Made by a program: the position numbers and the translations under genes
Assembly (NCBI GenBank): GCA_963761825.1
Contig: CAVXIH010000010.1
Location: 155,554-219,553, forward strand
Length of the DNA: 64,000 nt
Direction of reading: 5' to 3'
Origin: an uncultured Acidobacteriota bacterium
GTDB taxonomy: Bacteria > Acidobacteriota > UBA6911
Shown here: positions 1-64,000 of the stretch, piece by piece
Numbering within the stretch: position 1 is the first letter of the stretch
Layout: each line of letters opens with the position of its first letter
Notes under the pieces: generated by a model
Database searches by the model: none
What the model was told of the DNA's origin: nothing
The model's input: only the letters and a program-made list of their open reading frames with translations

Positions 1-16
1 TCAAAGAGTGCCGTGA

Positions 17-52
17 GTCTGAAATCAGGAATCAGGAATCCGGAATCTCGAA
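17..52. repeat. Tandem heptamer repeat AATCNGG x5 (aatcagg aatcagg aatccgg aatctcg aatcggt), immediately upstream of the first ORF
   Basis: Read directly in the sequence. It is related to the GGAATC/ATCGG units at 28931-29066. Confidence 0.5.
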
Positions 53-55
53 TCG

Positions 56-610
56 GTGTGGTACGATTCTTCCATGATACAGCTGAGCCTATTGTTTCTG
101 TTCCTTGTCCAGGCTGCCCAGGCCGTGCGCACGCCGGATGTACCTGAGGCTCCCGGTGTCTATTATCTACAGGACGAAGCCGCCTGGGTCCCCCTCCAGC
201 CTGTCGTCACATCGGATGCGAAGGCCAAGGGCTTGCAGTTATTTGTGTATACCGAAGGCTACACAGACCTTGACCTAAATGTTGTGTGTCCAGGATCCCG
301 GGCTTTAATCCGAATACTTGTGCCGAAGCCCGTGTTGTATGTTCGCGCGATCGGCTCCGCAAAGGATGCGATGCTCATCAGACTGACGAAAAAGAGGGAC
401 CAGCGCGTTGTTAAGACCTCTTTCTCGAACGTCACCATGGCAAACAAGGGGGGCTTCAGAAGAGAGGATGTTTTTAAATTGATCCTTCAGGAATCTCCGG
501 ATGGTTTTTTTTCTGTTTCGCCTGAGAAGGAATTGCCCGCCGGCGAATATCTTCTGGTGCTGGGCAATGCCGTGCCCGCCTATGATTTCGGTATCGATCG
601 GAAGAAATAA
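56..610 (+). CDS. Hypothetical exported protein (184 aa) with an N-terminal hydrophobic signal-like segment
   Basis: ORF with an LLFLFLVQAAQA signal-like N-terminus. No recognisable family. Confidence 0.45.
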   Translation: MWYDSSMIQLSLLFLFLVQAAQAVRTPDVPEAPGVYYLQDEAAWVPLQPVVTSDAKAKGLQLFVYTEGYTDLDLNVVCPGSRALIRILVPKPVLYVRAIGSAKDAMLIRLTKKRDQRVVKTSFSNVTMANKGGFRREDVFKLILQESPDGFFSVSPEKELPAGEYLLVLGNAVPAYDFGIDRKK

Positions 611-630
611 CAGCCTGCTCCGGATTTGCC

Positions 631-1866
631 TCAACGAGGAATCGCGCTTTGATTCTGTGCGGGCACCATTTTCCAGAACAGGATTCCTGCCAGAACGGCC
701 AATCCGGCACCGAGCAAAAAGGGCGCCGACGGACCGAAGCCGCTCCATCCAAAGGCTCCCTGCCAGAGCAATCCCGCAATGACCGAAGCCGGGAAAGCTG
801 CCAGGCCGATGACGGCATTGCATATGCCATATGCTTTGCCCCGTTGATCGGGTTCCACAAGGTCGGCAACGAACGCCTTAGCGGAACCTTCGGTGGCAGC
901 ATAATACACCCCATACAGGCCGAACAGCGTCCAGACCTGCCACCCGGTCTTCGAAATAGCAAAACCTAAATAAACCAGTCCGTAGGCAATCCAGCCGCAA
1001 AGAATCAGACGTCGACGCCCTATTCTGTCTGAGAGAGCTCCCAAAGGACCGGCCAGGACAGAATAGACGCAGTTGAAAGTCATCAGCATGAGCATGATTT
1101 GCAGCACGCTCAGTCCGCGATTCTGGCCTAGCAGAATGATGAATGCATCCGATGAGTTGCCCAAGGCGAACAGACCCAGCACGATCATGAAAAGCTTAAA
1201 TCGCCTCTCCATTCCTTTCATGCTCAGCATAGGTGTTTTCGATTTGCTGCGGATTCCGGTATCCTTAGCGCCAAAGGCAAGGATAAGGACGGCCAATAGT
1301 GCGGGAAAGATGCTGATCAGGATCGCGATCTGAAACGTTCGACGAGACAGTTCGGCAGCGCTGCGCTCGGTCATCCAGACAATGACCGCGGCGGTCAGGA
1401 CCCCGATGAATGCTCCGGCCGTATCTCCGGCACGATGCAAGCCGAATGCGAGTCCGCGGCGTTCTTCGTCGATGCTGTCGGCGACTAATGCGTCCCGTGG
1501 TGCGGTACGGATGCCTTTGCCCAGTCGGTCGGATACCCGAACCGCCAGAACCAAGCTCCAGGCATCGGCAAAATATAAAAATGGTTTGGCGCATGCAGAG
1601 AGAGCGTAGCCGACGACCGTGATCCATTTGCGCGTTCCCAGTCTGTCGGAGAGCGCACCGGAGTAGATCTTCATCAAGCTTGCAGTGGTTTCGGCCAAGC
1701 CGTCAATCAGGCCGATTGCTGCAGTCCCGGCTTTGAGGACGTTGGCCAGAAACAGCGGTATGAGGTTGAAGATCATTTCCGAGGAAATGTCGGTCAGAAA
1801 AGAAGTCGCCGTTACGACCCAGAGATTGCGGGGTAACCCTCTCAGACTGGTCTTGCGAGCATTCAC
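631..1866 (-). CDS. MFS transporter
   Basis: 411 aa with multiple predicted TM helices and MFS-like motifs (G-x-L-x-D-R-x-G-R-K-like loop 'SDRLGTRKW'). Confidence 0.75.
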   Translation of the reverse strand: MNARKTSLRGLPRNLWVVTATSFLTDISSEMIFNLIPLFLANVLKAGTAAIGLIDGLAETTASLMKIYSGALSDRLGTRKWITVVGYALSACAKPFLYFADAWSLVLAVRVSDRLGKGIRTAPRDALVADSIDEERRGLAFGLHRAGDTAGAFIGVLTAAVIVWMTERSAAELSRRTFQIAILISIFPALLAVLILAFGAKDTGIRSKSKTPMLSMKGMERRFKLFMIVLGLFALGNSSDAFIILLGQNRGLSVLQIMLMLMTFNCVYSVLAGPLGALSDRIGRRRLILCGWIAYGLVYLGFAISKTGWQVWTLFGLYGVYYAATEGSAKAFVADLVEPDQRGKAYGICNAVIGLAAFPASVIAGLLWQGAFGWSGFGPSAPFLLGAGLAVLAGILFWKMVPAQNQSAIPR

Positions 1867-1902
1867 GCATAGCTCCGTAAAAGCGCGGCTGCAACCGCCG
1901 GA

Positions 1903-3345
1903 TCACCCGCGCAGCTTTTGGATTGCGGCGTGCAGGTTGGCGAATAGGTTCTCGACCAAACTGGTAGGCACTGCCGAGAAGGCCAGCCGGATCAAACCGA
2001 CGAGCACAATCACTCCTGTGCTGTAGTTCGCAATCAGCTCTTTGCGCAGCGCCTCGCAATCGACCCCGATGGGTTTTATGCACATGAAGTAGCCCGAGTT
2101 GAACGGCATTACTTCGAAACTCTGCGCATATTCCGGATGTGCTTTGAGAGTCTCGCGGATCTTCGCAACGCGCTCCGCAAGAATTTCATATTTCTGCTTC
2201 TTTTGCGCCGCGTACTCCGGAGCGGTATAGGCCTTCAGCAGCATGGACTGGGAAACGCATGGGGCATTGGAAATATTGCCGCGCACGATGCCAGCGGCTT
2301 TGTTTTCCAAAGCTTTGAGCTGGGCGGCATTGGCACCTTTAAATCCGAAAGTGATAAAGCCCACGCGGAATCCCCACACGTAGTCTTCCTTGGTGGCGCC
2401 GTCGAGCTTCACTCCCAGGACATTGGGATGCAAATCCACCAGCGAGCTAAAGAGAGATTCCTGTGCAATGCCCTCTTCGTACACAAGCCCGAAGTAGGCA
2501 TCATCAAGCACAACCACGACTTGGTTGCCGGCTTCGGCAGCCTTCCGGATTTCGGCTGTCAGGGCTTTGGCTTCGGCTTCCGTGGGTGTATAGCCGGTAG
2601 GATTATTCGGGAAATTCAAGAGCACGAATTTCTTTCCGACTTTGCCTGAATTGAGCGCCTTTGAAAAAGCCTCTACGTCGAAGCCGCCGTTCACAAACGT
2701 ATTGTAGAAAGAGAGTTTTGCTCCGAAGGCTTCGGTGAATACCAGTTCGTAGTTGTCCCAATAGAGGTTGGGAATAATAACTTCATCGCTCGGATCGAGG
2801 AACATATAACCGGCGATCGAGAGCGCATGCGTGAGCGCTGCCGTTACAACGGGTTGACTGAACGTCTTGCCCTTGAGTCCCGGATTTTTAATTGTCAGCA
2901 GCTTTCCCCATTCTTCCCTCAGTTTGGGCAGCCCGAAGCTGGGCGCATAGAGGAAGGAGTCTGAAGGTATATTTACCAGGGCTTCCATGCACTCGAGCGT
3001 GAGCGGCGACCCATCATTTTCAAAGGCTGTGCCTATGGTTGCGTTGATCTTCGCCGCCTTCGCTTCGGCTGTCTGGCCCAGAATTCCCTTAGAGGGAAAA
3101 TAAATGGCTTTGCCGCGCTCAGAAAGCATCGTGAAGATTTGCGGGGCTCCAGCTTGAAGGTCGGCGTTCAAAGCTTCAGCAAGGGGATTATAGGGGCTCA
3201 TAATATTCTCTCCGTGGGAATAAAGCCCAAGGGGTATCCCTTGGGCTTTCGATGCTGTCAATCCTTTAAAAGTATCGTCAAGCCTTTCGCGCATTGCACG
3301 AATTTTCAAATCGAGCTGTTCGCGGTTGGCTATCCTAGCCCGCAT
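1903..3345 (-). CDS. PLP-dependent class I/II aminotransferase. The true start is probably the internal Met at about 3201 (MSPYNPL...).
   Basis: NFPNNPTGYTPT motif and overall aminotransferase fold I signature. The N-terminal 48 aa of the ORF may be spurious. Confidence 0.7.
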   Translation of the reverse strand: MRARIANREQLDLKIRAMRERLDDTFKGLTASKAQGIPLGLYSHGENIMSPYNPLAEALNADLQAGAPQIFTMLSERGKAIYFPSKGILGQTAEAKAAKINATIGTAFENDGSPLTLECMEALVNIPSDSFLYAPSFGLPKLREEWGKLLTIKNPGLKGKTFSQPVVTAALTHALSIAGYMFLDPSDEVIIPNLYWDNYELVFTEAFGAKLSFYNTFVNGGFDVEAFSKALNSGKVGKKFVLLNFPNNPTGYTPTEAEAKALTAEIRKAAEAGNQVVVVLDDAYFGLVYEEGIAQESLFSSLVDLHPNVLGVKLDGATKEDYVWGFRVGFITFGFKGANAAQLKALENKAAGIVRGNISNAPCVSQSMLLKAYTAPEYAAQKKQKYEILAERVAKIRETLKAHPEYAQSFEVMPFNSGYFMCIKPIGVDCEALRKELIANYSTGVIVLVGLIRLAFSAVPTSLVENLFANLHAAIQKLRG

Positions 3346-3487
3346 TTCTCACGGGCTTTCTACTGCGGCGGCGGATCCGGGCATGTCTACTGCGTTGCGC
3401 TCCGTCGGGCTCCTCGACGTACTGTCGAGTACGTCTGCGGGGCCCTCGGTCGCGCGCCTTGTATCCACGCCCGTCTGAGCCGCCTCG

Positions 3488-5317
3488 CTACGAAACCCCG
3501 TGAGAAATGCGGGCTAGACGTTTACTGATCGCCTCCAGCTGTTCGATGAGTTCCTTCGGCATTCTCGCGCCGAATTTGGGGTAGTGGGCCGATCTGACGT
3601 CGGCGATCTCGGCCTTCCAGCCGTCAATGTCCACTTTGAGCAGTTCGCGCATATCTTCGGCCGTGACGCCGGCAGGCGGCGCGATAGCATCGGCCGCCGG
3701 CACCCAGCCGATGGGTGTTTCAACAGCCGCTCCACTGCCGTCGCATCGCTCGAATACCCATTGAAGCACTCGGCTGTTCTCCCCATACCCCGGCCAGAGC
3801 CACTTTCCTTCTTTGGTTTTTTGGAACCAGTTGACGAAGAAAAATCTGGGCTGTGATGCGACCGGAGTTTTTTCGCCCATCCTGATCCAATGTCCGAAAT
3901 AGTCTCCCATGTGATAGCCGCAGAATGGCAGCATGGCAAAGGGATCCCGGCGCACAGACCCGGCCTTGAGATCCAGGGCCGCAGCGGTCACTTCACTGCC
4001 CACGATAGATCCCATAAACACGCCGTGATTCCAGTCGAAAGCTTGCGTCACAAGAGGGATCGTGGAGGGACGGCGGCCGCCGAACAGAAAAGCGTCGATG
4101 GGAACCCCCGCCGGATCTTCCCATTCAGGAGCGATGGCCGGGCATTGCGCTGCAGGCGCTGTAAAACGCGCGTTAGGGTGGGCTGCAGGGGGCTGATCCT
4201 TATTCGTCTTGTCCGCAATCCAGGGCTTGCCTTTCCAGTCGATAAGCTTGCCCGGAGCGTCGTATCCGATCCCCTCCCACCAGACATCGTTGTCTTCGGT
4301 CAGCGCGACATTCGTAAAGATGGAATTACGCTCGATCGAGCGCATGGCGTTCGGATTCGAACCCACGGAAGTGCCGGGAGCCACTCCAAAGAAACCCGCC
4401 TCGGGATTGATTGCGTAAAGCCTGCCATCCTTGCCGGGCTTCATCCACGCAATATCGTCCCCGATGGTCTCGACTTTCCATCCCGGAATAGTCGGGACCA
4501 GCATGGCCAGGTTTGTTTTGCCGCATGCGGAAGGGAATGCGGCGGCGACGTATTTTACTTTGCCTTCCGGATTTGTGAGTTTAAGGATCAGCATGTGTTC
4601 CGCCATCCAACCTTCGTCTCTGGCTATAACGGATGCAATGCGCAGGGCGAGGCATTTTTTGCCGAGCAGGGCATTTCCTCCATAACCGGAGCCGTAGGAC
4701 CAGATGGTTTTCTCTTCGGGAAAGTGCGCGATATATTTCTTGTCCAGTGGCGCGCAGGGCCATTGGCCGGCGTCATCCTGGCATGAGAGCAGCGGTTTGC
4801 CGACCGAATGCAGGCAGGGAACAAACTCGCCGTTTTTTCCGAGAACCTTAAGCACCCGGACGCCGACGCGCGTCATGATGTGCATATTGATGACGACATA
4901 TTCGGAGTCCGTAATCTGAACGCCGATCTTGGCGATGTGAGATCCCACAGGTCCCATGGAAAAAGGGATCACGTACATCGTGCGGCCTCTCATGGATCCC
5001 GTGTAGAGCTTTTTCAGAGTTTCCTTTAGTTCAAGGGGATCGATCCAGTTATTGGTCGGACCGGCATCCTCTTTGGATCTGGAGGCGATATAGGTGCGGT
5101 TCTCCACGCGAGCCACGTCGGAGGCGTCGGATCGGAATAGAAAAGAATTTGGACGATTGGGAAGGGGCGTTGCCAGGCCTTCCTGCAGCGCAGTTCTGAT
5201 GAGTGAGTCGTATTCGGCCTTGGTTCCGTTACACCAGACGATAGAATCCGGTTCGGTCATTTTGGCGATTTCGTCAACCCAAGCCAGAAGCTTGGCGTTA
5301 TCGGTTGGAACTGTCAT
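3488..5317 (-). CDS. pckG: Phosphoenolpyruvate carboxykinase (GTP)
   Basis: Hallmark [12 protein letters not shown] kinase-1a motif and GDDIAWM motif. Start taken at MTVPTDN. Confidence 0.9.
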
Positions 5318-5444
5318 TGAAATAATCCTCAATACTGAAGAATGAATAATGCAAGTCTTGCCTCGCGCCGCAATGCTGTTTAAAAGGCATCAAATCTGCC
5401 GCGACGGCAATAGCCGATACTATGAATTCAAAAGCAACTGCACC

Positions 5445-5476
5445 TTGCTGGTCCGGGCTGAAGCCCTGACCAGCAA
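5445..5476. promoter_or_regulatory. 13-bp imperfect hairpin (ttgctggtccgggc tgaa gccctgaccagcaa) in the pckG/gltA divergent intergenic region
   Basis: Inverted repeat read in the sequence. Confidence 0.3.
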
Positions 5477-5684
5477 ACTATTTTGATCCACTGGAACTGA
5501 ATATGTCCCCTGCAGCATAAGGGACTACAGTTTACTATACTTATTTCAGAAGTTCGGTCAAGAAAAGCTCCAGGATGCCCCGCAGCGAGGGAGAGGCTTC
5601 TACTTTTCCTTCCTCCGTGCTGCCATTATGGTATGTTTTAAAAAGAGACTACTTACTACGAAAAAATGGAGGCATTGAACCGAC

Positions 5685-6959
5685 ATGGCCAACATAGAAC
5701 TGAATGGGAAACAATATGAATTGCCCGAAGTCGTGGGATCCGAAGGCGAGCATGCGGTCGACATTTCCGCGCTGCGCAGCAAGACCGGCTACATAACCCT
5801 GGATGACGGCTATGGGAATACAGGTTCGTGCCAGAGCAAAGTCACCTTCATCGACGGCGAGCAAGGTATCCTGCGCTACCGGGGAATTCCGATTGAAGAA
5901 CTGGCAGAAAAATCAACGTTTGTGGAAGCGGCATACCTGTTGATATGGGGCAAGCTTCCTACGCTTCAGGAATTGAAAAACTTTTCGCAGTTGCTGACGA
6001 AAAATGAAATGCTGCATGAGGACATGAAGTTTCATTTTGAAGGCTTTCCTACGAACGCGCATCCGATGGCGATCCTATCTTCCATGATCAATGCTGCCGG
6101 ATGTTTTGTCCCTCAGGTGCTCGAACCCGGCGATGAATTGTTTGTCATGCAGGTGGCACGGCTGATGTCTCAGGTGCGGACGATCGCGGCATTCTCCTAC
6201 CGCAAGTCGCTGGGACTGCCAATTATTTATCCCAAACCTACCTATAAGTATTCGGCGAATCTGCTCCACATGATGTTTTCCGAGCCCTACCAGGACTACG
6301 AGCTTTTGCCCGAAGTTGTTCAAGCGCTCGATTTAATATTCCTTTTGCATGCGGACCATGAACAGAACTGCTCGACGTCCACAGTGAGGATGGTCGCATC
6401 CAGCAAAGCAAACCTTTTTGCGTGCGCAGCAGCAGGTGTCTGCGCTCTCTGGGGCCCCTTGCACGGAGGGGCGAATCAGGCGGTTCTGGAGATGCTTGAA
6501 GATATCCATAAATCTGGGGATAACGGTTCGAAATTCATAGAGCAGGCAAAAGACAAGAATTCCGGAAAGAAACTGATGGGGTTCGGGCACCGCGTGTATA
6601 AAAACCATGATCCGCGCGCCCAAATCATCAAAGCCCAATGCGACCGGCTGCTTGCCGCGCTCAATAAAAAAGATCCGCTTCTGGATATTGCCAAGCGGCT
6701 GGAGGAGGCCGCATTAAGCGATCCGTATTTCCTGGAACGAAAATTGTATCCTAATGTCGACTTCTACAGCGGAATTATCATGCGGGCAATGGGGATTCCG
6801 ATCAACATGTTTACCGTGATGTTTGCCATAGGGCGGATGCCGGGCTGGATCTCCAATTACAAAGAAATTATGGACGACAAGGAAGGGCGCATTTACCGGC
6901 CGCGCCAGGTATATCAAGGACCGACGGAAAATCACTATGTGCCGATCGAGAATAGATAG
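5685..6959 (+). CDS. gltA: Citrate synthase (type II)
   Basis: [14 protein letters not shown] motif and full-length 424 aa. Confidence 0.9.
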
Positions 6960-7013
6960 AAGGCATATCTTCGTTCACACCCGCGTGTTTGGATTATTCT
7001 TTACAGTGGTGCT

Positions 7014-7971
7014 ATGAAACGGGTCAGTGTCATCGGAAGCGGCAACGTGGGCGCAAATTGCGCCTTCTTCATTGCGGAAAACCACGCGGCGTCTGTCCTG
7101 CTAGTGGATGTTAAGCAGGGTCTTTCCACCGGCAAAGCCTTGGATATCTCGGAAGCGGGGCCGATCCGTCACTACGATACCGAGATTCGAGGTGCCGATG
7201 ATATCCGGGCAATTCGCGGCAGCGACGTGGTTGTTATTGCTGTGGGAAGAGTGCGTAGAGCGGGCGAGAGCCGCGAGGATCTCTATGGCGACAACGGGCA
7301 GCTTTTGCCTCGCATCTGTGCGGATATCAGAGAGTTGGCTCCCGATGCGGTTGTGATCAATGTCATAGAACCTGTCGACATGACCACGCTGCTGGCGCAA
7401 CGGCTTCTTGGATTTGACCGCACGCGAGTTTTGGGAGTCGGAGGTCTGCTGAGCTCAACCCGGTTGCGGTATCTTGTCAGCACGGCGCTGGGAGTTTCCC
7501 CTCGCGATGTTACCGGCATGGTTATCGGGCCTCATCATACGGATATGGTCGTCCTGCGAAATACCGTCAGAATTTCCGGGATCCCAGCGGATACGTTGTT
7601 AGCCGCGGAGCAATTCGACTCGATCATCGCGGAAGTGCGCAAAGCCGATGACACGATTCTTTATATGTCGCAACAGGCCGCGGCCTTTTATGCGCCCAGC
7701 GCCGCCATTGCCGCTCTGGTGCATGCGATCGTGCGCGATACAAAAGCTGTTCTAGCCGGTATCCATCCGGCTTGAAGGAGAATATGGCGAGAGCGAAATT
7801 GCCGTCAACGTCCCCGCGCGCATTGGCGCCCGAGGCGTAGAGCAGATAGTCAGCGTAGAATTGAGCGCCGGAGAACGCGCGGAGTTTCAGAATGCGATAG
7901 CCTCGCTACGCGCATCTCTGGGGCGCGCAGGGGGCTGGTGCGATCGAACGGGAGGTGCGCGAGATGCCTAG
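7014..7971 (+). pseudogene. LDH-like malate dehydrogenase paralog interrupted by a +1 frameshift at about 7771. Its C-terminal 65 aa continue in another frame to a stop at about 7971.
   Basis: The N-terminal 253 aa carry GSGNVG and the Arg of the R-x-P-G loop. The downstream frame reads GEYGESEIAVNVPARIGARGVEQIVSVELSAGERAEF, which is homologous to the C-terminus of the adjacent mdh. Confidence 0.6.
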
Positions 7972-8908
7972 GCGAAAAGTCGGCATAATCGGCGCCGGTA
8001 ACGTCGGCGCAACTTCGGCCTACTACATCGCTGAAAAAGTCATCGCCGACATCGTCATGGTTGACGTAGTCGAAGGGCTGCCGCAGGCAAAGGCACTCGA
8101 CTTCCTGCATGCCGGTCCCATGCGCGGATATGATGTTTCCATTCAGGGAACGAACGATTTTTCTGCCATAGCCGACAGCGACGTTGTGGTGATCACGGCC
8201 GGCGTGGCCCGCAAGCCGGGCATGGATCGTATGGATCTGCTCAAGGTGAATGCGGGAATCGTTAAAACGGCGGCAAAGCATATTGCACGGTATGCTCCGA
8301 ATTCGACGGTGATTGTGGTTTCCAATCCGCTGGACATAATGTGCCATGTCGCCTATCGCACCACCGGTTTTGCCGTGCGGCGCGTGGTAGGCATGGCCGG
8401 CATCCTCGACTCGACGCGCTTCCGCTGCTTCGTGGCGGACGAATTGCACTGTGCTCTCTCCGACGTGCATGCGATGGTTTTGGGCGGGCATGGAGACCAG
8501 ATGGTGCCGCTGCCTCGCTTTGCCACCGTGGCGGGAATTCCAATTACCCAGTTGTTGGATAAATCCGCCATCGACCGGCTCGTGGAACGGACCCGCAACG
8601 GCGGAGCGGAGATCGTTGCGCATCTTAAAACGGGATCCGCCTATTATGCCCCGGCAGCTTCCGTTGCGGAGATGGTCGAATCCATCATCACGGACCGCAG
8701 GACGCTGGCTCCGTGCGCTGTATATTTGCGCGGGGAGTACGGTATCGAGAACCTGTTCATCGGCGTGCCGGTTCTTTTGGGGAAGAACGGAGTCGAACGC
8801 ATTGTGGAACTGGATCTCGATGAATCGGAAAAAGCTCTGCTTCGTGACAGTGCGGCCGCGGTACAAAAAGGCGTAGCGGACCTGGATACATTCTTTGACC
8901 TACGCTAG
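7955..8908 (+). CDS. mdh: Malate dehydrogenase (LDH-like, NAD-dependent)
   Basis: GAGNVG Rossmann motif and GVARKPGMDR substrate loop (Arg indicates MDH). 317 aa. Confidence 0.85.
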   Translation: MREMPRRKVGIIGAGNVGATSAYYIAEKVIADIVMVDVVEGLPQAKALDFLHAGPMRGYDVSIQGTNDFSAIADSDVVVITAGVARKPGMDRMDLLKVNAGIVKTAAKHIARYAPNSTVIVVSNPLDIMCHVAYRTTGFAVRRVVGMAGILDSTRFRCFVADELHCALSDVHAMVLGGHGDQMVPLPRFATVAGIPITQLLDKSAIDRLVERTRNGGAEIVAHLKTGSAYYAPAASVAEMVESIITDRRTLAPCAVYLRGEYGIENLFIGVPVLLGKNGVERIVELDLDESEKALLRDSAAAVQKGVADLDTFFDLR

Positions 8909-8977
8909 TGTTCTGTTCTAAGCAGAGGCTTTTGCTGCGGTAAACACTCCGGGTTTTCTGTCGTAGGAGCTCCAGAT

Positions 8978-10921
8978 ATGAAACTGTGGAAAGCCTTGTC
9001 TGCAGCGGCTATTGCGCTGTTGGTTGTATTAGAATTGCACTCGACCGCTCAAATCATCCCTCCGCTGATGGATGTTCATGCTCCCGATGAAATCCCCGAT
9101 GCATTCCAGGCGGTAACCCAAAACTTCGATTTTGTCAGACGGGAAGAAATGATCCCGATGCGGGACGGGGCGAAGCTTCACACGGTTATTATGATACCTC
9201 GAGCAGAGGAGCGCATGCCGATACTGCTGACACGTACACCCTACGGCGCGTCCCGGCGCTCTTCGCGCGATCAGAGCCCGCGTCTCGAGGCGGTTCTGCC
9301 CGGCGGCGACGACGTGATCTCCACGGCGGGCTATATCCGCGTCTTTCAGGATGTGCGCGGCAAATACGGGTCTGAAGGCGAGTACCGGATGAACCGGCCG
9401 CTGCGCGGGCAGCTGAATCCAACCGACGTGGATCACTCCACCGATACGTACGACACGATCGAATGGCTCCTGAAAAACGTGCCGGAAAACAACGGCCGCG
9501 TTGGAATGATCGGAACCTCCTACGACGGATTTCTGGTGCTCATGGGACTTGTGAATCCGCATCCTGCGCTCAAGGCTGCGGTCCCGATCAATCCCATGGT
9601 GGATACGTGGATAGGAGACGACTGGTTTCACAACGGCGCGTTTCGCCAAATCATGATGGACTACATCTATGATCAGGAAGCGTCTCATGACTCTTCTATC
9701 AGTTGGGGAAGCGGCACATACGATCAGTACGATCTATTCATGGCTGCAGGTTCGGCCGGCGAGTTGGGACGTCGGGTGGGAATGGAGCAACTTGGATTCT
9801 GGCGCCAGTTGCTGCAGCATCCTTCCTACGACGCATTCTGGCAGGGGCAGGCTCTGGATAAAATACTCGGCGGCCAGCCGCTGAATGTCCCGACACTTTA
9901 TGTGCACAGTCTTTGGGATCAGGAAGATATTTATGGTGCCATCGCTACCTACCGGGCGACCGAATCCAGGGACCTGCGCAATGACAGGAACCATCTGGTG
10001 ATAGGTCCCTGGTCCCATAGCGGCTCCAATGGCGATGGATCTTCATTGGGACCCATTAAATTCAACGGGGACACGGCTTACTTTTTTCGTCGCACGGTTC
10101 TGTTGCCCTTCTTGAATGAGCATCTCAAGGAGGGTGCCCCGAAGGCGAATACGCCGCCTGTGCTGGCGTACCAAACCGGGACGAACTCCTGGCAGCGCTA
10201 TGACTCCTGGCCTCGCAGTTGTGAATCCGGCTGCGCTGCCCGCATGCGCACGATCTATCTCCGGAAGGGCTTTCGGCTTGAATTTGAGAAGCCGGGCTCG
10301 GAAGGAATCGCCTGCGATGAGTATATTTCCGATCCGGCGAAACCGGTGCCCTATAGGCTTCGTCCGGTCCGCCCGACATATGCGCAGGATTCTACCTGGG
10401 GGCGGTGGCTCGTGGACGATCAGCGCAGCATTGCGGCCCGCCCCGATGTCTTAAGCTATTCATCGGATGTCCTGACTCAACCGGTTGCGATCAGCGGCCA
10501 GCCGGTCGCGAATCTATTCGCGTCGACCAGCGGCACCGATGCCGATTTTGTTGTGAAGCTGATTGACGTCTATCCCGATTTGTATCCATCGCAGGCCGAA
10601 CTTGGAGGATATCAGCTGATGATTTCGGCCGATATCCTGCGCGGCCGGTACCGCAAGGATTTTGCGCATCCATCACCGGTCAAGTCAGGAGATGTGGAGC
10701 AGTATCGCTGGAATCTGCCTGCGGCATCGCACGTCTTTCTGCCGGGGCACCGGATCATGGTGCAGATTCAATCGAGCTGGTTCCCGCTCTATGATCGCAA
10801 TCCTCAAACCTATGTAGAAAACATCTTTTATGCCAAGCCCGAGGATTTCCGGAAAGCGACGCAGCGCATCTATCGCACCGGCGCGCAAGCGAGCTCGATC
10901 GAGCTGCCGGTAGTGCCGTAG
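8978..10921 (+). CDS. Secreted CocE/NonD-family (S15, X-Pro dipeptidyl-peptidase-like) hydrolase
   Basis: Signal peptide and TRTPYG motif. 647 aa, typical of CocE/NonD. Confidence 0.8.
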   Translation: MKLWKALSAAAIALLVVLELHSTAQIIPPLMDVHAPDEIPDAFQAVTQNFDFVRREEMIPMRDGAKLHTVIMIPRAEERMPILLTRTPYGASRRSSRDQSPRLEAVLPGGDDVISTAGYIRVFQDVRGKYGSEGEYRMNRPLRGQLNPTDVDHSTDTYDTIEWLLKNVPENNGRVGMIGTSYDGFLVLMGLVNPHPALKAAVPINPMVDTWIGDDWFHNGAFRQIMMDYIYDQEASHDSSISWGSGTYDQYDLFMAAGSAGELGRRVGMEQLGFWRQLLQHPSYDAFWQGQALDKILGGQPLNVPTLYVHSLWDQEDIYGAIATYRATESRDLRNDRNHLVIGPWSHSGSNGDGSSLGPIKFNGDTAYFFRRTVLLPFLNEHLKEGAPKANTPPVLAYQTGTNSWQRYDSWPRSCESGCAARMRTIYLRKGFRLEFEKPGSEGIACDEYISDPAKPVPYRLRPVRPTYAQDSTWGRWLVDDQRSIAARPDVLSYSSDVLTQPVAISGQPVANLFASTSGTDADFVVKLIDVYPDLYPSQAELGGYQLMISADILRGRYRKDFAHPSPVKSGDVEQYRWNLPAASHVFLPGHRIMVQIQSSWFPLYDRNPQTYVENIFYAKPEDFRKATQRIYRTGAQASSIELPVVP

Positions 10922-10997
10922 CGAATAGCGGCACAATCTGGTGCTATCCTTCTTAAGCTCTCAGCTGCCGGAATCGCTTACATCTGAAGGCTGCTGA

Positions 10998-13075
10998 TTA
11001 TGCTTGTCCTAGCTTTTTATTCGACTGGAGCACGTCTGCGACATGTTTCATGCCGAGATCTTCCAGCGTTTTTCTCTTGGGATAGCCTGTTTTGGAATCC
11101 CAGCCTTCAATCTGATAAAAGGCGGTCTTCCATTGTTCGACGCCCTTGTCATCAAGATACAGTTCCCGGCAGTCGACCCAGTCCCACTTGGAACCGTCGT
11201 AGACCGGCAGCGTGGTCCCGAAGTTGGCCATGGATGCGCCCCGTTTGTACATATACCCTGAAAACTTTTCGTTTTCCCGGGTCCTGCCCTGCATTACGAA
11301 GATAGCCCTCTTCAGATTCCAGGCTCTGCGCCCGATTTCGATGCCATCCAGAAAAGTTTGGTTTCTCCCTGTGACGGCGTTGAGGAAACGGGGCTCCGCT
11401 TCCGGTGTCGCTCCCTTTCCGTCGGGATTGGACGGGATTGAAATAGTTGCCCATCGCCCAATCGCAAAAGAGCGCCGATTCCTTATAGTATGTTGCATAA
11501 TGCTGGTGCCAGGCGACGAACTTGGCTTTGTGGTCGGAGTAGATGCCGGTTTTATACGCCTGCTCCCCCTGCCAGCTGTAATCGAACATGAAGGGATCGT
11601 CGCTGTAGGGAGGACTCGCGGAGGCCAGCAATTTGACATATTGCTCGCAGGACATCAGCTTGGTGGGGCCAAGCTGCATGTCATGGTTGTTGATGTCTCT
11701 GGAATCCATCAGGTTGCCATAGGCCCACTCCACCGTCGGCATAGTCCAGTGATCCATGTATCCCCATGCGGGCAAACGCAGGATGCTGTTCAGGTCGCTG
11801 ATTCTTCCGATTTTTTCGGCGAAGCGGACGATCCCGTCGGCGAGCAAATCTCCTATCCCGATGCGCTTGGCGATTGCCAGCGCAAATATTTCGGCAAATT
11901 CCACTTTTTCATACTGATCCATCGGCAGTGGATGGGTGTCTACCTTTTTCCCCGGACCGATGACGCCCATGTCATACAGTTTCTTGACATACCACCCGGC
12001 GCCGGTATTCGCCGGGCATATCGATCCTATTTCAGTGCCCGGCAGTGCCGGGAAACTTGCGGCTCCCATGAAGCAGAGGTCGGAAGCATTCAATCCGAGC
12101 TTCTGGACCGCATCGCTTGCTTTCCACATGTCCGATGTCGGCGTGCGTTTGTATGGAGGAGAAGGAAGACTATACCAAACCATTTCGGTGCAGCTGTCCG
12201 AATCCACGCCCTGAATCTGGCTCCTGCTGTGGCATCCGCGATTGCAGCCCATGCAGCAGGAAACTCCCGGCTTTATATCCCTGCCGGGGCCGCGCTGGCC
12301 GCTCATAGGGAATGTGGCCTCAAACCACTCCCGTGCTTCCAGCACTGCCTTGGGATTGGCTATCTTGATGCTGCCGGTGCCGACGACCGCGATGGCCTTC
12401 AGGTTTTTGGATCCGAAAACGCCGCCGAATCCTCCCTGGCCTGCGCCGGATCCTCCGGCATGAACGAGGGAGGCGATACGGGATTTGTTTTCACCGGCCG
12501 GGCCGATAGTCACGATGGCGGGGCGCTGCGTGGAATATTTGTTTCCCAGTTTCTGCCACTCGGAGCCATATCGGACGGGAGCCTTTGTGCTCTCCATCTT
12601 CCAGATTTCTTCCTGGGTTTCCCAAACGTTGAGTCCCCACAAGGGGCCGGCATCTTCAATCGTGACTATTGTCGTCAACGATATTGATATAGACGGGTGA
12701 TTCCGATTTTCCCTGGACTACCACACCATCCCATCCGGCAAGCTTGAGCGCGGGTGCGAAACTGCCGCCGAAATTGCTGTGGCCGAACCAATTGATCGGC
12801 CAGGTCTGCGCAGCCAGACCGGAGACGCTGGTTCTTCCTGCAAATGCGAGTCCCGTGCCGGCCAGCGGCCCCGTCATCAATGCCACAATGTTTCTCGGAT
12901 CAAAGGCATCTTGAAGGTCCCAGCCGCCCGGAGCTACGCAGAGGTCCCAGAAAAGGGCGGTTCCTGTTCCGTGCCCGCCGCCATAGGCTTCATATTTTGC
13001 TGAATCCAGAGCACTGATTTGTCTGGTTGTCAGATTGATAAGAAGTATCTTGCCTGCAAATCCCGGTGTTCCCAT
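10998..13075 (-). pseudogene. Aldehyde:ferredoxin oxidoreductase (tungsten AOR family, YdhV-like) split into three frames, with frameshifts near 12656-12680 and 11400-11435
   Basis: The N-terminus FAGKILLINLTT...YGGGHGTGT sits in ORF 12656..13075. The middle with CDWAMG is in 11152..12678. The C-terminus AWNLKRA...GWD..TG.P...LEDLG is in 10998..11639. Confidence 0.7.
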
Positions 13076-13104
13076 TTGCGCTCTCCCTTCTTCACGCTTT
13101 GCGT

Positions 13105-13863
13105 TTAGTGCCCGGAAATATTCGGCTTTGCTTCCGGACTTGCGCCGGGAGGAGCTTTGGGAGGCGTCGGCGGCGCCAGATTCACGTCATAACCGCTGAT
13201 ATCGGCTTGCGCCGGCATTTCCGCGACCAGCTTCAATGCGCCCATCGGGCAAGTGGTAACGCAAGCCTGTTTGCCGGCAGGGCCGCCCTTTTTGCTGAAA
13301 TAGGGCGTGTGCACGCACAGATCGCATTTGGTCGTTTTCTGTGTCGCTGGATTCCAGATCGGGCGGTGCGGATGGTGCGGACAGGCTTTAACGCAGGACT
13401 GACAGCCGATGCATTTTTCGGCCGTGATCATGCGCACGTTGCCGTTCTCCGCGCTGACATGGCAGGCGCCTGTCGGGCAGCTTCTTACGCACAGCGGGTC
13501 GGGACATTGCCTGCATACGGCGATCTGGATGTCATAGGGATAGCGCGTGAGGACGGAGCGGCTGACCTGAATTCGCGACAATGAAGTGCTGGTCTCTCCG
13601 TCGTGGACCAGGGAACAGGCAAGCATGCAGCTCAGGCACCCCGCGCAGCGGCGGCTGTCGTACACCAGATATCCGGTCGATTTTTCATAGGGATTTTTGG
13701 GCGCTTCGGCGGCCGTCATGGCCACCGCCGCATCCGGTGTAAAGGCGGTTAGAGCTCCGCCCGCAAGGACGGTTCCGCTGCCGATAACAAAATCGCGTCT
13801 GGAAAAATTCTTCTTTTTCTGGGTAGTCTTCTCTCCGGCCATGGATAATACCTCCATCCCCAA
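13105..13863 (-). CDS. Tat-exported 4x[4Fe-4S] ferredoxin-type subunit (DmsB/YdhX-like), partner of the AOR
   Basis: Twin-arginine signal RRDFVIGSG and four Cys clusters (CAGCLSC.., CRQCPDPLC.., CIGCQSC.., CDLC..CVTTCP). Confidence 0.75.
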   Translation of the reverse strand: MGMEVLSMAGEKTTQKKKNFSRRDFVIGSGTVLAGGALTAFTPDAAVAMTAAEAPKNPYEKSTGYLVYDSRRCAGCLSCMLACSLVHDGETSTSLSRIQVSRSVLTRYPYDIQIAVCRQCPDPLCVRSCPTGACHVSAENGNVRMITAEKCIGCQSCVKACPHHPHRPIWNPATQKTTKCDLCVHTPYFSKKGGPAGKQACVTTCPMGALKLVAEMPAQADISGYDVNLAPPTPPKAPPGASPEAKPNISGH

Positions 13864-13954
13864 TTTTCCCCAGTTTTTGCAGGATATTCAATCTAATTGA
13901 CAGTTAAGCCCATGCAAATCCGCATTGGCCCCCAAAACGCTCGGAAGCTCCAGC

Positions 13955-13966
13955 GCAATCGATTGC
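13955..13966. promoter_or_regulatory. Perfect 12-bp palindrome GCAATCGATTGC with a neighbouring imperfect hairpin (ctggaatttc...gaaatccag) in the AOR-operon/DUF262 divergent region
   Basis: Read in the sequence. Candidate operator. Confidence 0.3.
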
Positions 13967-14223
13967 TGGAATTTCATGGCGATGCTCGAAATCCAGCAAT
14001 TGATTCCGATGCTGATTCCAACAAATTCTATTGTTTGCGGGAGAGGCGTCCATATTGTTGCTTTTGCACCACTGCTTGACTTGATATCATGCACCCGGCC
14101 ATGCGTTGCATGGACCGGGGCATAGGGTTAGGGAGACGTGCTAGGCAGCGCGGGATTGAGATGGATTTCCAGTGTCGATTTAGTCCGCATTGGGTAAAAA
14201 TAGGGCTGCGGTAGGAGGAGATT

Positions 14224-14967
14224 TTGGATTACCGCAATCGAAAAATCAGCACCAGGAATAAGAACCTCAGTGACTTTATATGCCAGCTTGCGGCCGGTGA
14301 GTTTCTGATTCCGACGTTTCAGCGCTTGTTCATTTGGGATCCGGAGCACATCGTCAATCTATGGGACAGCATCTACCGGTGCTATCCGATCGGCAGCATC
14401 CTGTGCTGGAAAACCAAAGTCCGGCTTCATGTCCACAGACAGTTGGGCGGATTTTATCTTCCGGAGGACAACGATTCCGACCAATCGTCACGGTCCTATA
14501 TTCTTGACGGGCAGCAGCGAGCTACGTCCCTGCTTGCCTCTTTTTACGGCGGGACGGGCAGAACCCGGGAGCAGTTTTCATTCGACTATACGCTCTACTT
14601 TGATTTGACCAAGGCGGAATTTTTCTTCGAGAAAGACTATTACAGGCATCGATGGGATGCCGATCCGGCGTTTCTCATTCGCCTGAAAGACGCCCCGGGC
14701 TTGTCGGCGGACTACTGTTGCTCGCTCACTTCTCTGCAGGGATTTTCCGAGTCGGTCAACAAGAATCTTGAGCAGTTGCAGTTTGTTTTTACGGATTACA
14801 GTATTCCCCTGATAAGTCTGGAGGGATACGACATTGCCGGCGTGTGCGGAATTTATGAGCGCATCAATCAGACCGGTGTGCGGCTGACGAATATGGACAT
14901 CCTGATCGCCAGAGGCTTTAAAAATTACGCTACCGTCGTCGAAGAGGATTTTCCCATTTCACAATAA
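14224..14967 (+). CDS. DUF262 (GmrSD N-terminal/ParB-like nuclease domain) protein. Stand-alone at 247 aa, with no DUF1524/HNH partner domain.
   Basis: FQR..W and DGQQR motifs of DUF262. Confidence 0.6.
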   Translation: MDYRNRKISTRNKNLSDFICQLAAGEFLIPTFQRLFIWDPEHIVNLWDSIYRCYPIGSILCWKTKVRLHVHRQLGGFYLPEDNDSDQSSRSYILDGQQRATSLLASFYGGTGRTREQFSFDYTLYFDLTKAEFFFEKDYYRHRWDADPAFLIRLKDAPGLSADYCCSLTSLQGFSESVNKNLEQLQFVFTDYSIPLISLEGYDIAGVCGIYERINQTGVRLTNMDILIARGFKNYATVVEEDFPISQ

Positions 14968-15012
14968 CGGGAGTTTTCCCGGCAACTGCCTGCTGCCGGT
15001 ATCCTGCTGCCA

Positions 15013-16056
15013 TTACAGTTCCACTATCTTTTCCAGCGCTTCGAACTGCTCCTGAGTTCCCAGCACAATCAGCACATCGCCTTTTTCGATCTTTGATAGT
15101 GCTTTAGGCTGCATTTCGAAGGCGCCGTCGGCTTTTCGCATGGCCAGAACCAAGGCGCCGGAAGTATTTGTGATGTCCGCATCCCGGACACTTTTGCCAA
15201 TCAGCGGTGAGCCTTCGGGGATGGTGATTTCGAACAGGCTGAAATCCACCTGTCCGCCATGAGTGACGAGATCGAGAAAGTCACTGGCCACGGGCCGTGT
15301 TGCCAGCGCTGCCATTCGGGTGCCTGATATGAAATAGGGCGAAATAACCCTGTTCGCGCCTGCCATAATCAGCTTTTTTTCGGTATCGTGCACGCCAGCT
15401 CTGGCCACGATGTTGAGGCCGGGATTCAAGACGCGCGCAGACAGCGTTACATAAACGTTGGCTACGTCCGAATCAGAGCAGGCCACAAGACCCTTGGCGT
15501 GCAGAATTCCCGCTGCCAACAAAATGCTGTCGTTGGTCGCATCCCCGAAGATGCCGGCGAAACCCTTGGCTTCCAGTTCTTCCAGGGTTTCTTTTTTGCT
15601 GTCGATTACCACGAAAGGGATGCGGGATGCTTCAAACGTTTGCGCTACCTGGTGGCCCACTCTGCCGAATCCGCAGATGATGTAGTGGTCTTTCATTTCC
15701 CTGATTATTTTGTCCATCCTCTTCCTCTTTCGATATCCGGTCATCTCGCCTTCAACGATAATCTCCACCGCCTGGCCCGCAGCATAGATGGCGCTGCCGA
15801 CACCGCCGACAATGATGAACATGGTGAAAATTCTGCCGGCTGGCGAAAGAGGGTGCACTTCCTGGAATCCGACGGCAAAAAGCGTCGTGGTGATCATATA
15901 AATGGCTTCCAGGAACGTCCATTTCTCGACGAGCGTATAGGCCAGGATGCCAAACAAAACCACAGACAGGATAACCAGAATTGCCGGCAGCAGTCTTCGA
16001 AACGGATGATTCATGGAACTCCCGTGCGCCAATAGGATCCGCCCGAACGGGGGCAA
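15013..16056 (-). CDS. Two-TM ion channel with RCK (TrkA-N/TrkA-C) domains. Its selectivity filter is atypical (TLFAVGFQE rather than T-V-G-Y-G).
   Basis: Pore helix plus GFGRVG Rossmann motif of the RCK domain. Confidence 0.75.
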   Translation of the reverse strand: MPPFGRILLAHGSSMNHPFRRLLPAILVILSVVLFGILAYTLVEKWTFLEAIYMITTTLFAVGFQEVHPLSPAGRIFTMFIIVGGVGSAIYAAGQAVEIIVEGEMTGYRKRKRMDKIIREMKDHYIICGFGRVGHQVAQTFEASRIPFVVIDSKKETLEELEAKGFAGIFGDATNDSILLAAGILHAKGLVACSDSDVANVYVTLSARVLNPGLNIVARAGVHDTEKKLIMAGANRVISPYFISGTRMAALATRPVASDFLDLVTHGGQVDFSLFEITIPEGSPLIGKSVRDADITNTSGALVLAMRKADGAFEMQPKALSKIEKGDVLIVLGTQEQFEALEKIVEL

Positions 16057-16122
16057 TGGACGGCTGGCATCATATCACGGTTCAGCGGTTGCCGCATTCT
16101 TGGAGAGAGGGGATGCTTCGAT

Positions 16123-17361
16123 TTGATATATACTTGGCCTGCAAGTGAAGCGATTAAGCCAAAGCCAGGAGTGGGAAATTTGGATCGACCAGACATAGTA
16201 CCTGTGACAGATGCCAGAACCTTGCGGCAGTTTATCCGGCTTCCGTGGAAGGTTTATCGCGAGGATCCTTTTTGGGTTCCGCCTCTGATCGTCGACATGC
16301 AGAAGGTGCTCGATAAAACCAAGTATCCCTTTTTCGATCACTCCTGCGCGGATTTATTTATTGCCGTGCGGCATGGCGAGGTGGTCGGTCGCATCGCGGC
16401 CATCCTGAACAACAATCACAATCGCTACCACAACGAAAGCACCGCCTTTTTCGGCTTCTTCGAATCGATTCCCGACCAGGACGTCGCCTCGGCGCTGCTT
16501 GATCGTGCCGCCCAGTGGGCACGGGATCGTGGCATGCATCAATTGCGCGGGCCGATGAATTACTCGACCAATGAAACCGTCGGGACCCTCATTGAAGGAT
16601 TTGATTCCTGCCCCTGCCTCATGATGCCTCACAATCCGCGCTATTATCCCGAGCTGATTGAAAAAGCCGGGTTTGACAAAGCGATGGACCTCTATGCCTG
16701 GTGGTTGCTGACCGAAAAAGGGTTGAATCCCAAAATTATTCGAGTGGGCGAGATGGTTTTGAAGGAGGAAGGAATACGGATTCGTACCATCGACATGAAA
16801 AAGTTTTGGGATGAAGTTGAAGTTCTCAAAAGAATCTATAACGATGCATGGAGCACCAACTGGGGATTTGTGCCCATGACGGATGCCGAATTCGGGCACA
16901 TGGCCAAAGATCTGAAAACGATCGTGGATCCGCGCGTGGTCCTGATCGCGGAAAAAAACGGGGAGCCGGTCGCATTCTCGCTAGCTCTGCCCGATTTCAA
17001 CCAGGCGTTGATAAAGATCAATGGAAGGCTTCTGCCGTTTGGCCTTCCCAAGCTGATCTATTATGGCCGCCATATCCGGCAGGTCCGCGTGCTGGCTCTG
17101 GGAATCGCAAAGAAGGTGCAGAACTGGGGCGGTCTCGGTGCCGCGCTTTATTACGAATCTTTCCGCCGCGGCGTGGCCGCGGGATATCAAAGCTGCGAGT
17201 TTTCCTGGACACTGGAAAACAACGACCTGATCAATCGAAGCATGCGGCTCTTCGGCGCTGAGATTTATAAGCGCTACCGCATATATCAAAAAGCGCTGCC
17301 GACTTTTTCCAGTTCCTCTGCCAGTACATCGACCGCGGTCCGTATTTCCTCTTCGGTGTGA
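16123..17361 (+). CDS. GNAT/FemAB-like N-acyltransferase, a candidate bacterial ceramide synthase (bCerS-like). An alternative TTG start at 16180 follows an AGGAG box.
   Basis: Acyltransferase-like fold signature. Gene context with spt, ACP, acyl-ACP synthetase and a CerR-like reductase. Confidence 0.5.
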   Translation: MIYTWPASEAIKPKPGVGNLDRPDIVPVTDARTLRQFIRLPWKVYREDPFWVPPLIVDMQKVLDKTKYPFFDHSCADLFIAVRHGEVVGRIAAILNNNHNRYHNESTAFFGFFESIPDQDVASALLDRAAQWARDRGMHQLRGPMNYSTNETVGTLIEGFDSCPCLMMPHNPRYYPELIEKAGFDKAMDLYAWWLLTEKGLNPKIIRVGEMVLKEEGIRIRTIDMKKFWDEVEVLKRIYNDAWSTNWGFVPMTDAEFGHMAKDLKTIVDPRVVLIAEKNGEPVAFSLALPDFNQALIKINGRLLPFGLPKLIYYGRHIRQVRVLALGIAKKVQNWGGLGAALYYESFRRGVAAGYQSCEFSWTLENNDLINRSMRLFGAEIYKRYRIYQKALPTFSSSSASTSTAVRISSSV

Positions 17362-18821
17362 GTCGCGCTGATAAAAAACCTCAGCCTGGCGGCATTTTCC
17401 TCGACTGCAGGATGGACGATCGGCTGGACATTAATGCGCCGGGCAGCCATCGCGTGACTCACCTGCATGCTTTGATTCGAGTTGCCGATGATGGCAGGGA
17501 TGACGGCCGCGCCCGCAGACAATCCCGTATTGATTCCCTTGCTGCGGGCAAGGTCGAGAAAAAGTTTCGCTCGCCGGCGCAGCCGTTCGACGATTTCCGG
17601 GTGGCGCTGCATGAGCTCCAGAGATTTCAGCGCAGCGGCCGCATTCGGGGCGGGCATTCCCACAGAGTAGAGAAATCCCGGTGTCGTGTACTTAAGATAG
17701 TGCACAAGCTGCCTGCTGCCCGCGATGTAGCCGCCGCAGCTGGCAAAGGACTTGGACAGCGTCCCCATCCAGAGGTCAACGTCCTGAGGATCGATCCCGG
17801 GATAATGGTGGGCGATACCGCGTCCCGAAGGGCCCAGCACTCCTATGGAGTGTGCCTCGTCGACTATCAGGTTGCATCGAAACCGTTTCTTCAATTCGAT
17901 CAGGCCGGGCAGGTCACAGATATCGCCATCCATCGAAAAAAGCCCTTCAGTACAAATAAGGACTCTCCGGTATTGGCTGCGATACTGCGCCAGCGTCTGT
18001 TCAAGTTCCGTCAGATCGCCGTGTGAAAACGATCGCCGTTTCGCGCCGGATAAATATATTCCCTGAATGATGCTGTCGTGACAAAGAGCATCGTGCAGGA
18101 TCAGGTCATTCCTATCGAACAGGTGGCCGATGGTTGTGACGTTGGTGGCGTGGCCGCTGACAAAAACCACCGCATCCTCCACGCCGATATGCTGCGCGAG
18201 CCCCTGTTCGAGTTCCCGATGAATGGGGCGCTCCCCGGAAACCAGACGGCTGGCCGATACGGATGTTCCGAAACGGTCGGTGGCGTCCTTGGCGGCAGCG
18301 TTGACTTCGGGGTGTCCTGAAAATCCAAGATAGTTGTAGCTTGAAAAATTGAGCATCTCGACGCCATCGATGACGCTCCGGTTTCTTGCGGTCCCGTCAT
18401 GGGCGCGGAAATAGGGATTCTTCAGCCCGATCCGCTCCATTTCCTGAAGCCGCCGTTCGAGGTTTTTAACTTCGGGAAAATCCGCTATATTCCAGCACTC
18501 GGTGGCTGGCGGCGTTGCTTTTTCCGTTGCCGGGTTTTGCTTCGGATCCTGTATTTCACCGGGCGCCGCCTGCTCTGACGGGGACAATCTGCGAACAAGA
18601 TTCAGAAGATCACCCACGCTGCCGAGAGCGGCAACTTCTTCGTCCCTTATGCGTATCGAGAAGTCTTCCTCCAGAAGGCCTATCACCTCCATCACCGCCA
18701 CGGAATCCAGGCCGAGTTCTGAAATCTTTGTTTCCGTGTCAATGTTCCCGAGTTCCTTCAGGCTGATGTTATAAACAGCAGCCTTGAGAACGTGTATCAG
18801 TTCCTGATCCGTGCTTTTCAT
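17286..18821 (-). CDS. spt: Acyl carrier protein fused to a serine palmitoyltransferase-like alpha-oxoamine synthase
   Basis: N-terminal ACP motif GLDSVAVME. PLP-lysine motif GTLSKSF.SCGGY of the KBL/AONS/SPT family. Confidence 0.8.
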   Translation of the reverse strand: MKSTDQELIHVLKAAVYNISLKELGNIDTETKISELGLDSVAVMEVIGLLEEDFSIRIRDEEVAALGSVGDLLNLVRRLSPSEQAAPGEIQDPKQNPATEKATPPATECWNIADFPEVKNLERRLQEMERIGLKNPYFRAHDGTARNRSVIDGVEMLNFSSYNYLGFSGHPEVNAAAKDATDRFGTSVSASRLVSGERPIHRELEQGLAQHIGVEDAVVFVSGHATNVTTIGHLFDRNDLILHDALCHDSIIQGIYLSGAKRRSFSHGDLTELEQTLAQYRSQYRRVLICTEGLFSMDGDICDLPGLIELKKRFRCNLIVDEAHSIGVLGPSGRGIAHHYPGIDPQDVDLWMGTLSKSFASCGGYIAGSRQLVHYLKYTTPGFLYSVGMPAPNAAAALKSLELMQRHPEIVERLRRRAKLFLDLARSKGINTGLSAGAAVIPAIIGNSNQSMQVSHAMAARRINVQPIVHPAVEENAARLRFFISATHTEEEIRTAVDVLAEELEKVGSAF

Positions 18822-18918
18822 TATTGGAACGCTCTTCTTTGAAAAACCTGCCGCGCACAGGCGCCTGCATCGGCAGCAACGAAAATGGAGAATAGAAAGA
18901 CAGCATGCTGTGGTTCAG

Positions 18919-20640
18919 TCAGCTGAGGACCATGCCTTCTGCCGGAGAGGATTCTGTTACGCTGCCCGGGAATCCGAGCTGGCCCTCTTCAAACAGAGCC
19001 TTGGTTTGCCTGCGCTGCAGTTTGCCGCTGGAAGTTTTCGGAATAGATCCACGCCCGACAAGCACGACCTTGTGCACCGCAAGGCCGAGCGCAGATCGCA
19101 CCTGATTGCCGATTACCAGCGCCAGTTCTTCACTATTCGTCATGGTGGTTTCCGCAATGATTACAAGCTTCTCGGTGGAATCCCCATTGACCGAGAATGC
19201 CACTACACTGCCTTTGCGAATGCCCGCGATTTCTTCGACAATCCATTCGATTGCCTGCGGAGGATAATTGCGACCATTGATAATGACCAGATCTTTCTGC
19301 CTCCCGGAAACATACAGATCGCCGTTGAGGATAAAGCCGAGATCGCCGGTATGGAGCCAGCCTCCCTGCAACAGTTGGCGCGAAGCTTCCGGATTTTGAA
19401 AATATCCAGGAGTAACACTCGGTCCGCGGAAGACAATTTCACCCACCTGGCCTTCCGGAAGCGGTTTGCCTGTGTTGTTCAGGATCCTGATTTCGTGGCC
19501 CGGGAAAGTGCGCCCGCAGGAGACCAGCTCAAATTTCCTCTTCGGATCCGTTACTTCTTCGTCGGAGCCGATGGGACGCGCTATGCTCCTGGTCTCATAG
19601 GCGTGGCGGTCGATTACCAGCTTTTGCATAGGTTTATGCAAATGGTCGAAAGCGATCGCAAGCGTTGCTTCCGCCATCCCATAGCACGGCAGGACCGCAT
19701 TCGGTTTGAGCCCCAGGGGCGCAAAGGCGGCAATAAAGCTTTCCATCGTTTTGGGGTTGATCGGTTCCGCGCCGCAGCCGAGGACGCGCAGACAGGATAA
19801 ATCCGGATTAATGCGAGACGTCTTGGGCGCTCGCTTCGCAGCAAGTTCAAAAGCGAAATTTGGTCCGAAGGTGATCGTTGCGCGATATTTATGGACCGTC
19901 TCCATCCATACGCCGGGATGCTTTACGAACGCAATTGTCGGAATGAATACTACCGGAATTTGCGCGACCATCGTTGCGATCACAAATCCAATGAGACCCA
20001 TATCATGATAGAGGGGAAGCCAGCTTACGGCGCGATCGGTATCCGGGTGAATTTCGAGACTCTTGATGGTTGCCTTTGCGTTGGCAATGAGATTTCTGTG
20101 TGTGACGATGACTCCTCTCGGCGCCGAGGTGGATCCCGACGTGAATTGGAGAAAGCAGGGCTCGTCCGGCCTTGTCCCTGGCTCGTTCAGCGTCAGGTCC
20201 CCCATTTGCTGCAGGGATTCAATGTCCAGAATGCTTTGTAGCGTGGGCACGCGGGAAAGAACAGGCTGAAGCAAAGGAATGAGTTCTTTGGTGGTGAGCA
20301 GCGCTTTTGCGCCGGAGACACGCAAAATGCCAGCCGCTCTGTCGATATAATTATCCAGTCGGCCAAGTGCCAGGGGAGGGTACATAGGAACGGGCATGAC
20401 TCCCATGCTGACCGCCCCAAGGAAAGATAGAACAAAATCTTCCGGGGCGTTCAAAACCAGGGCAAGACGATCCCCTTTCGTCAAGCCGAGTGTTTGAAGG
20501 CACGCACCGAGCCTCTTAGCCTCCCTGCAAGCCTCCGAATAGGACCAGTCGGCGGGCGTGAGGTCGTTGTCAAGGAATGTATAGCCTTTATGCTCTATGT
20601 GCGCAATCGCATCACACGCAGCATTCAGCGTCTCTTCCAT
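18919..20640 (-). CDS. Fatty acyl-AMP ligase / acyl-ACP synthetase (adenylate-forming)
   Basis: 573 aa, ANL superfamily, with a FAAL-like N-terminus. Confidence 0.75.
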   Translation of the reverse strand: MEETLNAACDAIAHIEHKGYTFLDNDLTPADWSYSEACREAKRLGACLQTLGLTKGDRLALVLNAPEDFVLSFLGAVSMGVMPVPMYPPLALGRLDNYIDRAAGILRVSGAKALLTTKELIPLLQPVLSRVPTLQSILDIESLQQMGDLTLNEPGTRPDEPCFLQFTSGSTSAPRGVIVTHRNLIANAKATIKSLEIHPDTDRAVSWLPLYHDMGLIGFVIATMVAQIPVVFIPTIAFVKHPGVWMETVHKYRATITFGPNFAFELAAKRAPKTSRINPDLSCLRVLGCGAEPINPKTMESFIAAFAPLGLKPNAVLPCYGMAEATLAIAFDHLHKPMQKLVIDRHAYETRSIARPIGSDEEVTDPKRKFELVSCGRTFPGHEIRILNNTGKPLPEGQVGEIVFRGPSVTPGYFQNPEASRQLLQGGWLHTGDLGFILNGDLYVSGRQKDLVIINGRNYPPQAIEWIVEEIAGIRKGSVVAFSVNGDSTEKLVIIAETTMTNSEELALVIGNQVRSALGLAVHKVVLVGRGSIPKTSSGKLQRRQTKALFEEGQLGFPGSVTESSPAEGMVLS

Positions 20641-20834
20641 ATCCTCCTCGTCCCGTCAGGGCGCGTTGGATTGCAGGTTCCCTGCAAGGGCAGGCATATG
20701 AAAACCTTAATCGCCCCTGGATCCAATCCCGGCAACCTTTGTTATCACGCTATCTTGATTTGCTGGTCGAACATAGCCTGTTTTGCGCAGACTTTCAATC
20801 AGTTTTCCCAGGGGATAGCGCCTATCATTGCCAG

Positions 20835-21836
20835 CTATAGCCATCCTCGATTCTGGTACCAACGAACTGTTTCGTTTATTCCCCTGGCCAGGTCTGTCGC
20901 AGGGCTGAAACCCAGCGCGGCCAACGCCTTGGATGAATCGCATATCCAGGATGTCTGGAGCAGTTCCCGGACCTTTTGGCTGTTCAGTGTTGCCGGCCGG
21001 CCAGTGACTTTCGCCCAGAGATCTCCCGCGCCGCCTATTGCTTCAGCAAGCCATTGAGGAAAGGAGATCTGCCGATAGTGCTTTCCCAGAGCCTGCGCTA
21101 TCGCGCGTCCGATGTCCTCCCAGGTATAGATCTCCGGGCGGGAGACAAAATAGATCGATCCTGAAGGCGTGTCGCAGTTGCCTGCCTGGATGCAGACAGA
21201 GGCCAAATCATGGACGTGAATCAGGCTGAATCGACGGATCAAGCGTCCCGGCGTGAACAGGCAGCCCCGCTTGATCATGCGGAATGCAAGAAGCGTTTCT
21301 GTGTCATACGGGCCATACACCGCCGAGGGTCGAAGAATCGTGACAGGGAAGGCGTGTGAAAATTGCAGGACTTCCTGTTCAGAAAGAAGCTTGCTCTCTC
21401 CATACCAGGAAATTGGATTTGGCTTGTCCTCTTCGTTCAGCCCCCGGTTGCCCGTGCCGGGTCCTGCGGCAGCCAGACTGCTCATGTGCACAAATCGTCT
21501 CAAATCAGGATTCGTTTCTGCCAGCACTTCCAGAAGAAGGCGAGTCCCTGCCTGATTGACCCGCACATAGTGCTCACGCCGCGCAGCTTTGATCAGTCCG
21601 GCCAGATGATAAACGGTTTGAACTCCGCGCACGGCTTCCCGGATGGAATCCCGGTCGTTCATATCTCCAATTACGAGGCGCACATGCAGTTTTTGAAGCG
21701 CATGGGTATCGCTTGTGTTTCTCACGAGGCATGTAACCTCGTGTCCTCTCTGCAACAGTGCTTCGACAAGATTTCGCCCCACGAAGCCTGTTCCGCCGGT
21801 GACAAGCACACTCCCGTTTGAATTGTCTGTCTGCAT
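20835..21836 (-). CDS. NAD(P)-dependent epimerase/dehydratase-family reductase, a candidate 3-ketosphinganine reductase (CerR-like)
   Basis: VTGGTGFVG Rossmann motif. Start taken at MQTDNSN. Confidence 0.65.
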   Translation of the reverse strand: MQTDNSNGSVLVTGGTGFVGRNLVEALLQRGHEVTCLVRNTSDTHALQKLHVRLVIGDMNDRDSIREAVRGVQTVYHLAGLIKAARREHYVRVNQAGTRLLLEVLAETNPDLRRFVHMSSLAAAGPGTGNRGLNEEDKPNPISWYGESKLLSEQEVLQFSHAFPVTILRPSAVYGPYDTETLLAFRMIKRGCLFTPGRLIRRFSLIHVHDLASVCIQAGNCDTPSGSIYFVSRPEIYTWEDIGRAIAQALGKHYRQISFPQWLAEAIGGAGDLWAKVTGRPATLNSQKVRELLQTSWICDSSKALAALGFSPATDLARGINETVRWYQNRGWL

Positions 21837-22101
21837 TATTCCGTTTCTTCTGACTGAGGTTTGAAGCCGCCCCCGACACGCTATCGTTTTATACAATGGA
21901 TCATAGGAACGACGCAAGCAAGCGCTGCTCTTCATGCGCACCTTCCTCACTGCAAACAAAAACATGTGGGTCGGGGCTCTTTATTTCAACCCCGACGCAT
22001 TGCGACTCCAAACAGATGTATCAAAGTTTTGAGACATTTGAAGCTCCGACCCACATATTTTACTGGTTTGTGATGATGGAGTTGCCGCCTTCGAAAATCA
22101 A

Positions 22102-24235
22102 TTAAAGCAGCAGGACGGAAAGCAGTGTTGCGGGAATCAACCAATAGGCTGTTCCCGCCAATCCCGCGAGGGGTGCCAAGACCAGGCTTGCGAGAACCGA
22201 TCCCATGCATCCGCCGATCAAATCTGCGGCATACAGCGGGGTGATCACTTTCCCTTGATCGCTCACGGCATACAGGCCGGCAAACGCGAATACTCCGGAC
22301 ACGAAGAAACCTGTCAGCGCCAGCAGTCCCAGGATTTCCAGAAGGCCTGCTTCGCCGCCGGAATTTATTTCCAGGCCAATAGCCGCACTTAGCCCTGCAA
22401 ATCCCGTAAACAGCGCAATCCCGAATCCTTTGGAGATACGATGTTGCATCCGAGCGAAGGCAAATGCTCCCAGGGCCAATCCGCCCATGAAGCCTGTGAG
22501 TAGTATCCCAATATCCTGGAAAAGAATGCCGTGCTTGGTCTGATAGTGCAGAAGAAGAATCGTCTCCAATACCATGCCTGCAAATCCCGCCATTCCCGTT
22601 AGCACTGTGCGTTTTATGGACCACGATGAGCGCATCAGCAGCAGGAAGGGCAGACTGAGAACAACCAGGATGAAGGTTTTGCGACCGCCGCTCAATTCGG
22701 GAAATGAAAAATCCCAGAGTATTGAGGAGGGGACGAATTTGGAAAGCCAGATCAGAATCGTGTACTGATAGCAGATGGGCCGGGTATCGGTATTGACCGG
22801 GGCGGTGCCGGATTCGAGAATCCGGGAGATCTCGCGAAATCGGTCGTTGGTATAGATATATCGGAGAAACTTCGCCGAGATAATTCTGGCCCGGATCCCT
22901 CTGTTTTCCAGCCGGGCAACTTGAACGAAAGGGTCCTTTGGCAAAGGATCCATAGATCCAATCACAACATTCGTGCTGCCCGGAATGAAAACAACTTCCG
23001 GAAAGACCGATCTGGCTGCCCTATAGATGCTGACCATTCTGCGCGTAAGCTGTGGAGTCCAGAAGTTTTCCGACGACTGAAGGCTGAATGCGACAATGCC
23101 CTGTGCGTTCAGTTTCGCATGGCATTGTCGAAAGAATTCCCGGGTATAAAAGCGATTTGTCTGTCCGGACGTCGGCTCCGGCATGCCCACCAAAATAAGG
23201 TCATATTTAGGCGCCCGATTGAGGAACCGGCGCGGGTCGTCATAGATAATCCGAACATTGGCGGCGCGAAGGGAGTTTTGTATGTCCAACGGGAGGTGTT
23301 TGGCAACAATGCGGATCAGAGCGGGATTCTGCTCCACATAATCCACCGACTCAGGAGAGTGCAACAGGACTTCGCGAACGGTCCCTTCAATGCCCCCGCC
23401 GAGCACCAGAACCTTTTTGGGATTTGGATGCTGTAAGGCTGCCGGATGGACAAACTCTTCAGCCCGGGTGCCTTCGCTGTCAAACAAAAGGGCGTCGTTT
23501 TCGAATACAGATGTCTGGCCATCCCGGGAAAGAACCGTAATTCTTGAATAGGGAGTATCCCTTGTCTCCACAAGATTCCGGTGGGTCCAGGATGTCATGA
23601 GCCGGTCGAGCGGGGAAGACTTCCAGGCAAGTGCTATCAAAATGCCGATAGCAACCATGGCGGTAAGGCGGAGCCAGCGCGAGCGGCTTCGGCGAAAATT
23701 CAGCAACGACGATCCGGCTGCAACCCCCGCACACAGCAGGGCGATAAAGAAATTCTGACAGCCGAATTTTAAGAAATAGCGTGGCGCAGATTCCTCCTGC
23801 CAATCCCCCCAGGCTTTCGATGCCATAGGCTGTTGCCAGCGACTTTGTCCCTGCCATATACGCCTTGGCCGTCCACTGAAACAGCAGACCAAGAAGCAGT
23901 CCCGCAGGCAGGAGAGAAACACACACAACGCCAATCTGCGTGTGCAGCGGAAGATATCCGCCCGGCACATCGGAAAAGAGAAGGCGGATGGAACGGATGA
24001 AGGCTACATCAACAGGAATGCTGATGGACAATAGCAGAAAAAGAAATTGGATGCTGGAAGAGGACGGAGATTTGGTTTTACGACGCAGCATGGTGCCGCA
24101 GGCGCTGCAAAGCAGCCAGACCCCCAGGGCAAGCGTGTAGATCAACTCAACGCCATAAAAGGCAACGCTGAGTTCCCGGAGCAGCACAGCCTGCGCCAGA
24201 ATGGAGACAAATCCGACGGCGAATAGATATCCCAC
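22102..24235 (-). pseudogene. Spermidine-synthase-like aminopropyltransferase domain flanked by N- and C-terminal polytopic membrane domains. Frameshift near 23740-23760.
   Basis: The N-terminal TM domain is in ORF 23480..24235 and the rest in 22102..23970. LVLGGGIEGTVREVL is SpdS-like. Confidence 0.6.
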
Positions 24236-24237
24236 AT

Positions 24238-25758
24238 TTACCTGAATTGCGATTCACTGAAAACATCTGCCTGAAAGACCTGGAATTTTGCGTTCCGCTT
24301 CCAGCATCCCGCTTGCAGCCCCGCTTTCATACAGAGGTTGTCGAGCATTTCCGCCCGATCCCAATGATTTTCCGTCGCTACCTGTGGAAGGAATACTGCG
24401 GATGTCCCCGCAGCGGACATCAGAACACCATCGCGGCCGACGACGATTTCGTTGGAGGAAGCGATGGCCTTCATGGGAGTCAGAACAGAGATTTCAATTT
24501 CAAGATTTTTCAGTTCATTGATTTCGACAGGCGCAAATCTGGAGTCGCCGAATGCCGACTGCAAAGCCATCGATCCCACCGTTTTACCAAGCGCAGTATC
24601 TCCCGGGATGTGTCCGATGCAGCCCCGAAGCTGTCCGGCCTTTCTGAGCGTAACAAACGCGCCTTGCGGAAAATCCATTCGTGCCGGAAGATTCCGCGCC
24701 AGCGGGAGCGTTTGTGTCGTCAGATACCAGAGGATGGATTCCCTCGCGAATGCGAGCAGAATTTTCTTTTCTGATTTCTGCAGCGGCGTTGCCCGGGAGG
24801 GCGCGGTGGCGCGATTCAAGACAGTCGTATTACTCGGAGTCTTTCCCGGAGCCAGAATGACCGCTCCGTACCCGACAGTGCGCGCAGCGTCATAGCCTAC
24901 CAGGACATCCCCGGAGTTTGCGTAGCCTGCGACCACGGCGCGCGTGGCGCCCAGCGCCTTGGCTGCCGCCATCCCTGCAAGGATTGCGGCTTCCCCGCAC
25001 GCTCTCGTTTCCAGATTAGGCAAGTCCAGAACACGCATCACGGAGGTGACCCGTGAAGGATCCAGGGCGGCAATGGTTGTGAGAGTCAGAGAATCCGCTT
25101 TTTCTGCATTCGTATTCGTCGGATAGTGGGACAAGTCCGAGCTGATCACGATCAACGCCCGCCGGCCCTTTAAAACCTTTCCCAGCGCCTCGCCGAAGCG
25201 CAGGCACATTTTGCTGTCCGGCGGATGGATGATAGCGGGGACAATCCGGGCATTCGGGAAAAGGGTTTGCACAAAAGGAAGCTGAACCTCGATGGAATGC
25301 TCTCTTGTATGAACCTCGCGGTTTCGATTGCAGTCCGTGCACTCGGCCAGCAGGGCGGAGGTGATCTCTTCATCAACCAGGCTGTTGCCCAGAGGAGTGC
25401 GAAAAGAACCATAGTTTCCCAGCGAAATCCCGCTGAAATTCCCTGTTGTGTGATTCACTCCCAGCAGCACAACGACGTCATACGTACGTCCAGCGACCTG
25501 ACGGTATGCGTCCGCACAAATCTGGCCGGAATATATATATCCGGCGTGAGGCACAATGAGGGCGAGCGGCTTCTCCATGGGAATTTCGACAGAATCCTGG
25601 AGATACTGCTGAATGGCAAGCTTCAGCTTCTGCGGATCGGCCGGGTAGAACTGGCCGGCAACCGCCGGCGGCCGTGTGTCGGCCGGCTTGGTGCCGGAGC
25701 CTGCAGATGAAGCCAGAATCACCAGGGCTGCAATGGCAAGAGCCAGGCTTCTTTTCAT
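24238..25758 (-). CDS. Memo1-like (AmmeMemoRadiSam protein B) fused to an AMMECR1 domain (protein A), with an N-terminal Sec-type signal peptide
   Basis: Signal MKRSLALAIAALVILASSA. Memo motif LIVPHAGYIYSG. AMMECR1 motif GQLRGCIGH. Confidence 0.75.
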   Translation of the reverse strand: MKRSLALAIAALVILASSAGSGTKPADTRPPAVAGQFYPADPQKLKLAIQQYLQDSVEIPMEKPLALIVPHAGYIYSGQICADAYRQVAGRTYDVVVLLGVNHTTGNFSGISLGNYGSFRTPLGNSLVDEEITSALLAECTDCNRNREVHTREHSIEVQLPFVQTLFPNARIVPAIIHPPDSKMCLRFGEALGKVLKGRRALIVISSDLSHYPTNTNAEKADSLTLTTIAALDPSRVTSVMRVLDLPNLETRACGEAAILAGMAAAKALGATRAVVAGYANSGDVLVGYDAARTVGYGAVILAPGKTPSNTTVLNRATAPSRATPLQKSEKKILLAFARESILWYLTTQTLPLARNLPARMDFPQGAFVTLRKAGQLRGCIGHIPGDTALGKTVGSMALQSAFGDSRFAPVEINELKNLEIEISVLTPMKAIASSNEIVVGRDGVLMSAAGTSAVFLPQVATENHWDRAEMLDNLCMKAGLQAGCWKRNAKFQVFQADVFSESQFR

Positions 25759-25852
25759 GGTTTTCCCCTTGAATATTGGATCCTTCGCATTTTTAGCCCG
25801 CATGTTTCACGATCTTTGTTTGGCAGGCAGGCTCGAACGCCAAAAACATATT

Positions 25853-27049
25853 TTAGGACCAGACACCTGCAATGGCTCTTCCGCAGAACTTGCAGTTCCC
25901 GCGCACAATATTCAGCTCCGCTATAAAAAAGGAGCTGCGTCGAATCACAACCTTCCCGCATTGGGGGCAGTATGTGTGATTGCCCGGATGGTCCGGCACA
26001 TTCCCGATATAGGCATAGCGAATGCCTTTGCTCATCGCGCAGTTCCGTGATCGCTCCAGTGTCGCCACCGGAGTGGGCGGGAGATGGAGGAGCTGATAAT
26101 CCGGGTGAAACCGCGTGAAATGAATCGGGACATCCGGCCCGATCTCTCCCATGATCCAATCTGCCAGTCCGGCCATCATTTTGTCTGAATCATTCAATGT
26201 CGGGACAACCAGATTGACGATTTCAAGGTGCACGCCGCTTTTGGCTATTTGCCGGATGCTGTTGAGAACCGGTCGAAGCTCCGCGCCGCATACATTGCGA
26301 TAAAAATCCTCGCTGTAACCCTTCAGGTCGATCTTAATCGCGTCCAGGATGCCGCACATTTCCTTCAGGGGTTCGGCGTTCATAAAGCCGCAGCTGATCA
26401 TCACGCAGCGCAGCTTCTGTTTTTTCGCCAACGCAGCGGTGTCGGCCAGATACTCCATAAACACGGTCGGTTCATTATAGGTAAAAGCTACGATAGGAGA
26501 TTGCCGCGCGGATGCCGATCCGACAATTGCGGCAGGCGCTACGAACGGCGTATCGAAATCCTCAGGCCGGGATTGAGAGATTTCCCAGTTCTGGCAGAAC
26601 TTGCAGCGCAACGGACAGCCCGAGGTCGCAAAGGAAAACGCATCGGAGCCTGGAAGGAAATGATAAAAAGGTTTCTTCTCGATCGGATCGATATGGATCG
26701 TTACTGGCCGGCCATAAACCAGGCTGCGCAACTCGCCGTTGACGTTCATGCGGGCGCGGCATTTTCCCCGCTCGCCCGGCTTGATGACGCAGGACTGGGC
26801 GCAGAGAAGGCATTTCACAATCGCATTTTTGCCGGCATGCGCCCCGACTTTAAGTTTTGATTCGGGCTTGTGGCATTGCATGCAGTCGATGCCGGGAGAT
26901 GCCGTGGAAATCCAATAGCGCGCTTTGGGCGCCGACCGGATTAAATCTCCTGTGCGGTCAAAAACCGCGGCTTGGGCAAACGCAAGGGAACTGCCGATTG
27001 TTGATCCGATTTTTGTTGCCGTAATCAGGAACTCACGTCGTGAAATCAT
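25853..27049 (-). CDS. AmmeMemoRadiSam-system radical SAM enzyme (PflA-like) with an N-terminal twin-arginine (Tat) signal extension
   Basis: SRREFLITATKIGSTIGSSLAFAQA Tat signal. CPLRCKFCQN radical SAM motif. The N-terminal C..C..C..GERGKC element is typical of this subfamily. Confidence 0.75.
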   Translation of the reverse strand: MISRREFLITATKIGSTIGSSLAFAQAAVFDRTGDLIRSAPKARYWISTASPGIDCMQCHKPESKLKVGAHAGKNAIVKCLLCAQSCVIKPGERGKCRARMNVNGELRSLVYGRPVTIHIDPIEKKPFYHFLPGSDAFSFATSGCPLRCKFCQNWEISQSRPEDFDTPFVAPAAIVGSASARQSPIVAFTYNEPTVFMEYLADTAALAKKQKLRCVMISCGFMNAEPLKEMCGILDAIKIDLKGYSEDFYRNVCGAELRPVLNSIRQIAKSGVHLEIVNLVVPTLNDSDKMMAGLADWIMGEIGPDVPIHFTRFHPDYQLLHLPPTPVATLERSRNCAMSKGIRYAYIGNVPDHPGNHTYCPQCGKVVIRRSSFFIAELNIVRGNCKFCGRAIAGVWS

Positions 27050-27407
27050 TCGTTCCTTCCCCTGCTACGATAATCCCCTTGTTGATGCGCTGTCAATCCT
27101 GCCTCCGCCTCTTGCGGTTGCTACGACCGTAGTCTTCATCAGGTCGGGGTCGGAATCGAAACGTTCAAGAACAAATCCAATAGCGATATCGACCCTGATA
27201 CCGGCCGCGACTCCGATGCTGAAATTTGCGATAAATGCTTCCGTTTACGTGCTTTTTCGGGTGATCCACGAATCGCGAGAAATTCAGGCGTGCTAATTGG
27301 TCGGACCATGATAAAATCACCCCGTTTTGCAGAGATGAGATGGAACTTCTGCGATATCGGATTCAGTTGGGTTTCATTTCTAATAGAGGAGCGGGGAGGA
27401 TAGCGCG

Positions 27408-27653
27408 ATGGTCGACGAAGATCTAAAATTACAAATTGAAAGGCTTAAGGCTGAGAACGAGGCTCTCAAGAGGTCCACTTCCAAAGGGCTTTCCATGAAA
27501 GTCAGTGAGAAAGGAGCCCTTTCGGTTTATGGTCTGGGCCGATTCCCTGTAACTCTTTATAAAGAGCAATGGCTTCGACTGCTTGATATGACTGAGGATA
27601 TTCGAGGATTCATCAAGCAGAACGAAAGCCAGCTGAGATCCAAAGGGCAGTAG
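27408..27653 (+). CDS. Small hypothetical protein (81 aa) with a coiled-coil N-terminus, divergent from the radical SAM gene
   Basis: GGAGG box 8 nt upstream of the ATG. No family recognised. Confidence 0.4.
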   Translation: MVDEDLKLQIERLKAENEALKRSTSKGLSMKVSEKGALSVYGLGRFPVTLYKEQWLRLLDMTEDIRGFIKQNESQLRSKGQ

Positions 27654-27888
27654 CCGTAGCACACAGCGGCTGCGGAGTATTGCGCGTGCTTGGATTCCGA
27701 ATAGCGTTTCGGTCGATGTTTGTACTTCCGTTTTCCAGCGGGAAATGGATGCTGCGATGTCTGGCTGCCCCATTAATAGGCCTCAAATAGCACGAATTGC
27801 ACAAAAACAGGTTTTCTATTTTTGATCACTCGATTTTCGTTCGAGAGTATCGTAATCTGTAAGTCTTTATTTAGAACATGGAGATAAT

Positions 27889-28797
27889 ATGACGGCAAAA
27901 CTAATTCTGGGCACAGAGGTCCAGACAACAATTCTCAAAGAAATTGAAGAAGAAGTAAAAAGGATCAAGCAGGAAAGAGGCGTCGTTCCAGGCTTGGTAA
28001 CTATCCTGGTGGGGGAGAACCCGGCGTCCATATCCTACGTAACTCTTAAGGTCAAAACGGCTCTCAGTTTAGGTTTCAAGGAAGTGCAGGACAACCAGCC
28101 CGCCGATATACCGGAAAAAGACCTTCTGGCTCTGATTGACAAATACAATAAGGACGAGTCGATCAACGGAATTCTGGTTCAATTGCCTCTGCCGAAGCAT
28201 ATCGACGAGAAAAAGGTGATCAATGCGATTGACCCTGACAAAGATGTGGACGGTTTTCATCCTGTCAATGTGGGTAGAGTGATGATCGGGGGGAGCGAGT
28301 GTAAGTTCCCGCCTTGCACGCCTGCCGGCATTCAGGAACTGATCGTGCGTTCCGGAGTCGAAACAAACGGTGCGGAAGTGGTCGTTGTCGGCCGATCCAA
28401 TATCGTCGGCAAGCCGATCGCAAACATGATGCTCCAGAAAGCCCGCGGCGCAAATTCAACCGTGACGATCGTGCACACCGCCACGAAGGACCTGGCTTCT
28501 CACTGCCTCCGTGCGGATATCCTGATTGTTGCGGCAGGAGTCCCGGGTCTCGTGAAGCCTGAGTGGATCAAGCCGGGCGCATGTGTCATCGACGTAGGCG
28601 TCAACCGTGTCGGAGAAAAGATCAGCGAAAAGACCGGCAAGAAAGTGGCCATCCTGCGAGGAGACGTCGATTTTGAAAAAGCCAAGGAGATCGCGGGCTC
28701 GATTACGCCGGTCCCCGGTGGTGTTGGGCCGATGACCATCACCATGCTCATGAAAAACACGCTGAATTCACTCAAGTTCAAGCTGGGTATTGCTTAA
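27889..28797 (+). CDS. folD: Bifunctional methylene-THF dehydrogenase / methenyl-THF cyclohydrolase
   Basis: Full-length 302 aa with YVTLK..., DVDGFHP.N.G and PGGVGPMT motifs. Confidence 0.9.
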   Translation: MTAKLILGTEVQTTILKEIEEEVKRIKQERGVVPGLVTILVGENPASISYVTLKVKTALSLGFKEVQDNQPADIPEKDLLALIDKYNKDESINGILVQLPLPKHIDEKKVINAIDPDKDVDGFHPVNVGRVMIGGSECKFPPCTPAGIQELIVRSGVETNGAEVVVVGRSNIVGKPIANMMLQKARGANSTVTIVHTATKDLASHCLRADILIVAAGVPGLVKPEWIKPGACVIDVGVNRVGEKISEKTGKKVAILRGDVDFEKAKEIAGSITPVPGGVGPMTITMLMKNTLNSLKFKLGIA

Positions 28798-28834
28798 CAA
28801 CTGGCCATCCGGCCTGATGGTGTAGTTTCGCCCT

Positions 28835-28879
28835 GTTCTTGGAGTCTTGGAGTGAATTTTTCTCCAAGACTCCAAGAAC
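28835..28879. terminator. Perfect 18-bp stem with a 9-nt loop (gttcttggagtcttggag / ctccaagactccaagaac) 38 bp after the folD stop. No immediate U-tract.
   Basis: Read in the sequence. Confidence 0.45.
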
Positions 28880-28930
28880 CCGGAAGATTCCCCCCCTTAT
28901 TTAAAGTCCCGCACTTTCCGAAATCAGGTC

Positions 28931-29066
28931 GTTCGCTATCGGAATCGGTATCGCTATCGGTATCGGATATCGCGATCGGGATTCGGTTGGTAGTTTTGGC
29001 ATGTTTTTATAAGAGCCGATATCCGATTGCGATCCCGATACCGATAGCGATACCGATTCCGAACAT
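28931..29066. repeat. Long imperfect inverted repeat built from ATCGG/TATCGG hexamer units (26-nt perfect core ggaatcggtatcgctatcggtatcgg / its reverse complement) around an AT-rich 30-nt centre, upstream of the MFS gene
   Basis: Read in the sequence. It also produces the artefactual PIAIPIPIAIPIP reading frames. Confidence 0.6.
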
Positions 29067-29140
29067 TTTGATTTTGGTATTGATGAGGACGTCAGTTCCA
29101 TCTGGCCATCAGACGACTTGCGGGATAGACTTCACGCAGA

Positions 29141-30424
29141 ATGACACAAATAATACCATTGGATTCAGGCACTACGGGAGAGCTTCCTCAGAGAGGAGGG
29201 CTGTCGAAACTAAAAACTGCCCTACGTGCCCTGCGCCACCGCAATTATCGCTTGTTCTTTGCCGGCCAGTTGATTTCTCTTGTAGGAACCTGGATGCAGA
29301 TGATCGCTCAATCCTGGTTGGTCTACCGCCTGACGGGTTCCTCCTTCCTGCTCGGTGCGATCGGTTTTGCATCCCAGATGCCGATTTTTCTCCTGGCCTT
29401 CGTCGGCGGAACCATTGCGGATCGGTACAATCGCCATCGGGTTGTGATTGCAACCCAGGCGGCATCGATGATTCTTGCCCTGTCCTTGTCCGTTCTGACG
29501 CTGACGGGAACGGTGCGCATATGGCATATCTTCGTCCTCTCGGCTCTGTTGGGCGTCGTGAACGCGTTCGATATGCCGACGCGACAGGCATTTATCGTTG
29601 AGCTGGTGGAGAGAGAAGATCTTATGAACGCGATCGCTCTCAACTCTTCTATCTTCAACGGAGCTCGGGTTATGGGACCGGCGGTCGCGGGTATGGTGAT
29701 TGCCGGTATCGGGGAAGGGTGGTGCTTCTTCGCCAATGGCATCAGCTATGTGGCGGTCATCGCCGGGTTGCTGCTTATGAAGCTGAAGGCACACGAGGGA
29801 ACCAACCGCAAGGAATCCGCCATCAGCAGCATTCTGGATGGGTTCCACTTTGTGCGTCGCACGCGCCCAATACGAGCGCTATTGTTGCTGCTTGGGTTGC
29901 TCAGCATCGTCGGGATGCCATACTCGGTGCTCATGCCGATTTTCGCCGACAAGATACTTCACGGCGGGCCGCGCGGCCTCGGCATCCTGATGGGAGCCAC
30001 CGGATTTGGCGCCCTTATTGGCTCGATTTCCTTGGCTGCCAAATCAGGCACGGAGGGACTCGGGAAACTGGTTGCTTACGCGAGCGCAGGATTCGGGGCG
30101 GGGCTTCTTTTATTTTCCGTCTCGCGCAATTTCTGGCTGTCGGCGATCTTTCTCGTCCCCGTCGGCATGTCATTCATGATCACCATGGCTTGCACCAATA
30201 CGCTGATCCAGACGGTGGTCCCTGACCATTTGCGCGGCCGCGTCATGGCGACGCACGTGTGGATGTTTTTGGGGATGACTCCGTTCGGTTCTTTTCTTGC
30301 GGGAGCAATTGCGACGCACGCAGGGGCGCCGGCGACAATGTTTGTGGGAGCGCTTTTATGTATGGCGGGAGCCGGACTGTTTGCCTTCCGGCTGCGGGGA
30401 TTGCAGTTTTCTGCCCGAAGTTAA
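29141..30424 (+). CDS. MFS transporter (DHA3/EntS-like)
   Basis: 427 aa, 12 TM helices, conserved RNYRLFFAGQ..S..G region. Confidence 0.8.
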   Translation: MTQIIPLDSGTTGELPQRGGLSKLKTALRALRHRNYRLFFAGQLISLVGTWMQMIAQSWLVYRLTGSSFLLGAIGFASQMPIFLLAFVGGTIADRYNRHRVVIATQAASMILALSLSVLTLTGTVRIWHIFVLSALLGVVNAFDMPTRQAFIVELVEREDLMNAIALNSSIFNGARVMGPAVAGMVIAGIGEGWCFFANGISYVAVIAGLLLMKLKAHEGTNRKESAISSILDGFHFVRRTRPIRALLLLLGLLSIVGMPYSVLMPIFADKILHGGPRGLGILMGATGFGALIGSISLAAKSGTEGLGKLVAYASAGFGAGLLLFSVSRNFWLSAIFLVPVGMSFMITMACTNTLIQTVVPDHLRGRVMATHVWMFLGMTPFGSFLAGAIATHAGAPATMFVGALLCMAGAGLFAFRLRGLQFSARS

Positions 30425-30691
30425 ACTGATTTTCAGCGCACTTTGAAATGACAGGCTCGTTCCATTCCCATGGTAGAGTTCGCGCCCGGCTGGCGGTAAT
30501 TTATTTTCCAGCAAAAAATGGACTTTATCTGATTTTCCATTATAATGACGCGGCTGGCAGCCTCGATATCCATGAGGGATCGGGGCCGTTCGCTGCGATT
30601 ATCCGGGGCGTCCGGACGGGAAATATTCTGGTCGGTATTATTATAAAAACCATAAAAAAGAAAGACCAATAGAACTTACGGAGGATGGCAC

Positions 30692-32460
30692 ATGGCAAAG
30701 CTTGATCCAACTAAACTTGCTGACTGGCAGATCGCATTTGAATGCGAAAAAGATATGAAGACAGTCCAGCAGCTTGCGGAAGGACTCGGAATCAAAGACA
30801 TGGAATTGATTCCCTATGGACATTATTATGGCAAGGTTGATTATCGAGCCATAATGGAGAGAGTAAAAGACAGACCGGACGGCAAATACATTGACGTTAC
30901 GGCGATCACCCCGACTCCTCTCGGGGAAGGCAAAAGCACTTCCACCATGGGCTTGGTTCAAGGCCTGGGAAAACGCGGAAAGAAAGTAACCGGCGCAATC
31001 CGTCAACCTTCCGGCGGACCGACCATGAACATCAAGGGAAGCGCGGCAGGTGGCGGCTTGGCGCAGTGCATTCCACTCACCCCGTTCTCACTTGGATTGA
31101 CCGGCGACATCAACGACATCATCAATGCGCACAACCTGGGAATGATCGCTCTCACTTCCAGAATGCAGCATGAATACATCAATGACGATGCCTTCCTGGC
31201 ATCCAAGAACCTGAAACGGCTGGATATCGATCACAGAAACGTTGAGATGAAGTGGGTTATCGATTTCTGCGCTCAAGCGCTCCGCAATATCACCATCGGC
31301 TATGGGCGGCAAGATGGATGGCTTCATGATGCAGTCCGGATTCGCCATTGCCGTAAGCTCCGAATTGATGGCGATTCTCGCTGTCGCCACCAGCCTCAAA
31401 GATATGCGTGAAAGAATCGGCAAAATGGTGGTTGCTTACAATAAAAAAGGCGATCCCGTCACGACAGCCGATCTTGAAGTGGATGGCGCCATGTGCGCAT
31501 GGATGGTCAATACTATCAATCCAAGCCTGCTGCAGACGATTGAAGGACAGCCCATTTTTGTTCACGCTGGACCGTTTGCCAATATCGCCATCGGTCAATC
31601 CTCCATCGTGGCGGATAAACTGGCCCTTAAGCTTGCGGATTATCACCTCACCGAAAGCGGATTCGGCGCCGACATCGGCTTCGAGAAATTCTGGAATCTC
31701 AAGTGCCGCTATTCCGGCCTGAAGCCGAATTGCGCCGTTGTGGTTGCCACTGTTCGCGCTCTCAAGAGCCATGGCGGCGGCCCCGCCGTTCCTCCGGGCA
31801 AAAAGCTGGATCCCGTTTACTCACAGGAAAACGTTGAGCTGGTGGAAAAAGGCTTGTGCAACCTTCTCAAACACATTGAGAACGTGAAGAAAGCCGGCAT
31901 CAACCCGGTCGTCTGCATCAACTCGTTCTACACGGACACAAAGGCCGAAATCGATTGCATCAAGAGAAACGTCGAAGCTATGGGCGCACGTTGCGCGGTT
32001 TCCGAACACTGGCTGAAGGGCGGCGACGGCGCGTTGGAGCTCTCCGATGCCGTCATTGATGCTTGCAACGAACCGAACAATTTCAAGTTCCTCTATGAAC
32101 TTGAAATGCCGCTCGGCAAGAGAATTGAAACTCATTGCCAAGGAAATCTATGGCGCAGATGGTGTAAGCTACACTCCGGCTGCCAAAGCCAAGCTCATCA
32201 AGATGGAAAAAGATCCTGAGCTTGCCAAACTCGGCACATGCATGGTCAAGACTCATCTCAGCCTTTCCCATGATCCCACCCTCAAAGGGGCACCCAAAGG
32301 CTGGACGTTGCCAATCCGCGACATCCTGACGTACAAGGGCGCGGGCTTTGTGGTTCCGGTTTCCGGGGATATCACCCTTATGCCGGGCACCGCATCGGAT
32401 CCTGCATACAGAAGAGTTGATGTAAATGTGGAAACCGGAAAAGTTACCGGTGTGTTCTAG
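30692..32460 (+). pseudogene. fhs: Formate--tetrahydrofolate ligase split over three frames, with frameshifts near 31290-31300 and 32125-32135
   Basis: [17 protein letters not shown]-loop in frame 1. GGKMDGF...[16 protein letters not shown] in frame 2. [11 protein letters not shown]...TGVF C-terminus in frame 3. Confidence 0.8.
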
Positions 32461-32477
32461 TCCCTTTTGAAAAGATC

Positions 32478-32504
32478 GGCGCCGGGGGCATTGCCTCCGG
32501 CGCC
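32478..32504. terminator. 11-bp stem (one G-U pair) with a 5-nt loop hairpin 18 bp after the fhs stop. It lacks a U-tract.
   Basis: Read in the sequence. Confidence 0.3.
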
Positions 32505-32638
32505 GGTTCCTCCTGAAGCAAAGACTAACTCCGATCCCGATCTTGACCCCGACCCCAAATTTTATCTCTGAGGTGTAGGCTGATAGCGGACAGCTGTGAG
32601 CTGTCGGGTTCTGACGACAGCCGACTAGCGACTGCCGA

Positions 32639-34030
32639 CTACTTAATCCCCGGCTCCGTCATATTCCGCAAATCGAAAATTTCATTGAGCCTTTCCCTGG
32701 ACAAGAGGCCTTTTCCCTCGACAATCTGGGCAATGGACTTGCCAGAAGCGAGATATTCCTTAGCCACTTCTGCGGCGGCCGCGTAACCGATGTGAGGGTT
32801 CAAAAGCGTAACGATGCTCATGCTGGATTCGGCAAGCGCTTCGCACCGCTTGGCGTCGGCCTGGATGCCTGCCAGGCAGAATTTCGCGAAGGCGCCGACG
32901 GCGTTGCTGAGAATCTCGATTTCGTGGAGCAGGTTGAATGCAACTACCGGCATCATGACGTTCAACTCCAGTTGCCCGGCCTGAGCGGCCAGAAGAATCG
33001 TCGTGTCACAGCCAATAGCCTGAAAACAGACCATGTTGAGCATCTCCGCCATGACCGGATTCACTTTGCCGGGCATTATTGAAGACCCTGGCTGGACGGC
33101 AGGCAAGGAGATTTCCGCAAATCCGGTCTTAGGCCCGGAACTCATAAGTCTCAGATCATTTGCGATGCGAATCAGGTCCTGAGCCAGGCACCGGACGGCG
33201 CCCGAAAGCTCCACAAAAGGCCGCAGCGATTGCATGGCCTCGAAGTAATCATCCGCCATCCGGAAGTCGATCCCGAGCTCCATGCTCAGCTCCTGGACCA
33301 TCATGGAACGGTATTGCGGATGTGCGTTGATGCCCGTGCCAACGGCGGTTCCGCCAATTCCAAGTTCCTTGCTGGATTCTGAAGCTCTGCGGATGGACTC
33401 CTGGTGTTTGCGCAGGCAAACCGCATATGCCCCGAATTCTTGACTCAGGCGCACTGGAACGGCGTCCTGCAGATGGGTGCGGCCTGATTTGACAATTTCA
33501 TCGAATTCTTCTGCTTTCGCGGAAAAAGCGCTCTCTGCCTCTTTCAGAGACGACAATAAAGACCGGGTGTCGAGGAAGGCGCTGATTCGGATGGCTGTTG
33601 GACATACGTCATTGGTCGATTGCGCCATATTTACGTGATCGTTGGGATGGATGACGGAGTAATCCCCCTTTGTCCCGCCCAGGAGCTCGATGGCCCTGTT
33701 GGCGATTACCTCGTTGGCGTTCATGTTGTGGGACGTTCCGGCACCCGCCTGATAGACATCGACGACAAACCATTCCCGTAATTTGCCGTTTAGAATTTCG
33801 TCGCAGGCGCCGACAATGGCATCGGCCTTTCGACCATCGAGCAGACCCAGAGTCTTGTTAACCCTGGCGGCAGCTTTTTTGATGCGGACTGTCGCGTCGA
33901 CATAGGAAGGCTTTGGCTTTAAACCGCTGATCGGGAAATTTTCAATTGCGCGATCCGTCTGTATGCCGTAATACGCATCCGCCGGTATCCGCCGCTCGCC
34001 CAAAGAATCCTTCTCTAATCGTGTTTGCAT
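32639..34030 (-). CDS. aspA: Aspartate ammonia-lyase
   Basis: GSSIMPGKVNPVMAEM signature. The N-terminus is AspA-like (EKDSLGERRIPADAYYG). Confidence 0.8.
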   Translation of the reverse strand: MQTRLEKDSLGERRIPADAYYGIQTDRAIENFPISGLKPKPSYVDATVRIKKAAARVNKTLGLLDGRKADAIVGACDEILNGKLREWFVVDVYQAGAGTSHNMNANEVIANRAIELLGGTKGDYSVIHPNDHVNMAQSTNDVCPTAIRISAFLDTRSLLSSLKEAESAFSAKAEEFDEIVKSGRTHLQDAVPVRLSQEFGAYAVCLRKHQESIRRASESSKELGIGGTAVGTGINAHPQYRSMMVQELSMELGIDFRMADDYFEAMQSLRPFVELSGAVRCLAQDLIRIANDLRLMSSGPKTGFAEISLPAVQPGSSIMPGKVNPVMAEMLNMVCFQAIGCDTTILLAAQAGQLELNVMMPVVAFNLLHEIEILSNAVGAFAKFCLAGIQADAKRCEALAESSMSIVTLLNPHIGYAAAAEVAKEYLASGKSIAQIVEGKGLLSRERLNEIFDLRNMTEPGIK

Positions 34031-34559
34031 TGTGTTTCCCCCTGATTAAAAATGAGCAGAGCGGCCGGCTAAAATCAAGAAGTTAATTCCGGAAGGATCA
34101 AAGATGGATGAATCCGTGGATTTGCCCGTTGAAGAGACAAGAGAAAATTAGCAGCGGTATAGGATTTAATATCGTGGATTCTATGGCTTGGTAAGGCGAG
34201 TAGTTGTCTCCGGCAGACACAACATCGTAATGATATCGTCGGTTTAGCCGACAACAATGTTTCCTTTCCTTGGAATGTTAGACCAGTTCCACGACGGGAT
34301 TTATTGTCAAAAGCTCTTCAATTTGGATGGTGCAGAGTCCTGTCCGGGCATGGCTTTTTAAGGATATCCTTGGCTCCTTGCCGGTGAACCATTGCACAAT
34401 TGTTCCTCTTCCTCACTTTTATTTATGAGATGACTTCATTAGATGGCGCTCATCAATCGACAGCTTGGGTGAAAAAACGAGTAACCCAATAACCCATTGC
34501 TGTCGAATAAAGTAAACGTGCACTATATCTTTCAACATAATTGGAGAAGGGGAGTATTC

Positions 34560-35060
34560 GTGAAGAAAAAAACAGCTTTAATTCTCGTTACGATCGCTGC
34601 TGTGTTACTTACAATTAACACGGTCTATGCTGGAGTCCCAGGAGGAGTCAAGGACCGCTTTATCTTAGGAGATTTCGTTTGGAAGGAGATGGCAATCAGG
34701 GAAGATCTGGCTCCGGACTACGAAACCTGCTGGAAAAGATTCGTAGAAATAATGGTCGATAAAGGATACGAAATAGGATTCATGGAAAAGGATTCCGGAT
34801 ACCTGCGGACTAATCCTAATACGGGGATTGTTCATCTGAAGTCCAACTGGATTTATGAGGTGAAGGTAATAGGCAAGCTTGTGGTTAACGAAAAAGACTT
34901 GAAAAACGGCAAGAAAACCGTCGAGAAGCTGCGAATACAGGTTCAAGGGGTGGTTACCAAATCGGTCAGAGGTGTATTGGTCGAATCCTACTCGGGCTAT
35001 GATAAGCTGGTTTTACAGGACATGTTCAACGACCTACAGCTCGTATTCGGTCGTCAGTAG
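34560..35060 (+). CDS. Hypothetical small exported protein in an AT-rich segment. A GTG start at 34560 is likely.
   Basis: KKKTALILVTIAAVLLTINTVYAG signal peptide. No family. Confidence 0.4.
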   Translation: MKKKTALILVTIAAVLLTINTVYAGVPGGVKDRFILGDFVWKEMAIREDLAPDYETCWKRFVEIMVDKGYEIGFMEKDSGYLRTNPNTGIVHLKSNWIYEVKVIGKLVVNEKDLKNGKKTVEKLRIQVQGVVTKSVRGVLVESYSGYDKLVLQDMFNDLQLVFGRQ

Positions 35061-35565
35061 ATTTCAAAACATCTCCAAAAGAATCCGAAGTCATTACCGT
35101 AGAAGGGGAATGAAGAGTTTCCGGCGCACGGATGAGGATGTTTGCAGCTATAGATTCACCAGACTTCATCCGGAAAATGCTATCCTGACTGGGCATCCCT
35201 AGGCGACCGCTGCCCGTTTCCTGCCATGCCGGATGAAGATGTGGGCGACCTAGGGTAAGCGGAGCGGCCAATCTGCTCTGCAATTATGTAATCGCGTATC
35301 AAAAATCCATCTTCGGCGACAGGATTCCGCTGTAATCAAATCAAAGGCATTCAAGTCGATATATTGCAAATTATTGGCAGCCGAGTAAAGGTACGGAGAG
35401 AGGGAGTTCCGAGATCAATTGAAGAGAGTTGAAGCCGATTCCTGCAGATTCTCTTCCGATCCTGCAGTCTTTGATTCTTCCGATAGCTTGTTTATGCTAT
35501 TTACATAAATTCCAGGTCTGTCGAGGATGGAGGAATTCCCAAGGAAATCCCGACTTCAATTCAAT

Positions 35566-36327
35566 CTATGATTTTGGTTTTCTGCGATACTTCTGTTTTT
35601 CTTTGGGAGCCATTTTCTCCGTAGCATATTGCACAATCAACCTTGGGCAACGATCTTTCCATTGCAGGAGGATCTTCTCTACTGGCGCGCCCTCGCGCTT
35701 CCAGGCTTCACGCAAAAACCAGCCAAGCCCCTGTTGAACCACCTTTTCCTGATCCATCATCAAGGGGACAATAAATTTTAAAAGCGGTTGGATCGCATAG
35801 CCGGCACGCAATGCCTCAATAAAACCGACTGGAACGGCCCGGCGTTTCCACTTGGAGCCGGATTCCCTCCAAGTTGAGAACTCTTCCAGTTTGGTGTTCT
35901 TTGTTGCGAAGAACTGTCGTAGCACCATGCCGCAAAATACATCGGTATGTGCCCAGTTTCGAAATCCCCCTTCCTCCAGCCAGTGTCCCAATCGTTCCAG
36001 GACTATGGAAGAATATTTTTCCGGGAAAGCGGCTGCAAATCCAATGGCAAAGCTGGCCTCTTCATATTTACCATTTTTCAGGAGTGCTTCCCCCAAGGCA
36101 AGAAATCCATCAAAGTCCAAATCCCTGGCAAATTCCTTGATCCAGCAGTCTCTTTGCGCTTCGTACACCTTTTGTTCTATTCCGTAGGCGTCATACCCTT
36201 CCACAAAATAGCGGGCATATTTTTGGACTCTTGCCGGATCCGCATGGGCCAGGCAAAAATCCCGGATTACCTGCAATTTGCTTTGAATGATCGGACCTTT
36301 TGCTTCCTGCGACATGGAATCCCTCAC
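35566..36327 (-). CDS. DNA alkylation repair protein (AlkD/AlkC-like HEAT-repeat glycosylase family)
   Basis: All-helical 253 aa with the DNA_alkylation family pattern. Confidence 0.6.
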   Translation of the reverse strand: MRDSMSQEAKGPIIQSKLQVIRDFCLAHADPARVQKYARYFVEGYDAYGIEQKVYEAQRDCWIKEFARDLDFDGFLALGEALLKNGKYEEASFAIGFAAAFPEKYSSIVLERLGHWLEEGGFRNWAHTDVFCGMVLRQFFATKNTKLEEFSTWRESGSKWKRRAVPVGFIEALRAGYAIQPLLKFIVPLMMDQEKVVQQGLGWFLREAWKREGAPVEKILLQWKDRCPRLIVQYATEKMAPKEKQKYRRKPKS

Positions 36328-36613
36328 TTTAGCGGAAGTCAGCGTTTGAGGTCCATTCTAGCTCAGGTATACCTGCCTTAGAAAAAGTGCCTTTGCTTCT
36401 TTATGAATGGACTCAAATGAATCTAACCACTTTTATTCCTATCTTTGGTAGAAGATAATGAGAATCAATAAAAGACTGCGGATTGGAAAAATTAATGCCC
36501 ATCCCCACAGATTTTCTTCCTTGCTCACAGCCTCTGATGCTCGACAACGTGTGGCTTCCCTGAACGGGACTTCATGGGAGTCAGCGGAAATTTCAAATTT
36601 ACAGGCTGCACTT

Positions 36614-37102
36614 TTACCTGCTGATAGGATGCGAATTCGATTTTGACCGCGGCTTAGGCAACCATCGATTTACAATCGTGCGGTAGTGCGTCCACTCATT
36701 GCCGAATTGCCGAGCAAGCGTTGGTTCTTCGTAGAAGATGACGCGCAGATGGAAGCTGATCGCCAGCATGCCCGTATAGGCCGCCATTATTGGGGATCCG
36801 GCAATAACGCTCCAACCTGCAACGCATCCAAGGACGCCCACGTACATTGGATTACGCATGAATTGATAAAGCCCGACAATCACGAGATTCCTGGGAGGAT
36901 CCCAGGGTGCAAGAGTGCCTTTGCCGATGACGTAGAAATCACGAACACACCAGAGTACTATGCCCACGCTTAAAAATAAAATTGGCCAGCCTAAGACCGT
37001 CCCCCGTGTCCGAAAACGGTCGATGCCAGATAAAAACCAGGGAATCAACCCTGCAACAACAACTGGAAGAGCCAGGAACGCAAGTAGAGCACGAAAAAAC
37101 AT
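36614..37102 (-). CDS. Isoprenylcysteine carboxyl methyltransferase (ICMT/PEMT-family) membrane methyltransferase
   Basis: RNPMY motif and 4-5 TM helices. Confidence 0.7.
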   Translation of the reverse strand: MFFRALLAFLALPVVVAGLIPWFLSGIDRFRTRGTVLGWPILFLSVGIVLWCVRDFYVIGKGTLAPWDPPRNLVIVGLYQFMRNPMYVGVLGCVAGWSVIAGSPIMAAYTGMLAISFHLRVIFYEEPTLARQFGNEWTHYRTIVNRWLPKPRSKSNSHPISR

Positions 37103-37564
37103 GCTGCTATTCTACCGGTTTCCACCTGGGATTTTCGAGAAGATATCTCCTGCGACCGGTTTCCCTCAACCGACTTCGTGGGAGTTGTAGAAATTTGAGG
37201 CTACCGGCTTCTGCGAGAAGGCTCCATGCGCTTAGTTTAGGAATGCTTTACAGGTCACATAGTTTGCATATCTATCAGAAATGCACTGGTCGTTTGCTGG
37301 GATGAGCGAAAAGTGCGCCATGCTACTTATCGAGCCCCTGATGGCATTGCGATGTCTATTCATGGAATCCTTCTTTTGGAGGGCTATAGCGATACTTGCG
37401 TAGAAGGCACGGAAGAAGGCGTCCGCGATCATTTACACAGTCTAAGTCAAAGCCTCCCTCAAAACGCCAGCCCGGCACCTTGAGTGCCGGGCCGTTTCGT
37501 AAATTCGAGTGGGCGGGGATACATCGCTTCCCCGTTTTCGTGCGGGCTGCTTCTACTCGCTGAT

Positions 37565-39046
37565 CTATTTCAGATCACTCACGATAGTGCGCGCCGCAAG
37601 CACGCCGTTATAGGCGGAAGAGCCAACGCCGAATCCGCTGCCTGCGTAGAGTCCGCCCCAGAACTGGTTGGAGATGGCGCACTCACCGCTGGCATAGAGA
37701 CCAGGAACGGGCTGAAGATTGCCGTTGACGACTCTGGCATCATCATCTGTTTTGATGGAAACAAGAGAGCCAGCGGTCGTGTAGGCAATCTGTTCGGCAT
37801 AGAAAGGCCCATCTTTGATCGGCGTCGCTTTTCCCACCGGCAAGCCGAACTCCGGGCTCTGCCCCGCGTCAACGGCGGCATTGTAGGCGGCGATGGTCTG
37901 TTTCAATTGAGCCGCGTTGATGTTGAGGCCCTTGGCAAGCTCATCGATCGTGTCATATTCGGATACGGTTCCCGCCTTCACCTTTGCCGCGACGCTTGCT
38001 TTCGTGCTGTCAGACTGCCCGTTGAGCACGGTGGTATCGAGAAGCCTGTAGCAATTCGTTGTGTTCTTTTGAGTCTGGAAAGTGATGTTGTAGCCCCAGG
38101 AGTATTCATCCATGTAGCGTTTGCCGTCCTGGTTGACGTAGAAGCGCGAGGGAATTGATCCGCCGCCCAGTGATCCCGCATAGGCCATGACTCCGGTCCC
38201 GATTGTCGGCACACCAAGCTTCTCTACGAGGCCAAAAATATCACCCGTTGCGCCGGGGTTCGAGGCGTAGGGATTCGGTCCCGTCGGGACGTTCTTATAC
38301 ATCCCTGCGGTCATCTTCTTAACGAGATCCCCTTTGCTGGAGAACCCTCCGGTTGCGAGAAGGACCGCCTTCGCGCTGATGGTGTAGCTCTTGTCTTTGG
38401 TCTGGACCTTCACGCCCAGGACTTTTCCGTCGGCAATGATCAGATCCGTCACCTTGGCGTTGAGCCGCAGATCCACCTTCTGTTTCTTGAGCTGGTCTTC
38501 CAGGACATTGGCTATGGCGTTCGTTCTCCCCGCGGGCATGTAATACCACAGCTGCCTTCCTTGCCGGGTCCACCTTTCCTGGTGCGGATCCTGGCCCCGG
38601 GTTGCATTGGCTCCGTCGAAGTCAACGCCCCAGGCGATGAAATTATCGGTAACATATTCCGACAGATCATACAGCTTGCGCACGAAGGCGTGGTTGACGT
38701 TGTCCTTCCCGATGTAGTGGTCCAGGAAGCCAAGTACATCGTCGACCGTATTCGTGTTGAATGATTTCTTGGAAAGCTTCGAGCTCGTGCCGATATAGCC
38801 GCTGGAATAGCGGAGGGATCCGCCGGTTGTAGCCTGTTTTTCCAGCAGTACCACTTTGATGTTGGGAGTCTGTGTTTTCAGCTCGAGGGCCGCAGTCTCG
38901 CCAGAGACGCCCGCGCCAACGATAACGACGTCGGCCGTTTCATCACCGTTTTTTTGTGTACGATTCTCCATTGACTTACAGGGCATAAAGCTGAGCACGA
39001 TGCACAGGGCGGCAAGCCCTGTCAGCGCTTTTGTAAGGCGTCTCAT
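37565..39046 (-). CDS. Exported FAD-binding flavoprotein (FAD_binding_2, fumarate-reductase/flavocytochrome-c-like)
   Basis: Signal peptide, DVVIVGAGVSGETAALEL dinucleotide motif and a C-terminal GLYASGECA. Confidence 0.75.
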   Translation of the reverse strand: MRRLTKALTGLAALCIVLSFMPCKSMENRTQKNGDETADVVIVGAGVSGETAALELKTQTPNIKVVLLEKQATTGGSLRYSSGYIGTSSKLSKKSFNTNTVDDVLGFLDHYIGKDNVNHAFVRKLYDLSEYVTDNFIAWGVDFDGANATRGQDPHQERWTRQGRQLWYYMPAGRTNAIANVLEDQLKKQKVDLRLNAKVTDLIIADGKVLGVKVQTKDKSYTISAKAVLLATGGFSSKGDLVKKMTAGMYKNVPTGPNPYASNPGATGDIFGLVEKLGVPTIGTGVMAYAGSLGGGSIPSRFYVNQDGKRYMDEYSWGYNITFQTQKNTTNCYRLLDTTVLNGQSDSTKASVAAKVKAGTVSEYDTIDELAKGLNINAAQLKQTIAAYNAAVDAGQSPEFGLPVGKATPIKDGPFYAEQIAYTTAGSLVSIKTDDDARVVNGNLQPVPGLYASGECAISNQFWGGLYAGSGFGVGSSAYNGVLAARTIVSDLK

Positions 39047-39488
39047 TGGAATTTCCTCCTCTAAGGTCGTCGCAATAGTCTAGCTCGGGAAGCCTATCTA
39101 GGGAATCCCTGTTGTCGCGTATTGGGGTGTAAGTCCACTTGTATATTTATAGCGTGGCAAAGTGTCAACGCCATGCTATCGGAATGATGGGTCTGCCGCA
39201 GGAATATGGGGCGAAACCTGGCTCTTTGCTTGCAACCTTCGGCAGCGCAAGTTATCCTCGCACGTCTTAGTTGATCCCGCCGTGCTTCCGCCCGAATGGC
39301 CTGACTCTCAGTAACAGCATCGTGAGACGTAATCACTTGAACGGAGATCCCGTTCCAGATGCACAGAATTACTTTCCAGCATGCGACCGCTGAGGAGTTA
39401 TCAAGATCAGTGATACAATACCTCCGCACATCCAAGCCAAAAAGATGAACTTATAACCAGTGAGTTTACCGGATAAATAGCTTTAGTC

Positions 39489-39797
39489 ATGGACGGAGAA
39501 GCATTTCGATTGCACAGAGCAGTCAACCGAAACGAGGCAAGCCAGTTAATGGACTTAAATATTGAAGATACAATAGACCTGCATTCGTTCCTGCCACGGG
39601 AAATAGCAGATCTGGTCGAGGAATATCTATATCAGGCGGTGCTCAAAGGCTACCGGGAAGTCCGCATCATTCATGGCCGGGGCATAGGAGTGCAGCGCAG
39701 TATGGTCCACTCTGTGCTGCAAAAGCATTCGAGCGTGGTTGCCTACCGCGATGAAATGGATCACGGCTCCACGATAGTTACGCTAAAGCAGGACTGA
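39489..39797 (+). CDS. Smr-domain protein
   Basis: DLHSF....EVRIIHGRG Smr signature. 102 aa. Confidence 0.7.
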   Translation: MDGEAFRLHRAVNRNEASQLMDLNIEDTIDLHSFLPREIADLVEEYLYQAVLKGYREVRIIHGRGIGVQRSMVHSVLQKHSSVVAYRDEMDHGSTIVTLKQD

Positions 39798-39918
39798 GGT
39801 GGATCTCTATCCCATAGATTCCAAGCTCCAAACTTCTCTGAAGATATTTTCCCGAATTGTGCCGATATTTAAGAACAAGCTTTGCGGATTTACCGCAAAG
39901 GCTTCGGGAGCGCAAGGA

Positions 39919-41841
39919 ATGAGGGCAATCTCACTGGGTATCATCATGCTGCTATCCGCATTGCCGATATTCTGCCAACAGCCTTCGAGCTCCTTCCTTT
40001 TCGTGGATGTGCGGGAAGAGGACTGGGACATCCGCGATTGGTCCTTGATCCGGCTCGGGCAGTTGAGTGTCCTCCACGAGCGAGCTGGAGACCAGCTTCA
40101 CGCGCAAGTGCTATCCACCGTGGAAGCTCCGGAAACGCCAAAGTTTCCGCACAGTGCCACTCCTTCATGCGATGGCAACTGCTTCCTCGTATCTTCTTTT
40201 GAGGGGGGCTCCCGGAACCAGCTCGGCGGCTACTATAGTGCTTTTTCCCTGGCGCCATCCGCCTCCCGCCTTACTCTGGAGAAATGGGATGGGGCCCATC
40301 GCGCCCTAACGCTGGAGTTCAGTCGAACTGGCGCCGGCTTTTGCGGAATGTGGGTGCATTTGTTTGATTTCCGGCAATCGCCGGCAGATCGTATCTATTT
40401 GGATATTGGAAACTACTCTTTCCTCACTTTCTGGGTTCGCGGACAGCGAGGAAACGAACGGATTCTATTGAAGGTTTCTGATGCCGATTGGGAACGGAAA
40501 GAGGATGCATTGCCGGTTGGCGAATTAAGCTCCTTTCTTCCAGGCCGGAAAATTGAAAGCACCTGGCAACGAGTGATTGTGCCCCTTTCAGCGTTGCCCC
40601 GCAGCCTGAATTCCCGCAGGCTGGCCTCTTTGGTTTTTGAAGCAGTCGGCTCCGGCACAGGACGCATCGCAATCAAAGATCTTGCATTTTGCCTTAAGTC
40701 TGAACCATTGCCGAGTCTAACACTTCCATCTGCTTCCAAAAGGGACGATCGAAAGCTCGAGAAGGCTATGTGGGTTTGGAATACTGCCGAGATTCTGCCC
40801 GTTGCCGCCAAACAGACTGCGCTGGCTGATTTTTGCCTCCGCCAGGGCATCGGCCAGCTGTACCTTCAGTTGCCAAAGAAAGAGAAAATGGATCCTCGCA
40901 GCGAGACGCTGCCTCTGGATGACCGATGGAGACGTTTGCTTTCGTTTCTCGCCGACAAAGGTGTTCGCGGCTATGCGCTTGACGGGTACAAGGAATTTGC
41001 ATTACCGGAGTGGCACGAACACGTTCTGGACACCGTGGACAAGGTTATTGCATACAATCGCACTGCCGCACCCGGCGAACGGTTCGCAGGCATTCACTAC
41101 GATATCGAACCTTACCTTCTTTCCGGATTTCACGGACCGAAGCGACAACAGATCCTTACGGCCTATCTCGAGCTTCTGGAAAAAATATCTGCGCGATCAA
41201 AAAGCGCCGGCATGAGTCTTGGCGTCGATATTCCATTCTGGTATGACACCCCTGATGCTCTCACAGGGAAAGATTTTGTTGTTGAATTCCACGGCAAGCC
41301 CAAGCCCGCCAGCGAACACATCATTGATTTGGTGGATTCGGTTGGCGTCATGGATTACCGCACGTCCGTCTTCGGCGCGGATGGAATTGCTGCGCAAGCG
41401 GAAGGAGAATTGGCCTATGCTGCAAGGTCCGGCAAAACAGTTTTAATAGGCCTCGAAACGATCCAGTTGCCGGATGAGGAATTGCTTCAGTTTAAGGGGA
41501 AGCCGATTCAAGGAATTCCCGAGCATGCTTCCGCGCAACGAATCATCGTCCTGGAGCGCATTTCCCGGGGAGCTCGAGTATGGCTTATACCCGCATCGCA
41601 ATGGGATGACTTTTACAGATCCGCCCGTGAACAAACAGACGCCGCAAAATTCCAATGGTGGCCGGCAGCTCAAACCATCGCAGTTCCGTCCAGCAAACTT
41701 ACGTTCGCTCGCCTGGGGGCGGACAAGCTGCAACAGGCAATTAGCGAAGCAGAAGAAGAGCTGCTTCGCTGGAGTTCCTTCGCTGGTTTTGCCTTCCACG
41801 ACTACATCGGCTTTCCATTTCTCCTCGAATCAAGGAAATAG
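39919..41841 (+). CDS. Secreted protein with an N-terminal beta-sandwich-like region and a C-terminal TIM-barrel glycoside-hydrolase-like domain. First gene of an EPS-type locus.
   Basis: Signal peptide MRAISLGIIMLLSALPIFCQQ. The start was moved from ORF 39799 to 39919. Confidence 0.55.
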   Translation: MRAISLGIIMLLSALPIFCQQPSSSFLFVDVREEDWDIRDWSLIRLGQLSVLHERAGDQLHAQVLSTVEAPETPKFPHSATPSCDGNCFLVSSFEGGSRNQLGGYYSAFSLAPSASRLTLEKWDGAHRALTLEFSRTGAGFCGMWVHLFDFRQSPADRIYLDIGNYSFLTFWVRGQRGNERILLKVSDADWERKEDALPVGELSSFLPGRKIESTWQRVIVPLSALPRSLNSRRLASLVFEAVGSGTGRIAIKDLAFCLKSEPLPSLTLPSASKRDDRKLEKAMWVWNTAEILPVAAKQTALADFCLRQGIGQLYLQLPKKEKMDPRSETLPLDDRWRRLLSFLADKGVRGYALDGYKEFALPEWHEHVLDTVDKVIAYNRTAAPGERFAGIHYDIEPYLLSGFHGPKRQQILTAYLELLEKISARSKSAGMSLGVDIPFWYDTPDALTGKDFVVEFHGKPKPASEHIIDLVDSVGVMDYRTSVFGADGIAAQAEGELAYAARSGKTVLIGLETIQLPDEELLQFKGKPIQGIPEHASAQRIIVLERISRGARVWLIPASQWDDFYRSAREQTDAAKFQWWPAAQTIAVPSSKLTFARLGADKLQQAISEAEEELLRWSSFAGFAFHDYIGFPFLLESRK

Positions 41842-42076
41842 AAGCATTCCGCAACAACAATTCTTTTTCCCCCTGCCTTCCCTCCAATAAACGAGTCTTG
41901 TAAGGACGTCCCCACAGGGGCGCCGCCATTGGCTGCGTTGCGTTTATCGTTTCCCGGAAGCCGGGGCCTTTTTCGTTTTCAGATAAGTAATCTTCGAACA
42001 CCGGACTGCCGATAAAGCAACGCGGGCATGAGATTTAAGGATACTCGCTTATCCAGATCCCGAGGATTACTGAGCT

Positions 42077-43387
42077 ATGCGCGTTGACAGCGGAACGATA
42101 AAACTAGCAGACAATTTAGCATCCTGCTGTTCCAGAAGCAGGTGGTCGAGTTGGGCCTGTTTTTGCCTGACAATGGTTCTGATGCTTACTGCAGGAACCG
42201 CCGCGCCGGCATTTCAATCGGATTCCGACTGGGCAACTCGCATTCGGGCACATGTGGATAGTGGAAATCTTCAACAGGCAATGGGCACAACCAATGAATG
42301 GCTCAAAGCATATCCGAACGATCTGGATGCGCGCGCCTGGCACGCGCGTTTGCAGGCCTGGACCAATCACTGGAAGGAAGCAGAGAATGAATATCGCGAA
42401 TTGACACAGCTTTCTCCCCGCGACACCGATTTGTGGATGGGGCTCGCGGATGTTCTGATTTGGCAGGCGCGCTACGAAGAGGCATTAACCTATATAGCCC
42501 GGGCGATGGAGATCGATCCCAAGAGAGCGGATTGCGAGCTTCGCCGTGCCCAGGCGCTTCAGGGGCTTGGCCGAAATCGTGAATCTCAAATCGCTTACCA
42601 AGAAATACTGACCAAGGACCCTTCTTCTGCTGAGGCCCGCAAGGGGCTGGATCAAATCCGTTCGGCAAAGCGTTACGAAATCCGCTTCGATTCCGAGTTA
42701 GACAATTTCAGCTACACCGACAGTGCCGGATTGTTCGGGCTGGCAATCCGATCCCGATGGAATTCCCGCTGGGCGACATTCGGTTCTCTTCACCGGTTCC
42801 AGCGGTTTGGCGAAGCTGCAACCAGGGTTGGTGCAGGCGCCACATTGAATTTCGGATCTCGGGATTCTCTCACTGTCGCCGGCGCTACGGCAGGAGACAA
42901 CGGCATTATTCCACGCGCAGAGGCTGAGTTTGAATACAGTCATGGATTCCGCCTGTCGGAAAGCGGGGCAATCCGCGGGGTCGAGGCCCTCTATCGGCAA
43001 CGCTGGCTCTGGTATCGCGACACGCGTCTGCTGGTTTTATCGCCCACTGCCATTCTGTACCTTCCGAAGGATTGGAACTGGCTGTTCCAATATTCGTCAA
43101 ATCGGACCGTCATTACCGGAAACGCACCGGATTGGAAGCCCTCCGGTTATACCAGGCTCACATTCCCTCTCGGAAGCCGACTCACGGGGAATCTCCTTTT
43201 TGCCGTGGGCGTTGAGAACTTCGGTTATGCCGACCAAATAAGCCAATATTCCATGCGCACCTATGGCGGTGGATTGCGATTTAGAGTTGCGACCGGCCAG
43301 GAGATCCTCGGCCACGGGCATTATCAGCAGTATTCCGACGGCAAAACTCTCGTGAACGTTGGGGCAAGCTATGCAATCCATTTTTGA
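42077..43387 (+). CDS. Outer-membrane protein with N-terminal TPR repeats and a C-terminal beta-barrel ending in Phe (PgaA/BcsC-like exopolysaccharide porin)
   Basis: TPR segment. Alternating-hydrophobic beta-strands. Terminal ...SYAIHF. Confidence 0.65.
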   Translation: MRVDSGTIKLADNLASCCSRSRWSSWACFCLTMVLMLTAGTAAPAFQSDSDWATRIRAHVDSGNLQQAMGTTNEWLKAYPNDLDARAWHARLQAWTNHWKEAENEYRELTQLSPRDTDLWMGLADVLIWQARYEEALTYIARAMEIDPKRADCELRRAQALQGLGRNRESQIAYQEILTKDPSSAEARKGLDQIRSAKRYEIRFDSELDNFSYTDSAGLFGLAIRSRWNSRWATFGSLHRFQRFGEAATRVGAGATLNFGSRDSLTVAGATAGDNGIIPRAEAEFEYSHGFRLSESGAIRGVEALYRQRWLWYRDTRLLVLSPTAILYLPKDWNWLFQYSSNRTVITGNAPDWKPSGYTRLTFPLGSRLTGNLLFAVGVENFGYADQISQYSMRTYGGGLRFRVATGQEILGHGHYQQYSDGKTLVNVGASYAIHF

Positions 43388-43397
43388 GGTATTGCCT

Positions 43398-44750
43398 GTG
43401 AGCAGTCTGGCCGAAACCGTAACGATCTCTCTGATCGCTACAGCCATCGGCATTGGATTGCTGATCTCCTTCATTCTATTGCGCCGAGCTTGGCGGAAAC
43501 GACATTTCCAGCGTCGTGACCAGCGGATCCAATACATTCGCGATAATTGGCAAAAAATTCTAAGCGAAGAGATTCGAGTTAAAGACTGGTTTTCGATAAA
43601 TATGAACCGCGATATAGTCGAGGAAATTCTTCTGGATCGACTCGCGGTGGCAGAGCCGGTTAAACTGCAATCGTTGCAGGAATTCGCGCGCCACAGCGGC
43701 CTCATGGATAGGAGAATTCGCCAGGTCGGCAAGAGCAAGGGCTGGAAGAAACGTCTGGCACTGATCGCGCTTGGTCGCATGCAATTGCCTGAAAGCATCC
43801 CTGCTCTTTCAGAAGCGTTGCAGGATCCGCGCGACGAAACTGTTGTGGATGCCATTCGCGCGCTTGGCCAGGTGAGCACGCCCGAAGCCGCACAGGCAAT
43901 CCTGCGGCAAGTTTCTCGAAAACCTCAGCAATGCCCTCCGCAAACAGTGCAAGCGGCATTAGCCCAATGCTATCGATCCGATCCGAAATTATTGTTAAGC
44001 GAAGTCCGGGAGGCGGATGATGTGTTGAGGCCAATCCTGGCGCGTGTGCTGGCAGAAGTTGCTGATCAAAGGCTGAGCGGCGACCTGATGGAGCTTGCGC
44101 TCGATCCTTTGGCAGAAGTGCGCGCATCAGCGGCACGCATTATTGCAGTGGTCAAGCCTTCCTACGCGCTCAACGTTCTTTCCATGCTTGCCGGGGATCC
44201 AGAATGGTTTGTTCGATTGCGCGCCGCCGTTGCGATTGGCGAACTGGGAGAAAGGCAAGGAATCCCCTTACTGATAAACGCGCTTTGCGATCACAACCGG
44301 TTCGTTCGTTTGCGGGCAGCCTCTCAACTGATCTGCTTCAAGGGTGACGAAGCCCAGGTGATCCAATTAGCAATGCAAACCGGGGATCGCTATGCCCTGC
44401 AGGCGCTTATTTCCGAAATCGAGCGCTCCGGGCGTCTGCCTGAAATGGTCAACGGCCTCGCGGCAGATGCTCCCAACCCGGTTATTGAGTCGGTTCTCCT
44501 GGCCGTTCTTCAGAACGGTTTCGCAAGCATTCTGGTAGACCTGTTGCTCAACCATCCGGATCGCCGTGTTTGCACTCGCCTGGCGCGACTCCTGGCTCGA
44601 TCCGGAGACGCGGCTCTTCTGGAACACTTGGCTCAGATCCATAAGCCGGATCTCGGGCTGGGACAGCAAAAGCTGCTGGGCTGGGCGATTGCACACCTGA
44701 AAGAAACAATCATTGCTTGCGAAGCAGGCAAGGAGGCGGTGTCTGCATGA
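43398..44750 (+). CDS. Membrane-anchored HEAT-repeat (PBS-lyase-type) protein
   Basis: GAGGT box 7 nt upstream of GTG 43398. One N-terminal TM helix followed by multiple HEAT-like repeats. Confidence 0.6.
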   Translation: MSSLAETVTISLIATAIGIGLLISFILLRRAWRKRHFQRRDQRIQYIRDNWQKILSEEIRVKDWFSINMNRDIVEEILLDRLAVAEPVKLQSLQEFARHSGLMDRRIRQVGKSKGWKKRLALIALGRMQLPESIPALSEALQDPRDETVVDAIRALGQVSTPEAAQAILRQVSRKPQQCPPQTVQAALAQCYRSDPKLLLSEVREADDVLRPILARVLAEVADQRLSGDLMELALDPLAEVRASAARIIAVVKPSYALNVLSMLAGDPEWFVRLRAAVAIGELGERQGIPLLINALCDHNRFVRLRAASQLICFKGDEAQVIQLAMQTGDRYALQALISEIERSGRLPEMVNGLAADAPNPVIESVLLAVLQNGFASILVDLLLNHPDRRVCTRLARLLARSGDAALLEHLAQIHKPDLGLGQQKLLGWAIAHLKETIIACEAGKEAVSA

Positions 44751-46183
44751 TAGAGTTCCTGACCATCTCCAGCTATTTCCTGTTCGCCTATTATGTCGCG
44801 ACAAATCTCATCTACCTTGTTTTGCTGGTCGCGTCGATCACCGAAACAGTCACACAGCAGAAGCGAATCGCTACTCTCCTTTTCGATCGTCTGCGCAACT
44901 CATCTCTCGCACCGCCCATCTCCATCCTTGTCCCTGCTCGCAATGAGGAGAAAAGCATCGTGGAATCGGTGCGGTCCTTTCTGGCTCTGGATTATCCGGA
45001 ACTTGAAGTCATCGTGGTTAACGATGGATCGACAGATGGCACGCTGGAGGAACTGCGCAAGCATTTCAGCCTATTGCGCACGGATATTCTATACGTTGCA
45101 GAAATTCCCACTCAACCGGTGCAAGGCGTGTATATGAGCGTCTCGGACCGGCGGTTACTGGTGCTCGACAAACAGTCGTGCGGCCGTAAGGCGGATGCGC
45201 TGAATGCCGCGCTCAATGCTGCGTCCAGCCCTTACATATGCGCTGTCGATGCGGACGCGATTTTGGAAAAAGATGCCTTGCTTCGCGTTATGGCTCCCGC
45301 TCTCAACGACCCGCGTCGCGTGATCGCCAGCGGCGGCATCGTACGGATTGCCAACGGCTCCAGTGTAAAGGACGGTGTCGTTCATCACGTTCGGCTGCCG
45401 CGGCGCATCATTGAGATCCTGCAGGTAATCGAATACTTGCGTGCGTTTCTGATCGGGCGGCAGGGATGGTCTTATTTCAACATGTTGACCATCATCTCCG
45501 GGGCATTCGGAATCTTCCGCCGCGACGTGTGCAGAGAGATCGGCGGTTTTCGTGTCTCGGCTATTGGCGAAGACATGGATCTAATTGTCCGAATGCACCG
45601 GCTCATGCGCACCCGGAAAGATCAATACAAAATTGCCTTTGTGCCGGATCCGGTTTGTTGGACCGAAGCGCCATCCTCCGCTAAGGCGCTGGCCAAGCAA
45701 CGCGCACGCTGGCAGAATGGCCTCTCAGATGTTCTTTTTCAGAATCGCGATATGGTGTTTAAGCCCCGATACGGCCGAATTGGATTCCTTGCCCTGCCCT
45801 ACCAGTGGCTGTTCGAATATGCCTCGCCGGTTATCGAGGTGTTCGGCTGGGCGTGCATGATCCTGGCTGGGATTCTGGGGATTCTAAAACCCTCTTTTTT
45901 CACCGAGTTCCTGCTCTTTGGCTATCTCTTCGGAATATTTATTTCCATCGGGTCTTTGGTTTTGGAAGAAATGACATACCACCGATACAACGATCCAAAG
46001 GATTTGATCCGGTTGATTGCCGTCAGCTTTCTGGAAATGATTCCATACCGTCAGATGAACAGCTTTTGGCGATTGCGTGGGATGTGGCAATATCTGAGAG
46101 GGAAAAACGACTGGCAGATGATCGAGCGCGTAGGATTTACATCCAAAGCCGGAACCTCCGCCGCATCCGGTGCCAAGGCATAA
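44747..46183 (+). CDS. GT2-family processive glycosyltransferase (PgaC/IcaA/cellulose-synthase-like)
   Basis: DGSTDGT, CAVDADA and QRARWQNG (QxxRW) motifs. The ATG overlaps the upstream stop (ATGA). AGGAGG at 44731. Confidence 0.8.
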   Translation: MIEFLTISSYFLFAYYVATNLIYLVLLVASITETVTQQKRIATLLFDRLRNSSLAPPISILVPARNEEKSIVESVRSFLALDYPELEVIVVNDGSTDGTLEELRKHFSLLRTDILYVAEIPTQPVQGVYMSVSDRRLLVLDKQSCGRKADALNAALNAASSPYICAVDADAILEKDALLRVMAPALNDPRRVIASGGIVRIANGSSVKDGVVHHVRLPRRIIEILQVIEYLRAFLIGRQGWSYFNMLTIISGAFGIFRRDVCREIGGFRVSAIGEDMDLIVRMHRLMRTRKDQYKIAFVPDPVCWTEAPSSAKALAKQRARWQNGLSDVLFQNRDMVFKPRYGRIGFLALPYQWLFEYASPVIEVFGWACMILAGILGILKPSFFTEFLLFGYLFGIFISIGSLVLEEMTYHRYNDPKDLIRLIAVSFLEMIPYRQMNSFWRLRGMWQYLRGKNDWQMIERVGFTSKAGTSAASGAKA

Positions 46184-46329
46184 CGCGGCCCTGCTATTGC
46201 ACTGCCAAAGAATATTCCTTGAGCTGCGGCAAATATCTTCAGCGAGCTTCCGTCGCCATAGGCATGCATTGAACGCGACTCATAGTGGCTCAATGCTTTC
46301 TCCCTGCCACTAGGACTCAGACAAGAATC

Positions 46330-48392
46330 CTAGGGAATCGCGTTAGCCGCTTTAGTGAGTGCTCTCAGGGCGGGAGCGATTGCGATGAGCATTTCTGCGT
46401 GCGTTTTTTCCGCCCGCTCAAGCGTAAGCGCCGCTTTTCCCTTCCAGTCCTCGGGCGGTCTCTGGCGCGATTCGAGATAATCCAGAGCCCGCAATCCCGT
46501 CTCGATCGATTCGGAGAGAGTCTCCGTTAGAGGCTCGATCTCCTTGAGAAGAAACGATTGCCTGATAACCGGCTTCAAGTCGGCCGAGTTGTCTCTCCAG
46601 GCAGAGAGCAATTTGCGGATCTGCTGAAAATCCTCTGTCGATCCGGCTGGGTTCGCGACTGCCCGGCCCACGGCATCGCCAAACTTTCGGGCAATCTCAC
46701 TTTCCGGCAAAACCGCGTCCACCATCCGATTCAAAGGGGTAAGACTGGAGTATGTGCGGGTTTTTACGCGAACGCCGAGTCGGGCGGGCTTGAGCAGGTC
46801 GGCGAGCATTTTCAGCGATGCGATGTTTTCGACTCCTGACATGCGCTGCAGCATCTTCATGGGGTTGGCCCGATGCATCAGGCCCAATGCATCCAGTTCT
46901 CCATTTACGAAATCGAGACGCCGGTACATGTCCTGTACGTCGCTGATTTCCCGGGGAGACCAGAGTCTTTCCGCAATCGCGGCCGTTCTCGGCCAGATCC
47001 TGGACTCGATGTTGTCAGAATTGACAAGTTCGCTCCACATGCAGGCTTCCCCTCCGAGAACCAGCGACTTTTCCTGGTCTGCCAGGCTTGCGGCCTCTTT
47101 GCCCAGGGGGTCGTTGTCATAGTGAAAAGAGGCGGGCTGCATTTGATCCAGATAGTAGCTATAGGATAGAACTCCGGCATAGCCCTGGCGTACGCTTTTT
47201 GCCAGATAGGAATGCCCTCGCCATGACTGAACTACCACGGTTTTGGGTAGGTCCGGATGGAGGATCTCATCCCAACCGATCATTTTTTTGCGGTGCTTCT
47301 CAAGAATTTGCTGCAGGCGCTGATTGAAATAGGCCTGTAACGCCGCATTATCCGGCAGCTTCTTTTGCACTTTGAAGGCCTGGATGCGCGAACTGGCGTT
47401 CCATTGCCTGCCGTTAACTTCATCGCCTCCAATGTGAAAATATTCGTCGGGGAAAAGTCCGGCCATCTCATCTATGAAGGAATTCAGAAAGTCATAGAGT
47501 TTCTTGGAGGTGGGATCCATGCAGGGATCAAAGACTCCCCAGGCGCGCTCGATGGAGTAGGGTCCGGGAGCGCTTGCCAGTTCGGGGTAGGCTGCAAGCC
47601 ACGCCGTCGTGTGGCCCGGCATGTCAAATTCCGGAATGATCCGGATGCCACGGTCGCGTGCGTAGTCAATGATTTCACGCACTTCCTGCTGGGTGTAATA
47701 GTTGCCCTCCGATGCGGCCAGCTGAAGTTTTGGAAATCGCCTGGACTCCACGCGAAATCCCTGGTCGTCAGACAGATGCCAGTGCAGGACATTCATCTTC
47801 ACTGCGGCCATGGCATCCAGATTCCGTTTGATGACTTCCGCCGGTTCCCAGTGGCGGGAGACGTCGATGAGCAATCCTCTCCAGCAAAAACGAGGCTCAT
47901 CTTTGATTTGCACGGCGGGGACAAAGAAGGATTTGTCATCGGTGCGTATCAGCTGCAGAAAGGTCTCCAGTCCGCGCAGGATGCCGATCGGAGACGGTGC
48001 TACCAGCCGGGCGCTTTGCTCTGTTACGTCCAGCGTGTAGGATTCATCGGCCCGAAGCGATTGGACCGGCTCTCCCGCTCCCGCACAGTGTATTTCGAGG
48101 GTTGCCTTGTTTCGAATCCGCGGAGGAGGCCATGGATAGCGGGATGCCGGTTTTCCTTTGAAGACGCTAGCAGCAATCGGCCTGTGGCTGCCGACACGCG
48201 CGGGTCTCCGTGTCCAGTCAGGATTACATCAAATGTGCTATCGATGGATAAGCGGCCCTGAGTCTGAACAAGGCTCTTCGGCATGGGCATCAGGTGCAGA
48301 GCCGGTTGCACCGGTTCTCCGATCCCGATTGCATAACTTGAAATCAAACCCGCAATGATCAAAGCGGCAGTGCGATGAATTCTGATCGGCAT
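46330..48392 (-). pseudogene. Secreted GH20 beta-N-acetylhexosaminidase (dispersin-B-like), with a frameshift between about 48030 and 48140
   Basis: HWHLSDDQGFR and HIGGDEV catalytic motifs. The GH20b N-domain with GILRGLETFLQL and the signal peptide lie in a different frame (ORF 48024..48392). Confidence 0.7.
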
Positions 48393-48556
48393 ACGCCTAT
48401 AATATCGGAATCCCGGATTTATGGCGCAACTATTTCTCCGGTTGCAGAAAATACCGCTAGTTCAGGATACGCAGGCCCGCGCGGGCTGTTCGGTAGTTGA
48501 CACGGGAGCCGCATGTCGGGTACCTTGATTTGTTGGAATCATATAAGGAGAAGGGT

Positions 48557-49147
48557 GTGGACAAAGAAATATCCATTGTTGGCGAACCGACCGTAAATCC
48601 GGCCGCATGCAGTTTCACGATTGACCGTCCCGTATACGCGGGCGGTTCCGCGTATTTTAAAAACAGGGAAGCGGCGGAGCATTCCCCTCTGGCAAAGCGG
48701 ATTTTTGAAATCCCGGAAGTTGAAAATATTCTGATTGCCGAAAATCAGGTGACCGTAACGAAAGCCGGATTCGATCCCTGGCCCGCGATCGGCAAGCAGA
48801 TCGGAGCAAAAATCAGGGAACACATCAGTTCCAACGAGCCCGCAGTTGATGCCCAATTCGATTCAACGATGCCGCCCGAAGCCGAAATTCGTGCGAAGGT
48901 GCAAAATCTTCTGGAAACGGAAATCAATCCTGCTTTGGGAAATCACGGAGGCTTTGTGGAGCTGATCGACGTGAGGAGGAACTCCGTTTATCTCAAGCTC
49001 GGCGGCGGTTGCCAGGGCTGCGGATCGGCAAAGATGACACTGAAGATGGGAATAGAAAGAGTGATCCGGGAACGAATTCCGGAGGTCGGGGAAGTCCTCG
49101 ATGCCACGGATCATGCGGCTGGGCGCAATCCGTATTATCAGCCGTAA
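48557..49147 (+). CDS. NifU-like / Nfu-type Fe-S cluster scaffold protein (two Nfu domains)
   Basis: GGCQGCG CxxC motif. AAGGAG 6 nt upstream of GTG 48557. Confidence 0.7.
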   Translation: MDKEISIVGEPTVNPAACSFTIDRPVYAGGSAYFKNREAAEHSPLAKRIFEIPEVENILIAENQVTVTKAGFDPWPAIGKQIGAKIREHISSNEPAVDAQFDSTMPPEAEIRAKVQNLLETEINPALGNHGGFVELIDVRRNSVYLKLGGGCQGCGSAKMTLKMGIERVIRERIPEVGEVLDATDHAAGRNPYYQP

Positions 49148-49437
49148 AGGCGCGTCAGTCTTATATCTTGCGCGAAGCAGCAAGAGATATTTCTGAGTCG
49201 CTCGAGCGGCTGCGCTTTGGTTTTATCGTGATCAAAGCGCACGTATTTGCGATGAAATCGACGTGCTTTGTGTGCGATGAGCTCTGGCTGCGGCCCCATA
49301 AATCGATGGCGGATATTGATAAATAGGGGCTTTTTTTAAAAAACATCATTGCTTTTTCCAAGAATATCCGCAAAATGTGTTTAGCTTGTTTGCTGTTTTC
49401 CAGTAGATTCCTAACCGTCTTTCATTGGAGGAACTGA

Positions 49438-49734
49438 ATGGCTAAAGTAATGACGAAAGCACAATTGGTTACGCTGATCGCAGAAAAGTGCGAGCTTACA
49501 AAAGCTGCAGCTAACGGAATTCTCGAAGTTATCGCGACCACCGCGGTAGCCGAGACCAAGAAGAATGGGCAGTTTATTATCCCGGGGATTGGCAAGCTGG
49601 TAAAATCACAGCGCAAGGCCAGAATGGGCCGCAATCCGCAGACGGGCGCCACTATCAAGATACCGGCAAAAACGGTTGTGAAGTTCAGAGTGGCCAAAGC
49701 CTGTAAGGATGCAGTTGTTCCTGGAAAGAAATAG
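49438..49734 (+). CDS. hup: HU-family DNA-binding protein
   Basis: 98 aa. GFG..V..R.AR.GRNP.TG arm signature. Confidence 0.9.
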   Translation: MAKVMTKAQLVTLIAEKCELTKAAANGILEVIATTAVAETKKNGQFIIPGIGKLVKSQRKARMGRNPQTGATIKIPAKTVVKFRVAKACKDAVVPGKK

Positions 49735-49835
49735 ACTCTGCCCTTGGAAGCATTGATGGGATCAGGCCCTCAAAATCTGTCTGGTCGGGGCAGCAAAGCT
49801 CCGTACCTATCATAGATTCTGGGAGCCTGATTCTA

Positions 49836-50888
49836 TCAGATCCGCATGACCTGATCCTCAGGACCCCGTTTGCGCACGCAGCTGCTGAGAACATTCAAAC
49901 TCAGCAGTGTCAGAAATACCATGCAAAGAGGCATAAGGTTCCACCAGAAGTCCGTGATGATGCGCGTGTCTTTCAGGCTGCGCAGCATGGAACCCCACGA
50001 TTCTCCCGCATCCTGAAACCCTACATTCAGGAATGAGAGGATGATTTCGCCCAGAAGAAAAACGGGGGCGGCAACTGCCAGTTGCGCTAAAACAAACGGC
50101 ATCAGAGAGGGAAGCATGTGGCGCAGGAAAATATGCGTCGGAGTGCCGCCCAGCGAACGGGCGGCTTCAACATACGTGGAGTTTCTGACCTGCAGTATCA
50201 AGCCACGAACTCCTCGAGCCATCGGAGGCCACGCAACCGCCGCAATGGCTGCGGTTACCCAGATCAGGGTCTGTAAAAAAGGAATGCGCATGGGCAAGAT
50301 CGATCTCAAGGCCAGCACCAGATAGAGAGCCGGGAGTGCCAGGACAAATTCCGAAAAGCGCATGAGGAGAGAATCCACCCATCCGCCGAACAAACCCGCA
50401 AATACTCCCACTGCAAGCCCGATGGCAGAGTAAAGAATGATGCCGAGTCCGACAACCAATAAGGACGTCCTGGTTCCTGCCAGCACGCGTGCAAGGACAT
50501 CGCGCCCCAAATCGTCGCTACCCAAAGGATAATACCGGGGATATTGGGCTCTCCCTAGCAGATGCCGGTCTGAAGAGAACAGTCCTAAAATGGTGTATCG
50601 GTATCCTTTGAAGAAAAATTCCAGGGGATAGGCTTCCGCGGTGTTTACCTTATAGGAGGCCTCCAGCGGATCGCGCAGTTCTGTTTTGTAGATAAAAGGT
50701 TTTTGGAGCTGCCCCTGCCCGTCGAAAAAATGAATGCGCTCGGGCGGGTGATAGAACATCGCGAGGTCCTGCATCGCGGGGGGATTGGAAGACAGAAAAT
50801 CCGCGAACAGGGATATCAACAGCAACACAGCGAAGAATCCTGCCGCAAGGTGTACGCCTCGCAGTTTTCTCATCACACATCCTTCCAT
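49836..50888 (-). CDS. Peptide/nickel ABC transporter permease (DppC/OppC-like)
   Basis: 6 TM helices and the EAA-type permease loop. Confidence 0.8.
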   Translation of the reverse strand: MEGCVMRKLRGVHLAAGFFAVLLLISLFADFLSSNPPAMQDLAMFYHPPERIHFFDGQGQLQKPFIYKTELRDPLEASYKVNTAEAYPLEFFFKGYRYTILGLFSSDRHLLGRAQYPRYYPLGSDDLGRDVLARVLAGTRTSLLVVGLGIILYSAIGLAVGVFAGLFGGWVDSLLMRFSEFVLALPALYLVLALRSILPMRIPFLQTLIWVTAAIAAVAWPPMARGVRGLILQVRNSTYVEAARSLGGTPTHIFLRHMLPSLMPFVLAQLAVAAPVFLLGEIILSFLNVGFQDAGESWGSMLRSLKDTRIITDFWWNLMPLCMVFLTLLSLNVLSSCVRKRGPEDQVMRI

Positions 50889-51874
50889 GTATGAGACCGC
50901 GTCCTTGGATCGAGCGCCATCAGCGCAAAATCAGCCAGCAGATTTCCCGCGACAAGAAGGAAGCTACTGCCAAGTACGCAGCCGGCTAGCAGGAATAGAT
51001 CACTGTTGAACAACGCGTCATAGGTGATCTGGCCAAGACCGGGCCACGCAAAAATTATTTCGAGAACAAGACTGCCGCTGAGGATACCCCCGAGCATCGG
51101 TCCCGATATCGAAAGAACCGGATTCAGTCCGGGACGCACGATATATTGAAAGAAAATGCGAGAACGGCTCAACCCGCGAGACCGGGCGAAGCGAACGGAA
51201 AGCGCGTCGCGCCCGTTTCTTGTCGCCGAATATTGGATGCGTTCTACATACGCGAAAATTGGGATCGTGAGGCAGACAACCGGCAGAATAAGGTGATGGA
51301 TGCGGTCGATGGTCCACTGCCAAAAGCCGGCGTTCGGGTTTGCTAGAGAATTCATGCCTCCCAGCGGGAACCAATGGGTATGAGCGGCGAACAGTAAAGC
51401 AACCAATCCCAATAAAAGCGAAGGCAGAGACAATGTGATCGAAGAGAGAAAATCCAGCAGGCGCCCCGCCGGACGTTGTGCGGCAATCCCATGTGCGGAC
51501 CCGACGATTATTCCCAGCCCGAAACCGAGAACCAGTGCAGGAATTCCCATCCATAGCGTCTTTGCCAGGGCATCGGCCACAACCTGCAAGACCGGTCTCT
51601 GATAAAACATGGAATAGCCCAGGTCCAGCCGGAACAGATCCTTCAGCCAGCGCAGGAACTGAAGATAAAAAGGAGCGTCCAGTCCATAGGCGTGACGCAG
51701 TTGTTCAACGGTTTCCGTGCGAACCGAGGCATCCAGAATGTGCGTGCTGAAAAAATCGCCTGGGATGAGTGAAGACAGCAGGAATGTTGCAAGCGCAACG
51801 AGGAGCGATAGCAGAACGAGTTGTGCCGCACGTTTCAGAATAAAAATCCCTATTCGCATAGCGATGCCATTCAT
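50873..51874 (-). CDS. Peptide/nickel ABC transporter permease (DppB/OppB-like)
   Basis: TM profile and a 16-bp overlap with the downstream permease. Confidence 0.8.
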   Translation of the reverse strand: MNGIAMRIGIFILKRAAQLVLLSLLVALATFLLSSLIPGDFFSTHILDASVRTETVEQLRHAYGLDAPFYLQFLRWLKDLFRLDLGYSMFYQRPVLQVVADALAKTLWMGIPALVLGFGLGIIVGSAHGIAAQRPAGRLLDFLSSITLSLPSLLLGLVALLFAAHTHWFPLGGMNSLANPNAGFWQWTIDRIHHLILPVVCLTIPIFAYVERIQYSATRNGRDALSVRFARSRGLSRSRIFFQYIVRPGLNPVLSISGPMLGGILSGSLVLEIIFAWPGLGQITYDALFNSDLFLLAGCVLGSSFLLVAGNLLADFALMALDPRTRSHTWKDV

Positions 51875-53646
51875 GGTCTGCGTATAGTTATTTCCTCGGC
51901 ATTCCAGATAAGATGCGGGACCAGTATCGATGGATGCACGTTATCCAGCTTGTTGCTCCATCCGGCCAGGATGTTGGGCGCGATGACAGGGATTGCCGGC
52001 ATTTGCCTGGCCCAGATTTCCTGCGCCTGATCAAAACTTGCTTTCCGCTCGGTATCTCCCGTGCTGCTGACAAGCTTTGAGATCAGCATGTCTATCGTCG
52101 CTTCCCACGCCCGCTCCGGCTTTTCCTGATTCGGTTGCCAGAAATGAATGTTCCCGCTGCTATACCAGAGGTTGGTCTGCAGATCCGGCGCAACATCCGT
52201 GGGCGTGAAACCGAACAGAATCGCTTCATACTCGAAGGTGCCAAGAAAACGGGAAGCGATTTCGTTGGGCAGGAGATGCTGTATTCCTGCCCGGATCCCC
52301 ACTTTTGCGAGGTTGTCCTGAATAACCTGGACCGCCTTTTCGCGTATATTGTTGCCGCGCGAAGTGACCAGGCTCAACTCCAGAGGGCGCCGTTTTTCGC
52401 CATACTCCAAAACTCCATCCTGATTTATATCTTTCAGCCCGCACTGTGCCAACAATTCCCGGGCGCGTGCGGGATTGAATTCGGTCTTTGAAATCCCGGT
52501 ATAATACCATTGAGAATTTCCGGAACTCACCGGTCCATATTGAGGCGATCCGAGACCGAGAAGGATGGACCGAGTCATCCCATTCCGGTCGAGGGCATAG
52601 GAAACGGCTCGGCGGAATTCCGATTTTTCAAAGAGTGCGAGCTTTTCCGGATCGACGTACGGTTTTCCCAGTCTGTTTACTCCGCGGTTGAGATTGAACC
52701 ATAGATAATCCATCGTCAATCCCGGACCCAGGTCGCGCAGGACATAATTCTGCTGCGTGCGGCGAAGCATGGCATAGTTTTCAGGGCTGAGAGACGGCGA
52801 ACTCATCAGGTCGAGTTCGCCTTGCCGGAACCGGAGCGCTTCGGAATTAAAATCCGGAATGATCAGCAGCGTGATAGTGTCCAGATAAGGGAGCGTGATT
52901 CCCGCGCGATCCTTTTTCCAGTAATAAGGATTCCGCTCCAGGACAATCTTAATGCCCCGCTGATATTCTTTTAGTCGAAATGGCCCGAGCCCCGCAACAT
53001 CCTGCGGATTCACTGTGGGTCCCCAGGCTGTTGAGAACCGGCCCTCCTGGTAGACCTTGAGCAGCCGCCTTTTCGGAAGAATAGGCACAGAATCGAGCAT
53101 CCTCAGTCCCATGCCAACGGTTCGCTTAAACGTCAACCGCACTGTGAAGTCATCGATCTTCGTGAGGGATGGGAATGCGCCGTCAGTTTCTATCTGCCCG
53201 GCCAGCGGACAAGCGATTTTGGGATCCGTCAGCGTCTGAAATGAAAACAGGACATCATCCGCAGTGAAGGGCGTGTTGTCTGAAAATCGCACGCCGCGTC
53301 GCAGATGGATTGTGAAACTCCGGCCGGCTTTGTCCGTTTCCCATCGTGTGGCTAGGGCCGGTTCAAGCTGCAAAGTGCTTCGGTTGATGTGCACAAGGTC
53401 CGCAGACAGCCTGTCTGTGATGAGCGTATTAGCCAGTCCCGAAGCCAGCATGCGATTGAAACTGGATGGATCCGAACTCACTGCCAGAACGATATTCCCC
53501 CCGCGCACGCCGGTCAGGTTTTGGGCTCGAAGAAAATCGGTGCGATCAGGCTCCTGTGCAAGAAACGGAGTACAGAGGGGAATCGCCAGAATCAGACAGA
53601 GCAGAAAATATCCGCGCGACAGCTTTGGCATGTTTGGCAGTTTCAT
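51871..53646 (-). CDS. ABC transporter substrate-binding protein, family 5 (peptide/nickel). Start taken at MKLPNMPKL.
   Basis: Signal peptide followed by an SBP_bac_5-like sequence. The first 69 aa of the ORF are probably not translated. Confidence 0.75.
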   Translation of the reverse strand: MKLPNMPKLSRGYFLLCLILAIPLCTPFLAQEPDRTDFLRAQNLTGVRGGNIVLAVSSDPSSFNRMLASGLANTLITDRLSADLVHINRSTLQLEPALATRWETDKAGRSFTIHLRRGVRFSDNTPFTADDVLFSFQTLTDPKIACPLAGQIETDGAFPSLTKIDDFTVRLTFKRTVGMGLRMLDSVPILPKRRLLKVYQEGRFSTAWGPTVNPQDVAGLGPFRLKEYQRGIKIVLERNPYYWKKDRAGITLPYLDTITLLIIPDFNSEALRFRQGELDLMSSPSLSPENYAMLRRTQQNYVLRDLGPGLTMDYLWFNLNRGVNRLGKPYVDPEKLALFEKSEFRRAVSYALDRNGMTRSILLGLGSPQYGPVSSGNSQWYYTGISKTEFNPARARELLAQCGLKDINQDGVLEYGEKRRPLELSLVTSRGNNIREKAVQVIQDNLAKVGIRAGIQHLLPNEIASRFLGTFEYEAILFGFTPTDVAPDLQTNLWYSSGNIHFWQPNQEKPERAWEATIDMLISKLVSSTGDTERKASFDQAQEIWARQMPAIPVIAPNILAGWSNKLDNVHPSILVPHLIWNAEEITIRRP

Positions 53647-53916
53647 TGAATTTGACCGGACTGTCAAGAAATTCACAGCTAAAGAAGTTGTGTATTGAGC
53701 AGGCCTTTCCCTATAATGAGCAAATATCGGAGATCCCTCTCTCTTCGAATATCCCCTCAGAGCGGGGGCATGGGACTGAGTGTCGCCAGTCGGGACGCAT
53801 CCACAGCAGTAGCCTTCTGAAGAATGCGGCCTTGGCAGCGGCATTGAGCTCATAGTGCCCGTATAGACTTGGCTGTGTTTTGATGGGGATCTATCTGTTT
53901 ATTCAGGGGAGTCGCT

Positions 53917-56900
53917 ATGAGCAAAGAACAAAGACAACTCAGCGCAGGCCTGGTTGTGGGTAACCGTTATAGGGTGGAACGGCATTTAAGCGCCAGCAGT
54001 ATGGGATCCGCATACTTCTGCACGGATCTCCTGGGAGGAGAGACCGAGGTCGTATTAAGGATTTTGAGTCTCGGTGCATCTATTTCAGAACAGGCTAAAG
54101 AGTGCAGTCGCGAGTTCTCGATCCTGCGCCGTCTAAACCATCCGAACCTGGTACGTATTGCGGATTTTGGCGTAGTGGAGAATTCGGGTGATTTGTTCCT
54201 GGTACGGGATTGGATTCATGGCCGAAACCTTTTCGCAGCGACCGAGGGGATGGATGCCGATGCCATACTGAATATAGCCATGGATCTATCGAGAGCGCTT
54301 CAATACCTGCATGCGCGGGGCATAGTTCATGGGCATTTGAGTCCTTTCAACGCCATCCTTTCAAACGAAGGGGAAGGAATCGGAAAGCTCAGATTAGTGG
54401 ATTTTGGTTTGGGCCGCAGGATTGGGAATGGGCAACTGGACCGCAGCATCGGAACGTTGGCCTATACGGCTCCGGAGATTCTGTTGGGAGGACATGTAAA
54501 CGGGCGCTCGGACTTATACTCCCTTGGAATCTTGCTGTATCAGCTGTTGACACGGCGGCTTCCGTTTGAGGATGCGGATCCCGAATTCTTAATACAGAAG
54601 CATTTGCAGAGCAGCGTGGATCTGCGCCCGATAGAGCGGATGCGAGGCGGGAACCGTGTGTCCCCGCTGGTACAGAGCCTGCTCGATAAGGACCCGGATA
54701 AAAGACCCGCATCCGGGGAAGACGTGATCCGGCTGATTATCGACGCTTCGGGGAGAAACTGGTTGAATGCCGACATCAAAGAATTGGAGAGCCATTTCTG
54801 CGCCTCCCAATTTGTCGGCCGCGAAAAAGAGCTGTTGCATCTGCAGGAATCAGCGAGGCGAGTGAGGGAAAACGGGCGTGGCTGGACTGTCTTTATAACC
54901 GGCGAAGCGGGATCGGGAAAAACCAGATGCATGGAAGAGCTGAAAAGCTGGGCACTCCTGGAGGGTTGGCAAATTGCGGAGGGCACGTGCGGGTCCCGCG
55001 AGGCCGGATCGTATGCGCCGTATCGCCAGATCCTGGCCAATAGCGATCCCGCGGAGGGAGAGGCGCTGTTCCACTTTCAAGATGCTCCTCGCGCGGCGGC
55101 GCCGGAAATATTTGATGCTTCTTCCGAGTACGCAACCGGCCAGTACCGCGATCTGCTAACCAGAGAACTGATACGGCGCATGAAGGCACGCCCGACACTG
55201 CTTTTGTTGCATGATTTCCATCTTGCAGATGAGGCCACCAGCACGGTCCTCGACTATTTGAGCTCCGATATTCAGGCGTCACTCCGTGTTGATGTGCGTC
55301 AGTCTTCGTTCCGGAGATGAGATTAAGGGAATCATGGGAAGAGTCATCGATTCGGCGACCCGGCAGGAGCGAGGGGAAGTGCTTCCGCTGGATCCCCTCG
55401 AAAAGGAAAGCGTGGAACAGCTGATTGAGGGAATGACGGGTGACAGCAGCCTGAAAGCGACGCTCGGAGAATGGATCTTTAAGAGTATCGGCGGGAATCC
55501 ATTTTTCCTCGAAGAGATGCTGAAGCACCTGGTCGAACAGAAACTCCTGTGCCGCGAATTCGGTAGATGGAGATTTGCCGAATCGGATCTGAAGAAGCTG
55601 GAAGTGCCTGAAAGCGTTGGTGCGGTCCTGCTGAGGCGTTTTGAACAATTGTCTCCTCCGGCCAGAGCGTTGGCTAACTGGCTGGCTTTGTTTCAAGGCG
55701 ATGTTTCCGAGATCGCTCCTGAACTCGGTGATGGCACAAAGTCCTGCTCTTACAACCGATGCCTTGCAGGAGCTGAGCCATCGCCAGATGACACGTACAG
55801 AAACGAAAAGAACCGAGGAGACAGTAGGATTCGTCCATTCCCTTATTGCAGAGGTGATCCAGAGCAACCTGCCCAAAAAGCTGCGCCAGAAAATGCACCG
55901 CAAAATAGCCGAAGTGCTTGAGCGGGAAATGGGAGCGGAAGGCAATGTGCAGGAACTGGCCATGCATTATATGGAGGGGAATGCGGGGGACGTTGCCGTT
56001 CGATATGCCTGGAACGCTGCGGTCCAGGCGCGCGCGGAATTCGCGCACGAGAGAGCATTGCATTGCTACGAGTATGTCTTTAAAAACAGAAACGGCTTGA
56101 CCAACGGGCAGATCTGCGCGGCGGCAATCGAGGCCAGCGATACGATGTTCGCCCTGGGACTGCCGAAACGGTCCATCCGTCTTTTGAAGATAGAAATATC
56201 CAGAGGCAAAACCGTGAGCGCCGAGCTTAAAGCGCGCATGTATATGCAGCTGGCATTGTCGTATCAGCACCTTGGCGATCTGCATAGGCAGGAAACGTGC
56301 TGCAAGAAAGGACTGAGCTTCTTTCGAAACCGGCCGGCCGGGGAAATCAATATGACCAAAGCGATGCTTTGGGCTGAAATGGCTTTTGCCGCCATCCTGC
56401 AGTCGCATTCCCGTCGAGGCTTACTCTTTTTGGACAAAGCGCGCAAATCCTGCCCTGCTGAAAATGCGGCTGCATTGGAAGGGCGCATAGAGAGTCTTGC
56501 CGCCTCCATGCACCGCATCGCCTGCAATTTGCGCAAAGCTCGGTCCGCAAGCGAAAAGGCAGCATCAATCCTTTCCCATTCTGAGGAATCCTATTTAGCC
56601 TGCTCTGCGTATTCTACCTTGGGAGGCGTTTTGGCAGGGATTGGTAGATTTCCCCTTGCGCTGAAAAAACATGCGCAGGCAGTTTCCTTGAGTGATAAAA
56701 GCCGTTCGGTAGTGCTCAGGTCTCAGACCTTGGGAAATCTCGCCGAATGCCTGTGCCGGATGGGACGTACGCAGGAGGCGGTGAATACTGCCGAACGTGC
56801 GGTCAAATCCGTATGCGACGCCAACAGCCCCGCAATCAGTTACGCATTCAACGCTATTCTGGCTGAAACCAGACTCGCTGCCGGCAACTATCGCGGTGCC

Positions 56901-59366
56901 TGCGAGGTTGTCGAAAAACTGGATCGCAACGCCAAACACAACCAGGCGATTTATACCGTGGGACATGTGCTCTATGTGGCAGCCAGCCTGAATTTTGTGT
57001 TGGGCAAATTCGATGCGGCGCTGGAGCATATCGGCAAACTATGCGCCATGGAAAACCGTGAAACCCCTTTCTACGAACGCGAGTTGGCAGAAGCTCTAAG
57101 AGCGCGAATCCTTTTCGAGCACGGGAATACTTCGAAAGCTCTGGCCAGTTTGTATGCGCTGGATAGGGAGGTGACGGAGAAACACTGGCCCTATCAGATG
57201 TGTGTCATAAAGCTGTACATAGGCGACATGCTGGTAAGGCAGCGGAAGCTGGATAAGGCGGAGCGATATGTCAGAAATGCACTCAGATTGGCGAAAGCCA
57301 TGCAGGCCGTTTCCCTGATAGCGTATAGCCATTTTCTGCTGGGACTGATCTATGCGCAACTGCATCGTTCGGGAGGTGGGATGGGCTGCAGCGATGGGAA
57401 AGGAGATCTTGGGCCTGCCGAGCCCTTCCGGGCTAGAGCGATTGAAGAGCTTCGAGAGGCCTGCCGGATAGCAGAATCTTCGTATCATGCCGAAACTGTA
57501 TGGAGAGCGCATGCTGAATTAAGCCGGATCCTGAGGTCCATGCCGGCTGCAGGCAATTACCTGGAGCATGCGAAAAAAGCCTACGAGCTTTTGTGTAAAG
57601 CTGAAGATCAAGTGCCCTCGGAAATGCTGCCGGCTTATTGCAGCGCCTTCGACCGGAGCCGGATAAAGGAAGAATTAGCCCGCCTGATCGAATCGGGCAG
57701 AGATCAGGAAAGCGGTGCCGGAGTTGCTGTCGCCGAAGTACGCGATGAAGAAAAAGCCCGGATATTGCTGCGCGTGAGCGCGACGGTGAGCACTATCGGG
57801 GAACCGGGGCCTTTACTGGAAGCGATTCTCGATCAACTGGTCCAAGCGGTGAAAGTTGAACGGGCCTTTATATTTTTAAGGGATGAACTGACTGGAAGCC
57901 TGCAGTTGGCCAAAGGAAGAAACGACAGGCAGGAGTCCCTGACGGGAGAGAACAATTTGGACCGGAGCATTCTGGTAGATGTATTGAAAAACGGGAAGCC
58001 GATCGTAAGTGCCAACGCACACGAGGATCCGCGCTTCAGAGACAAAGATCGCGCGGCCTCCCATAAGACTGGAAAGCTCCTGTGCGCCCCGCTGAAGCTG
58101 TCGGACCGGATTCTTGGAGTGCTTTATGCGGACCACTCCTCTCCGGCGGGAGGCTTAAGCGACTCGACCGTCAGCCTCTTCGCTGCCTTCTGCAACATTG
58201 CGGCAATGGCGATTGACAGCGCTCTGGCGCATCAGCGACTGGTGCAAGAAAAAACCGAGCTGGAAAAATACCTGCACCAGGCGAGGGGGGAGGAGTATGC
58301 GGAGATCGTCGGGCGCTGCGCATCCGTTGAGTTGCTGCGAGACCGGATAGGCCTTGCCGCCGCTTCTCCCGCGGATATCCTGATCACCGGGGAGAGCGGA
58401 ACGGGCAAAGAACTGGTTGCCCGGGCCATTCATCGAACCGGACGGCGGAAGAATGGAAAATTTGTAGCCGTCGATTGCGGTTCTCTTTCCGATACTCTTG
58501 CCGAAGCCGAGCTCTTCGGTTTCCGTAAAGGGGCGTTTACGGGCGCCGCGGAAAACCGGCAAGGGCTGTTGGAGGCAGCCCACGGAGGAATCCTTTTCCT
58601 GGATGAATTGTCCAATCTTCCTTTTCACATACAGGCCAAATTTCTGCGGGTTCTCCAGGAGCGTGAGGTGCGGCGATTGGGTGAAACCATCCCTCGGAAG
58701 ATCGATATTCAAGTCATCGCCGCGACCAACAAGGATCTTCTGGAGGAGATGAGAAATGAAAAGTTTCGGATGGATCTCTATTACAGGCTGAAGGAAATTG
58801 AAATCCGGGTGCCTCCGCTGCGGGAGCGTTCGGGGGACATCCCCCTTCTGATCGAATGGTTTTTAAGTCAATTGGCAGACCGGGAAGGGGGGCGGTCCAA
58901 GCGATTTTTGTCCGAAGCGCTGGAATTGCTCAAAGGATATTCCTACCCGGGAAACATCAGGGAGTTGAGAAATATCGTTGTCAGTTCCTACTATTCGACG
59001 GCCAAAACAAGTCTCGGGATTGACGATCTGCCGCCCGAAGTCCGCCGCGGGAAGGCCGTGCCGGTCGGCCCGGAATTGATTGCCGCAGCTGGTATATACC
59101 GTGAAATTCTTGAAGGAAGAGGCAATTTTGAGAGCCTGGTGCAGGAGCCTTTTTTGCAGCACCAATTTGGTTCATCGTTTGTCCGGGCCATAATCCAAAG
59201 GGCCCTGGAAGACTCCGGCGGCATATACTTGCAGGCGTTTTTGTTGCTGCGCATTCCCGAAAGCCGCTACTCCGTGACCATGCAATTCCTGAAGCGCAAC
59301 AACTGCTACCTCGACTTCCGTCCCTTCAGGCGCAATCGCGGGAAGAACGAGGATCCCAGTCCATAG
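53917..59366 (+). pseudogene. Giant multidomain regulator: Ser/Thr (pseudo)kinase - STAND/AAA NTPase - TPR - GAF - sigma-54 activator AAA+ - Fis-type HTH. Split by frameshifts near 55290-55300 and 55725-55735.
   Basis: Kinase-like domain with HGHLSP and VDFG. P-loop TGEAGSGKT. Sigma54 motifs GESGTGKE and GAFTGA. C-terminal HTH. Pieces are ORFs 53917..55320, 55286..55921 and 55641..59366. Confidence 0.65.
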
Positions 59367-59407
59367 TTCGGATTGTTTCAGGGTATAGCAATCCCTGTGT
59401 CGCGGGA

Positions 59408-61276
59408 TCAGGATCGGGGCGGGAATCCAATTACATTGCTGTCCAGGGATGCGGTTTCTTCGGCACGCGCTTCGACGCTTTTCTGGGCCGAACGGAGAAG
59501 AGCAAAGATATTGATGCCATCCCGGGGGTAGGAGGCCATGCCAATCTGGCAATCGATAGTATAATTTTGGCCTCCGATGGTTGAGGCGTGGCTTTGAATC
59601 TGCTGCCTGAGGCGCTGAGCGCAATGAAGCGCCTGTTCGTCGCGTATGCCGGGCAAAAACGCAACGAAACTCTGGTGCCCGAATCGAACCACGATATCGG
59701 TCTCTCGCAGCTCCAGTTTGATATCATCCGCTATCTTTTTTATGGCCGCATGCCCAATTTCTGTTCCATAGAGACGGGTAATTTGGCTCAAGTTGCTGAT
59801 TTCAAAGAAGATCAGAGAAGCCGGAGACCTGTTTATTTCGGCGAGAGAGATCAACTGCGGGCTGATTGCCGTCAGATAGGACATGCGGTGCATCCGCGTG
59901 GTCGGGTCCAGGATTTTTTCGGCTGCCGGGGCTTCCTGTTTTTTTGAATCGGAAATGATCGGCGCAAGAAATCCGGCCAATGCCTGGAGGATTTCCAGTT
60001 CGTTTCGGGTGTATGTGGAGGGTGCCTGCGTATAGAGGGAAATGGTCCCCAAGGATTCATTGTCGTGGGTGATGGGGACGACCAGCGTATCTTTGAATAT
60101 GGAAAAATCGCCTTCGATATCCTGAAAATCGAGGGCCGGCCCGGTATTGATCATCGGCCGCCCGTGAGCGTATACCCAGCCGCTGATCCCTTTTCCGACG
60201 CTCATGATGTGGTCCTGAATTTTCTCGGCGAAAATGCCGCCTGCATGTACGGCGCGCAGACTGTCATTGCCTTCAAGCAAATAGAAAGCGCAGGTATCGA
60301 ATGGCACGATTTTCTTCATCCGGGAGGCGAATATAGGGAGTAGATCTTTCAGATCAAGATGTCCTGCAATGGTGCTGCAGAATTCGGCAAGCAGGATAAG
60401 CTCTGCCGGCATATCCATGGTATTCGAGGGAACTGAAGCCGAAACATCGGCAGCCGACAGGGCCTGGTTGACCGTTTCGAAATATTTCCGGAAAGACGGT
60501 TCCGGGGAGTTTTCCGCTTCTTTGACGGCAGCTTGCTCTATTTCTTCAATGTGATCGGCGAACAGTTTTACCACTTCCGGATCGTAAAAGATTCCGGATT
60601 GGGCCAGCAAAAGCTCGCGCGCTTCTTCTGTCTGGATAGCGAGTTTGTAGGGCCGGGAGAAACGAATGGCATCGAAAGCATCGGCAACCGCGAGGATTCT
60701 GGATGCCAGGGGTATTTCCTCGCCTTTCAGGCCGTCAGGGTAGCCATTCCCATCCCATCGTTCGTGGTGGTGGCGGACATATTTTGCGGCTGGATAAGGG
60801 AAGTGGACATGCTGCAGGATCTCGTCTCCCGCAGCGGCATGCACTTTAATTTTTTCAAATTCCTCCTTTGAAAGCCGCCCGGGTTTATTGAGGATGTAGT
60901 CGTCTATCGCCAGTTTGCCGATATCATGGAGCAGAGCGGCTGTCTTTATCGCTTTTAACTCATTCGGATCTTTGATGTTGCAAAGCTCTGCCATCCGAGT
61001 TGCATAAATCTTCACTCTGCGGATATGGCCATACGTTGTCTGGTCTTTGGCATCAACCGCCAAGGCAAGGGATTCCACGGTTCGCATATACAGCTGCTCC
61101 TGTTCTTCCAAATGCTTTTCGGCTTCCGTTACTCGGGTTTTAATAACTTGATTCCATCCCCATAGCCAACTCCAATTAGTGGTGCAACTACGAGAGGGAT
61201 GCACCATGTGATCTGAAGAATTCATGAAGTCGACTAATGATAATAGCAGAAACTGAGGCTGAAATGGAATAATCAA
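59408..61276 (-). CDS. HD-GYP phosphodiesterase - GAF - degenerate GGDEF protein. The start is uncertain.
   Basis: HHERWDGNGYP HD-GYP motif. The GGDEF-like C-terminus reads RFGHQSF instead of GG(D/E)EF. Confidence 0.7.
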   Translation of the reverse strand: MIIPFQPQFLLLSLVDFMNSSDHMVHPSRSCTTNWSWLWGWNQVIKTRVTEAEKHLEEQEQLYMRTVESLALAVDAKDQTTYGHIRRVKIYATRMAELCNIKDPNELKAIKTAALLHDIGKLAIDDYILNKPGRLSKEEFEKIKVHAAAGDEILQHVHFPYPAAKYVRHHHERWDGNGYPDGLKGEEIPLASRILAVADAFDAIRFSRPYKLAIQTEEARELLLAQSGIFYDPEVVKLFADHIEEIEQAAVKEAENSPEPSFRKYFETVNQALSAADVSASVPSNTMDMPAELILLAEFCSTIAGHLDLKDLLPIFASRMKKIVPFDTCAFYLLEGNDSLRAVHAGGIFAEKIQDHIMSVGKGISGWVYAHGRPMINTGPALDFQDIEGDFSIFKDTLVVPITHDNESLGTISLYTQAPSTYTRNELEILQALAGFLAPIISDSKKQEAPAAEKILDPTTRMHRMSYLTAISPQLISLAEINRSPASLIFFEISNLSQITRLYGTEIGHAAIKKIADDIKLELRETDIVVRFGHQSFVAFLPGIRDEQALHCAQRLRQQIQSHASTIGGQNYTIDCQIGMASYPRDGINIFALLRSAQKSVEARAEETASLDSNVIGFPPRS

Positions 61277-61279
61277 TTA

Positions 61280-62700
61280 GCCAAGGGGAAGACATGATCT
61301 TCACCCAAAACTTAAGAATACTTTCTCCATGTTGACCAAGCAATTGCAATTGAGGTCAGCAATGGAGTTTGGAAAGAAAGTAAGTGACAACTACAGCCAC
61401 CGCAGGGAGCAAAATATCCTGCAATTCATTGCTTCCATGATTCATCAAGCTGATAGATCGAGCTGTATAAGAAAGCGCAGCATGTTGTGCTTGCCGTGTT
61501 AAAAACAACTCTATATATGTGAATTTTGGGACGTTGCGCAAAGATCGGAGATTGAGACTAAATATAAAGAAATGTTGCCATGATGCATGGAGCGATGCCA
61601 TACATCATGGCAATTGCCATGATATATGCATCTCCAATTGTGATCGTAGCGTTGAAAGATGGTAAAAAGAGGAAGAATGGTAGAGTTGTAATAGAGCGAG
61701 GAGTGCTAAGCAGGAGCCAGCCATTGTCAAAGGATGAGTAGCTAATTCCCATCCAGCCCATAAAACAATGGGAAATGCAAGGCATGCCACCGTTACTACA
61801 TACACTTTAAGCTTAAATGGCAAATCGCCCCAATTCATAACACGCTACCACATCTTAGATCCATGTTATGTATCGGCAGCATGCCTTTGAAATTGTTAGC
61901 ACAGAATTGCATACTATCCAACCGAGCTGGATTATACGCTCATTGAGTAGGGTAATCAAACACTATGCCCCAATACTTTTAATCTGTGTTTATTAGCAGG
62001 ATGCAAATCAATTATCTGCCGGAAATCCTCGATCTATGTCCAGATGATGGCTGGATTTTCACGGGGTTCAAGGATTTCGATTTCAGTCTGCATGTCAATC
62101 TCCAATTTAAGCTGTTCTGTTAATCATGGATGAACTCTTGCGAGTCCAGTTCATAACCAAAGAATCGCGCTTGCCATAAGGTGTTCCTCCTATTCAAATG
62201 GCCTGCAACGACGCAGTGCTTTTGGCAAAGCAATGCATTCGCATACGATGCAAATGCAACCAGAACCATTGCCAGCACACCATCGAGCCATAACTAGAAA
62301 GCAATGGCCCGACAACATGCCGGAACGGCAAATTGCTTAATGCAGCCTCAGCGTTGTGCTCTGCTCAGATTGGAGTCTGTGTCTGAATCTTTTTGCCGCT
62401 AGGGCTCAAAACTCAAACACTCATCAAGGTGAGTGAGCTATTCGAGAATGCTGATGCTACTGCCTGGGGTTCACACCTGAACCATGCAAAAACCGAAGAT
62501 CCAAATGAATCCCCGACGTGCTCCTCCCAAGCTACTTCTTGATATATCGAACCCTAGCAAACCCCTCAAGTTCTTGTCAACAAAAATCTTACTTCCTCTA
62601 AATTTGGGCGAATCTCTATTTTCCGCAGGATTAAGCCGCGCCGGCAGAAAATTGTGTGCGTATTTGGAGGTGTAACTTAAGATGATTTGGCTTTCGGATT
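61280..62700. other. AT-rich ORF-poor island of about 1.4 kb, with three alternating near-palindromic 15-17-mers (tgccatgatgcatgg / tgccatacatcatggca / tgccatgatatatgca) at 61575-61630
   Basis: Lower GC than the flanks. No ORF over 80 aa apart from three frame-hopping hydrophobic minus-strand fragments. Confidence 0.5.
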
Positions 62701-62732
62701 GCGCTGTCTCTTATACTGAGTGGAAGTCCAAT

Positions 62733-63997
62733 TTATGGAAGGTATTCCCAGAATTCGGTGCGCAACCAGCGGGTTGCCCGCCGTGTAGCGATTTCAAAAA
62801 TGGTTCGTTTGCCGCAGAGTATTTTGCCTACTCCTGTCATGCCGGCCTTAAGGCTCCCGTCCGAATTTTTCAGCTCTCCCTTCACGATTACGATTTTTTC
62901 CAGGCCGCTCGCTGCCGCTACGGGAGCGATGTTTCTAACGGTCGCCTTATACCATCGCTTTGGAAAGCCGCGAACCTTGATGGTGATGGGAAATCCCACC
63001 TGGACGTCGCCTATCTCCTTTTCCGGCACCGGCATCTCAACGATTACCGTTCCTTCGCTGACTATCTCGCAGAACATAGTTCCCTTATCCAGGAAGTCCC
63101 CGATCCGGTTCTGAAGATAGGACGTGGCCACGACGCCGTCAATCGGGCTCCGTATGTTCAGGAGATCCAATTGACGCCCGAATATATTCAATTGCTCTTC
63201 AAGCTTTTTGACCTGGGATTCCACGGCCCGGATGGATTCTTTGCGGGATCCGGCCCGAAGGATCGTGAGCTCACTTTCAGCCTGAGCCAGCTCCTTACGC
63301 TTTATGTCGCGGCTGCGATCTGTTTGTTCTTCCAGGACTTTCAGCTGTCCTTTTGCCTCCATTAACATCTTTTGCTGCACTTCAAAGGCTGTCCGGGTGC
63401 GATCCGCTTCATTGGCGGCGATAAGACCGGATTCCCGGAGGCGCTGGGTTCTCTCGTGCACCACGCGTGCATTTTCCAGTTCAGCTTCTCTTTTTGCAAC
63501 GGTTTCGAGCAACACAGCCTTTTCCTGCTGAATACGCGCCGCATTATAGAGTTCCGCCTTCTTGGTATCGACAAGCCTCTTGGCTTTTTCAATTTCCTCC
63601 GGGCGGGATCCAGCCTTCAGCAAATCCAATGCCGCCTTTTGTGTCGCCAGTTCGCCCTTGGTTTCTTCGTAGCTGTTGGACAGCTCCAGATTTTCGATTT
63701 CCGCCAGCAGTGCTTCTTTCGCGCGACCTGCTGGCCCTGCTCAACATAGATCTTCTTCAAATTTCCGGAAACCTGCGGCGTCACGGAAACTCTCTGCGAT
63801 GCGATTATCGTGAAATCGCCCGAAATTTTCAGTTCCCATGGCAGGAAACTGGCGATCAGGATCAATATCAAGGCCAAGAGAGCTATGGGAAATTTTCGGA
63901 TACGTAGCTTCACTAGTTGGGTTCCTTTTCCGGAAACGGTCTTATTTTCCCTATTTGCGTTGGGCATTGCCATAAAAAATAACACGGAAACCAACAA
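62733..63997 (-). pseudogene. HlyD-family periplasmic adaptor (secretion/efflux) with a frameshift near 63690-63720
   Basis: The N-terminal TM and VTPQVSGNLKKIYVEQGQQV sit in ORF 63617..63997. The coiled-coil and barrel domains sit in 62733..63629. Confidence 0.7.
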
Positions 63998-64000
63998 AAT

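What the first reader, a model, noticed from the sequence alone, without database searches (positions are those of the whole stretch)
16123..21836. Putative bacterial sphingolipid/ceramide biosynthesis cluster with an ACP-Spt fusion
- The gene set matches the bacterial ceramide pathway recently defined in Caulobacter (Spt, dedicated ACP, acyl-ACP synthetase, NAD-dependent epimerase-family CerR and GNAT-like bCerS). 
- Here ACP is fused to the N-terminus of the serine palmitoyltransferase-like alpha-oxoamine synthase. 
- The candidate ceramide synthase is convergent and overlaps the spt 3' end by 76 bp (17286-17361).
Basis: partly seen in the sequence, partly recalled or inferred. Interest (0 to 1): 0.6.

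Follow-up and report, generated by a model that had tools for sequence, protein, structure and literature searches.

The report
Ceramide-type lipid cluster with PKS-type ACP-AOS
An uncultured soil/sediment Acidobacterium carries a four-gene cluster that very probably makes a ceramide-like membrane lipid, but the first enzyme is not the usual serine palmitoyltransferase: it is a carrier-protein-fused enzyme borrowed from polyketide assembly lines.

Summary
Four genes lie at 16123-21836. They are a tandem-GNAT protein, an ACP-alpha-oxoamine synthase (AOS) didomain protein, a fatty acyl-AMP ligase (FAAL) and an extended SDR.

All five functional parts have homologues in the E. coli BL21/Caulobacter ceramide cluster:
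- GNAT vs YghO (aca/bCerS homologue): 36% identity over the full length, E 6e-84.
- FAAL vs AasR: 34%, E 3e-105.
- SDR vs epi (CerR homologue): 28%, E 1e-36.
- AOS vs Spt: 31%, E 2e-52.
- ACP vs AcpR: a match around the Ser motif.

In other phyla the GNAT family sits directly beside an AOS in 59 of 73 loci, and near an SDR in 46 of 73. The pathway-level reading is therefore supported.

"ACP-Spt fusion" is only partly right. The AOS does not fall in the Spt clade. Together with its FAAL, it is closest (45-72% identity) to AOS domains at the C-terminus of type I PKS/PfaA-like synthases and to FAAL-ACP-AOS tridomain proteins (bootstrap 100/100). The GNAT, in contrast, is sister to GNATs paired with ordinary unfused Spt.

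The most likely history is that a PKS-type FAAL/ACP-AOS module replaced spt in this Acidobacteriota clade.

Serine use is inferred, not shown.

The 76-bp overlap is a recent stop-codon loss.

Rating: new variant of a known kind, moderate interest.

The parts
16180..17361 (+). bCerS-like tandem-GNAT N-acyltransferase (YghO/aca family). The ORF opens at 16123; the probable start is TTG 16180. The last 20 codons are a lineage-specific tail.
   Evidence: 36% identity over the full length to E. coli BL21 YghO, E 6e-84. Family alignment and tail. SD/start. AF2 model matches tandem-GNAT structures (MshD, 5kf1, 2wpw; pLDDT only 63).
17286..17361 (.). 76-bp convergent overlap between the GNAT 3' tail and the 3' end of the ACP-AOS gene.
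   Evidence: ORF coordinates. Present only in the window and L002; gaps of 5-206 bp in L001, L003, L005, L006, L007 and L012.
18591..18821 (-). ACP domain (residues 1-77) of the didomain protein. The phosphopantetheine Ser40 codon is at 18702-18704.
   Evidence: PF00550, 7e-9. LGLDS Ser is kept in 115/115 fused homologues plus the window protein. Local match to E. coli AcpR around the motif.
18501..18590 (-). Poorly conserved Pro/Ala/Glu-rich interdomain linker (residues 78-107).
   Evidence: Per-residue conservation of 0.0-0.4 across 115 homologues, except one conserved Pro at residue 81; ACP and AOS flanks are conserved.
17286..18500 (-). Alpha-oxoamine synthase (PLP) domain, residues 108-511. 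The Schiff-base Lys357 codon is at 17751-17753.
   Evidence: PF00155, 5e-48. Best solved relatives are Spt 3a2b/8guh (237 bits) and eukaryotic SPT2. Motifs SYNYLG, DEAHS, GTLSKSF and RLRF. Phylogeny.
18919..20640 (-). Fatty acyl-AMP ligase / acyl-ACP synthetase (AasR-like).
   Evidence: NCBIfam FAAL PRK09192, 500 bits. 34% identity over the full length to E. coli AasR, E 3e-105. 51% identity to the FAAL of a Myxococcota FAAL-ACP-PKS-AOS cluster.
20835..21836 (-). Extended SDR, CerR/epi-like 3-keto reductase candidate (ORF opens at 21965).
   Evidence: PF01370, 4e-38. 28% identity over the full length to E. coli epi, E 1e-36, against 49 bits over half the length to the unrelated RfaD. 35-43% identity to SDRs beside GNAT-AOS pairs in other phyla.

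Best explanation
The four genes encode a self-contained route to an N-acylated long-chain amino alcohol, that is, a dihydroceramide-type lipid.
1. The FAAL adenylates a free fatty acid and loads it onto the phosphopantetheine arm of the ACP domain (Ser40) of the ACP-AOS protein.
2. The tethered PLP-dependent AOS domain (Lys357) condenses the acyl-ACP with an amino acid, most likely L-serine, releasing CO2 and a 3-keto long-chain base.
3. The YghO/bCerS-like tandem GNAT N-acylates that base.
4. The CerR/epi-like SDR reduces the 3-keto group.

In evolutionary terms, the FAAL and ACP-AOS module is of polyketide assembly-line ancestry. In this clade of uncultured Acidobacteriota it occupies the place beside bcerS that a canonical unfused spt holds in other phyla.

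Shown here: domain content, homologies, conserved catalytic and carrier residues, conserved neighbourhoods and phylogenetic placement.

Inferred: the amino-acid substrate, the order of acylation and reduction (taken from the Caulobacter model), and the lipid product.
For: Part-for-part homology to the E. coli BL21 cluster. In that cluster AasR, AcpR and Spt were shown to make 3-oxo-sphinganine, and yghO and epi are the CC_1154/CC_1164 homologues (PMC9386255).

Conserved neighbourhoods:
- The GNAT family occurs in at least 533 GTDB species genomes across many phyla.
- An AOS lies within 600 bp in 59 of 73 non-clade loci. Only 6 of 58 loci with enough flanking sequence lack one.
- An SDR lies within 3.5 kb in 46 of 73 loci.
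- All 8 GTDB loci of the window's clade keep GNAT and ACP-AOS adjacent, and those with enough flank keep the SDR; 7 of 8 also keep the FAAL.

Second, independent pairing: nine metagenome loci combine a FAAL-ACP-AOS tridomain protein with a YghO-like GNAT (31% identity to YghO, E 3e-66). Seven of the nine also have an SDR, usually convergent. One locus also has an ABC exporter.

Functional integrity:
- The ACP Ser40 and the ACP fold are under purifying selection, with a variable linker.
- The AOS keeps the PLP and substrate-contact motifs. These include the Thr-x-Ser-Lys motif shared with Spt, where BioF and Kbl have Gly-Lys (residue roles from PMC10196870).

Module swap: the GNAT of the window clade is sister, at 100/100, to GNATs paired with unfused Spt-profile AOS (L008-L010). 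Its AOS and FAAL are closest to PKS-linked ones.
Against: - The AOS is outside the clade of known Spt and shows no preference for Spt profiles.
- Similarity to Spt has misled before: Nostoc Npun_R3567 has Spt-like residues but makes no KDS (PMC8895605).
- Most FAAL-ACP-AOS genes in metagenomes (about 68 of 80 loci) have no GNAT or SDR within 8 kb, so the module is not intrinsically a ceramide module.
- The GNAT is transcribed convergently, not in the same operon.
- I could not check whether the genome also holds a canonical spt elsewhere.
- No lipid data exist for this lineage.
- The SDR has no signal peptide, whereas Caulobacter CerR is reported as periplasm-facing (PMC11087976).
Confidence: 0.7

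Rival explanations
1. The pathway logic is the same, but the AOS uses an amino acid other than serine (glycine, alanine or another). The product would then be a 1-deoxy- or otherwise non-canonical 'pseudo-ceramide' rather than a true sphingolipid.
For: The AOS belongs to the PKS-offloading clade, not the Spt clade. From my own knowledge, members of that broad kind use different amino acids: PigH/RedN use serine, RedL glycine, SxtA arginine. Profile scores do not favour Spt. S. multivorum Spt itself accepts Ala and Gly weakly (PMC10196870).
Against: The Thr-x-Ser-Lys motif and the other mapped serine/PLP contacts are as in Spt, unlike the Gly-Lys of BioF and Kbl. The downstream enzymes are homologues of those that act on serine-derived bases. 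The best solved relatives are Spt enzymes.
Confidence: 0.2
2. FAAL, ACP-AOS and SDR form a small secondary-metabolite or signal pathway (an amino-ketone or amino-alcohol, CAI-1/LAI-1-like or a polyketide-like lipid). It would be functionally independent of the neighbouring, convergently transcribed GNAT.
For: The nearest relatives of the AOS and the FAAL sit in PKS clusters without a GNAT. Most FAAL-ACP-AOS loci lack a GNAT or SDR nearby. The GNAT is on the opposite strand.
Against: GNAT-AOS adjacency is the rule for this GNAT family (59 of 73 loci) and is kept in all clade members. A second lineage independently pairs FAAL-ACP-AOS with a YghO-like GNAT and an SDR. Similarity to CqsA is low (74 bits, against 237 for Spt).
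Confidence: 0.08
3. The AOS is a housekeeping BioF or Kbl (biotin synthesis or threonine catabolism), and the cluster is a chance neighbourhood.
For: The top NCBIfam hit by score is bioF (346 bits), and JGI annotates the relatives as 8-amino-7-oxononanoate synthase.
Against: The score is below the bioF cut-off of 426. The protein has a fused ACP with a conserved Ser, an adjacent FAAL, Ser-Lys rather than Gly-Lys at the active site, and it separates from E. coli BioF and Kbl in the tree. No bio or tdh genes are nearby.
Confidence: 0.02

Closest known systems
Rhodobacterial five-gene ceramide system (Caulobacter CC_1154/1162-1165; E. coli BL21 yghO-aasR-epi-acpR-spt)
   Same: It has the same five functions: acyl-ACP synthetase of FAAL type, dedicated ACP, AOS condensing enzyme, extended-SDR reductase and YghO-family N-acyltransferase. 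All are detectable homologues. The acyl chain is delivered on a dedicated ACP rather than on CoA (PMC9386255).
   Different: Here the ACP is fused to the AOS. The AOS (31% identity) and the FAAL (34%) are only distant relatives of Spt and AasR and belong to a PKS-associated lineage. The GNAT is convergent. There are no LptF/G-like or head-group genes alongside. The SDR has no export signal.
Unfused spt-bcerS-cerR clusters of Bacteroidota, Ignavibacteria, Bryobacteraceae, Zixibacteria and others (the 'Spt-like clade' of Ding et al. 2024, PMC11334938)
   Same: The GNAT is orthologous (45-67% identity; sister at 100/100 to L008-L010). The SDR is a homologue (35-43% identity).
   Different: Their AOS is unfused, gives the CFB Spt model as its best profile hit (447-566 bits; below the 640 cutoff), lies on the same strand as the GNAT and has no FAAL or ACP. 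It is only 30-39% identical to the window AOS.
Terminal AOS domains of type I PKS/PfaA-like synthases, and ACP-AOS proteins of assembly lines (for example the Myxococcota FAAL-ACP-[KS-AT-ACP-KR-DH-AOS]; prodiginine PigH/RedN ACP-ACP-SerT; the A-CP-PLP proteins of Milano et al. 2013, PMC3870968)
   Same: These are the nearest sequence relatives of both the AOS (45-72% identity) and the FAAL (51%). The logic is the same: FAAL loading, a carrier-bound acyl chain, then decarboxylative offloading.
   Different: The window has no KS, AT, KR or DH domains. The module is reduced to FAAL plus ACP-AOS and is coupled to ceramide-type tailoring enzymes (GNAT, SDR).

Membership tests
bCerS / YghO (aca) family of bacterial ceramide synthases | Full-length sequence homology to a family member named in the literature | tested here: met
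   36% identity, 374 aligned residues, E 6e-84 to E. coli BL21 YghO (ECD_02850), listed as the aca homologue of CC_1154 in PMC9386255.
bCerS / YghO (aca) family of bacterial ceramide synthases | Direct similarity to the experimentally characterised Caulobacter CCNA_01212 | not tested
   The sequence could not be obtained with the tools. Stankeviciute et al. 2022 is not held.
bCerS / YghO (aca) family of bacterial ceramide synthases | Genomic association with an AOS and a CerR-type SDR | tested here: met
   AOS within 600 bp in 59 of 73 loci, plus 8 of 8 loci of the window's clade. SDR within 3.5 kb in 46 of 73 loci.
bCerS / YghO (aca) family of bacterial ceramide synthases | N-acylation of a (3-keto) long-chain base | not testable with these tools
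   Needs a biochemical assay. The AF2 model (pLDDT 63) only shows a tandem-GNAT fold.
Serine palmitoyltransferase (Spt) | AOS-fold PLP enzyme with the catalytic Lys and the His/Asp/His/Arg set | tested here: met
   PF00155. Lys357 lies in GTLSKSF; DEAHS and RLRF are conserved.
Serine palmitoyltransferase (Spt) | Placement in the clade or profile of known Spt | tested here: not met
   NCBIfam Spt models score 320, 245 and 178 bits against cut-offs of 640, 500 and 670, and bioF scores higher. In the NJ tree the AOS groups 100/100 with PKS-type AOS, apart from the group [unfused GNAT-adjacent AOS + E. coli Spt]. Control Spt-like AOS score 447-599.
Serine palmitoyltransferase (Spt) | Use of L-serine and a long-chain acyl thioester to give 3-ketosphinganine | not testable with these tools
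   Indirect evidence only: Ser before the Schiff-base Lys as in Spt, and the genomic context.
AasR/AcpR acyl-delivery system | FAAL-type ligase plus a dedicated carrier with a DS(L/V) phosphopantetheine site encoded with the AOS | tested here: met
   FAAL is 34% identical to AasR, E 3e-105. The ACP Ser40 is conserved. However, the FAAL is closer (51%) to a PKS-cluster FAAL.
CerR (epi) ceramide reductase | Extended-SDR homologue of CC_1164/ECD_02852 encoded with spt and bcerS | tested here: met
   28% identity over the full length, E 1e-36, against E 3e-11 over half the length for the unrelated RfaD. Neighbourhood. No NCBIfam model reaches its cut-off; HpnA scores 157 against 368.
PKS-offloading / ACP-tethered AOS domains | Nearest sequence relatives are AOS domains C-terminal to a carrier protein in PKS or FAAL fusions | tested here: met
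   The top 150 representatives (43-72% identity) are mostly 800-2800-aa proteins with the AOS at the C-terminus. Architectures found: KS-AT-ACP-KR-DH-AOS, KS-ACP-AOS and FAAL-ACP-AOS.

The most novel reading that the evidence does not exclude
In a clade of uncultured Acidobacteriota, the committed step of sphingolipid-type lipid synthesis is carried out by a minimal assembly line of polyketide ancestry (FAAL plus ACP-AOS), not by an Spt orthologue. This module displaced the canonical spt beside bcerS. A second lineage made the same pairing independently, using FAAL-ACP-AOS tridomain proteins. If so, the first step of bacterial ceramide synthesis has arisen or been recruited more than once. Surveys that define producers by Spt phylogeny would then miss whole lineages, and the long-chain base could carry unusual chains or head carbons.
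Probability: 0.5. Interest if true: 0.6.

Novelty: new variant of a known kind. Interest (0 to 1): 0.5.

Why it matters
Bacterial sphingolipid producers are currently predicted from Spt phylogeny plus bCerS and CerR (for example PMC11334938). AOS outside the 'Spt-like' clade are dismissed as unrelated to sphingolipids.

This cluster shows bCerS- and CerR-type genes tightly and repeatedly coupled to an AOS from outside that clade, together with its own FAAL and a fused carrier domain.

If it is functional, three things follow:
- The list of likely ceramide producers widens to include abundant uncultured Acidobacteriota.
- It provides a natural, compact four-gene system for making long-chain bases from free fatty acids.
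- It documents module exchange between polyketide assembly lines and membrane-lipid pathways.

It is directly testable by heterologous expression.

Tried and rejected
- **Literature access.** I looked for the Caulobacter bCerS, CerR and Spt sequences. Stankeviciute 2022 is not held and the ISME supplement has no sequences. I used the E. coli BL21 cluster from RefSeq instead.
- **Literature searches.** Searches for ACP-fused Spt, FAAL+AOS or Acidobacteria sphingolipids found nothing specific. Only the 2013 catalogue of A-CP-PLP architectures turned up.
- **PDB sequence search with the GNAT.** No hit.
- **Promoter/terminator scan.** No more sites than in shuffled sequence.
- **Rfam.** Nothing in the window.
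- **Second copies.** There is no second AOS, GNAT, FAAL or SDR copy in the 64-kb window.
- **Flanking genes.** The wider flanks are mainly central-metabolism and transport genes; no head-group or Lpt-like transport genes are adjacent.
- **BioF/Kbl and CqsA readings.** Rejected on motif, tree, fusion and context grounds.
- **Overlap as a regulatory feature.** Rejected, because it is confined to the window and its nearest relatives.


Full report
**What is there.**
The window comes from an uncultured Acidobacteriota bacterium. A Microflora Danica MAG contig (L002) is 98% identical at the protein level. Between 16123 and 21965 there are four genes.
- A 412-codon ORF on the + strand has a weak GNAT hit. 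Its real start is probably TTG 16180, with AGGAG 7 nt upstream, giving 393 aa like its 94% relative P0001.
- A 511-aa protein on the - strand has an N-terminal PP-binding (ACP) domain, a roughly 30-residue variable linker, and a class I/II aminotransferase-fold alpha-oxoamine synthase (AOS) domain.
- A 573-aa AMP-binding enzyme has as its best NCBIfam model a fatty acyl-AMP ligase (FAAL) subfamily.
- The fourth gene is an NAD-epimerase-family extended SDR, probably 333 aa starting at 21836.

The flanks are unrelated. On one side are a TrkA-type K+ channel and a GmrSD_N protein. On the other are a membrane spermidine-synthase-like protein and AmmeMemoRadiSam genes. Further out, the flanks are mainly central-metabolism and transport genes.

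**The fusion and the overlap.**
The ACP-AOS fusion is genuine.
- At least 115 protein clusters of about 510 aa (68-96% identity) carry both Pfam domains.
- The phosphopantetheine serine (Ser40, LGLDS) is kept in 115 of 115 of these homologues, plus the window protein itself.
- The ACP and AOS parts are conserved, while residues 78-107 are not.

The 76-bp convergent overlap exists, but it comes from a 20-aa tail found only in the window, L002 and P0001. All other family members stop at ...YRIYQKAL, and six related genomes have gaps of 5-206 bp between the two genes. It is a recent loss of a stop codon, not a design feature.

**Link to the known ceramide pathway.**
The Caulobacter sequences were not obtainable. 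However, PMC9386255 states that E. coli BL21(DE3) carries the same five genes:
- aca = yghO/ECD_02850, the homologue of CC_1154
- aasR
- epi, the homologue of CC_1164
- acpR
- spt

The paper shows that the E. coli AasR, AcpR and Spt together make 3-oxo-sphinganine. I fetched that locus from RefSeq and compared each part.

| Window protein | E. coli BL21 protein | Identity | Coverage | E-value |
|---|---|---|---|---|
| GNAT | YghO | 36% | full length | 6e-84 |
| FAAL | AasR | 34% | full length | 3e-105 |
| SDR | epi | 28% | full length | 1e-36 |
| AOS | Spt | 31% | AOS domain | 2e-52 |
| ACP | AcpR | local match around the serine motif | local | 7e-6 |

As a baseline, the SDR against the unrelated extended SDR RfaD gives only 49 bits over half the length.

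**Neighbourhood evidence.**
The GNAT family is large: at least 533 GTDB species genomes in many phyla. Among 73 loci outside the window's own clade:
- 59 have an unfused AOS within 600 bp of the GNAT;
- only 6 of the 58 with enough flanking sequence lack one;
- 46 have an SDR within 3.5 kb that is 35-43% identical to the window's.

This is the spt-bcerS-cerR arrangement described in the literature (PMC11334938). The GNAT is therefore a bona fide member of the family that accompanies long-chain-base synthesis.

**The twist: the AOS is not an Spt orthologue.**
The unfused GNAT-adjacent AOS score 447-566 bits on NCBIfam's CFB-type Spt model, and in five of six cases that is about 125 bits above the next non-Spt model. 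E. coli Spt passes the beta-proteobacterial Spt model. The window AOS scores 346 on bioF, 320 on Spt-CFB and 301 on Kbl, with no preference for Spt.

An exhaustive search of 1.84 billion representative proteins shows that its closest relatives (43-72% identity) are mostly 800-2800-aa proteins with the AOS at the C-terminus. Pfam shows three architectures among them:
- KS-AT-ACP-KR-DH-AOS (PfaA-like)
- KS-ACP-AOS
- FAAL-ACP-AOS

In a neighbour-joining tree of 114 AOS domains:
- the window clade plus these PKS/ACP-linked domains form one group in 100 of 100 bootstraps;
- the sister of the window clade is a PfaA-like PKS from Myxococcota MAGs;
- the unfused GNAT-adjacent AOS group with E. coli Spt (59/100);
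- Kbl groups with BioF (76/100).

The Myxococcota locus reads FAAL, ACP, then PKS-AOS. Its FAAL is 51% identical to the window FAAL, against 34% for AasR. FAAL and AOS therefore share an assembly-line ancestry.

**Module swap.**
In the GNAT tree, the window clade is sister (100/100) to GNATs from L008-L010, whose neighbour is an ordinary unfused AOS that scores best on the Spt profile. One partner (GNAT) follows the canonical cluster while the other (AOS with FAAL) follows PKS systems. The simplest reading is that a FAAL/ACP-AOS module replaced spt next to bcerS in an ancestor of this Acidobacteriota clade. I could not test whether a canonical spt survives elsewhere in these genomes.

**Independent support for functional coupling.**
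Among 80 metagenome loci retrieved with more distant ACP-AOS proteins, most encode FAAL-ACP-AOS tridomain proteins or FAAL followed by ACP-AOS. Nine non-clade loci also carry a YghO-like GNAT (37-40% identity to the window's; 31% to YghO, E 3e-66). Seven of the nine also have an SDR, usually convergent. In L101 there is an ABC exporter in between. These GNATs form a different branch from the window's, so the pairing of an ACP-tethered AOS with bCerS- and CerR-type enzymes has probably arisen at least twice.

**Mechanism and what remains inferred.**
The AOS keeps the following:
- the Schiff-base lysine (Lys357);
- the Asp/Ala/His PLP contacts (DEAHS);
- the FSMDG serine;
- the C-terminal RLRF arginine;
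- Thr-x-Ser-Lys as in Spt, where E. coli BioF and Kbl have Gly-Lys.

I mapped these roles by motif onto the S. multivorum Spt structures (PMC10196870). This is compatible with serine use but does not prove it. The Nostoc Npun_R3567 case shows that Spt-like residues can mislead (PMC8895605). The order of N-acylation and keto-reduction is taken from the Caulobacter model (PMC11087976). Unlike Caulobacter CerR, which is reported as periplasm-facing, the SDR here begins directly with its Rossmann motif.

**Verdict.**
The label "ACP-Spt fusion" should be replaced by "ACP-AOS of PKS-offloading type acting in the Spt position". This is a new variant of a known kind of system, of moderate interest. 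I found no description of it in the searchable literature, although the bare A-CP-PLP architecture was catalogued in 2013 (PMC3870968).

Noticed in passing
window 22102-24235 (-): The membrane spermidine-synthase-like gene (723 aa in the relative L001) is split by a frameshift near 23717-23775 in the window. It is intact in L002 and L003. It is syntenic with the cluster throughout the clade, and its role is unknown.
   Followed up: partly
window 30692-32219 (+) and 11152-13075 (-): Formate-THF ligase is split into two overlapping ORFs. An aldehyde:ferredoxin-oxidoreductase-like gene also appears split (139 aa + 508 aa). Together with the SpeE-like frameshift, this suggests indel errors in the assembly.
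   Followed up: no
L002 11122-12655: In the 98%-identical relative, the ACP-AOS reading frame is broken (438-aa stop-to-stop ORF, with the ACP hit in another stretch). This is probably an assembly indel. Other relatives have intact ORFs of 505-529 aa.
   Followed up: partly
window 44717-46183 (+): A family-2 glycosyltransferase has a weak hit to Glyco_transf_21, the ceramide glucosyltransferase family (31.6 bits). It lies in a TPR/HEAT gene group 25 kb from the cluster. It is a possible head-group enzyme, but there is no evidence for that.
   Followed up: no
L007 908-5039: This Acidobacteriota relative has GNAT, ACP-AOS and SDR but no FAAL between them. The loading enzyme may be encoded elsewhere.
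   Followed up: no
L101 6147-16400 (also L095, L103, L110, L113, L124, L136, L149, L153): A second cluster type: a FAAL-ACP-AOS tridomain protein (1089 aa), an ABC ATPase, an ABC-2 permease, a YghO-like GNAT, a convergent SDR and a GDSL lipase. It may be a ceramide-type pathway with its own exporter.
   Followed up: partly
L167 7925-20364: A Myxococcota MAG encodes FAAL, an 80-aa ACP, then a 2347-aa KS-AT-ACP-KR-DH-AOS synthase. These are followed by fasciclin, SpoIIM-like and LpxR (lipid A deacylase family) genes. This is an uncharacterised PKS-made amino lipid locus, and it holds the closest relatives of the window's FAAL and AOS.
   Followed up: partly
window 24238-27049 (-): A fused Memo/AMMECR1 protein and a radical SAM protein (the AmmeMemoRadiSam trio) lie directly upstream on the same strand. 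This arrangement is conserved in L001.
   Followed up: no
window 14224-14967 (+): A 247-aa protein consists only of a GmrSD_N (DUF262) domain, without the usual C-terminal nuclease domain. It is conserved at the same position in L001.
   Followed up: no

Follow-up and report, generated by a model that had tools for sequence, protein, structure and literature searches.

The closest described relative of the locus reported here is AmmeMemoRadiSam, an association first noted by Balaji and Aravind in 2007 (PMC2034487). Its components are AMMECR1 (component A, TIGR04335), Memo (component B, TIGR04336) and a radical-SAM enzyme (rSAM, TIGR04337), and their published predicted function is RNA base modification (PMC2034487, PMC4075521). 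The Caulobacter ceramide set, which is also relevant, consists of Spt, ACP, an ACP synthetase, CerR and bCerS (PMC11087976, PMC11334938); CerR is a periplasmic enzyme there, which makes ceramide intermediates available outside (PMC11087976). Other points of comparison are the spermidine synthases (SpeE, e.g., Thermus thermophilus 1UIR/3ANX and Thermotoga maritima 1INL) and the MFS transporters (e.g., GlpT 1PW4, SPNS2 7YUB, VMAT2, NorA and AmpG). MFS-like TM helices are combined with a spermidine-synthase-like (SpdS-like) domain in NF037959 ("fused MFS/spermidine synthase") and in PRK03612-type membrane-anchored SpeE, families which to our knowledge have no known function.

The window, i.e., the whole 64,000-nucleotide stretch of DNA that was analysed, carries genes for an rSAM, a Memo-AMMECR1 fusion and a polytopic membrane protein with an SpdS-like domain, all on the minus strand and in that order 5' to 3' (Table 1). 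As in AmmeMemoRadiSam, the three components are encoded by adjacent genes and score above their curated cutoffs. The Memo-AMMECR1 protein also matches Pfam Memo (PF01875, 2e-60) and AMMECR1 (PF01871, 3.8e-48), and it has the Memo metal-ligand motifs and the RGCIG and DxRF motifs of AMMECR1. The differences are that the rSAM carries a Tat signal, often followed by a CxxCH motif, that the fused Memo-AMMECR1 protein has a signal peptide, and that the MFS/SpdS-like membrane protein, nearly always co-encoded, makes up a fourth component. We take this to be a widespread version of AmmeMemoRadiSam, predicted to leave the cytoplasm, whose genes are almost always accompanied by one for a transporter-like membrane protein. 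A preliminary description of the locus had stated that no such system has been described, and we likewise found none in the searchable literature, with Burroughs et al. 2019 (J Biol Chem, PMC6664185), the most relevant paper, outside the reach of the search.

Table 1. Positions in the window of the genes, domains and motifs discussed in the text.
Feature	Position	Strand	Evidence or remark
Sigma-70-like promoter match (TTGACA, 18 nt, TATCGT)	27067..27096	-	just upstream of rSAM start
AmmeMemoRadiSam-type radical-SAM enzyme, 398 aa	25853..27049	-	TIGR04337 364.7 bits (cutoff 220); PF04055 3e-18
Twin-arginine (Tat) signal peptide of rSAM, MISRREFLITATKIGSTIGSSLAFAQA	26969..27049	-	read from sequence
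CxxCH motif (CMQCH), between Tat signal and rSAM core	26870..26884	-	candidate c-type haem attachment site
N-terminal Cys cluster motif of rSAM	26812..26750	-	
CX3CX2C motif of rSAM	26617..26594	-	
Memo-AMMECR1 fusion, 506 aa	24238..25758	-	TIGR04336 246.3 bits (cutoff 26); TIGR04335 167.1 bits (cutoff 99)
Signal peptide of Memo-AMMECR1	25758..25687	-	N-terminal
AMMECR1 LRGCIG motif	24630..24613	-	
MFS-like/SpdS-like polytopic membrane protein, 710 aa after removing one base	22102..24235	-	split into two frames
N-terminal membrane region: TM1-6 (first MFS-like repeat), TM7 leading to soluble domain	23623..24232	-	AF2 helices 2-204
Frameshift site, one extra T	23771..23772	-	DNA alignment with 95%-identical relative L001
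Spermidine-synthase-fold domain, predicted periplasm-facing	22714..23622	-	PF01564 6.6e-20, 71.9 bits (cutoff 22.9)
GGGIEG motif of SpdS-like domain	23400..23383	-	fourth GGG-x position non-acidic
GMPEP motif of SpdS-like domain	23187..23173	-	replaces D-x-x-D-P
C-terminal membrane region: TM8 back from soluble domain, TM9-14 (second MFS-like repeat)	22114..22689	-	AF2 model
SDR/epimerase-family reductase, CerR-like candidate, no signal peptide	20835..21836	-	PF01370 4e-38; start inferred from L001
Fatty acyl-AMP ligase (FAAL)	18919..20640	-	NF006624 500.6 bits (cutoff 600); PF00501 2e-68
ACP fused to alpha-oxoamine synthase (AONS, Spt-like)	17286..18821	-	PF00550 + PF00155
GNAT-like protein, 393 aa, candidate bacterial ceramide synthase	16180..17361	+	PF00583 1.7e-5

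The preliminary description had placed the Memo-AMMECR1 and SpdS-like genes 3 bp apart. Their adjacency stands, as does the Memo-AMMECR1 end at 24238, but the figure needs correction: the TAA stop occupies 24240-24238 and the GTG start of the SpdS-like gene is at 24235, leaving a spacer of 2 nt. The Memo-AMMECR1 start at 25758 agrees with the gene call in a 95%-identical relative. Upstream of this ORF, at a distance of 94 nt, is the rSAM gene (27049..25853, minus strand). The promoter match at 27067..27096 is a candidate only, because the region has no more promoter-like sites than shuffling predicts.

For the SpdS-like gene, the start at 24235 was correctly placed but the single ORF was not: 24235..22102 is 2134 nt long and spans two frames, with frame 0 reaching a stop at 23480 and the remainder lying in the +1 frame (ORF 23970..22102). 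Around 23772/23771 the window reads ctatttctTaaaattc and the 95%-identical relative reads ctatttctaaaattc. Deleting the extra base in silico gives a 710-aa protein that is collinear with 710-aa homologues and 95% identical to one of them (P0001), and the 11 neighbouring genes are intact when compared with the same relative. The one-base insertion may be an artefact of sequencing, or it may be genuine and inactivate the gene. With the gene for the membrane protein frameshifted in the window, this organism may lack a working AmmeMemoRadiSam system.

We followed the suggestion in the preliminary description that gene neighbourhoods be compared across genomes. The SpdS-seeded sample comprised 585 relatives among GTDB species genomes, from which the best 80 loci were kept; "good-flank" loci in this context are the 38 species-representative loci whose two flanks each reach 4 kb or more. 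Among the best 80 of 585, an rSAM gene is present in 34/38 good-flank loci and Memo/AMMECR1 in 33/38, and close SpdS-like homologues have at least one gene of the trio in 35 of 36 loci; eight distant homologues do not have the trio nearby. The median gap from the Memo-AMMECR1 stop to the SpdS-like start is 13 nt. The linkage of rSAM, Memo-AMMECR1 and SpdS-like genes spans at least 10 phyla, being found in Acidobacteriota, Syntrophales, Latescibacterota, Ignavibacteriales, Bacteroidota, KSB1, Calditrichota, Eisenbacteria, Chloroflexota and one Altiarchaeota MAG, and all-against-all clustering of neighbours in the SpdS-seeded loci gave no further conserved neighbour. This conservation puts the Memo-AMMECR1/SpdS-like adjacency far above chance level, and the cross-phylum linkage supports the earlier proposal that these genes act as one functional unit. 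The trio and the 14-TM protein very likely form a conserved functional module.

The signals for export are conserved as well. A Tat motif of the SRR[ED]FL type is present in 56/59 rSAMs linked to an SpdS-like gene, and a hydrophobic N-terminus or signal peptide in 48/51 linked Memo-AMMECR1 homologues, many with a lipobox-like Cys, so by sequence prediction these proteins are not in the cytoplasm, where the RNA-modification prediction assumes them to be. Memo-AMMECR1 appears to carry a Sec or lipoprotein signal. Together with the predicted outward position of the SpdS-like domain (see below), these signal peptides favour the "exported" reading of the preliminary description: judging by signal-peptide motifs and the positive-inside rule, all soluble parts of the module are probably extracytoplasmic. 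RNA base modification would not apply to the exported version, because its proteins are predicted to lie outside the cytoplasm.

A Tat signal implies that the rSAM would cross the membrane in folded form, its Fe-S clusters in place. The CxxCH motif is present in 38 of the 57 Tat-type linked rSAMs and absent from the other 19, and a conserved His follows it by ~11-18 residues; this motif may bind a c-type haem. Haem c is unusual on a Tat substrate.

An independent rSAM-seeded sample of metagenome loci ties the membrane protein to rSAM export. In this sample the signal-less rSAM homologues have no SRR[ED]FL-type motif, and the SpdS-like gene lies beside 14/19 exported rSAMs and 0/5 signal-less ones (Fisher p = 0.006). 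Nine loci have an exported rSAM and an SpdS-like gene with Memo/AMMECR1 absent within 7 kb, and four loci have a signal-less rSAM and an exported Memo-AMMECR1 with the SpdS-like gene absent. Five of these 19 exported rSAMs, all with good flanks, have no adjacent SpdS-like gene, and three or four of these pair with a Tat-DUF362 protein instead. One exception is L142, where a signal-less rSAM adjoins an SpdS-like gene. The membrane protein tracks export of the rSAM and not of Memo-AMMECR1, and it is also found with an exported rSAM alone.

This tight pairing, which holds even without Memo-AMMECR1, would also suit an activase, i.e., an rSAM whose target is not a small molecule but Memo-AMMECR1 or the SpdS-like domain, on which it would install a radical or a post-translational modification. 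The next-best NCBIfam families of the rSAM are the glycyl-radical-enzyme activases YjjW, PflA and NrdG, and a conserved AMMECR1 cysteine has been proposed as an organic-radical carrier (Balaji and Aravind, PMC2034487). However, every activase match is far under its cutoff and the transporter-like part of the membrane protein would be left unexplained, so we consider an activase highly unlikely.

The SpdS-like domain was described earlier as sandwiched between two multi-TM regions, and this is what both the sequence and the AF2 model of P0001 contain (pLDDT 83.8, pTM 0.83; seven TM helices, the soluble domain and seven more TM helices); the AF2 model of the window's C-terminal segment has a pLDDT of 89.4. 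TM1-6 and TM9-14 are related to each other (hhalign probability 92.7%, E = 4.4e-7, 155 columns), and both six-TM repeats begin at the K/R-rich face. The two membrane faces have K+R counts of 12.9 and 2.7 (22 sequences), which by the positive-inside rule places the SpdS-like domain outside. Q15, R20, E21, E30 and E140 of the N-terminal membrane region are invariant, and eight membrane-embedded polar residues are near-invariant in 75 sequences.

Two homologous six-TM halves in the same orientation are what the protein shares with MFS transporters, and its C-terminal half superposes on MFS halves: Foldseek of the C-terminal TM model against the PDB gives top matches that are almost all MFS transporters (TMq 0.55-0.66), with weak E-values of 0.04-0.4. 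It has no significant sequence similarity to them, however; Pfam MFS_1 matches are weak and sub-threshold, and a PDB profile search for such similarity was empty. With these E-values and Pfam scores, we read the protein as a putative MFS-like 6+6 transporter, in which the central cytoplasmic loop is predicted to be replaced by a TM hairpin (TM7 and TM8) bearing a 300-residue, outward-facing periplasmic domain of the SpdS fold.

That domain has the same N-terminal beta-hairpin and Rossmann domains as spermidine synthases. Its PDB profile match is 1UIR/3ANX (7e-22), Foldseek comparison with 1UIR, 3O4F and 1INL gives target-normalised TM-scores of 0.72-0.79 (rmsd ~3 A), and the acids that bind the ribose and adenine of the adenosyl group (E301, D333) are kept. 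It differs in that GGG(D/E)G has become GGGIEG, D-x-x-D-P has become G-M-P-E-P, the Tyr-His of "YHE" is gone, and the domain is set between TM7 and TM8 with a predicted outward orientation. None of 75 family members has an acidic residue at the fourth GGG-x position, and most have G, A, N or S at the first position of the catalytic motif, D being confined to some distant members. The domain thus appears to have lost the dcSAM-specific Asp of aminopropyltransferases and, in the window's clade, their catalytic Asp as well. The earlier label "aminopropyltransferase" is right as to fold and PF01564 match, but the activity it implies is doubtful because these aspartates are replaced.

Database names would go further and make the protein an ordinary membrane-anchored spermidine synthase, whose position beside the AmmeMemoRadiSam genes is meaningless; its homologues carry the JGI label "spermidine synthase", its soluble domain has the fold and PF01564 is above cutoff. 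We find this barely credible. The NCBIfam aminopropyltransferase equivalogs NF002956, NF002010 and TIGR00417 score far under their cutoffs (113/472, 100/260 and 82/250, respectively), the catalytic and dcSAM-recognition residues are substituted, the predicted orientation of the domain is outward, and the cross-phylum linkage is specific to exported rSAMs. Nor is the protein a standard fused form: the NF037959 score is 20.4 bits (cutoff 40), from a match limited to the SpdS part, PRK03612 gives a partial match (the last TM helix plus the SpdS-like domain), and the domain here sits mid-protein (6 TM, TM7, domain, TM8, 6 TM) and is not appended as in those families.

Taken as a whole, the explanation we lean towards, by a little over even chances, is an exported AmmeMemoRadiSam variant with a membrane partner. 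Radical-SAM chemistry would occur at the outer face of the cytoplasmic membrane, on a periplasmic or membrane molecule and not RNA, and electrons would come in via the c-type haem at CxxCH, where present. The MFS/SpdS-like protein would provide what the exported rSAM lacks outside, the likeliest candidate being S-adenosylmethionine (SAM), which the MFS part would transport and the degenerate AdoMet-binding domain would then hold or pass on. That SAM supply is what this membrane protein specifically does is a tentative proposal, and we know of no precedent for SAM export by this fold.

The membrane protein may instead export or present the substrate (a lipid, lipid-linked or amine-bearing envelope precursor), with the outward SpdS-like domain serving as a re-tooled alkyl- or aminopropyl-type transferase in series with the rSAM, Memo and AMMECR1. 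This is possible but, in our judgement, falls well short of probable. It suits the MFS-like fold with its invariant intramembrane charges, the presence of the lipid/muropeptide transporters SPNS2 and AmpG among the PDB matches, and E353, N360, R361 and E366 of the SpdS-like domain, which are invariant or nearly so; in distant members the catalytic motif still reads D-L-P-E-P or D-V-P-D-P, and some of these may therefore have activity. However, the window's clade has Gly for the catalytic Asp, the GGGD acid is found in no member, and a SAM- or dcSAM-dependent transferase outside would meet the same cofactor-supply problem. Presentation alone would also leave unexplained why the protein tracks export of the rSAM and not of Memo-AMMECR1.

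As to the cargo, the data here fit transport of either SAM or a substrate.

The same-strand lipid genes noted earlier (SDR, FAAL and ACP-AONS) are present downstream. The preliminary description linked them with the module in a possible membrane-lipid or envelope-molecule modification system; spelled out, this view would have the module modify sphingolipid or ceramide-type lipids and be co-transcribed with the SDR, FAAL, ACP-Spt and GNAT genes as one pathway. The genes are adjacent on the same strand in the window and in its closest Acidobacteriota relatives (L001, L002, L003 and L005), which also keep the GNAT-like gene, and the best PDB relatives of the AONS domain are serine palmitoyltransferases (3A2B/8GUH, 4e-69). 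As in the Caulobacter ceramide cluster (PMC11087976), an ACP-AONS, an acyl-AMP ligase, an epimerase-family SDR and a GNAT-like acyltransferase are clustered. However, the curated models are all under their cutoffs on ACP-AONS (Spt NF047600 320 against 640, BioF 346 against 426), the SDR has HpnA as its best NCBIfam match (157 bits, cutoff 368) and lacks a signal peptide, whereas Caulobacter CerR is periplasmic, and the SDR and GNAT-like genes have generic family matches only, so their likeness to CerR and bCerS is one of gene set and generic families.

Gene order also argues against the coupling, and we regard a shared lipid pathway as unlikely. The adjacency occurs in those four relatives only, i.e., in 2 of the 45 species representatives whose downstream flank is 7 kb or longer, and is gone at ~54% identity (L007, L011); the module is often found in lineages that lack an Spt-like gene in its vicinity. 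From the SpdS-like stop to the SDR start is ~265 nt, and the other lipid-gene gaps are ~195 and ~97 nt, compared with 2 nt within the module. On this comparison of neighbourhoods, the sphingolipid-type genes next door are best read as a lineage-specific coincidence and lie outside the module. Where relatives keep the lipid genes, the unrelated flanks (K+ channel, GmrSD_N) are syntenic as well.

The module begins with a radical-SAM gene (rSAM), followed after 94 nt by a gene in which Memo and AMMECR1 are fused, and these three soluble AmmeMemoRadiSam domains are bona fide members of their families. The next gene starts with a GTG two bases past the Memo-AMMECR1 TAA and encodes a membrane protein whose sole Pfam match is PF01564, the spermidine synthase domain (hereafter the SpdS-like protein). 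Further downstream on the same strand lie an SDR/epimerase-family gene, a fatty acyl-AMP ligase (FAAL) and an acyl carrier protein fused to an alpha-oxoamine synthase (ACP-AONS), with a GNAT-like gene on the opposite strand. Given these domain matches and ORF positions, the preliminary description was essentially right in its coordinates and domain calls for the Memo-AMMECR1/SpdS-like region, and it correctly placed the lipid-type genes in the same direction as the module. An Rfam scan of the whole window gave no match, so no SAM riboswitch or other RNA leader is indicated. Promoter and terminator scans returned counts at or below the shuffled expectation, and one good -35/-10 match upstream of the rSAM gene is a candidate promoter only.

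Features of the module and its surroundings (window positions)
Feature	Position	Strand	Remarks
81-aa ORF	27408-27653	+	between folD and rSAM gene
rSAM gene	27049..25853	-	398 aa; TIGR04337 364.7 bits (cutoff 220)
CxxCH-His site of rSAM	26870-26884	-	
Memo-AMMECR1 fusion	25758..24238	-	TIGR04336 and TIGR04335, each above cutoff
SpdS-like gene	24235..22102	-	2134 nt, read in two frames
Frame 0	24235; stop at 23480	-	
+1 frame ORF	23970..22102	-	
Extra T	23772/23771		relative to locus L001
Probable SDR start	21836	-	ATG
ACP-AONS gene	17286-18821	-	
GNAT-like gene	16180-17361	+	
GmrSD_N (DUF262) gene	14224-14967	+	restriction-endonuclease-like
4Fe-4S dicluster protein gene	13108-13842	-	

The SpdS-like gene is not the single ORF it was first taken for. 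Joining its two frames at ...ATLFLK|FGCQNFF... gives a 710-aa protein that shares 95% identity with the homologue P0001, also 710 aa long, and is collinear both with it and with more than 100 homologues of roughly 710 aa. Aligned as DNA with the 95%-identical contig L001, the window shows a single additional T, and the eleven other genes common to both are intact. The frameshift is either an assembly error or a true inactivating mutation. Programmed frameshifting was considered, since slipping by +1 on AAA-A would bring the reading back into frame, but four consecutive As are too few to support it. Module genes (rSAM, Memo-AMMECR1 and SpdS-like) are also split into multiple ORFs in long-read MAG contigs L036, L053 and L063, which suggests that frameshifts of this kind are common in long-read MAG assemblies.

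To compare neighbourhoods, as had been proposed, 22 homologues of the SpdS-like protein were aligned and one genome per GTDB species was scanned, giving 585 pattern-matched stretches that encode SpdS-like relatives. The best 80 of these 585 loci (29-63% identity) were analysed by searching their six-frame ORFs with the window proteins. They come from Acidobacteriota, Syntrophales/Smithella, Desulfobacterota, Latescibacterota, Ignavibacteriales, Bacteroidota, KSB1, Calditrichota, Eisenbacteria, Chloroflexota, Omnitrophota, Poribacteria and one Altiarchaeota MAG, and the single-strand order rSAM, Memo-AMMECR1, SpdS-like recurs throughout. Where at least 4 kb was available on both flanks, rSAM was present in 34/38 loci and Memo/AMMECR1 in 33/38. 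At least one of the three genes accompanied 35/36 of the closer homologues, compared with 12/18 of the distant ones. Between the Memo-AMMECR1 stop and the SpdS-like start, the median spacing is 13 nt, and 30/51 loci have 20 nt or less. The linkage was thus kept, and the coupling of the SpdS-like gene to AmmeMemoRadiSam genes is strongly supported and wider than supposed, with neighbourhoods conserved across phyla. All-against-all clustering of every neighbouring ORF yielded no further conserved partner; what recurred, in a few loci only, were generic genes for signalling proteins, SDRs and TPP enzymes.

The second proposed coupling, to sphingolipid-type genes, is unsupported. The SDR, FAAL, ACP-AONS and GNAT-like genes adjoin the module only in L001 (95% identity), L002 (58%), L003 and L005, all Acidobacteriota; of the 45 species representatives whose downstream sequence reaches 7 kb or more, two have them adjacent, and they are already absent from Acidobacteriota relatives at about 54% identity (L007, L011). 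Because unrelated K+ channel and GmrSD_N genes are also syntenic in the loci that carry lipid genes, we read the adjacency as lineage synteny. The SpdS-like stop and the probable SDR start lie about 265 nt apart in the window, and the terminator scan showed no terminator between the two genes. The lipid genes themselves are plausibly a ceramide-type cluster: the set parallels that of Caulobacter (PMC11087976, PMC11334938), and the AONS domain has serine palmitoyltransferases as its nearest solved relatives (4e-69), with ACP-AONS scoring below the cutoff of every curated Spt and BioF model. The GNAT-like gene, which may encode a ceramide synthase, converges on ACP-AONS with a 3' end overlap of about 75 nt, an arrangement kept in L001 and L002. 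The K+ channel gene is flanked by the GmrSD_N and 4Fe-4S dicluster genes, which are syntenic in L001.

The SpdS-like domain has the fold of an aminopropyltransferase and lacks its defining catalytic features. In an AlphaFold2 model of P0001 (pLDDT 83.8, pTM 0.83), seven TM helices precede and seven follow a soluble domain (residues 205-507) with a complete spermidine synthase fold (Foldseek TM-scores 0.74-0.79), whose closest solved relatives are Thermus SpeE 1UIR/3ANX (profile E = 7e-22). An HMMER alignment to 1UIR shows that the ribose-binding acid (E301) and adenine-binding Asp (D333) are retained, so the domain probably still binds an adenosyl compound. In the same alignment, GGGEGA has become GGGIEG, D-L-T-D-P has become G-M-P-E-P and the Tyr-His of IYHE is gone. 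Across 75 family members, the fourth GGG-x position is never acidic, and most have G, A, N or S in place of the catalytic motif's first Asp (D is retained in Chloroflexota and a few others). The protein scores far below the cutoffs of all NCBIfam aminopropyltransferase equivalogs and also misses that of NF037959, 'fused MFS/spermidine synthase'. Judging from these motifs and scores, the domain is unlikely to be an aminopropyltransferase in the window's clade, and that label in the preliminary description is probably wrong. The same probably holds for hundreds of database entries named 'spermidine synthase'. Two invariant cysteines in the domain (C371, C488) suggested a periplasmic disulphide; this idea was dropped because they do not strictly co-vary across the 75 sequences.

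The membrane part resembles a transporter. TM1-6 and TM9-14 are an internal duplication (hhalign probability 92.7%, E = 4.4e-7), which is significant only with more diverse sequences and weak with 22 close ones (probability 7%). A model of the window's TM8-14 (pLDDT 89.4) matched almost only MFS transporters in the PDB, including VMAT2, SPNS2, GlpT, NorA and AmpG, at TMq values of at most 0.66 and weak E-values (0.04-0.4). Pfam MFS_1 matches were sub-threshold and in the right register, and PDB profile searches with each TM region alone found nothing meaningful. Eight residues within TM helices are near-invariant in the 75 sequences (Q15, R20, E21, E30, E140, E557, Q565 and D671), which argues that the membrane part is more than a mere anchor. 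The models and repeats point to an MFS-like 6+6 transporter in which TM7, the outward-facing SpdS-like domain and TM8 take the place of the central loop.

Three independent predictions from sequence agree in placing the soluble components outside the cytoplasm. The window rSAM begins with MISRREFLITATKIGSTIGSSLAFAQA, and an equivalent twin-arginine motif occurs in 56/59 linked rSAMs, in keeping with the earlier reading of the rSAM module as exported; of the remaining three, two are truncated or fragmented genes and one has a Sec-type signal. Memo-AMMECR1 has an N-terminal hydrophobic signal in 48/51 loci, often with a lipobox-like Cys. In 22 SpdS-like sequences, loops on the face with both termini average 12.9 K+R versus 2.7 on the other, so by the positive-inside rule the SpdS-like domain faces outward. 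Between the Tat signal and the rSAM core, 38/57 exported rSAMs have a CxxCH followed by a conserved His. This may be a covalent bis-His c-type haem site on a Tat substrate, and is absent from most Syntrophales rSAMs and from a short-extension clade. The conserved module established by these comparisons thus comprises a predicted exported rSAM, a predicted exported Memo-AMMECR1 and an MFS/SpdS-like membrane protein.

A second, independent scan asked what the SpdS-like gene accompanies, using the rSAM as seed, a distant member as reference and metagenome contigs as targets (80 loci). The SpdS-like gene was sought with a family HMM, and signals were classed by a charge-based rule.

SpdS-like genes near rSAM genes in the rSAM-seeded loci
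Class of locus	Loci	SpdS-like gene nearby
Exported rSAM (Tat or Sec), both flanks 4.5 kb or longer	19	14
Signal-less rSAM, both flanks 4.5 kb or longer	5	0
Exported rSAM, any flank length	58	30
Signal-less rSAM, any flank length	16	1
Exported rSAM and SpdS-like gene, no Memo/AMMECR1 within 7 kb (family HMMs)	9	9
Signal-less rSAM, Memo-AMMECR1 with signal peptide	4	0

For the well-flanked loci, the difference between exported and signal-less rSAMs has a Fisher p of 0.006. These counts indicate that the SpdS-like protein tracks the predicted export of the rSAM rather than that of Memo-AMMECR1. There are exceptions: an exported trio (L119) has no SpdS-like gene within 7 kb, a signal-less rSAM lies beside a SpdS-like gene in L142 (1482-4663), and in three or four cases the partner of an exported rSAM is instead a DUF362 protein with a Tat signal (L086, L099, L104, L113).

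The need of radical-SAM enzymes for SAM and low-potential electrons underlies the assumption that they are cytoplasmic; an exported one would find neither in the periplasm. The SpdS-like partner and the CxxCH site suggest how these needs might be met outside. The module would perform radical-SAM-dependent chemistry at the outer face of the cytoplasmic membrane, with CxxCH, in rSAMs that have it, as the point of electron entry. Our preferred reading, which we hold tentatively and consider possible rather than probable, is that the SpdS-like protein delivers SAM to the exported rSAM. We prefer it because the sole component specific to export is a transporter-like protein with an outward, degenerate AdoMet-fold domain. 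The nearest rival would have that same protein export or present the substrate, with the SpdS-like domain as a re-tooled transferase; this we consider about as likely as SAM delivery. SAM delivery can be extended to a self-sufficient, four-part extracytoplasmic machine, which as a whole we consider unlikely: a new kind of MFS transporter would export S-adenosylmethionine, the catalytically dead SpdS-like domain in its central loop would hand the cofactor to the Tat-exported rSAM, the rSAM would be reduced via its own covalently bound c-type haem, and Memo and AMMECR1 would finish modifying a molecule of the periplasm or membrane. If true, this would be the first dedicated cofactor supply for an extracytoplasmic radical-SAM enzyme, and Memo and AMMECR1 would for the first time have a concrete biochemical setting. 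The carrier lineages are largely anaerobes, which would fit an oxygen-sensitive enzyme acting outside the cell.

Memo and AMMECR1, whose conservation extends from archaea to humans, have links to human disease, and we know of no biochemical function established since 2007 for either protein or their radical-SAM partner. A 2019 study by Burroughs et al. reportedly linked Memo to nucleotide-base and isoprenoid modification. The association of the three genes was first noticed in 2007 (PMC2034487), and the published prediction is RNA base modification (PMC2034487, PMC4075521); PMC7159879 cites Burroughs et al. 2019 for 'Memo-Ammecr1 systems'. That study lies outside our literature search, which found no resolved function of the trio and neither an exported AmmeMemoRadiSam variant nor a link to the SpdS-like protein, consistent with the earlier statement that no such system had been described. 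If the predicted localisation is right, an RNA base is excluded as substrate of the exported variant. For a large and phylogenetically wide variant, predicted to lie outside the cytoplasm and tied to a transporter-like protein, a small molecule or an envelope component is the substrate suggested instead, and the variant offers new genetic and biochemical handles on the trio. A radical-SAM module working outside the cytoplasm with an MFS/AdoMet-fold protein as its dedicated partner is a surprising idea and open to experiment.

Several variants of the module were seen. In a two-gene form, an exported rSAM adjoins the SpdS-like gene with no Memo/AMMECR1 within about 7 kb (L100, L101, L112, L120, L139, L144, L147, L148 and L150; also L077 and L081). 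Some trios combine a signal-less rSAM with a fused Memo-AMMECR1 bearing a signal/lipobox N-terminus (L122, L130, L140, L143, also L142), which would put the two on opposite sides of the membrane. The DUF362-paired enzymes belong to another exported radical-SAM subsystem. Here the TIGR04337-like rSAM gene comes immediately downstream of a gene for a DUF362 protein of some 335 aa, both products carry Tat signals, and Memo, AMMECR1 and SpdS-like genes are all missing within 7 kb (e.g., L086 5745-8137 and L099 5916-8128). In Chloroflexota loci without the trio, and in one Bryobacteraceae locus with it, a gene for a nitroreductase-family protein lies ahead of the SpdS-like gene (L060, L061 4310-5425, L065, L067, L076 8638-9906); this protein has a DUF4405/cytochrome b561-like N-terminal membrane part and may be an alternative electron-transfer partner. 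The Altiarchaeota MAG (L073) carries the SpdS-like gene, a Tat-signal rSAM and Memo-AMMECR1 together on an archaeal contig, and its lineage has a double membrane. Finally, the 81-aa ORF divergent from the window's rSAM gene has a coiled-coil-like look and no family match; L001 has it at 95% conservation, and L002 has a small gene in the corresponding place.

Follow-up and report, generated by a model that had tools for sequence, protein, structure and literature searches.

Within the window (the whole stretch of DNA analysed here, 64 kb in length), three adjacent genes occupy positions 22102-27049 of the minus strand. They encode an AmmeMemoRadiSam-type radical SAM (rSAM) enzyme of 398 aa (25853-27049), a Memo-AMMECR1 fusion of 506 aa when counted from its second ATG (24238-25758), and a polytopic membrane protein of 710 aa whose gene lies in two frames in the window (22102-24235). 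The fusion ORF starts 49-95 nt 3' of the rSAM gene, according to which of two candidate ATGs is used, and the GTG start of the membrane-protein gene abuts the fusion-gene stop codon. We interpret the region as a three-gene operon encoding an extracytoplasmic variant of the AmmeMemoRadiSam system, a reading to which we give a probability of about 65% and which draws on sequence and structure prediction, with localisation judged from conserved motifs and hydropathy together with AlphaFold2 helices and the positive-inside rule. A sigma-70-like promoter match, TTGACA-18-TATCGT (27067-27096, minus strand), sits 18 nt upstream of the rSAM start; it is a match to the consensus only, and weak evidence because two such sites were found against 4.2 expected in shuffles.

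An earlier note on this DNA had named an AmmeMemoRadiSam cassette, and this identity stands: TIGR04335, TIGR04336 and TIGR04337 all score above their curated cut-offs, in adjacent genes. It missed the third component at 22102-24235, which we regard as obligatory. When ORFs of 110 aa or more from the genome loci are clustered all against all, only three protein families prove to be conserved around the locus; in almost every one of the 80 loci the fusion gene follows the rSAM gene directly on its 3' side, and the membrane-protein gene, the only other conserved neighbour, is present in about 64 of them.

The radical SAM enzyme and its N-terminus

The rSAM protein scores 364.7 bits against TIGR04337 (cut-off 220), with a match that begins only at residue 74, and Pfam Radical_SAM also matches. 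Like other AmmeMemoRadiSam enzymes it keeps CX3CX2C, the N-terminal Cx2Cx3C...C and the C-terminal Cys pairs. Across 62 homologues, C80-x2-C83-x3-C87...G-E-R-G-K-C97, the cluster motif C145-P-L-R-C149-K-F-C152 (CPLRCKFC, C145-x3-C149-x2-C152; 26594-26617, minus strand) and Y191-N-E-P, which we take to be the GGE-equivalent SAM-binding motif, are invariant. Its AlphaFold2 model comes nearest to PFL-activating enzyme, with a TM score of 0.76 (normalised to the PDB chain), and PFL-activating enzyme and glycyl-radical activases are closest to the rSAM core in both solved structures and sequences, at scores far below the family cut-offs; unlike these activases, the window enzyme has additional Cys motifs at its N-terminus, a Cys-rich tail at its C-terminus and a predicted export signal. 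Canonical AmmeMemoRadiSam enzymes, of ~330-350 aa, start 'MKEALFYEKL...' and have no signal, whereas the window protein carries both a Tat-type signal and a CxxCH insert.

The rSAM N-terminus, MISRREFLITATKIGSTIGSSLAFAQAAVF, starts M-I-S-R-R-E-F-L; its S-R-R-E-F-L motif is joined by a core of weak hydrophobicity and by A-F-A. The twin-arginine motif spans S3-R-R-E-F-L8 and is followed by the h-region ITATKIGSTIGSSLAFA; the predicted signal peptide as a whole, assigned on conservation of the RR motif, covers aa 1-26 (MISRREFLITATKIGSTIGSSLAFA; 26972-27049, minus strand). The RR motif is kept in 74 of 77 rSAM homologues (80 genome loci, more than ten phyla), R4 and R5 are invariant in 62 sequences, and the homologues with a Tat motif come from Acidobacteriota, Syntrophales, Ignavibacteria, KSB1, Calditrichota, Latescibacterota, Eisenbacteria, Anaeromyxobacter, Aminicenantes and Anaerolineae; Tat-type N-termini also recur in further lineages of the rSAM family. 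The A-x-A site is not kept among homologues, so that the signal may be cleaved or may instead serve as an anchor, and one of the two rSAM paralogues at the Anaerolineae locus L080 has, with its Tat motif, a lipobox Cys in place of A-x-A and a long Pro/Thr-rich linker. Residues 1-29 have pLDDT below 50 in the AlphaFold2 model and so lie outside the fold.

A search of the window for [ST]RRxF[LIVM] near a start codon (ORF segments of at least 100 aa, six frames) returned only two carriers, this rSAM and a classical Tat-type NrfC/DmsB-like Fe-S protein (13105-13863, minus strand). NrfC/DmsB/HybA-type proteins share with the rSAM both the twin-arginine signal and the need for Fe-S loading before export; unlike it, they are electron-transfer subunits. 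The Tat pathway carries folded, cofactor-loaded proteins, Fe-S insertion occurs in the cytoplasm, and the invariant Fe-S-binding Cys motifs of the rSAM mark it as the kind of cofactor protein expected among Tat substrates. Conservation of the motif across phyla supports the N-terminus as a Tat-type export signal. The literature searched yielded no description of a radical SAM enzyme as a Tat substrate, and we know of none.

The earlier note had counted about 60 extra residues with a Tat signal; the signal is real, but of some 70 extra residues the signal peptide accounts for no more than about 26-30. Residues 40-49 (APKARYWIST) are the counterpart of the canonical family N-terminus, and residues ~47-73, which that description overlooked, form a separate insert of about 27 aa (26831-26911, minus strand) that carries C56-x2-C59-H60 and a downstream His. 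The insert separates the canonical 'ARYW' N-terminus from the Cx2Cx3C motif, likewise canonical, and is modelled at pLDDT ~66 (AlphaFold2). Of 77 Tat-type homologues, 64 have it; a Smithella/Syntrophaceae-like subclade and canonical rSAM forms are without it. C56-M-Q-C59-H60 is invariant in 62 close homologues, while the second His occurs in all 65 of 65 inserts and stands exactly 7 residues before the first canonical Cys in 51. From these patterns we regard CxxCH...H as a possible haem c or other metal site. As in c-type cytochromes, CxxCH lies in a polypeptide predicted to be exported, but haem c attachment normally acts on Sec-exported unfolded apoproteins. Because the rSAM signal is Tat-type and not Sec-type, we do not file the protein as a cytochrome, and Tat export of a folded rSAM fits poorly with haem c.

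The Memo-AMMECR1 fusion and the membrane protein

The fusion ORF (24238-25803, minus strand) matches TIGR04336/Memo over aa 44-316 (246.3 bits, cut-off 26) and TIGR04335/AMMECR1 over aa 348-515 (167.1 bits, cut-off 99), placing the Memo domain at ~24856-25674 and the AMMECR1 domain at ~24259-24762; both Pfam Memo and Pfam AMMECR1 match as well, and the PDB relatives are MEMO1 (3bcz) and PH0010/MM0484 (1vaj, 1zq7). The true start is likely the second ATG, at 25758, which is preceded by AAGGGG and opens the putative Sec-type signal peptide MKRSLALAIAALVILASSAGSG (25693-25758, minus strand; hydropathy and homologues), without a lipobox Cys in the window copy. We scored as a signal any N-terminal stretch before the Memo domain in which a basic residue precedes a hydrophobic segment, with a best 10-residue Kyte-Doolittle mean of at least 2.0. 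By this measure all but one of the 71 homologous fusions (70 of 71) have a Sec-type signal; a lipobox Cys is common among them, and in the Anaerolineae fusions (L078, L080) Pro/Thr-rich linkers come after it. These counts and the profile matches confirm that, as earlier proposed, Memo and AMMECR1 are fused in one polypeptide with its own Sec-type signal. By contrast, canonical Memo and AMMECR1 are encoded as separate genes without signals, as at loci L100 and L101.

The membrane protein, which lies outside the AmmeMemoRadiSam cassette as defined, is modelled by AlphaFold2 (pLDDT 87.7) with 7 TM helices (2-25, 30-49, 59-87, 97-127, 133-156, 161-175 and 186-204), a spermidine-synthase-fold, class I SAM-binding domain (22810-23574, minus strand; motifs GGGIEG, VEQN, DDPR and GMPEP; Foldseek, HMMER) and 6-7 more TM helices, ~14 in total. 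Its frame in the window is broken at an AAAA run with one extra A (23767-23770, minus strand). Reading CTT AAA TTC GGC restores ...ATLFLKFGCQNFF... in agreement with homologues, of which intact 710-aa examples reach 95% identity (P0121), and since other genes in the window are also frame-broken, the extra A is probably an assembly error. We considered a programmed frameshift and judged it unlikely, relatives at 90-95% identity being intact and other window genes broken. In the model, the TM helices look like a 6+6 core of MFS type with a TM7-domain-TM8 hairpin; an MFS-like architecture is only hinted at, as the two TM halves show no more than a weak repeat (hhalign local E = 0.003, 10% probability).

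The domain itself has Foldseek TM scores of 0.73-0.79 (normalised to the PDB chain) to the polyamine aminopropyltransferases 1uir, 3anx and 6bq2. K+R counts are 15.5 on the N-terminal side of the membrane against 2.9 on the domain side (51/51 sequences), and, with the AlphaFold2 helices and the positive-inside rule, the domain is predicted to face the periplasm. The acidic residue of GxG(D/E)G selects decarboxylated SAM (dcSAM) in this fold (PMC10349129); the window protein has Ile there (Ile282, GGGIEG), and all aligned homologues have I, V, M or L. In addition, IIDLTDP of Thermus SpeE aligns to LVGMPEP (HMMER). PRK03612 (membrane-bound polyamine aminopropyltransferases; 120 bits, far below the cut-off of 472) and NF037959 ('fused MFS/spermidine synthase'; 24 bits, also far below its cut-off of 40) match weakly over the TM block and the domain, and the window protein differs from both in its second TM block after the domain, in the change of the dcSAM-selecting acid to I/V and in that of the D-x-x-D-P catalytic Asp to G-M-P-E-P. 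A true spermidine synthase is ruled out by these motif changes and by scores below the cut-offs for all NCBIfam SpeE models. The nucleoside-binding residues of the predicted outward-facing domain are invariant, which suggests that it binds a SAM-like ligand outside; lacking the catalytic Asp residues, it may do nothing more than bind one.

The nearest published parallel is the fungal N-terminal histidine methyltransferase NHMT (AN4663), which modifies secreted proteins (LPMOs) and has an N-terminal 7TM block, found only in Pezizomycotina according to its authors, joined to a spermidine-synthase-like seven-beta-strand domain with Ile at the GxG(D/E)G acid (PMC10349129). By this published description, the two proteins share a 7TM block and an SpdS-like domain in which an aliphatic residue takes the D/E position. 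NHMT differs in being eukaryotic, in having no second TM block and in being unlinked to rSAM, Memo or AMMECR1.

Distribution of the putatively exported form

Close relatives are encoded at more than 590 genome loci. The feature is not peculiar to this window, and the look at related genomes that the earlier note had called for shows the three-gene set recurring across many bacterial phyla. In a distant lineage (L090, L093) all three components are present but their genes are arranged in another order, and at L094 and L095 the membrane gene lies directly upstream of a Tat-type rSAM gene. Seven canonical loci with no Tat signal are also without the membrane gene. One locus, L096, pairs an rSAM lacking the Tat motif with a lipobox-bearing Memo fusion and counts against the reading of an exported module. 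From such sequence comparisons we infer that the exported form is an outward-facing variant of the known AmmeMemoRadiSam system. The host lineages of the Tat-type module are mostly anaerobes, which would suit an extracytoplasmic enzyme, this enzyme being oxygen-labile. In the literature on AmmeMemoRadiSam, Tat-signal radical SAM and periplasmic methyltransferases we found no description of the exported form, with a prior mention in Burroughs et al. 2019 (JBC) possible, and the literature searched gave no assigned biochemical function for the AmmeMemoRadiSam cassette.

Possible chemistry at the membrane and its alternatives

Envelope targeting, as the earlier note had proposed, holds because the architecture of a Tat-type rSAM with a signal-bearing fusion is real and under selection. 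Of the two alternatives offered there, the evidence favours a periplasmic location over a cytoplasm-facing anchor, given the signals in 70 of 71 fusions, the lipobox and linkers of the Anaerolineae proteins and the predicted outside position of the membrane protein's soluble domain. We propose that the rSAM would be folded and Fe-S-loaded in the cytoplasm and then exported via Tat, while the Memo-AMMECR1 fusion would leave by Sec, to be lipid-anchored in many relatives, and the ~14-TM protein would hold its spermidine-synthase-fold domain, with a methyltransferase-type Ile replacing the aminopropyltransferase acid, on the periplasmic face. The three proteins would jointly modify or handle an envelope-associated substrate where the cytoplasmic membrane faces outward, probably a membrane lipid, isoprenoid or protein and not a neighbouring encoded peptide. 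SAM would have to be available outside, either bound to the Tat-exported enzyme or through the transporter-like TM core, the route that we favour, and the CxxCH...H insert beside the N-terminal Cys cluster may serve as the electron entry point in place of cytoplasmic flavodoxin or ferredoxin. In full, this would be periplasmic SAM-dependent radical chemistry in many, mostly anaerobic phyla, with a Tat-exported rSAM reduced via a covalently or tightly bound CxxCH...H redox centre and SAM fed by a dedicated MFS-like exporter whose outward-facing SAM-binding domain also uses or hands over SAM. We put forward this full scheme tentatively and see the odds as against it. Against the extracytoplasmic reading in general, we know of neither a pool nor an exporter of SAM in the bacterial periplasm, nor of a low-potential reductant there that could serve radical SAM clusters.

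The enzyme might instead cross with SAM already bound and meet no periplasmic SAM supply, using its SAM either catalytically with regeneration, in the manner of lysine 2,3-aminomutase, or a single time, to leave its partner with a stable radical or modification, with the membrane protein only presenting or methylating the substrate or merely binding a nucleoside. Tat's carriage of folded, cofactor-loaded proteins would allow this, the closest solved relatives, PFL-activating enzymes, make a long-lived protein radical in a single turnover, and the loss of the catalytic Asp residues from the spermidine-synthase fold points the same way. We nevertheless think it unlikely, since it leaves unexplained why a transporter-like polytopic protein strictly co-occurs with the exported form and is missing from canonical loci, the invariant nucleoside-binding residues suggest a SAM-like ligand bound outside, and no glycyl-radical partner is encoded nearby.

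A further reading keeps the rSAM in the cytoplasm, its RR N-terminus not being a working export signal, with the enzyme tethered to the inner membrane face or held by a Tat-proofreading-like chaperone and the substrate handed to exported partners. SAM and low-potential reductants are, as is well established, cytoplasmic, and the pairing at L096 fits. A radical SAM enzyme acting inside the cell with its product exported is moreover the known pattern, as in the HXS system (PMC13128918). This is nonetheless improbable: the full S/T-R-R-x-F-L motif and h-region are kept across phyla for no other known reason, the combination of Tat motif, lipobox Cys and linker in the L080 paralogue would be meaningless anywhere but outside the membrane, an outward orientation is predicted for both partner proteins, and the CxxCH motif was acquired together with the signal. 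We can attach hardly any credence to the idea that the extension is an annotation artefact, with a true start downstream and the signal untranslated or due to chance. Beyond the general frequency of mis-called starts, and the indel errors in this window, nothing speaks for it; at protein level homologues keep the N-terminus, with identities of 49-96%, and query coverage is 88-100% in all 120 best homologues and 100% in most. A Shine-Dalgarno-like GGAAGGA lies 6 nt 5' of the rSAM ATG, and just ahead of the canonical rSAM domain there is no in-frame Met, Val or Leu start with comparable context. The challenge that the earlier note had itself raised, a true start downstream of the signal, fails, the RR motif and the N-terminus as a whole being conserved across phyla; with the twin-arginine N-terminus kept in 74 of 77 homologues, we take the annotated start codon to be correct.

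Because they depend on SAM, on the absence of oxygen and on an electron donor of very low potential, radical SAM enzymes are treated as strictly cytoplasmic. That rule is challenged by a large cross-phylum clade with a conserved Tat signal, predicted exported partners and a co-evolving membrane protein predicted to turn a SAM-binding fold outward, which would imply that SAM and low-potential electrons reach the bacterial envelope by a route so far unrecognised. If the proposed periplasmic chemistry is true, the module would provide three firsts, a radical SAM enzyme outside the cytoplasm, a SAM exporter in bacteria and a SAM-dependent transferase in the periplasm, and would point to an envelope substrate (lipid or protein) for the Memo and AMMECR1 families. 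These families are conserved from archaea to humans and linked to human disease, and to our knowledge neither has a known biochemical function. In the exported variant the substrate would have to sit at the outer face of the cytoplasmic membrane, and a candidate substrate- or cofactor-handling membrane protein narrows the search for their role.

As for the surrounding genes, when ORFs 25-130 aa long were taken from the 1.5 kb flanking the cassette on each side at the genome loci and clustered, no conserved small ORF emerged, only low-complexity noise and fragments of the Tat signal, and we rejected on this ground a RiPP-like arrangement with a precursor peptide next to the cassette. The epimerase, FAAL and ACP-oxoamine-synthase genes downstream are common only to the close acidobacterial relatives (L002, L003, L081), and we therefore treat them as local synteny.

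Export-type N-termini on a radical SAM enzyme and a Memo-AMMECR1 fusion

By curated scores the window cassette is a member of AmmeMemoRadiSam (AMMECR1, Memo and radical SAM). The radical SAM enzyme (25853-27049, minus strand; 398 aa) reaches 364.7 bits against TIGR04337 (cut-off 220), and in the adjoining fusion protein (24238-25803, minus strand) both TIGR04336/Memo (residues 44-316) and TIGR04335/AMMECR1 (residues 348-515) score above cut-off. To the known system it adds export signals on both proteins, the Memo-AMMECR1 fusion itself, a CxxCH insert and a membrane protein.

The radical SAM enzyme begins with MISRREFLITATKIGSTIGSSLAFAQAAVF, and a ribosome-binding sequence, GGAAGGA, lies 6 nt 5' of its ATG. 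In profile searches the TIGR04337 match starts only at residue 74, and the Pfam Radical_SAM match spans residues 142-291. The best 120 database homologues (identity 71-96%) mostly cover 100% of the query, and most start with M-[IL]-S-R-R-x-F-L. A scan with one genome per species returned more than 590 related loci; among the best 80 of these, identity is 49-80%, usually across residues 1-398, and the hosts include Acidobacteriota, Syntrophales, Ignavibacteria, KSB1, Calditrichota, Latescibacterota, Eisenbacteria, Anaeromyxobacter, Aminicenantes and Anaerolineae. Where the canonical Cys motif could be located (77 homologues), an RR motif precedes it in 74, the three exceptions being truncated or frame-broken. 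Because the N-terminus and its RR motif are kept across phyla, the objection that the true start lies further downstream, which the earlier note had raised against its own reading, fails, and we regard a mis-called start codon as extremely improbable.

Within the window, a search of six frames for [ST]RRxF[LIVM] near the start codon of ORFs of at least 100 aa found one ORF segment besides the radical SAM enzyme. This ORF, which encodes an NrfC/DmsB/TtrB-like protein with four Fe-S clusters (13105-13863, minus strand) and adjoins an aldehyde-oxidoreductase-like ORF, carries a textbook Tat signal, KKKNFSRRDFVIGSG..., and serves as an in-genome example; NrfC/DmsB-like Fe-S proteins are a classical kind of Tat substrate.

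The earlier note had described about 60 extra N-terminal residues with a twin-arginine signal on the radical SAM enzyme. A Tat-type signal is indeed there, but it accounts for only about 26-30 of the roughly 70 residues, which divide into three parts: the signal (AlphaFold2 pLDDT below 50 for residues 1-29), a canonical N-terminus and an insert. Residues 40-49 (APKARYWIST), which are confidently folded, correspond to the N-terminus 'MKEALFYEKL' of the canonical proteins of about 330-350 aa.

The insert (26831-26911, minus strand; residues ~47-73) contains an invariant C56-x2-C59-H60 and occurs in 64 of the 77 homologues; it is confined to Tat-type enzymes but missing from a Smithella/Syntrophaceae-like subclade in which the Tat signal is present. 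A second His was present in all 65 inserts examined, exactly seven residues before the first canonical Cys in 51. An invariant His directly after the second Cys is a haem c signature. Haem c may be attached here, unusual as that would be for a Tat substrate; alternatively the insert may be a metal-binding knuckle. The metal-site reading is still viable because of Tat export and some extra Cys residues in Anaerolineae.

The second ATG of the fusion gene (25758), preceded by AAGGGG, yields the N-terminus MKRSLALAIAALVILASSAGSG, apparently a Sec-type signal without a lipobox. A basic N-terminus followed by a strongly hydrophobic segment stands ahead of the Memo domain in 70/71 homologous fusions. 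The picture drawn from the window, of a Tat-signal radical SAM enzyme beside a fusion with its own Sec-type signal, thus holds for the two adjacent minus-strand ORFs, and the same export-type architecture, which the earlier note had proposed to look for in related genomes, recurs there (RR motif in 74/77, signal-bearing fusions in 70/71). Many homologous fusions have a lipobox Cys (e.g. AASC, AVAC, PAGC), and those of Anaerolineae continue with a long Pro/Thr/Ser-rich linker, an arrangement typical of lipoproteins outside the membrane.

One Anaerolineae contig (L080) has two Tat-type radical SAM paralogues (340-1609 and 3218-4520) flanking the fusion gene: one shares this arrangement, its lipobox Cys being followed by some 50 aa of Pro/Thr-rich linker, and lacks CxxCH; the other has CxxCH with additional Cys and His (C..CH...YCH.PH). 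As an exception, the locus L096 (452-3248) pairs a canonical-length radical SAM enzyme without an RR signal with a lipoprotein-signal Memo-AMMECR1 fusion.

A membrane protein as third component

A GTG-start ORF (23480-24235, minus strand) begins directly after the fusion's stop codon and overlaps, in a different frame, a 622-aa ORF (22102-23970). Dropping one A of the AAAA run at 23767-23770 (minus strand) joins them into a 710-aa protein, intact homologues of which reach 95% identity; relatives at 90-95% are unbroken. The frameshift is most likely an assembly error, judging from other window genes that are also frame-broken: the formate-tetrahydrofolate ligase (30692-32219, plus strand) is split over at least two frames, with Pfam positions 3-184 in one ORF, 182-452 in another and the remainder absent, and an aldehyde ferredoxin oxidoreductase-like ORF (11152-12678, minus strand) lacks the first ~120 profile positions. 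The window thus appears to carry several indel errors, and pseudogene-like calls in it are therefore untrustworthy.

The membrane gene comes next after the fusion in nearly all loci of sufficient length, and all-against-all clustering found only three families conserved around the locus (80, 75 and 64 loci), with no conserved small ORF near the cassette among related loci. An independent set of metagenome loci was retrieved with P0255, a distant Tat-type family member. Two of these (L090, L093) keep all three components in another order, with a divergent fusion gene and the membrane gene directly upstream of the radical SAM gene, whose product begins S-K-R-[DE]-F-L; in two more (L094, L095) the membrane gene likewise directly precedes a Tat-type radical SAM gene. 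It is absent from seven canonical loci without the Tat signal, and in two loci (L100, L101) Memo and AMMECR1 are encoded in separate genes without signals. The membrane protein is the third, obligatory component of the module.

In its AlphaFold2 model (pLDDT 87.7), a soluble domain (~221-475) is preceded by seven TM helices and followed by another six or seven. The domain adopts the polyamine aminopropyltransferase fold, with TM-scores of 0.73-0.79 (PDB-chain normalised) to 1uir, 3anx and 6bq2. Loops on the N-terminal side average 15.3 K+R against 3.6 on the domain side (62 sequences); in a wider set from many phyla the values are 15.5 and 2.9, with the same sign in 51/51 sequences. Under the positive-inside rule this bias predicts a cytoplasmic N-terminus and a periplasmic spermidine-synthase-like (SpdS-like) domain.

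An aminopropyltransferase was considered and rejected as the identity of this domain. Aligned to Thermus SpeE, the acidic residue of GxG(D/E)G is Ile in the window protein (GGGIEG) and I, V, M or L in all homologues, IIDLTDP aligns with LVGMPEP, and all curated SpeE models score below cut-off. Acidic residues are kept in 'VEQN' (Glu) and 'DDPR' (Asp), which from the fold we take to be ribose and adenine binders. Charged residues are conserved in or at the ends of TM helices (R20, E21, R81, E140, E557, D574, D671), and TM2-5 align weakly with TM10-13 as an internal repeat of the two TM halves (hhalign local E = 0.003); both hint, no more than that, at an MFS-like 6+6 core in which TM7, the domain and TM8 form a hairpin. 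The closest functional precedent is the fungal 7TM methyltransferase NHMT, in which an SpdS-like domain held by TM helices acts on exported substrates: it methylates secreted LPMOs at their N-terminal His. NHMT shares the Ile change and is told from spermidine synthases by that substitution (PMC10349129).

A candidate envelope module and its alternatives

Computation establishes family membership, signal conservation, three-gene linkage and, for the third protein, the fold and the state of its motifs. We infer that the radical SAM enzyme is exported by Tat with its clusters loaded, that the fusion is exported by Sec, and that the SpdS-like domain is oriented outward. The three proteins would then act jointly on an envelope substrate, on the outward side of the cytoplasmic membrane. 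The CxxCH...H insert, next to the N-terminal Cys cluster, could be an electron entry point, and SAM might be supplied via the third protein's transporter-like core or arrive bound to the travelling enzyme. That SAM is co-exported and used once or catalytically we consider unlikely, and retention of the radical SAM enzyme in the cytoplasm, set beside an RR motif in 74/77 homologues, less likely again. If the module works as proposed, radical chemistry that depends on SAM would take place beyond the cytoplasm, and Memo/AMMECR1 function would have a location that can be tested; neither an exported radical SAM enzyme nor such a module is described in the literature searched, with Burroughs et al. 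2019 outside it.

Spread of the family and neighbouring genes

A search of representatives clustered at 50% identity gave 1459 matching proteins at E <= 1e-30, and most of the best 150 are canonical in length, at about 330-350 aa. RR-type N-termini were counted in 35 or more representatives, spread over several lineages; others have TM anchors or are large fusions. The window cassette is therefore no isolated case but belongs to a large class that has gone unrecognised. Relatives of TIGR04337 are much more varied in architecture than the three-gene cassette suggests. Many members (P0242-P0371) are fusions of 600-1150 aa or have a single N-terminal TM anchor. A separate P0255-like lineage with a Tat signal (motif SRRDFL; L082-L087, L109, L111) shows neither Memo nor AMMECR1 nor the membrane gene in flanks extending to at most 6 kb per side, so PFL-AE-like radical SAM enzymes may also be exported where no AmmeMemoRadiSam system is present.

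The 840 nt that separate the module from folD contain an 81-aa ORF (27408-27653, plus strand) whose N-terminus is coiled-coil-like; it has no NCBIfam match and is not conserved among related loci. Directly downstream of the module is a lipid-type gene set, comprising an SDR/3-beta-HSD-like reductase (20835-21965), a fatty acyl-AMP ligase (18919-20640) and an ACP-alpha-oxoamine synthase fusion (17286-18821; serine palmitoyltransferase/BioF-like, below cut-off), all on the minus strand, with an unassigned 412-aa ORF (16123-17361) on the plus strand. The set (16123-21965) presumably resembles bacterial sphingolipid/ceramide synthesis genes, and only close acidobacterial relatives (L002, L003, L081) share its synteny with the module.

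Follow-up and report, generated by a model that had tools for sequence, protein, structure and literature searches.

Two questions are raised by the genes at positions 39919 to 48392: what machinery they encode, and whether a HEAT-repeat protein is part of it. Terriglobia rank among the most numerous bacteria of soil and peat. Their exopolysaccharides are credited with influencing how soil aggregates and retains carbon, and the underlying genes are poorly known. The window analyzed here is a 64,000-nt stretch of DNA from an uncultured Acidobacteriota bacterium, for which the original prediction was an uncharacterized synthase-dependent exopolysaccharide locus with poly-N-acetylhexosamine hallmarks. 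The first half of that description holds, and the locus is distinct from pga/ica: the synthase has processive glycosyltransferase family 2 (GT2) motifs and scores 136 bits against a PgaC cut-off of 422 bits. The locus probably specifies a compact, Terriglobia-specific system for synthase-dependent secretion of a polysaccharide. We regard it as a new variant of synthase-dependent secretion systems in which the HEAT-repeat part is the new element. Gene content, protein folds and motifs, the conserved porin-HEAT-GT2 order, and the start/stop overlaps are direct observations. The features are as follows.

Gene 1, 39919..41841, + strand: secreted glycosidase-like protein of 640 aa with a CBM30-like beta-sandwich and a (beta/alpha)8 barrel; accessory and clade-specific.
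Terminator-like hairpin with T-run, 41952..41978, + strand: the hairpin itself spans 41952-41966, inside the stretch that separates gene 1 from the porin gene.
Gene 2 (porin gene), 42077..43387, + strand: outer-membrane export protein of 436 aa, in which a signal peptide and about four TPR repeats precede a putative YaiO-type beta-barrel that takes up the C-terminal ~215 aa.
Gene 3 (HEAT gene), 43371..44750, + strand: predicted single-pass inner-membrane protein of 459 aa with a cytoplasmic HEAT-repeat solenoid.
Gene 4 (GT2 gene), 44747..46183, + strand: processive family-2 glycosyltransferase (synthase) of 478 aa, a distant PgaC/IcaA relative.
GH20 beta-N-acetylhexosaminidase gene, 46330..48392, - strand: convergent, split by a frameshift near 48090-48110; a neighbor, probably outside the system.

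The composition of the unit differs from that first proposed, because its core consists of three translationally coupled genes (gene 2, HEAT, and GT2). All four predicted co-directional reading frames are present at their positions, and tight spacing is found for the porin, HEAT, and GT2 genes, which overlap; it does not extend to gene 1, which is followed by a 235-nt gap with the terminator-like hairpin. This gap makes co-transcription of gene 1 with the core uncertain. The significance of the hairpin is also uncertain, since none was seen at the same place in relatives L004 and L088. The proposed ATGA coupling at 44747-44750 is real, and the HEAT/GT2 junction in most related loci has a 4-nt or 1-nt overlap or a gap of at most 3 nt. 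GTG 43398 had been taken as the HEAT start; we assign ATG 43371 instead, because the resulting 17-nt overlap with the porin gene recurs identically in 50 of 58 related loci. Rfam searches of the whole window and of two leader regions gave no regulatory RNA matches. A scan of species-representative genomes yielded at least 589 GT2 relatives, with 69 loci assessable for gene order. In these Terriglobia (Acidobacteriota) loci, the porin-HEAT-GT2 order is kept in 66 and the HEAT gene is directly upstream of the GT2 gene in 68. The cassette that nearly all 69 loci keep is small enough for transplantation and testing.

Gram-negative synthase-dependent exopolysaccharide secretion systems have a four-feature definition, which we took from PMC7112194. 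One feature is a processive synthase in the inner membrane, and the product of gene 4 is the candidate for it, with putative polymerizing activity. It matches Pfam GT2 families, and the predicted QxxRW motif was located at QRARW318-322, together with DGS93, DAD168-170, and GED274-276. D93, D168/D170, G274-E-D276, and Q318-R-x-R-W322 are invariant across 27 homologues, and transmembrane segments at 9-32 and 359-407 flank the catalytic domain. Judged by sequence, its nearest characterized family is PgaC/IcaA. The family HMM ranks E. coli proteins in the order PgaC, YaiP (E 1.4e-15), BcsA, and NfrB (E 3.5e-4), and PgaC/IcaA exceeds CelA/BcsA both in the model scores (136 vs 56 bits) and with the family HMM (107 vs 23 bits). 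A pga/ica orthologue was considered and rejected: the PgaC/IcaA equivalog model TIGR03937 gives 135.8 bits against a cut-off of 422.3 bits, and identity to E. coli PgaC is 31% (E 8e-35).

Poly-N-acetylglucosamine systems are the obvious comparison. As in E. coli PgaABCD and staphylococcal IcaADBC, a membrane GT2 of the same broad family carries all processive motifs (31% identity to PgaC), a small membrane partner gene lies next to the synthase gene, an outer-membrane protein combines TPR repeats with a barrel, and deacetylases stand beside some versions of the locus. Unlike in those systems, the synthase falls far under the PgaC/IcaA equivalog cut-off, the partner is a 459-aa cytoplasmic HEAT solenoid (vs the 137-aa PgaD) with no PgaD/IcaD reading frame at the locus, PgaB (CE4 deacetylase plus GH153 hydrolase) is missing from the window locus, and the gene order is porin-partner-synthase. 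The export protein has 436 aa and a YaiO-type barrel, compared to 807 aa for PgaA. The locus could still be read as a divergent pga operon making true PNAG (poly-beta-1,6-GlcNAc), with the HEAT protein for PgaD, gene 1 for the hydrolase half of PgaB, and GH20 as a dispersal enzyme. PgaC/IcaA being the best-matching characterized synthase family fits this reading, as does the match of the porin TPR part to PgaA models, but we consider it unlikely. All pga equivalog models score far below their cut-offs (PgaC 136 vs 422 bits; PgaA 37 vs 367 bits), neither PgaD nor PgaB is found at the locus (gene 1 against PgaB, E 0.5), and 31% identity is too low for the sugar or the linkage made by a GT2 to be read from its sequence. 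The remaining evidence on PNAG comes from the flanking genes discussed below.

Another feature of the definition is a periplasmic TPR domain coupled to an outer-membrane pore, and sequence matches assign this predicted role to gene 2. Matches to TPR_14/19/2 lie at residues ~57-190, and residues 223-436 match the YaiO-type barrel model TIGR04390 over profile positions 25-230 of 230 (E 5.9e-6; 26.4 bits, below the model cut-off of 32 bits). The same model is matched by five of 26 homologues at E values up to 1e-3 (best 4.4e-9), and the C-terminal residue is Phe in 66 of 67. At ~215 residues, the barrel is smaller than those of PgaA, BcsC, or PelB. The PgaA equivalog model TIGR03939 reaches 37.4 bits over the TPR region only (cut-off 366.65 bits), and the gene 2 family HMM aligns only with the TPR part of PgaA. 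A PgaA- or BcsC-type barrel was rejected, there being no sequence similarity in the barrel and the matches to both proteins being confined to the TPR part. Of the proposed PgaA/BcsC-like porin, the TPR domain and a beta-barrel are therefore retained, the barrel on a below-cut-off YaiO-type match and the terminal Phe, and the likeness to PgaA or BcsC barrels is withdrawn.

The YaiO-type barrel invites comparison with the E. coli yaiO-yaiP-yaiS region, where a YaiO-family barrel likewise adjoins a GT2 (YaiP) and, as a feature of that region, a deacetylase (YaiS). YaiP also ranks second among E. coli proteins when searched with the GT2 family HMM (E 1.4e-15). Unlike gene 2, YaiO has no TPR domain, and the region has no HEAT protein. 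To our knowledge, the yaiO-yaiP-yaiS region is itself uncharacterized.

The product of gene 3 was predicted to be a membrane-anchored HEAT-repeat protein, and it has both a HEAT_2 match (E 4e-23) and one N-terminal transmembrane helix. Its AF2 model (pLDDT 90.4) consists of one long helix (13-58) followed by about 13 helical hairpins. The hydrophobic segment at 12-40 precedes a strongly basic stretch, RRAWRKRHFQRRDQR, and the solenoid is predicted to be cytoplasmic on this ground (positive-inside rule). The fold search returned only generic HEAT/ARM solenoids (designed alphaRep/armadillo proteins and importins), and it is uninformative on function for that reason. The HEAT family HMM did not match PgaD (E 0.7). 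HEAT-GT2 fusions were absent among the best 150 50%-identity cluster representatives; proteins of ~1,200 aa that align from the N-terminus were candidates, and they proved to be longer HEAT arrays only. With generic fold matches and no fusions, it is only gene order that leads us to infer physical contact between the HEAT protein and the GT2.

In the locus, the synthase-partner position is taken by the HEAT protein, and the sequence comparisons support it as a constant companion of the synthase, linked to it by translational coupling. It might instead be a co-transcribed passenger outside the machine, or serve another process, as its lack of an enzymatic or ligand-binding domain, its generic fold matches, and the failure to find a GT2 fusion could suggest. 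This is highly improbable, because its gene is flanked by those for porin and synthase in 66 of 69 loci and the overlaps of start and stop codons are conserved, although HEAT proteins across lineages share only 35-52% identity with that of the window. The membrane anchor and juxtamembrane region are also among its most conserved parts.

Novelty of the HEAT component had been claimed, and searches of the open full-text literature agree with the claim: they turned up no account of HEAT repeats as part of a bacterial system built around a polysaccharide synthase. If the HEAT protein is a synthase subunit, it would be a new type of partner for processive GT2 synthases beside PgaD/IcaD, BcsB, Alg44, and PelD/E, and it would give a handle on the control of synthases without a built-in c-di-GMP receptor. 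In eukaryotes, some GT2 synthases have cytoplasmic alpha-solenoid partners, such as Chs4/Skt5 with chitin synthase Chs3 in yeast and CSI1 with cellulose synthase in plants. The likeness is that a processive GT2 synthase is paired with a solenoid protein on its cytoplasmic face; unlike the HEAT protein, these partners have Sel1-like or armadillo repeats and are not known to have a comparable membrane anchor, and no homology is implied. A bolder and more tentative proposal, which we hold to be possible and short of probable, is that bacterial polysaccharide synthase complexes include a new class in which the HEAT solenoid is an indispensable subunit. In the cytoplasm, its helical repeats would serve as co-polymerase or regulator, and c-di-GMP or a PilZ/GGDEF partner might act there. 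The solenoid would replace PgaD/IcaD/PilZ-type modules and resemble the solenoid proteins that activate chitin and cellulose synthases in eukaryotes, in a system making a major matrix polymer of Terriglobia.

A minimal bacterial counterpart is E. coli NfrB-NfrA-YbcH, described in PMC8669469 as a c-di-GMP-controlled system for a ManNAc polymer. Its three genes have overlapping reading frames and encode a GT2 of the inner membrane, an outer-membrane protein that combines TPR repeats with a beta-barrel, and a single auxiliary protein (PMC8669469). The core described here is, on that account, a minimal three-gene synthase-dependent system of the same make-up, also with overlapping reading frames. 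In contrast to NfrB as described there, the window GT2 has no MshEN c-di-GMP receptor domain, and its family HMM barely detects NfrB (E 3.5e-4). The same paper places YbcH in the periplasm; the HEAT protein is instead predicted to lie on the cytoplasmic side.

Accessory genes of related loci bear on the polymer and its control. None of the four window proteins has a detectable c-di-GMP-binding domain (PilZ, GGDEF I-site, MshEN, or GIL), and none of the larger reading frames tested between 32.6 and 55.3 kb of the window is a CE4, PgaD, PilZ, or GGDEF gene. The predicted absence of a PgaB-type CE4 deacetylase and of PgaD is thus correct within the window; for CE4 it does not extend to relatives, because the slot upstream of the porin gene in sister loci holds either a CE4 gene or a CE4-like 640-aa protein. 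CE4 deacetylase genes lie divergently upstream in six loci, and the 640-aa protein with CE4-like motifs lies upstream in 14. The latter has no Pfam, NCBIfam, or PDB match, and profile-profile comparison with CE4 is weak (E 8.6e-4, probability 24%) with the two CE4 metal motifs lined up. GGDEF cyclase genes follow the GT2 gene by 7-8 nt in four loci, and PilZ proteins flank the core in some Terriglobia. Such CE4, GGDEF, and PilZ neighbors occur in a minority of loci only, and no homologue in the match lists carries a functional name. Since other Terriglobia carry CE4, GGDEF, or PilZ genes beside the same core, a putative acetylated, c-di-GMP-linked exopolysaccharide is favored. The acetylated-sugar idea survives on this comparative evidence and not on the evidence first offered for it. 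The CE4 deacetylases that flank the core in some relatives also agree with PNAG.

That first evidence was the convergent gene, described as a dispersin-B-like GH20 hexosaminidase. It matches Glyco_hydro_20 (E 4e-97), and a frame change near 48090-48110 splits it into reading frames 48024-48392 and 46330-47913, with a GH20b-like N-terminal region in the upstream frame. Its best PDB relatives are 6yhh, a 673-aa GH20 (E 8e-127), and lysosomal HexA/B (E 1e-73); DspB follows only at E 1e-13. A dispersin-B-like enzyme was rejected, HexA/B-type exo-hexosaminidases being much closer. A GH20 gene beside the core was absent from all 80 related loci and three further contigs. The poly-N-acetylhexosamine hallmark, which rested on this gene, is lost with it, as the gene is frameshifted, of exo-hexosaminidase type, and next to the core in this genome only. 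GH20 is probably not part of the system. Its position beside the core here had favored PNAG, and its HexA/B type, frameshift, and lack of conservation count against that reading.

The mechanism we propose for a Terriglobia-specific secretion system can be outlined from these parts. The inner-membrane GT2 would use a nucleotide-sugar donor to build a beta-linked chain and, in the manner of PgaC, BcsA, and hyaluronan synthases, thread it through a membrane channel of its own. Anchored beside it by one helix, the HEAT protein would be an obligatory stabilizing or regulatory partner, filling the place of PgaD, IcaD, or the c-di-GMP receptor domain of known systems. The TPR domain of gene 2 may take up the chain in the periplasm, and the YaiO-type barrel may pass it across the outer membrane. 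Where present, gene 1 could supply a glycosidase, either periplasmic or secreted, for trimming or clearing the polymer, as do BcsZ, the PgaB C-terminal domain, PelA, and PslG. GH20 would be an unrelated neighbor. The polymer would most likely be an acetylated hexosamine-type homopolymer, which is the weakest step. We infer both polymer identity and the HEAT role.

Gene 1 gives a reason to consider a glucan. A periplasmic polymer-modifying enzyme is a further feature of synthase-dependent systems, and the modeled fold makes gene 1 the candidate. Its product has an N-terminal hydrophobic signal-like segment, and the AF2 model (pLDDT 91.5) has a CBM11/30-like beta-sandwich and a (beta/alpha)8 barrel. 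Profile matches are to PDB 10yv (E 2e-9) and CBM30 (E 1e-5). Fold matches include CBM11/30, GH18 chitinases, SleL, Cwp19, GH97, and PgaB (only no. 48); GH18 enzymes are among the top matches, with TM-scores of only 0.39-0.53 on the target. A GH18 chitinase-like assignment was rejected, there being no GH18 Pfam/NCBIfam match and H393-x-D395-x-E397-P rather than DxxDxDxE on beta4. Invariant acidic residues (D395-x-E397-P after beta4 and E513 after beta7) occupy, in the model, barrel positions used by glycosidases. Sequence similarity to PgaB was not found (E 0.5). The N-terminal domain is closest to CBM30 and CBM11, modules that bind beta-glucans, and on this count gene 1 supports a glucan no less than a hexosamine polymer. 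A cellulose-like, curdlan-like, or mixed-linkage beta-glucan synthase would also agree with the weak GT2 matches to cellulose synthase models. This reading is nevertheless quite unlikely, because PgaC/IcaA outscores CelA/BcsA (136 vs 56 bits; family HMM 107 vs 23), the locus lacks a BcsB-like subunit, the synthase lacks a PilZ domain, and the CE4 neighbors of relatives suit an acetylated sugar better.

Gene 1 is not a member of the core. Its prediction as a secreted GH-like protein agrees with its signal-like N-terminus and glycosidase-like barrel fold, but it is a clade-specific accessory. It accompanies the core only in the clade of the window and in one Bryobacteraceae genome, and its homologues in Gemmatimonadota and deltaproteobacteria lie away from the core and from any synthase. 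Gene 1 adjoins the core in L004, L088, and two JGI contigs, and the four-gene arrangement recurs in L004, in a Bryobacteraceae genome, and in the two JGI contigs. About 12 further contigs have matching lengths for this arrangement across three match lists.

At 39.8-48.4 kb, four ORFs run in one direction and a fifth gene is convergent to them; the locus is real, is conserved and has not been characterised. We read it as a compact synthase-dependent secretion system, which is a reasonably probable interpretation overall. The core idea of the original prediction, an exopolysaccharide locus, therefore stands, but its operon boundaries, the start codon of the HEAT gene, the role given to the GH20 gene and the basis on which the polymer was assigned do not. 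The source organism is an uncultured member of Terriglobia (Acidobacteriota); among the matches listed, the closest relatives of each locus protein are from metagenome-assembled acidobacterial genomes, and a public sequencing run contains an identical 5-kb contig. The genes are arranged as follows.

39919-41841, + strand: gene 1, 640 aa
42077-43387, + strand: gene 2, TPR-barrel porin, 436 aa
43371-44750, + strand: gene 3, HEAT protein, 459 aa
44747-46183, + strand: gene 4, family-2 glycosyltransferase (GT2), 478 aa
46330-48392, - strand: GH20 gene, two ORFs, 48024-48392 (N-terminal, 122 aa) and 46330-47913 (catalytic)

A small Smr-domain gene (39489-39797, +) lies on the same strand and ends 121 nt 5' of the gene 1 start.

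Gene order is useful for delimiting the system. A scan of species-representative genomes gave 80 Terriglobia loci among the matches listed, 69 of them with enough upstream sequence for comparison. The porin-HEAT-GT2 order is present in 66 of these 69, and the HEAT gene is directly upstream of GT2 in 68. The HEAT stop and GT2 start share a 4-nt overlap (ATGA or GTGA) in 29 loci, as originally proposed for the window, and most others have a 1-nt overlap or a gap of ≤3 nt. By this conserved order and these start/stop overlaps, the core is a translationally coupled triad. In 50 of 58 loci, the ATG of the HEAT gene lies inside the porin gene and gives an overlap of precisely 17 nt, which places the window HEAT start at 43371; the GTG at 43398, previously taken as the coupled start (43387-43398), is ruled out by this recurrent overlap.

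Gene 4 was correctly recognised as a GT2 with a QxxRW motif. The 27 homologues compared all retain its D93, D168-x-D170, G274-E-D276 and Q318-R-x-R-W322, and hydrophobic segments are located at residues 9-32 and 359-407. PgaC/IcaA is the nearest characterised family, scoring 136 bits against an equivalog cut-off of 422; a family HMM ranks PgaC ahead of YaiP, BcsA and NfrB, in that order, and alignment of the catalytic domain with E. coli PgaC gives 31% identity (E 8e-35). The only solved structures with a match to the catalytic and membrane-proximal region are hyaluronan and cellulose synthases, and these matches are weak.

The N-terminus of the gene 2 protein is signal-like, and TPR repeats occupy approximately residues 57-190. 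The whole C-terminal stretch of 215 residues aligns with the YaiO-family barrel model (E 5.9e-6; 26.4 bits vs. a 32-bit cut-off), which is matched by 5 of 26 homologues (best 4.4e-9). An outer-membrane barrel usually ends in Phe, and a C-terminal Phe occurs in 66 of 67 homologues. Similarity to PgaA, BcsC and NfrA is confined to the TPR part. The proposed TPR-barrel architecture holds, but its assignment to a PgaA/BcsC-like barrel family does not.

Gene 3 matches HEAT_2 (E 4e-23), and its AF2 model (pLDDT 90.4) has a single long helix (residues 13-58) and, after it, roughly 13 helical hairpins. A hydrophobic stretch (12-40) precedes RRAWRKRHFQRRDQR; applied to the residues that follow the stretch, the positive-inside rule predicts a cytoplasmic solenoid. 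The membrane anchor and juxtamembrane segment are among the most conserved parts of the family. The fold search returned designed repeat proteins and importins and nothing else. The family is small and specific, with 84 representatives (50% identity) at E values up to 1e-30 and no fusion to another domain in the 10 representatives examined. In the full-text literature available without subscription, our searches turned up no bacterial polysaccharide synthase system with a described HEAT-repeat component, in agreement with the earlier claim that this part is foreign to described exopolysaccharide machinery. We lean slightly toward the HEAT protein being a true synthase subunit.

Gene 1 has a hydrophobic signal-like N-terminal segment, and CBM30 is its sole Pfam match, below threshold. 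In a confident AF2 model from 55 homologues (pLDDT 91.5, pTM 0.88), the first domain is a beta-sandwich and the second an eight-fold beta/alpha barrel into which a beta subdomain is inserted. Foldseek searches of the PDB matched the first domain to CBM11/CBM30 modules, and the barrel to GH18 chitinases, SleL, Cwp19 and GH97 enzymes, with PgaB lower down. The family profile matched PDB 10yv (E 2e-9), deposited as "putative GH97 from Cellulomonas fimi," and CBM30 (E 1e-5). Invariant residues lie at the C-terminal strand ends of the barrel, among them D395-x-E397-P (following strand 4) and E513 (following strand 7). Retaining glycosidases of clan GH-A use these positions, and the D-x-E is also reminiscent of GH18. 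The signal-like segment, the modelled fold and the invariant residues together support a predicted secreted carbohydrate-binding glycosidase-like protein, much as first suggested.

Membership of gene 1 in a four-gene unit is another matter: the porin-HEAT-GT2 overlaps are confirmed, but gene 1 is separated from the porin gene by 235 nt. This gap contains a terminator-like hairpin (41952-41966) that was not seen in two relatives. Gene 1 adjoins the core in the window, the closest genome (L004), one Bryobacteraceae genome and two JGI contigs from close relatives, and probably in about 12 more contigs, judged by lengths that agree across three match lists; it is missing in the other 79 of 80 related loci. 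Its homologues in Gemmatimonadota and one deltaproteobacterium have no synthase nearby.

The analysis establishes gene content, folds, motifs and synteny, and these suggest a mechanism in which the GT2 would polymerise and translocate the chain, with the HEAT protein as its putative cytoplasmic partner in a complex, and the TPR-barrel protein would carry the chain out through the outer membrane. Gene 1 may be a clade-specific processing glycosidase. The locus fell below cut-off in every pga equivalog test, so we do not class it as a pga operon, in line with the earlier description of the set as Pga/Ica-like yet distinct. The E. coli yaiO-yaiP-yaiS region, which is to our knowledge uncharacterised, has one of the closest layouts, but without a HEAT protein. 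The three-gene NfrB-NfrA-YbcH layout (PMC8669469) is also among the closest and differs in the same way. Synthase-dependent systems are defined by four features (PMC7112194); three are found here, and the fourth, a c-di-GMP-binding module, was not detectable in the locus.

Variable neighbours of the core bear on polymer type and regulation. In 14 loci (L020:5408-7330 and 13 others, cluster 5 of the neighbour proteins), the position immediately 5' of the porin gene is occupied by a protein family of 620-700 aa (the 640-aa family) for which Pfam, NCBIfam and the PDB gave no match. Two of its motifs, LSHDVDW and SH(S/T)xIH, show a weak alignment with the two CE4 deacetylase metal motifs; the family may represent novel deacetylases associated with the synthase. 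In six loci a classical CE4 deacetylase gene (Polysacc_deac_1 E 7e-37; NodB/PdaB-like) occupies this position in divergent orientation. A GGDEF diguanylate cyclase gene begins 7-8 nt after GT2 in four loci and is upstream in one more; a PilZ protein follows GT2 in one JGI contig and adjoins the core in two more loci. All four associations are found in a minority of loci and recur in independent lineages; together they suggest an acetylated sugar polymer influenced by c-di-GMP. An N-acetylhexosamine-type polymer is a tentative assignment that we place a little short of even; given the CBM30-like domain in the gene 1 protein, the polymer may instead be a beta-glucan.

Other genes also accompany related cores. 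In the two JGI contigs, GT2 is followed by PEGA-domain and TonB_C-domain proteins, one contig having the PilZ protein in between; these may be further accessory parts missing from the window. A convergent PspA/IM30 gene lies just after GT2 in eight related loci (L019, L040, L043, L044, L059, L080 and others), followed by a gene of ~480 aa (cluster 9). Within the window, an HD-GYP-type (HD_5) + GAF + GGDEF protein is encoded ~13 kb downstream of the synthase (59408-61276, -); no other c-di-GMP-related gene turned up in the window ORFs tested.

The GH20 gene had been considered a dispersin-B-like hallmark of the polymer, a view we abandon. Its N-terminal ORF (48024-48392) carries a signal peptide, and a frame shift near 48090-48110 leads into the frame with the catalytic domain (46330-47913). 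Among solved structures it is most closely related to a 673-aa GH20 (6yhh, E 8e-127) and to lysosomal hexosaminidases, with dispersin B far behind (E 1e-13). No GH20 gene was found beside the core in the related loci examined or in the JGI and Bryobacteraceae contigs. We therefore leave the GH20 gene out of the system, and it provides no evidence on what the polymer is. Since at least one other window gene looks truncated likewise (a formate-tetrahydrofolate ligase ORF, 30692-32219, +, covering only profile positions 182-452 of 556), an assembly indel would explain the split as readily as a pseudogene. An aldehyde:ferredoxin oxidoreductase-like ORF (10998-12687) has partial domain matches only and also looks split by a frame change; taken together, the three cases suggest assembly indels more than genuine pseudogenes.

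Elsewhere in the window, a Ser/Thr protein kinase-AAA_16 ATPase fusion and the 1241-aa TPR + GAF + sigma-54 activator that follows it (53917-59366, +) may be a signalling pair. A cluster at 17286-23970 (-) encodes a PP-binding-class I/II aminotransferase fusion, an AMP-binding enzyme, an NAD-dependent epimerase/dehydratase-family protein and a spermine-synthase-domain protein, and has the appearance of a small gene set for lipid or amino-lipid biosynthesis. At 24238-27049 (-), a Memo-AMMECR1 fusion protein adjoins a radical SAM enzyme.
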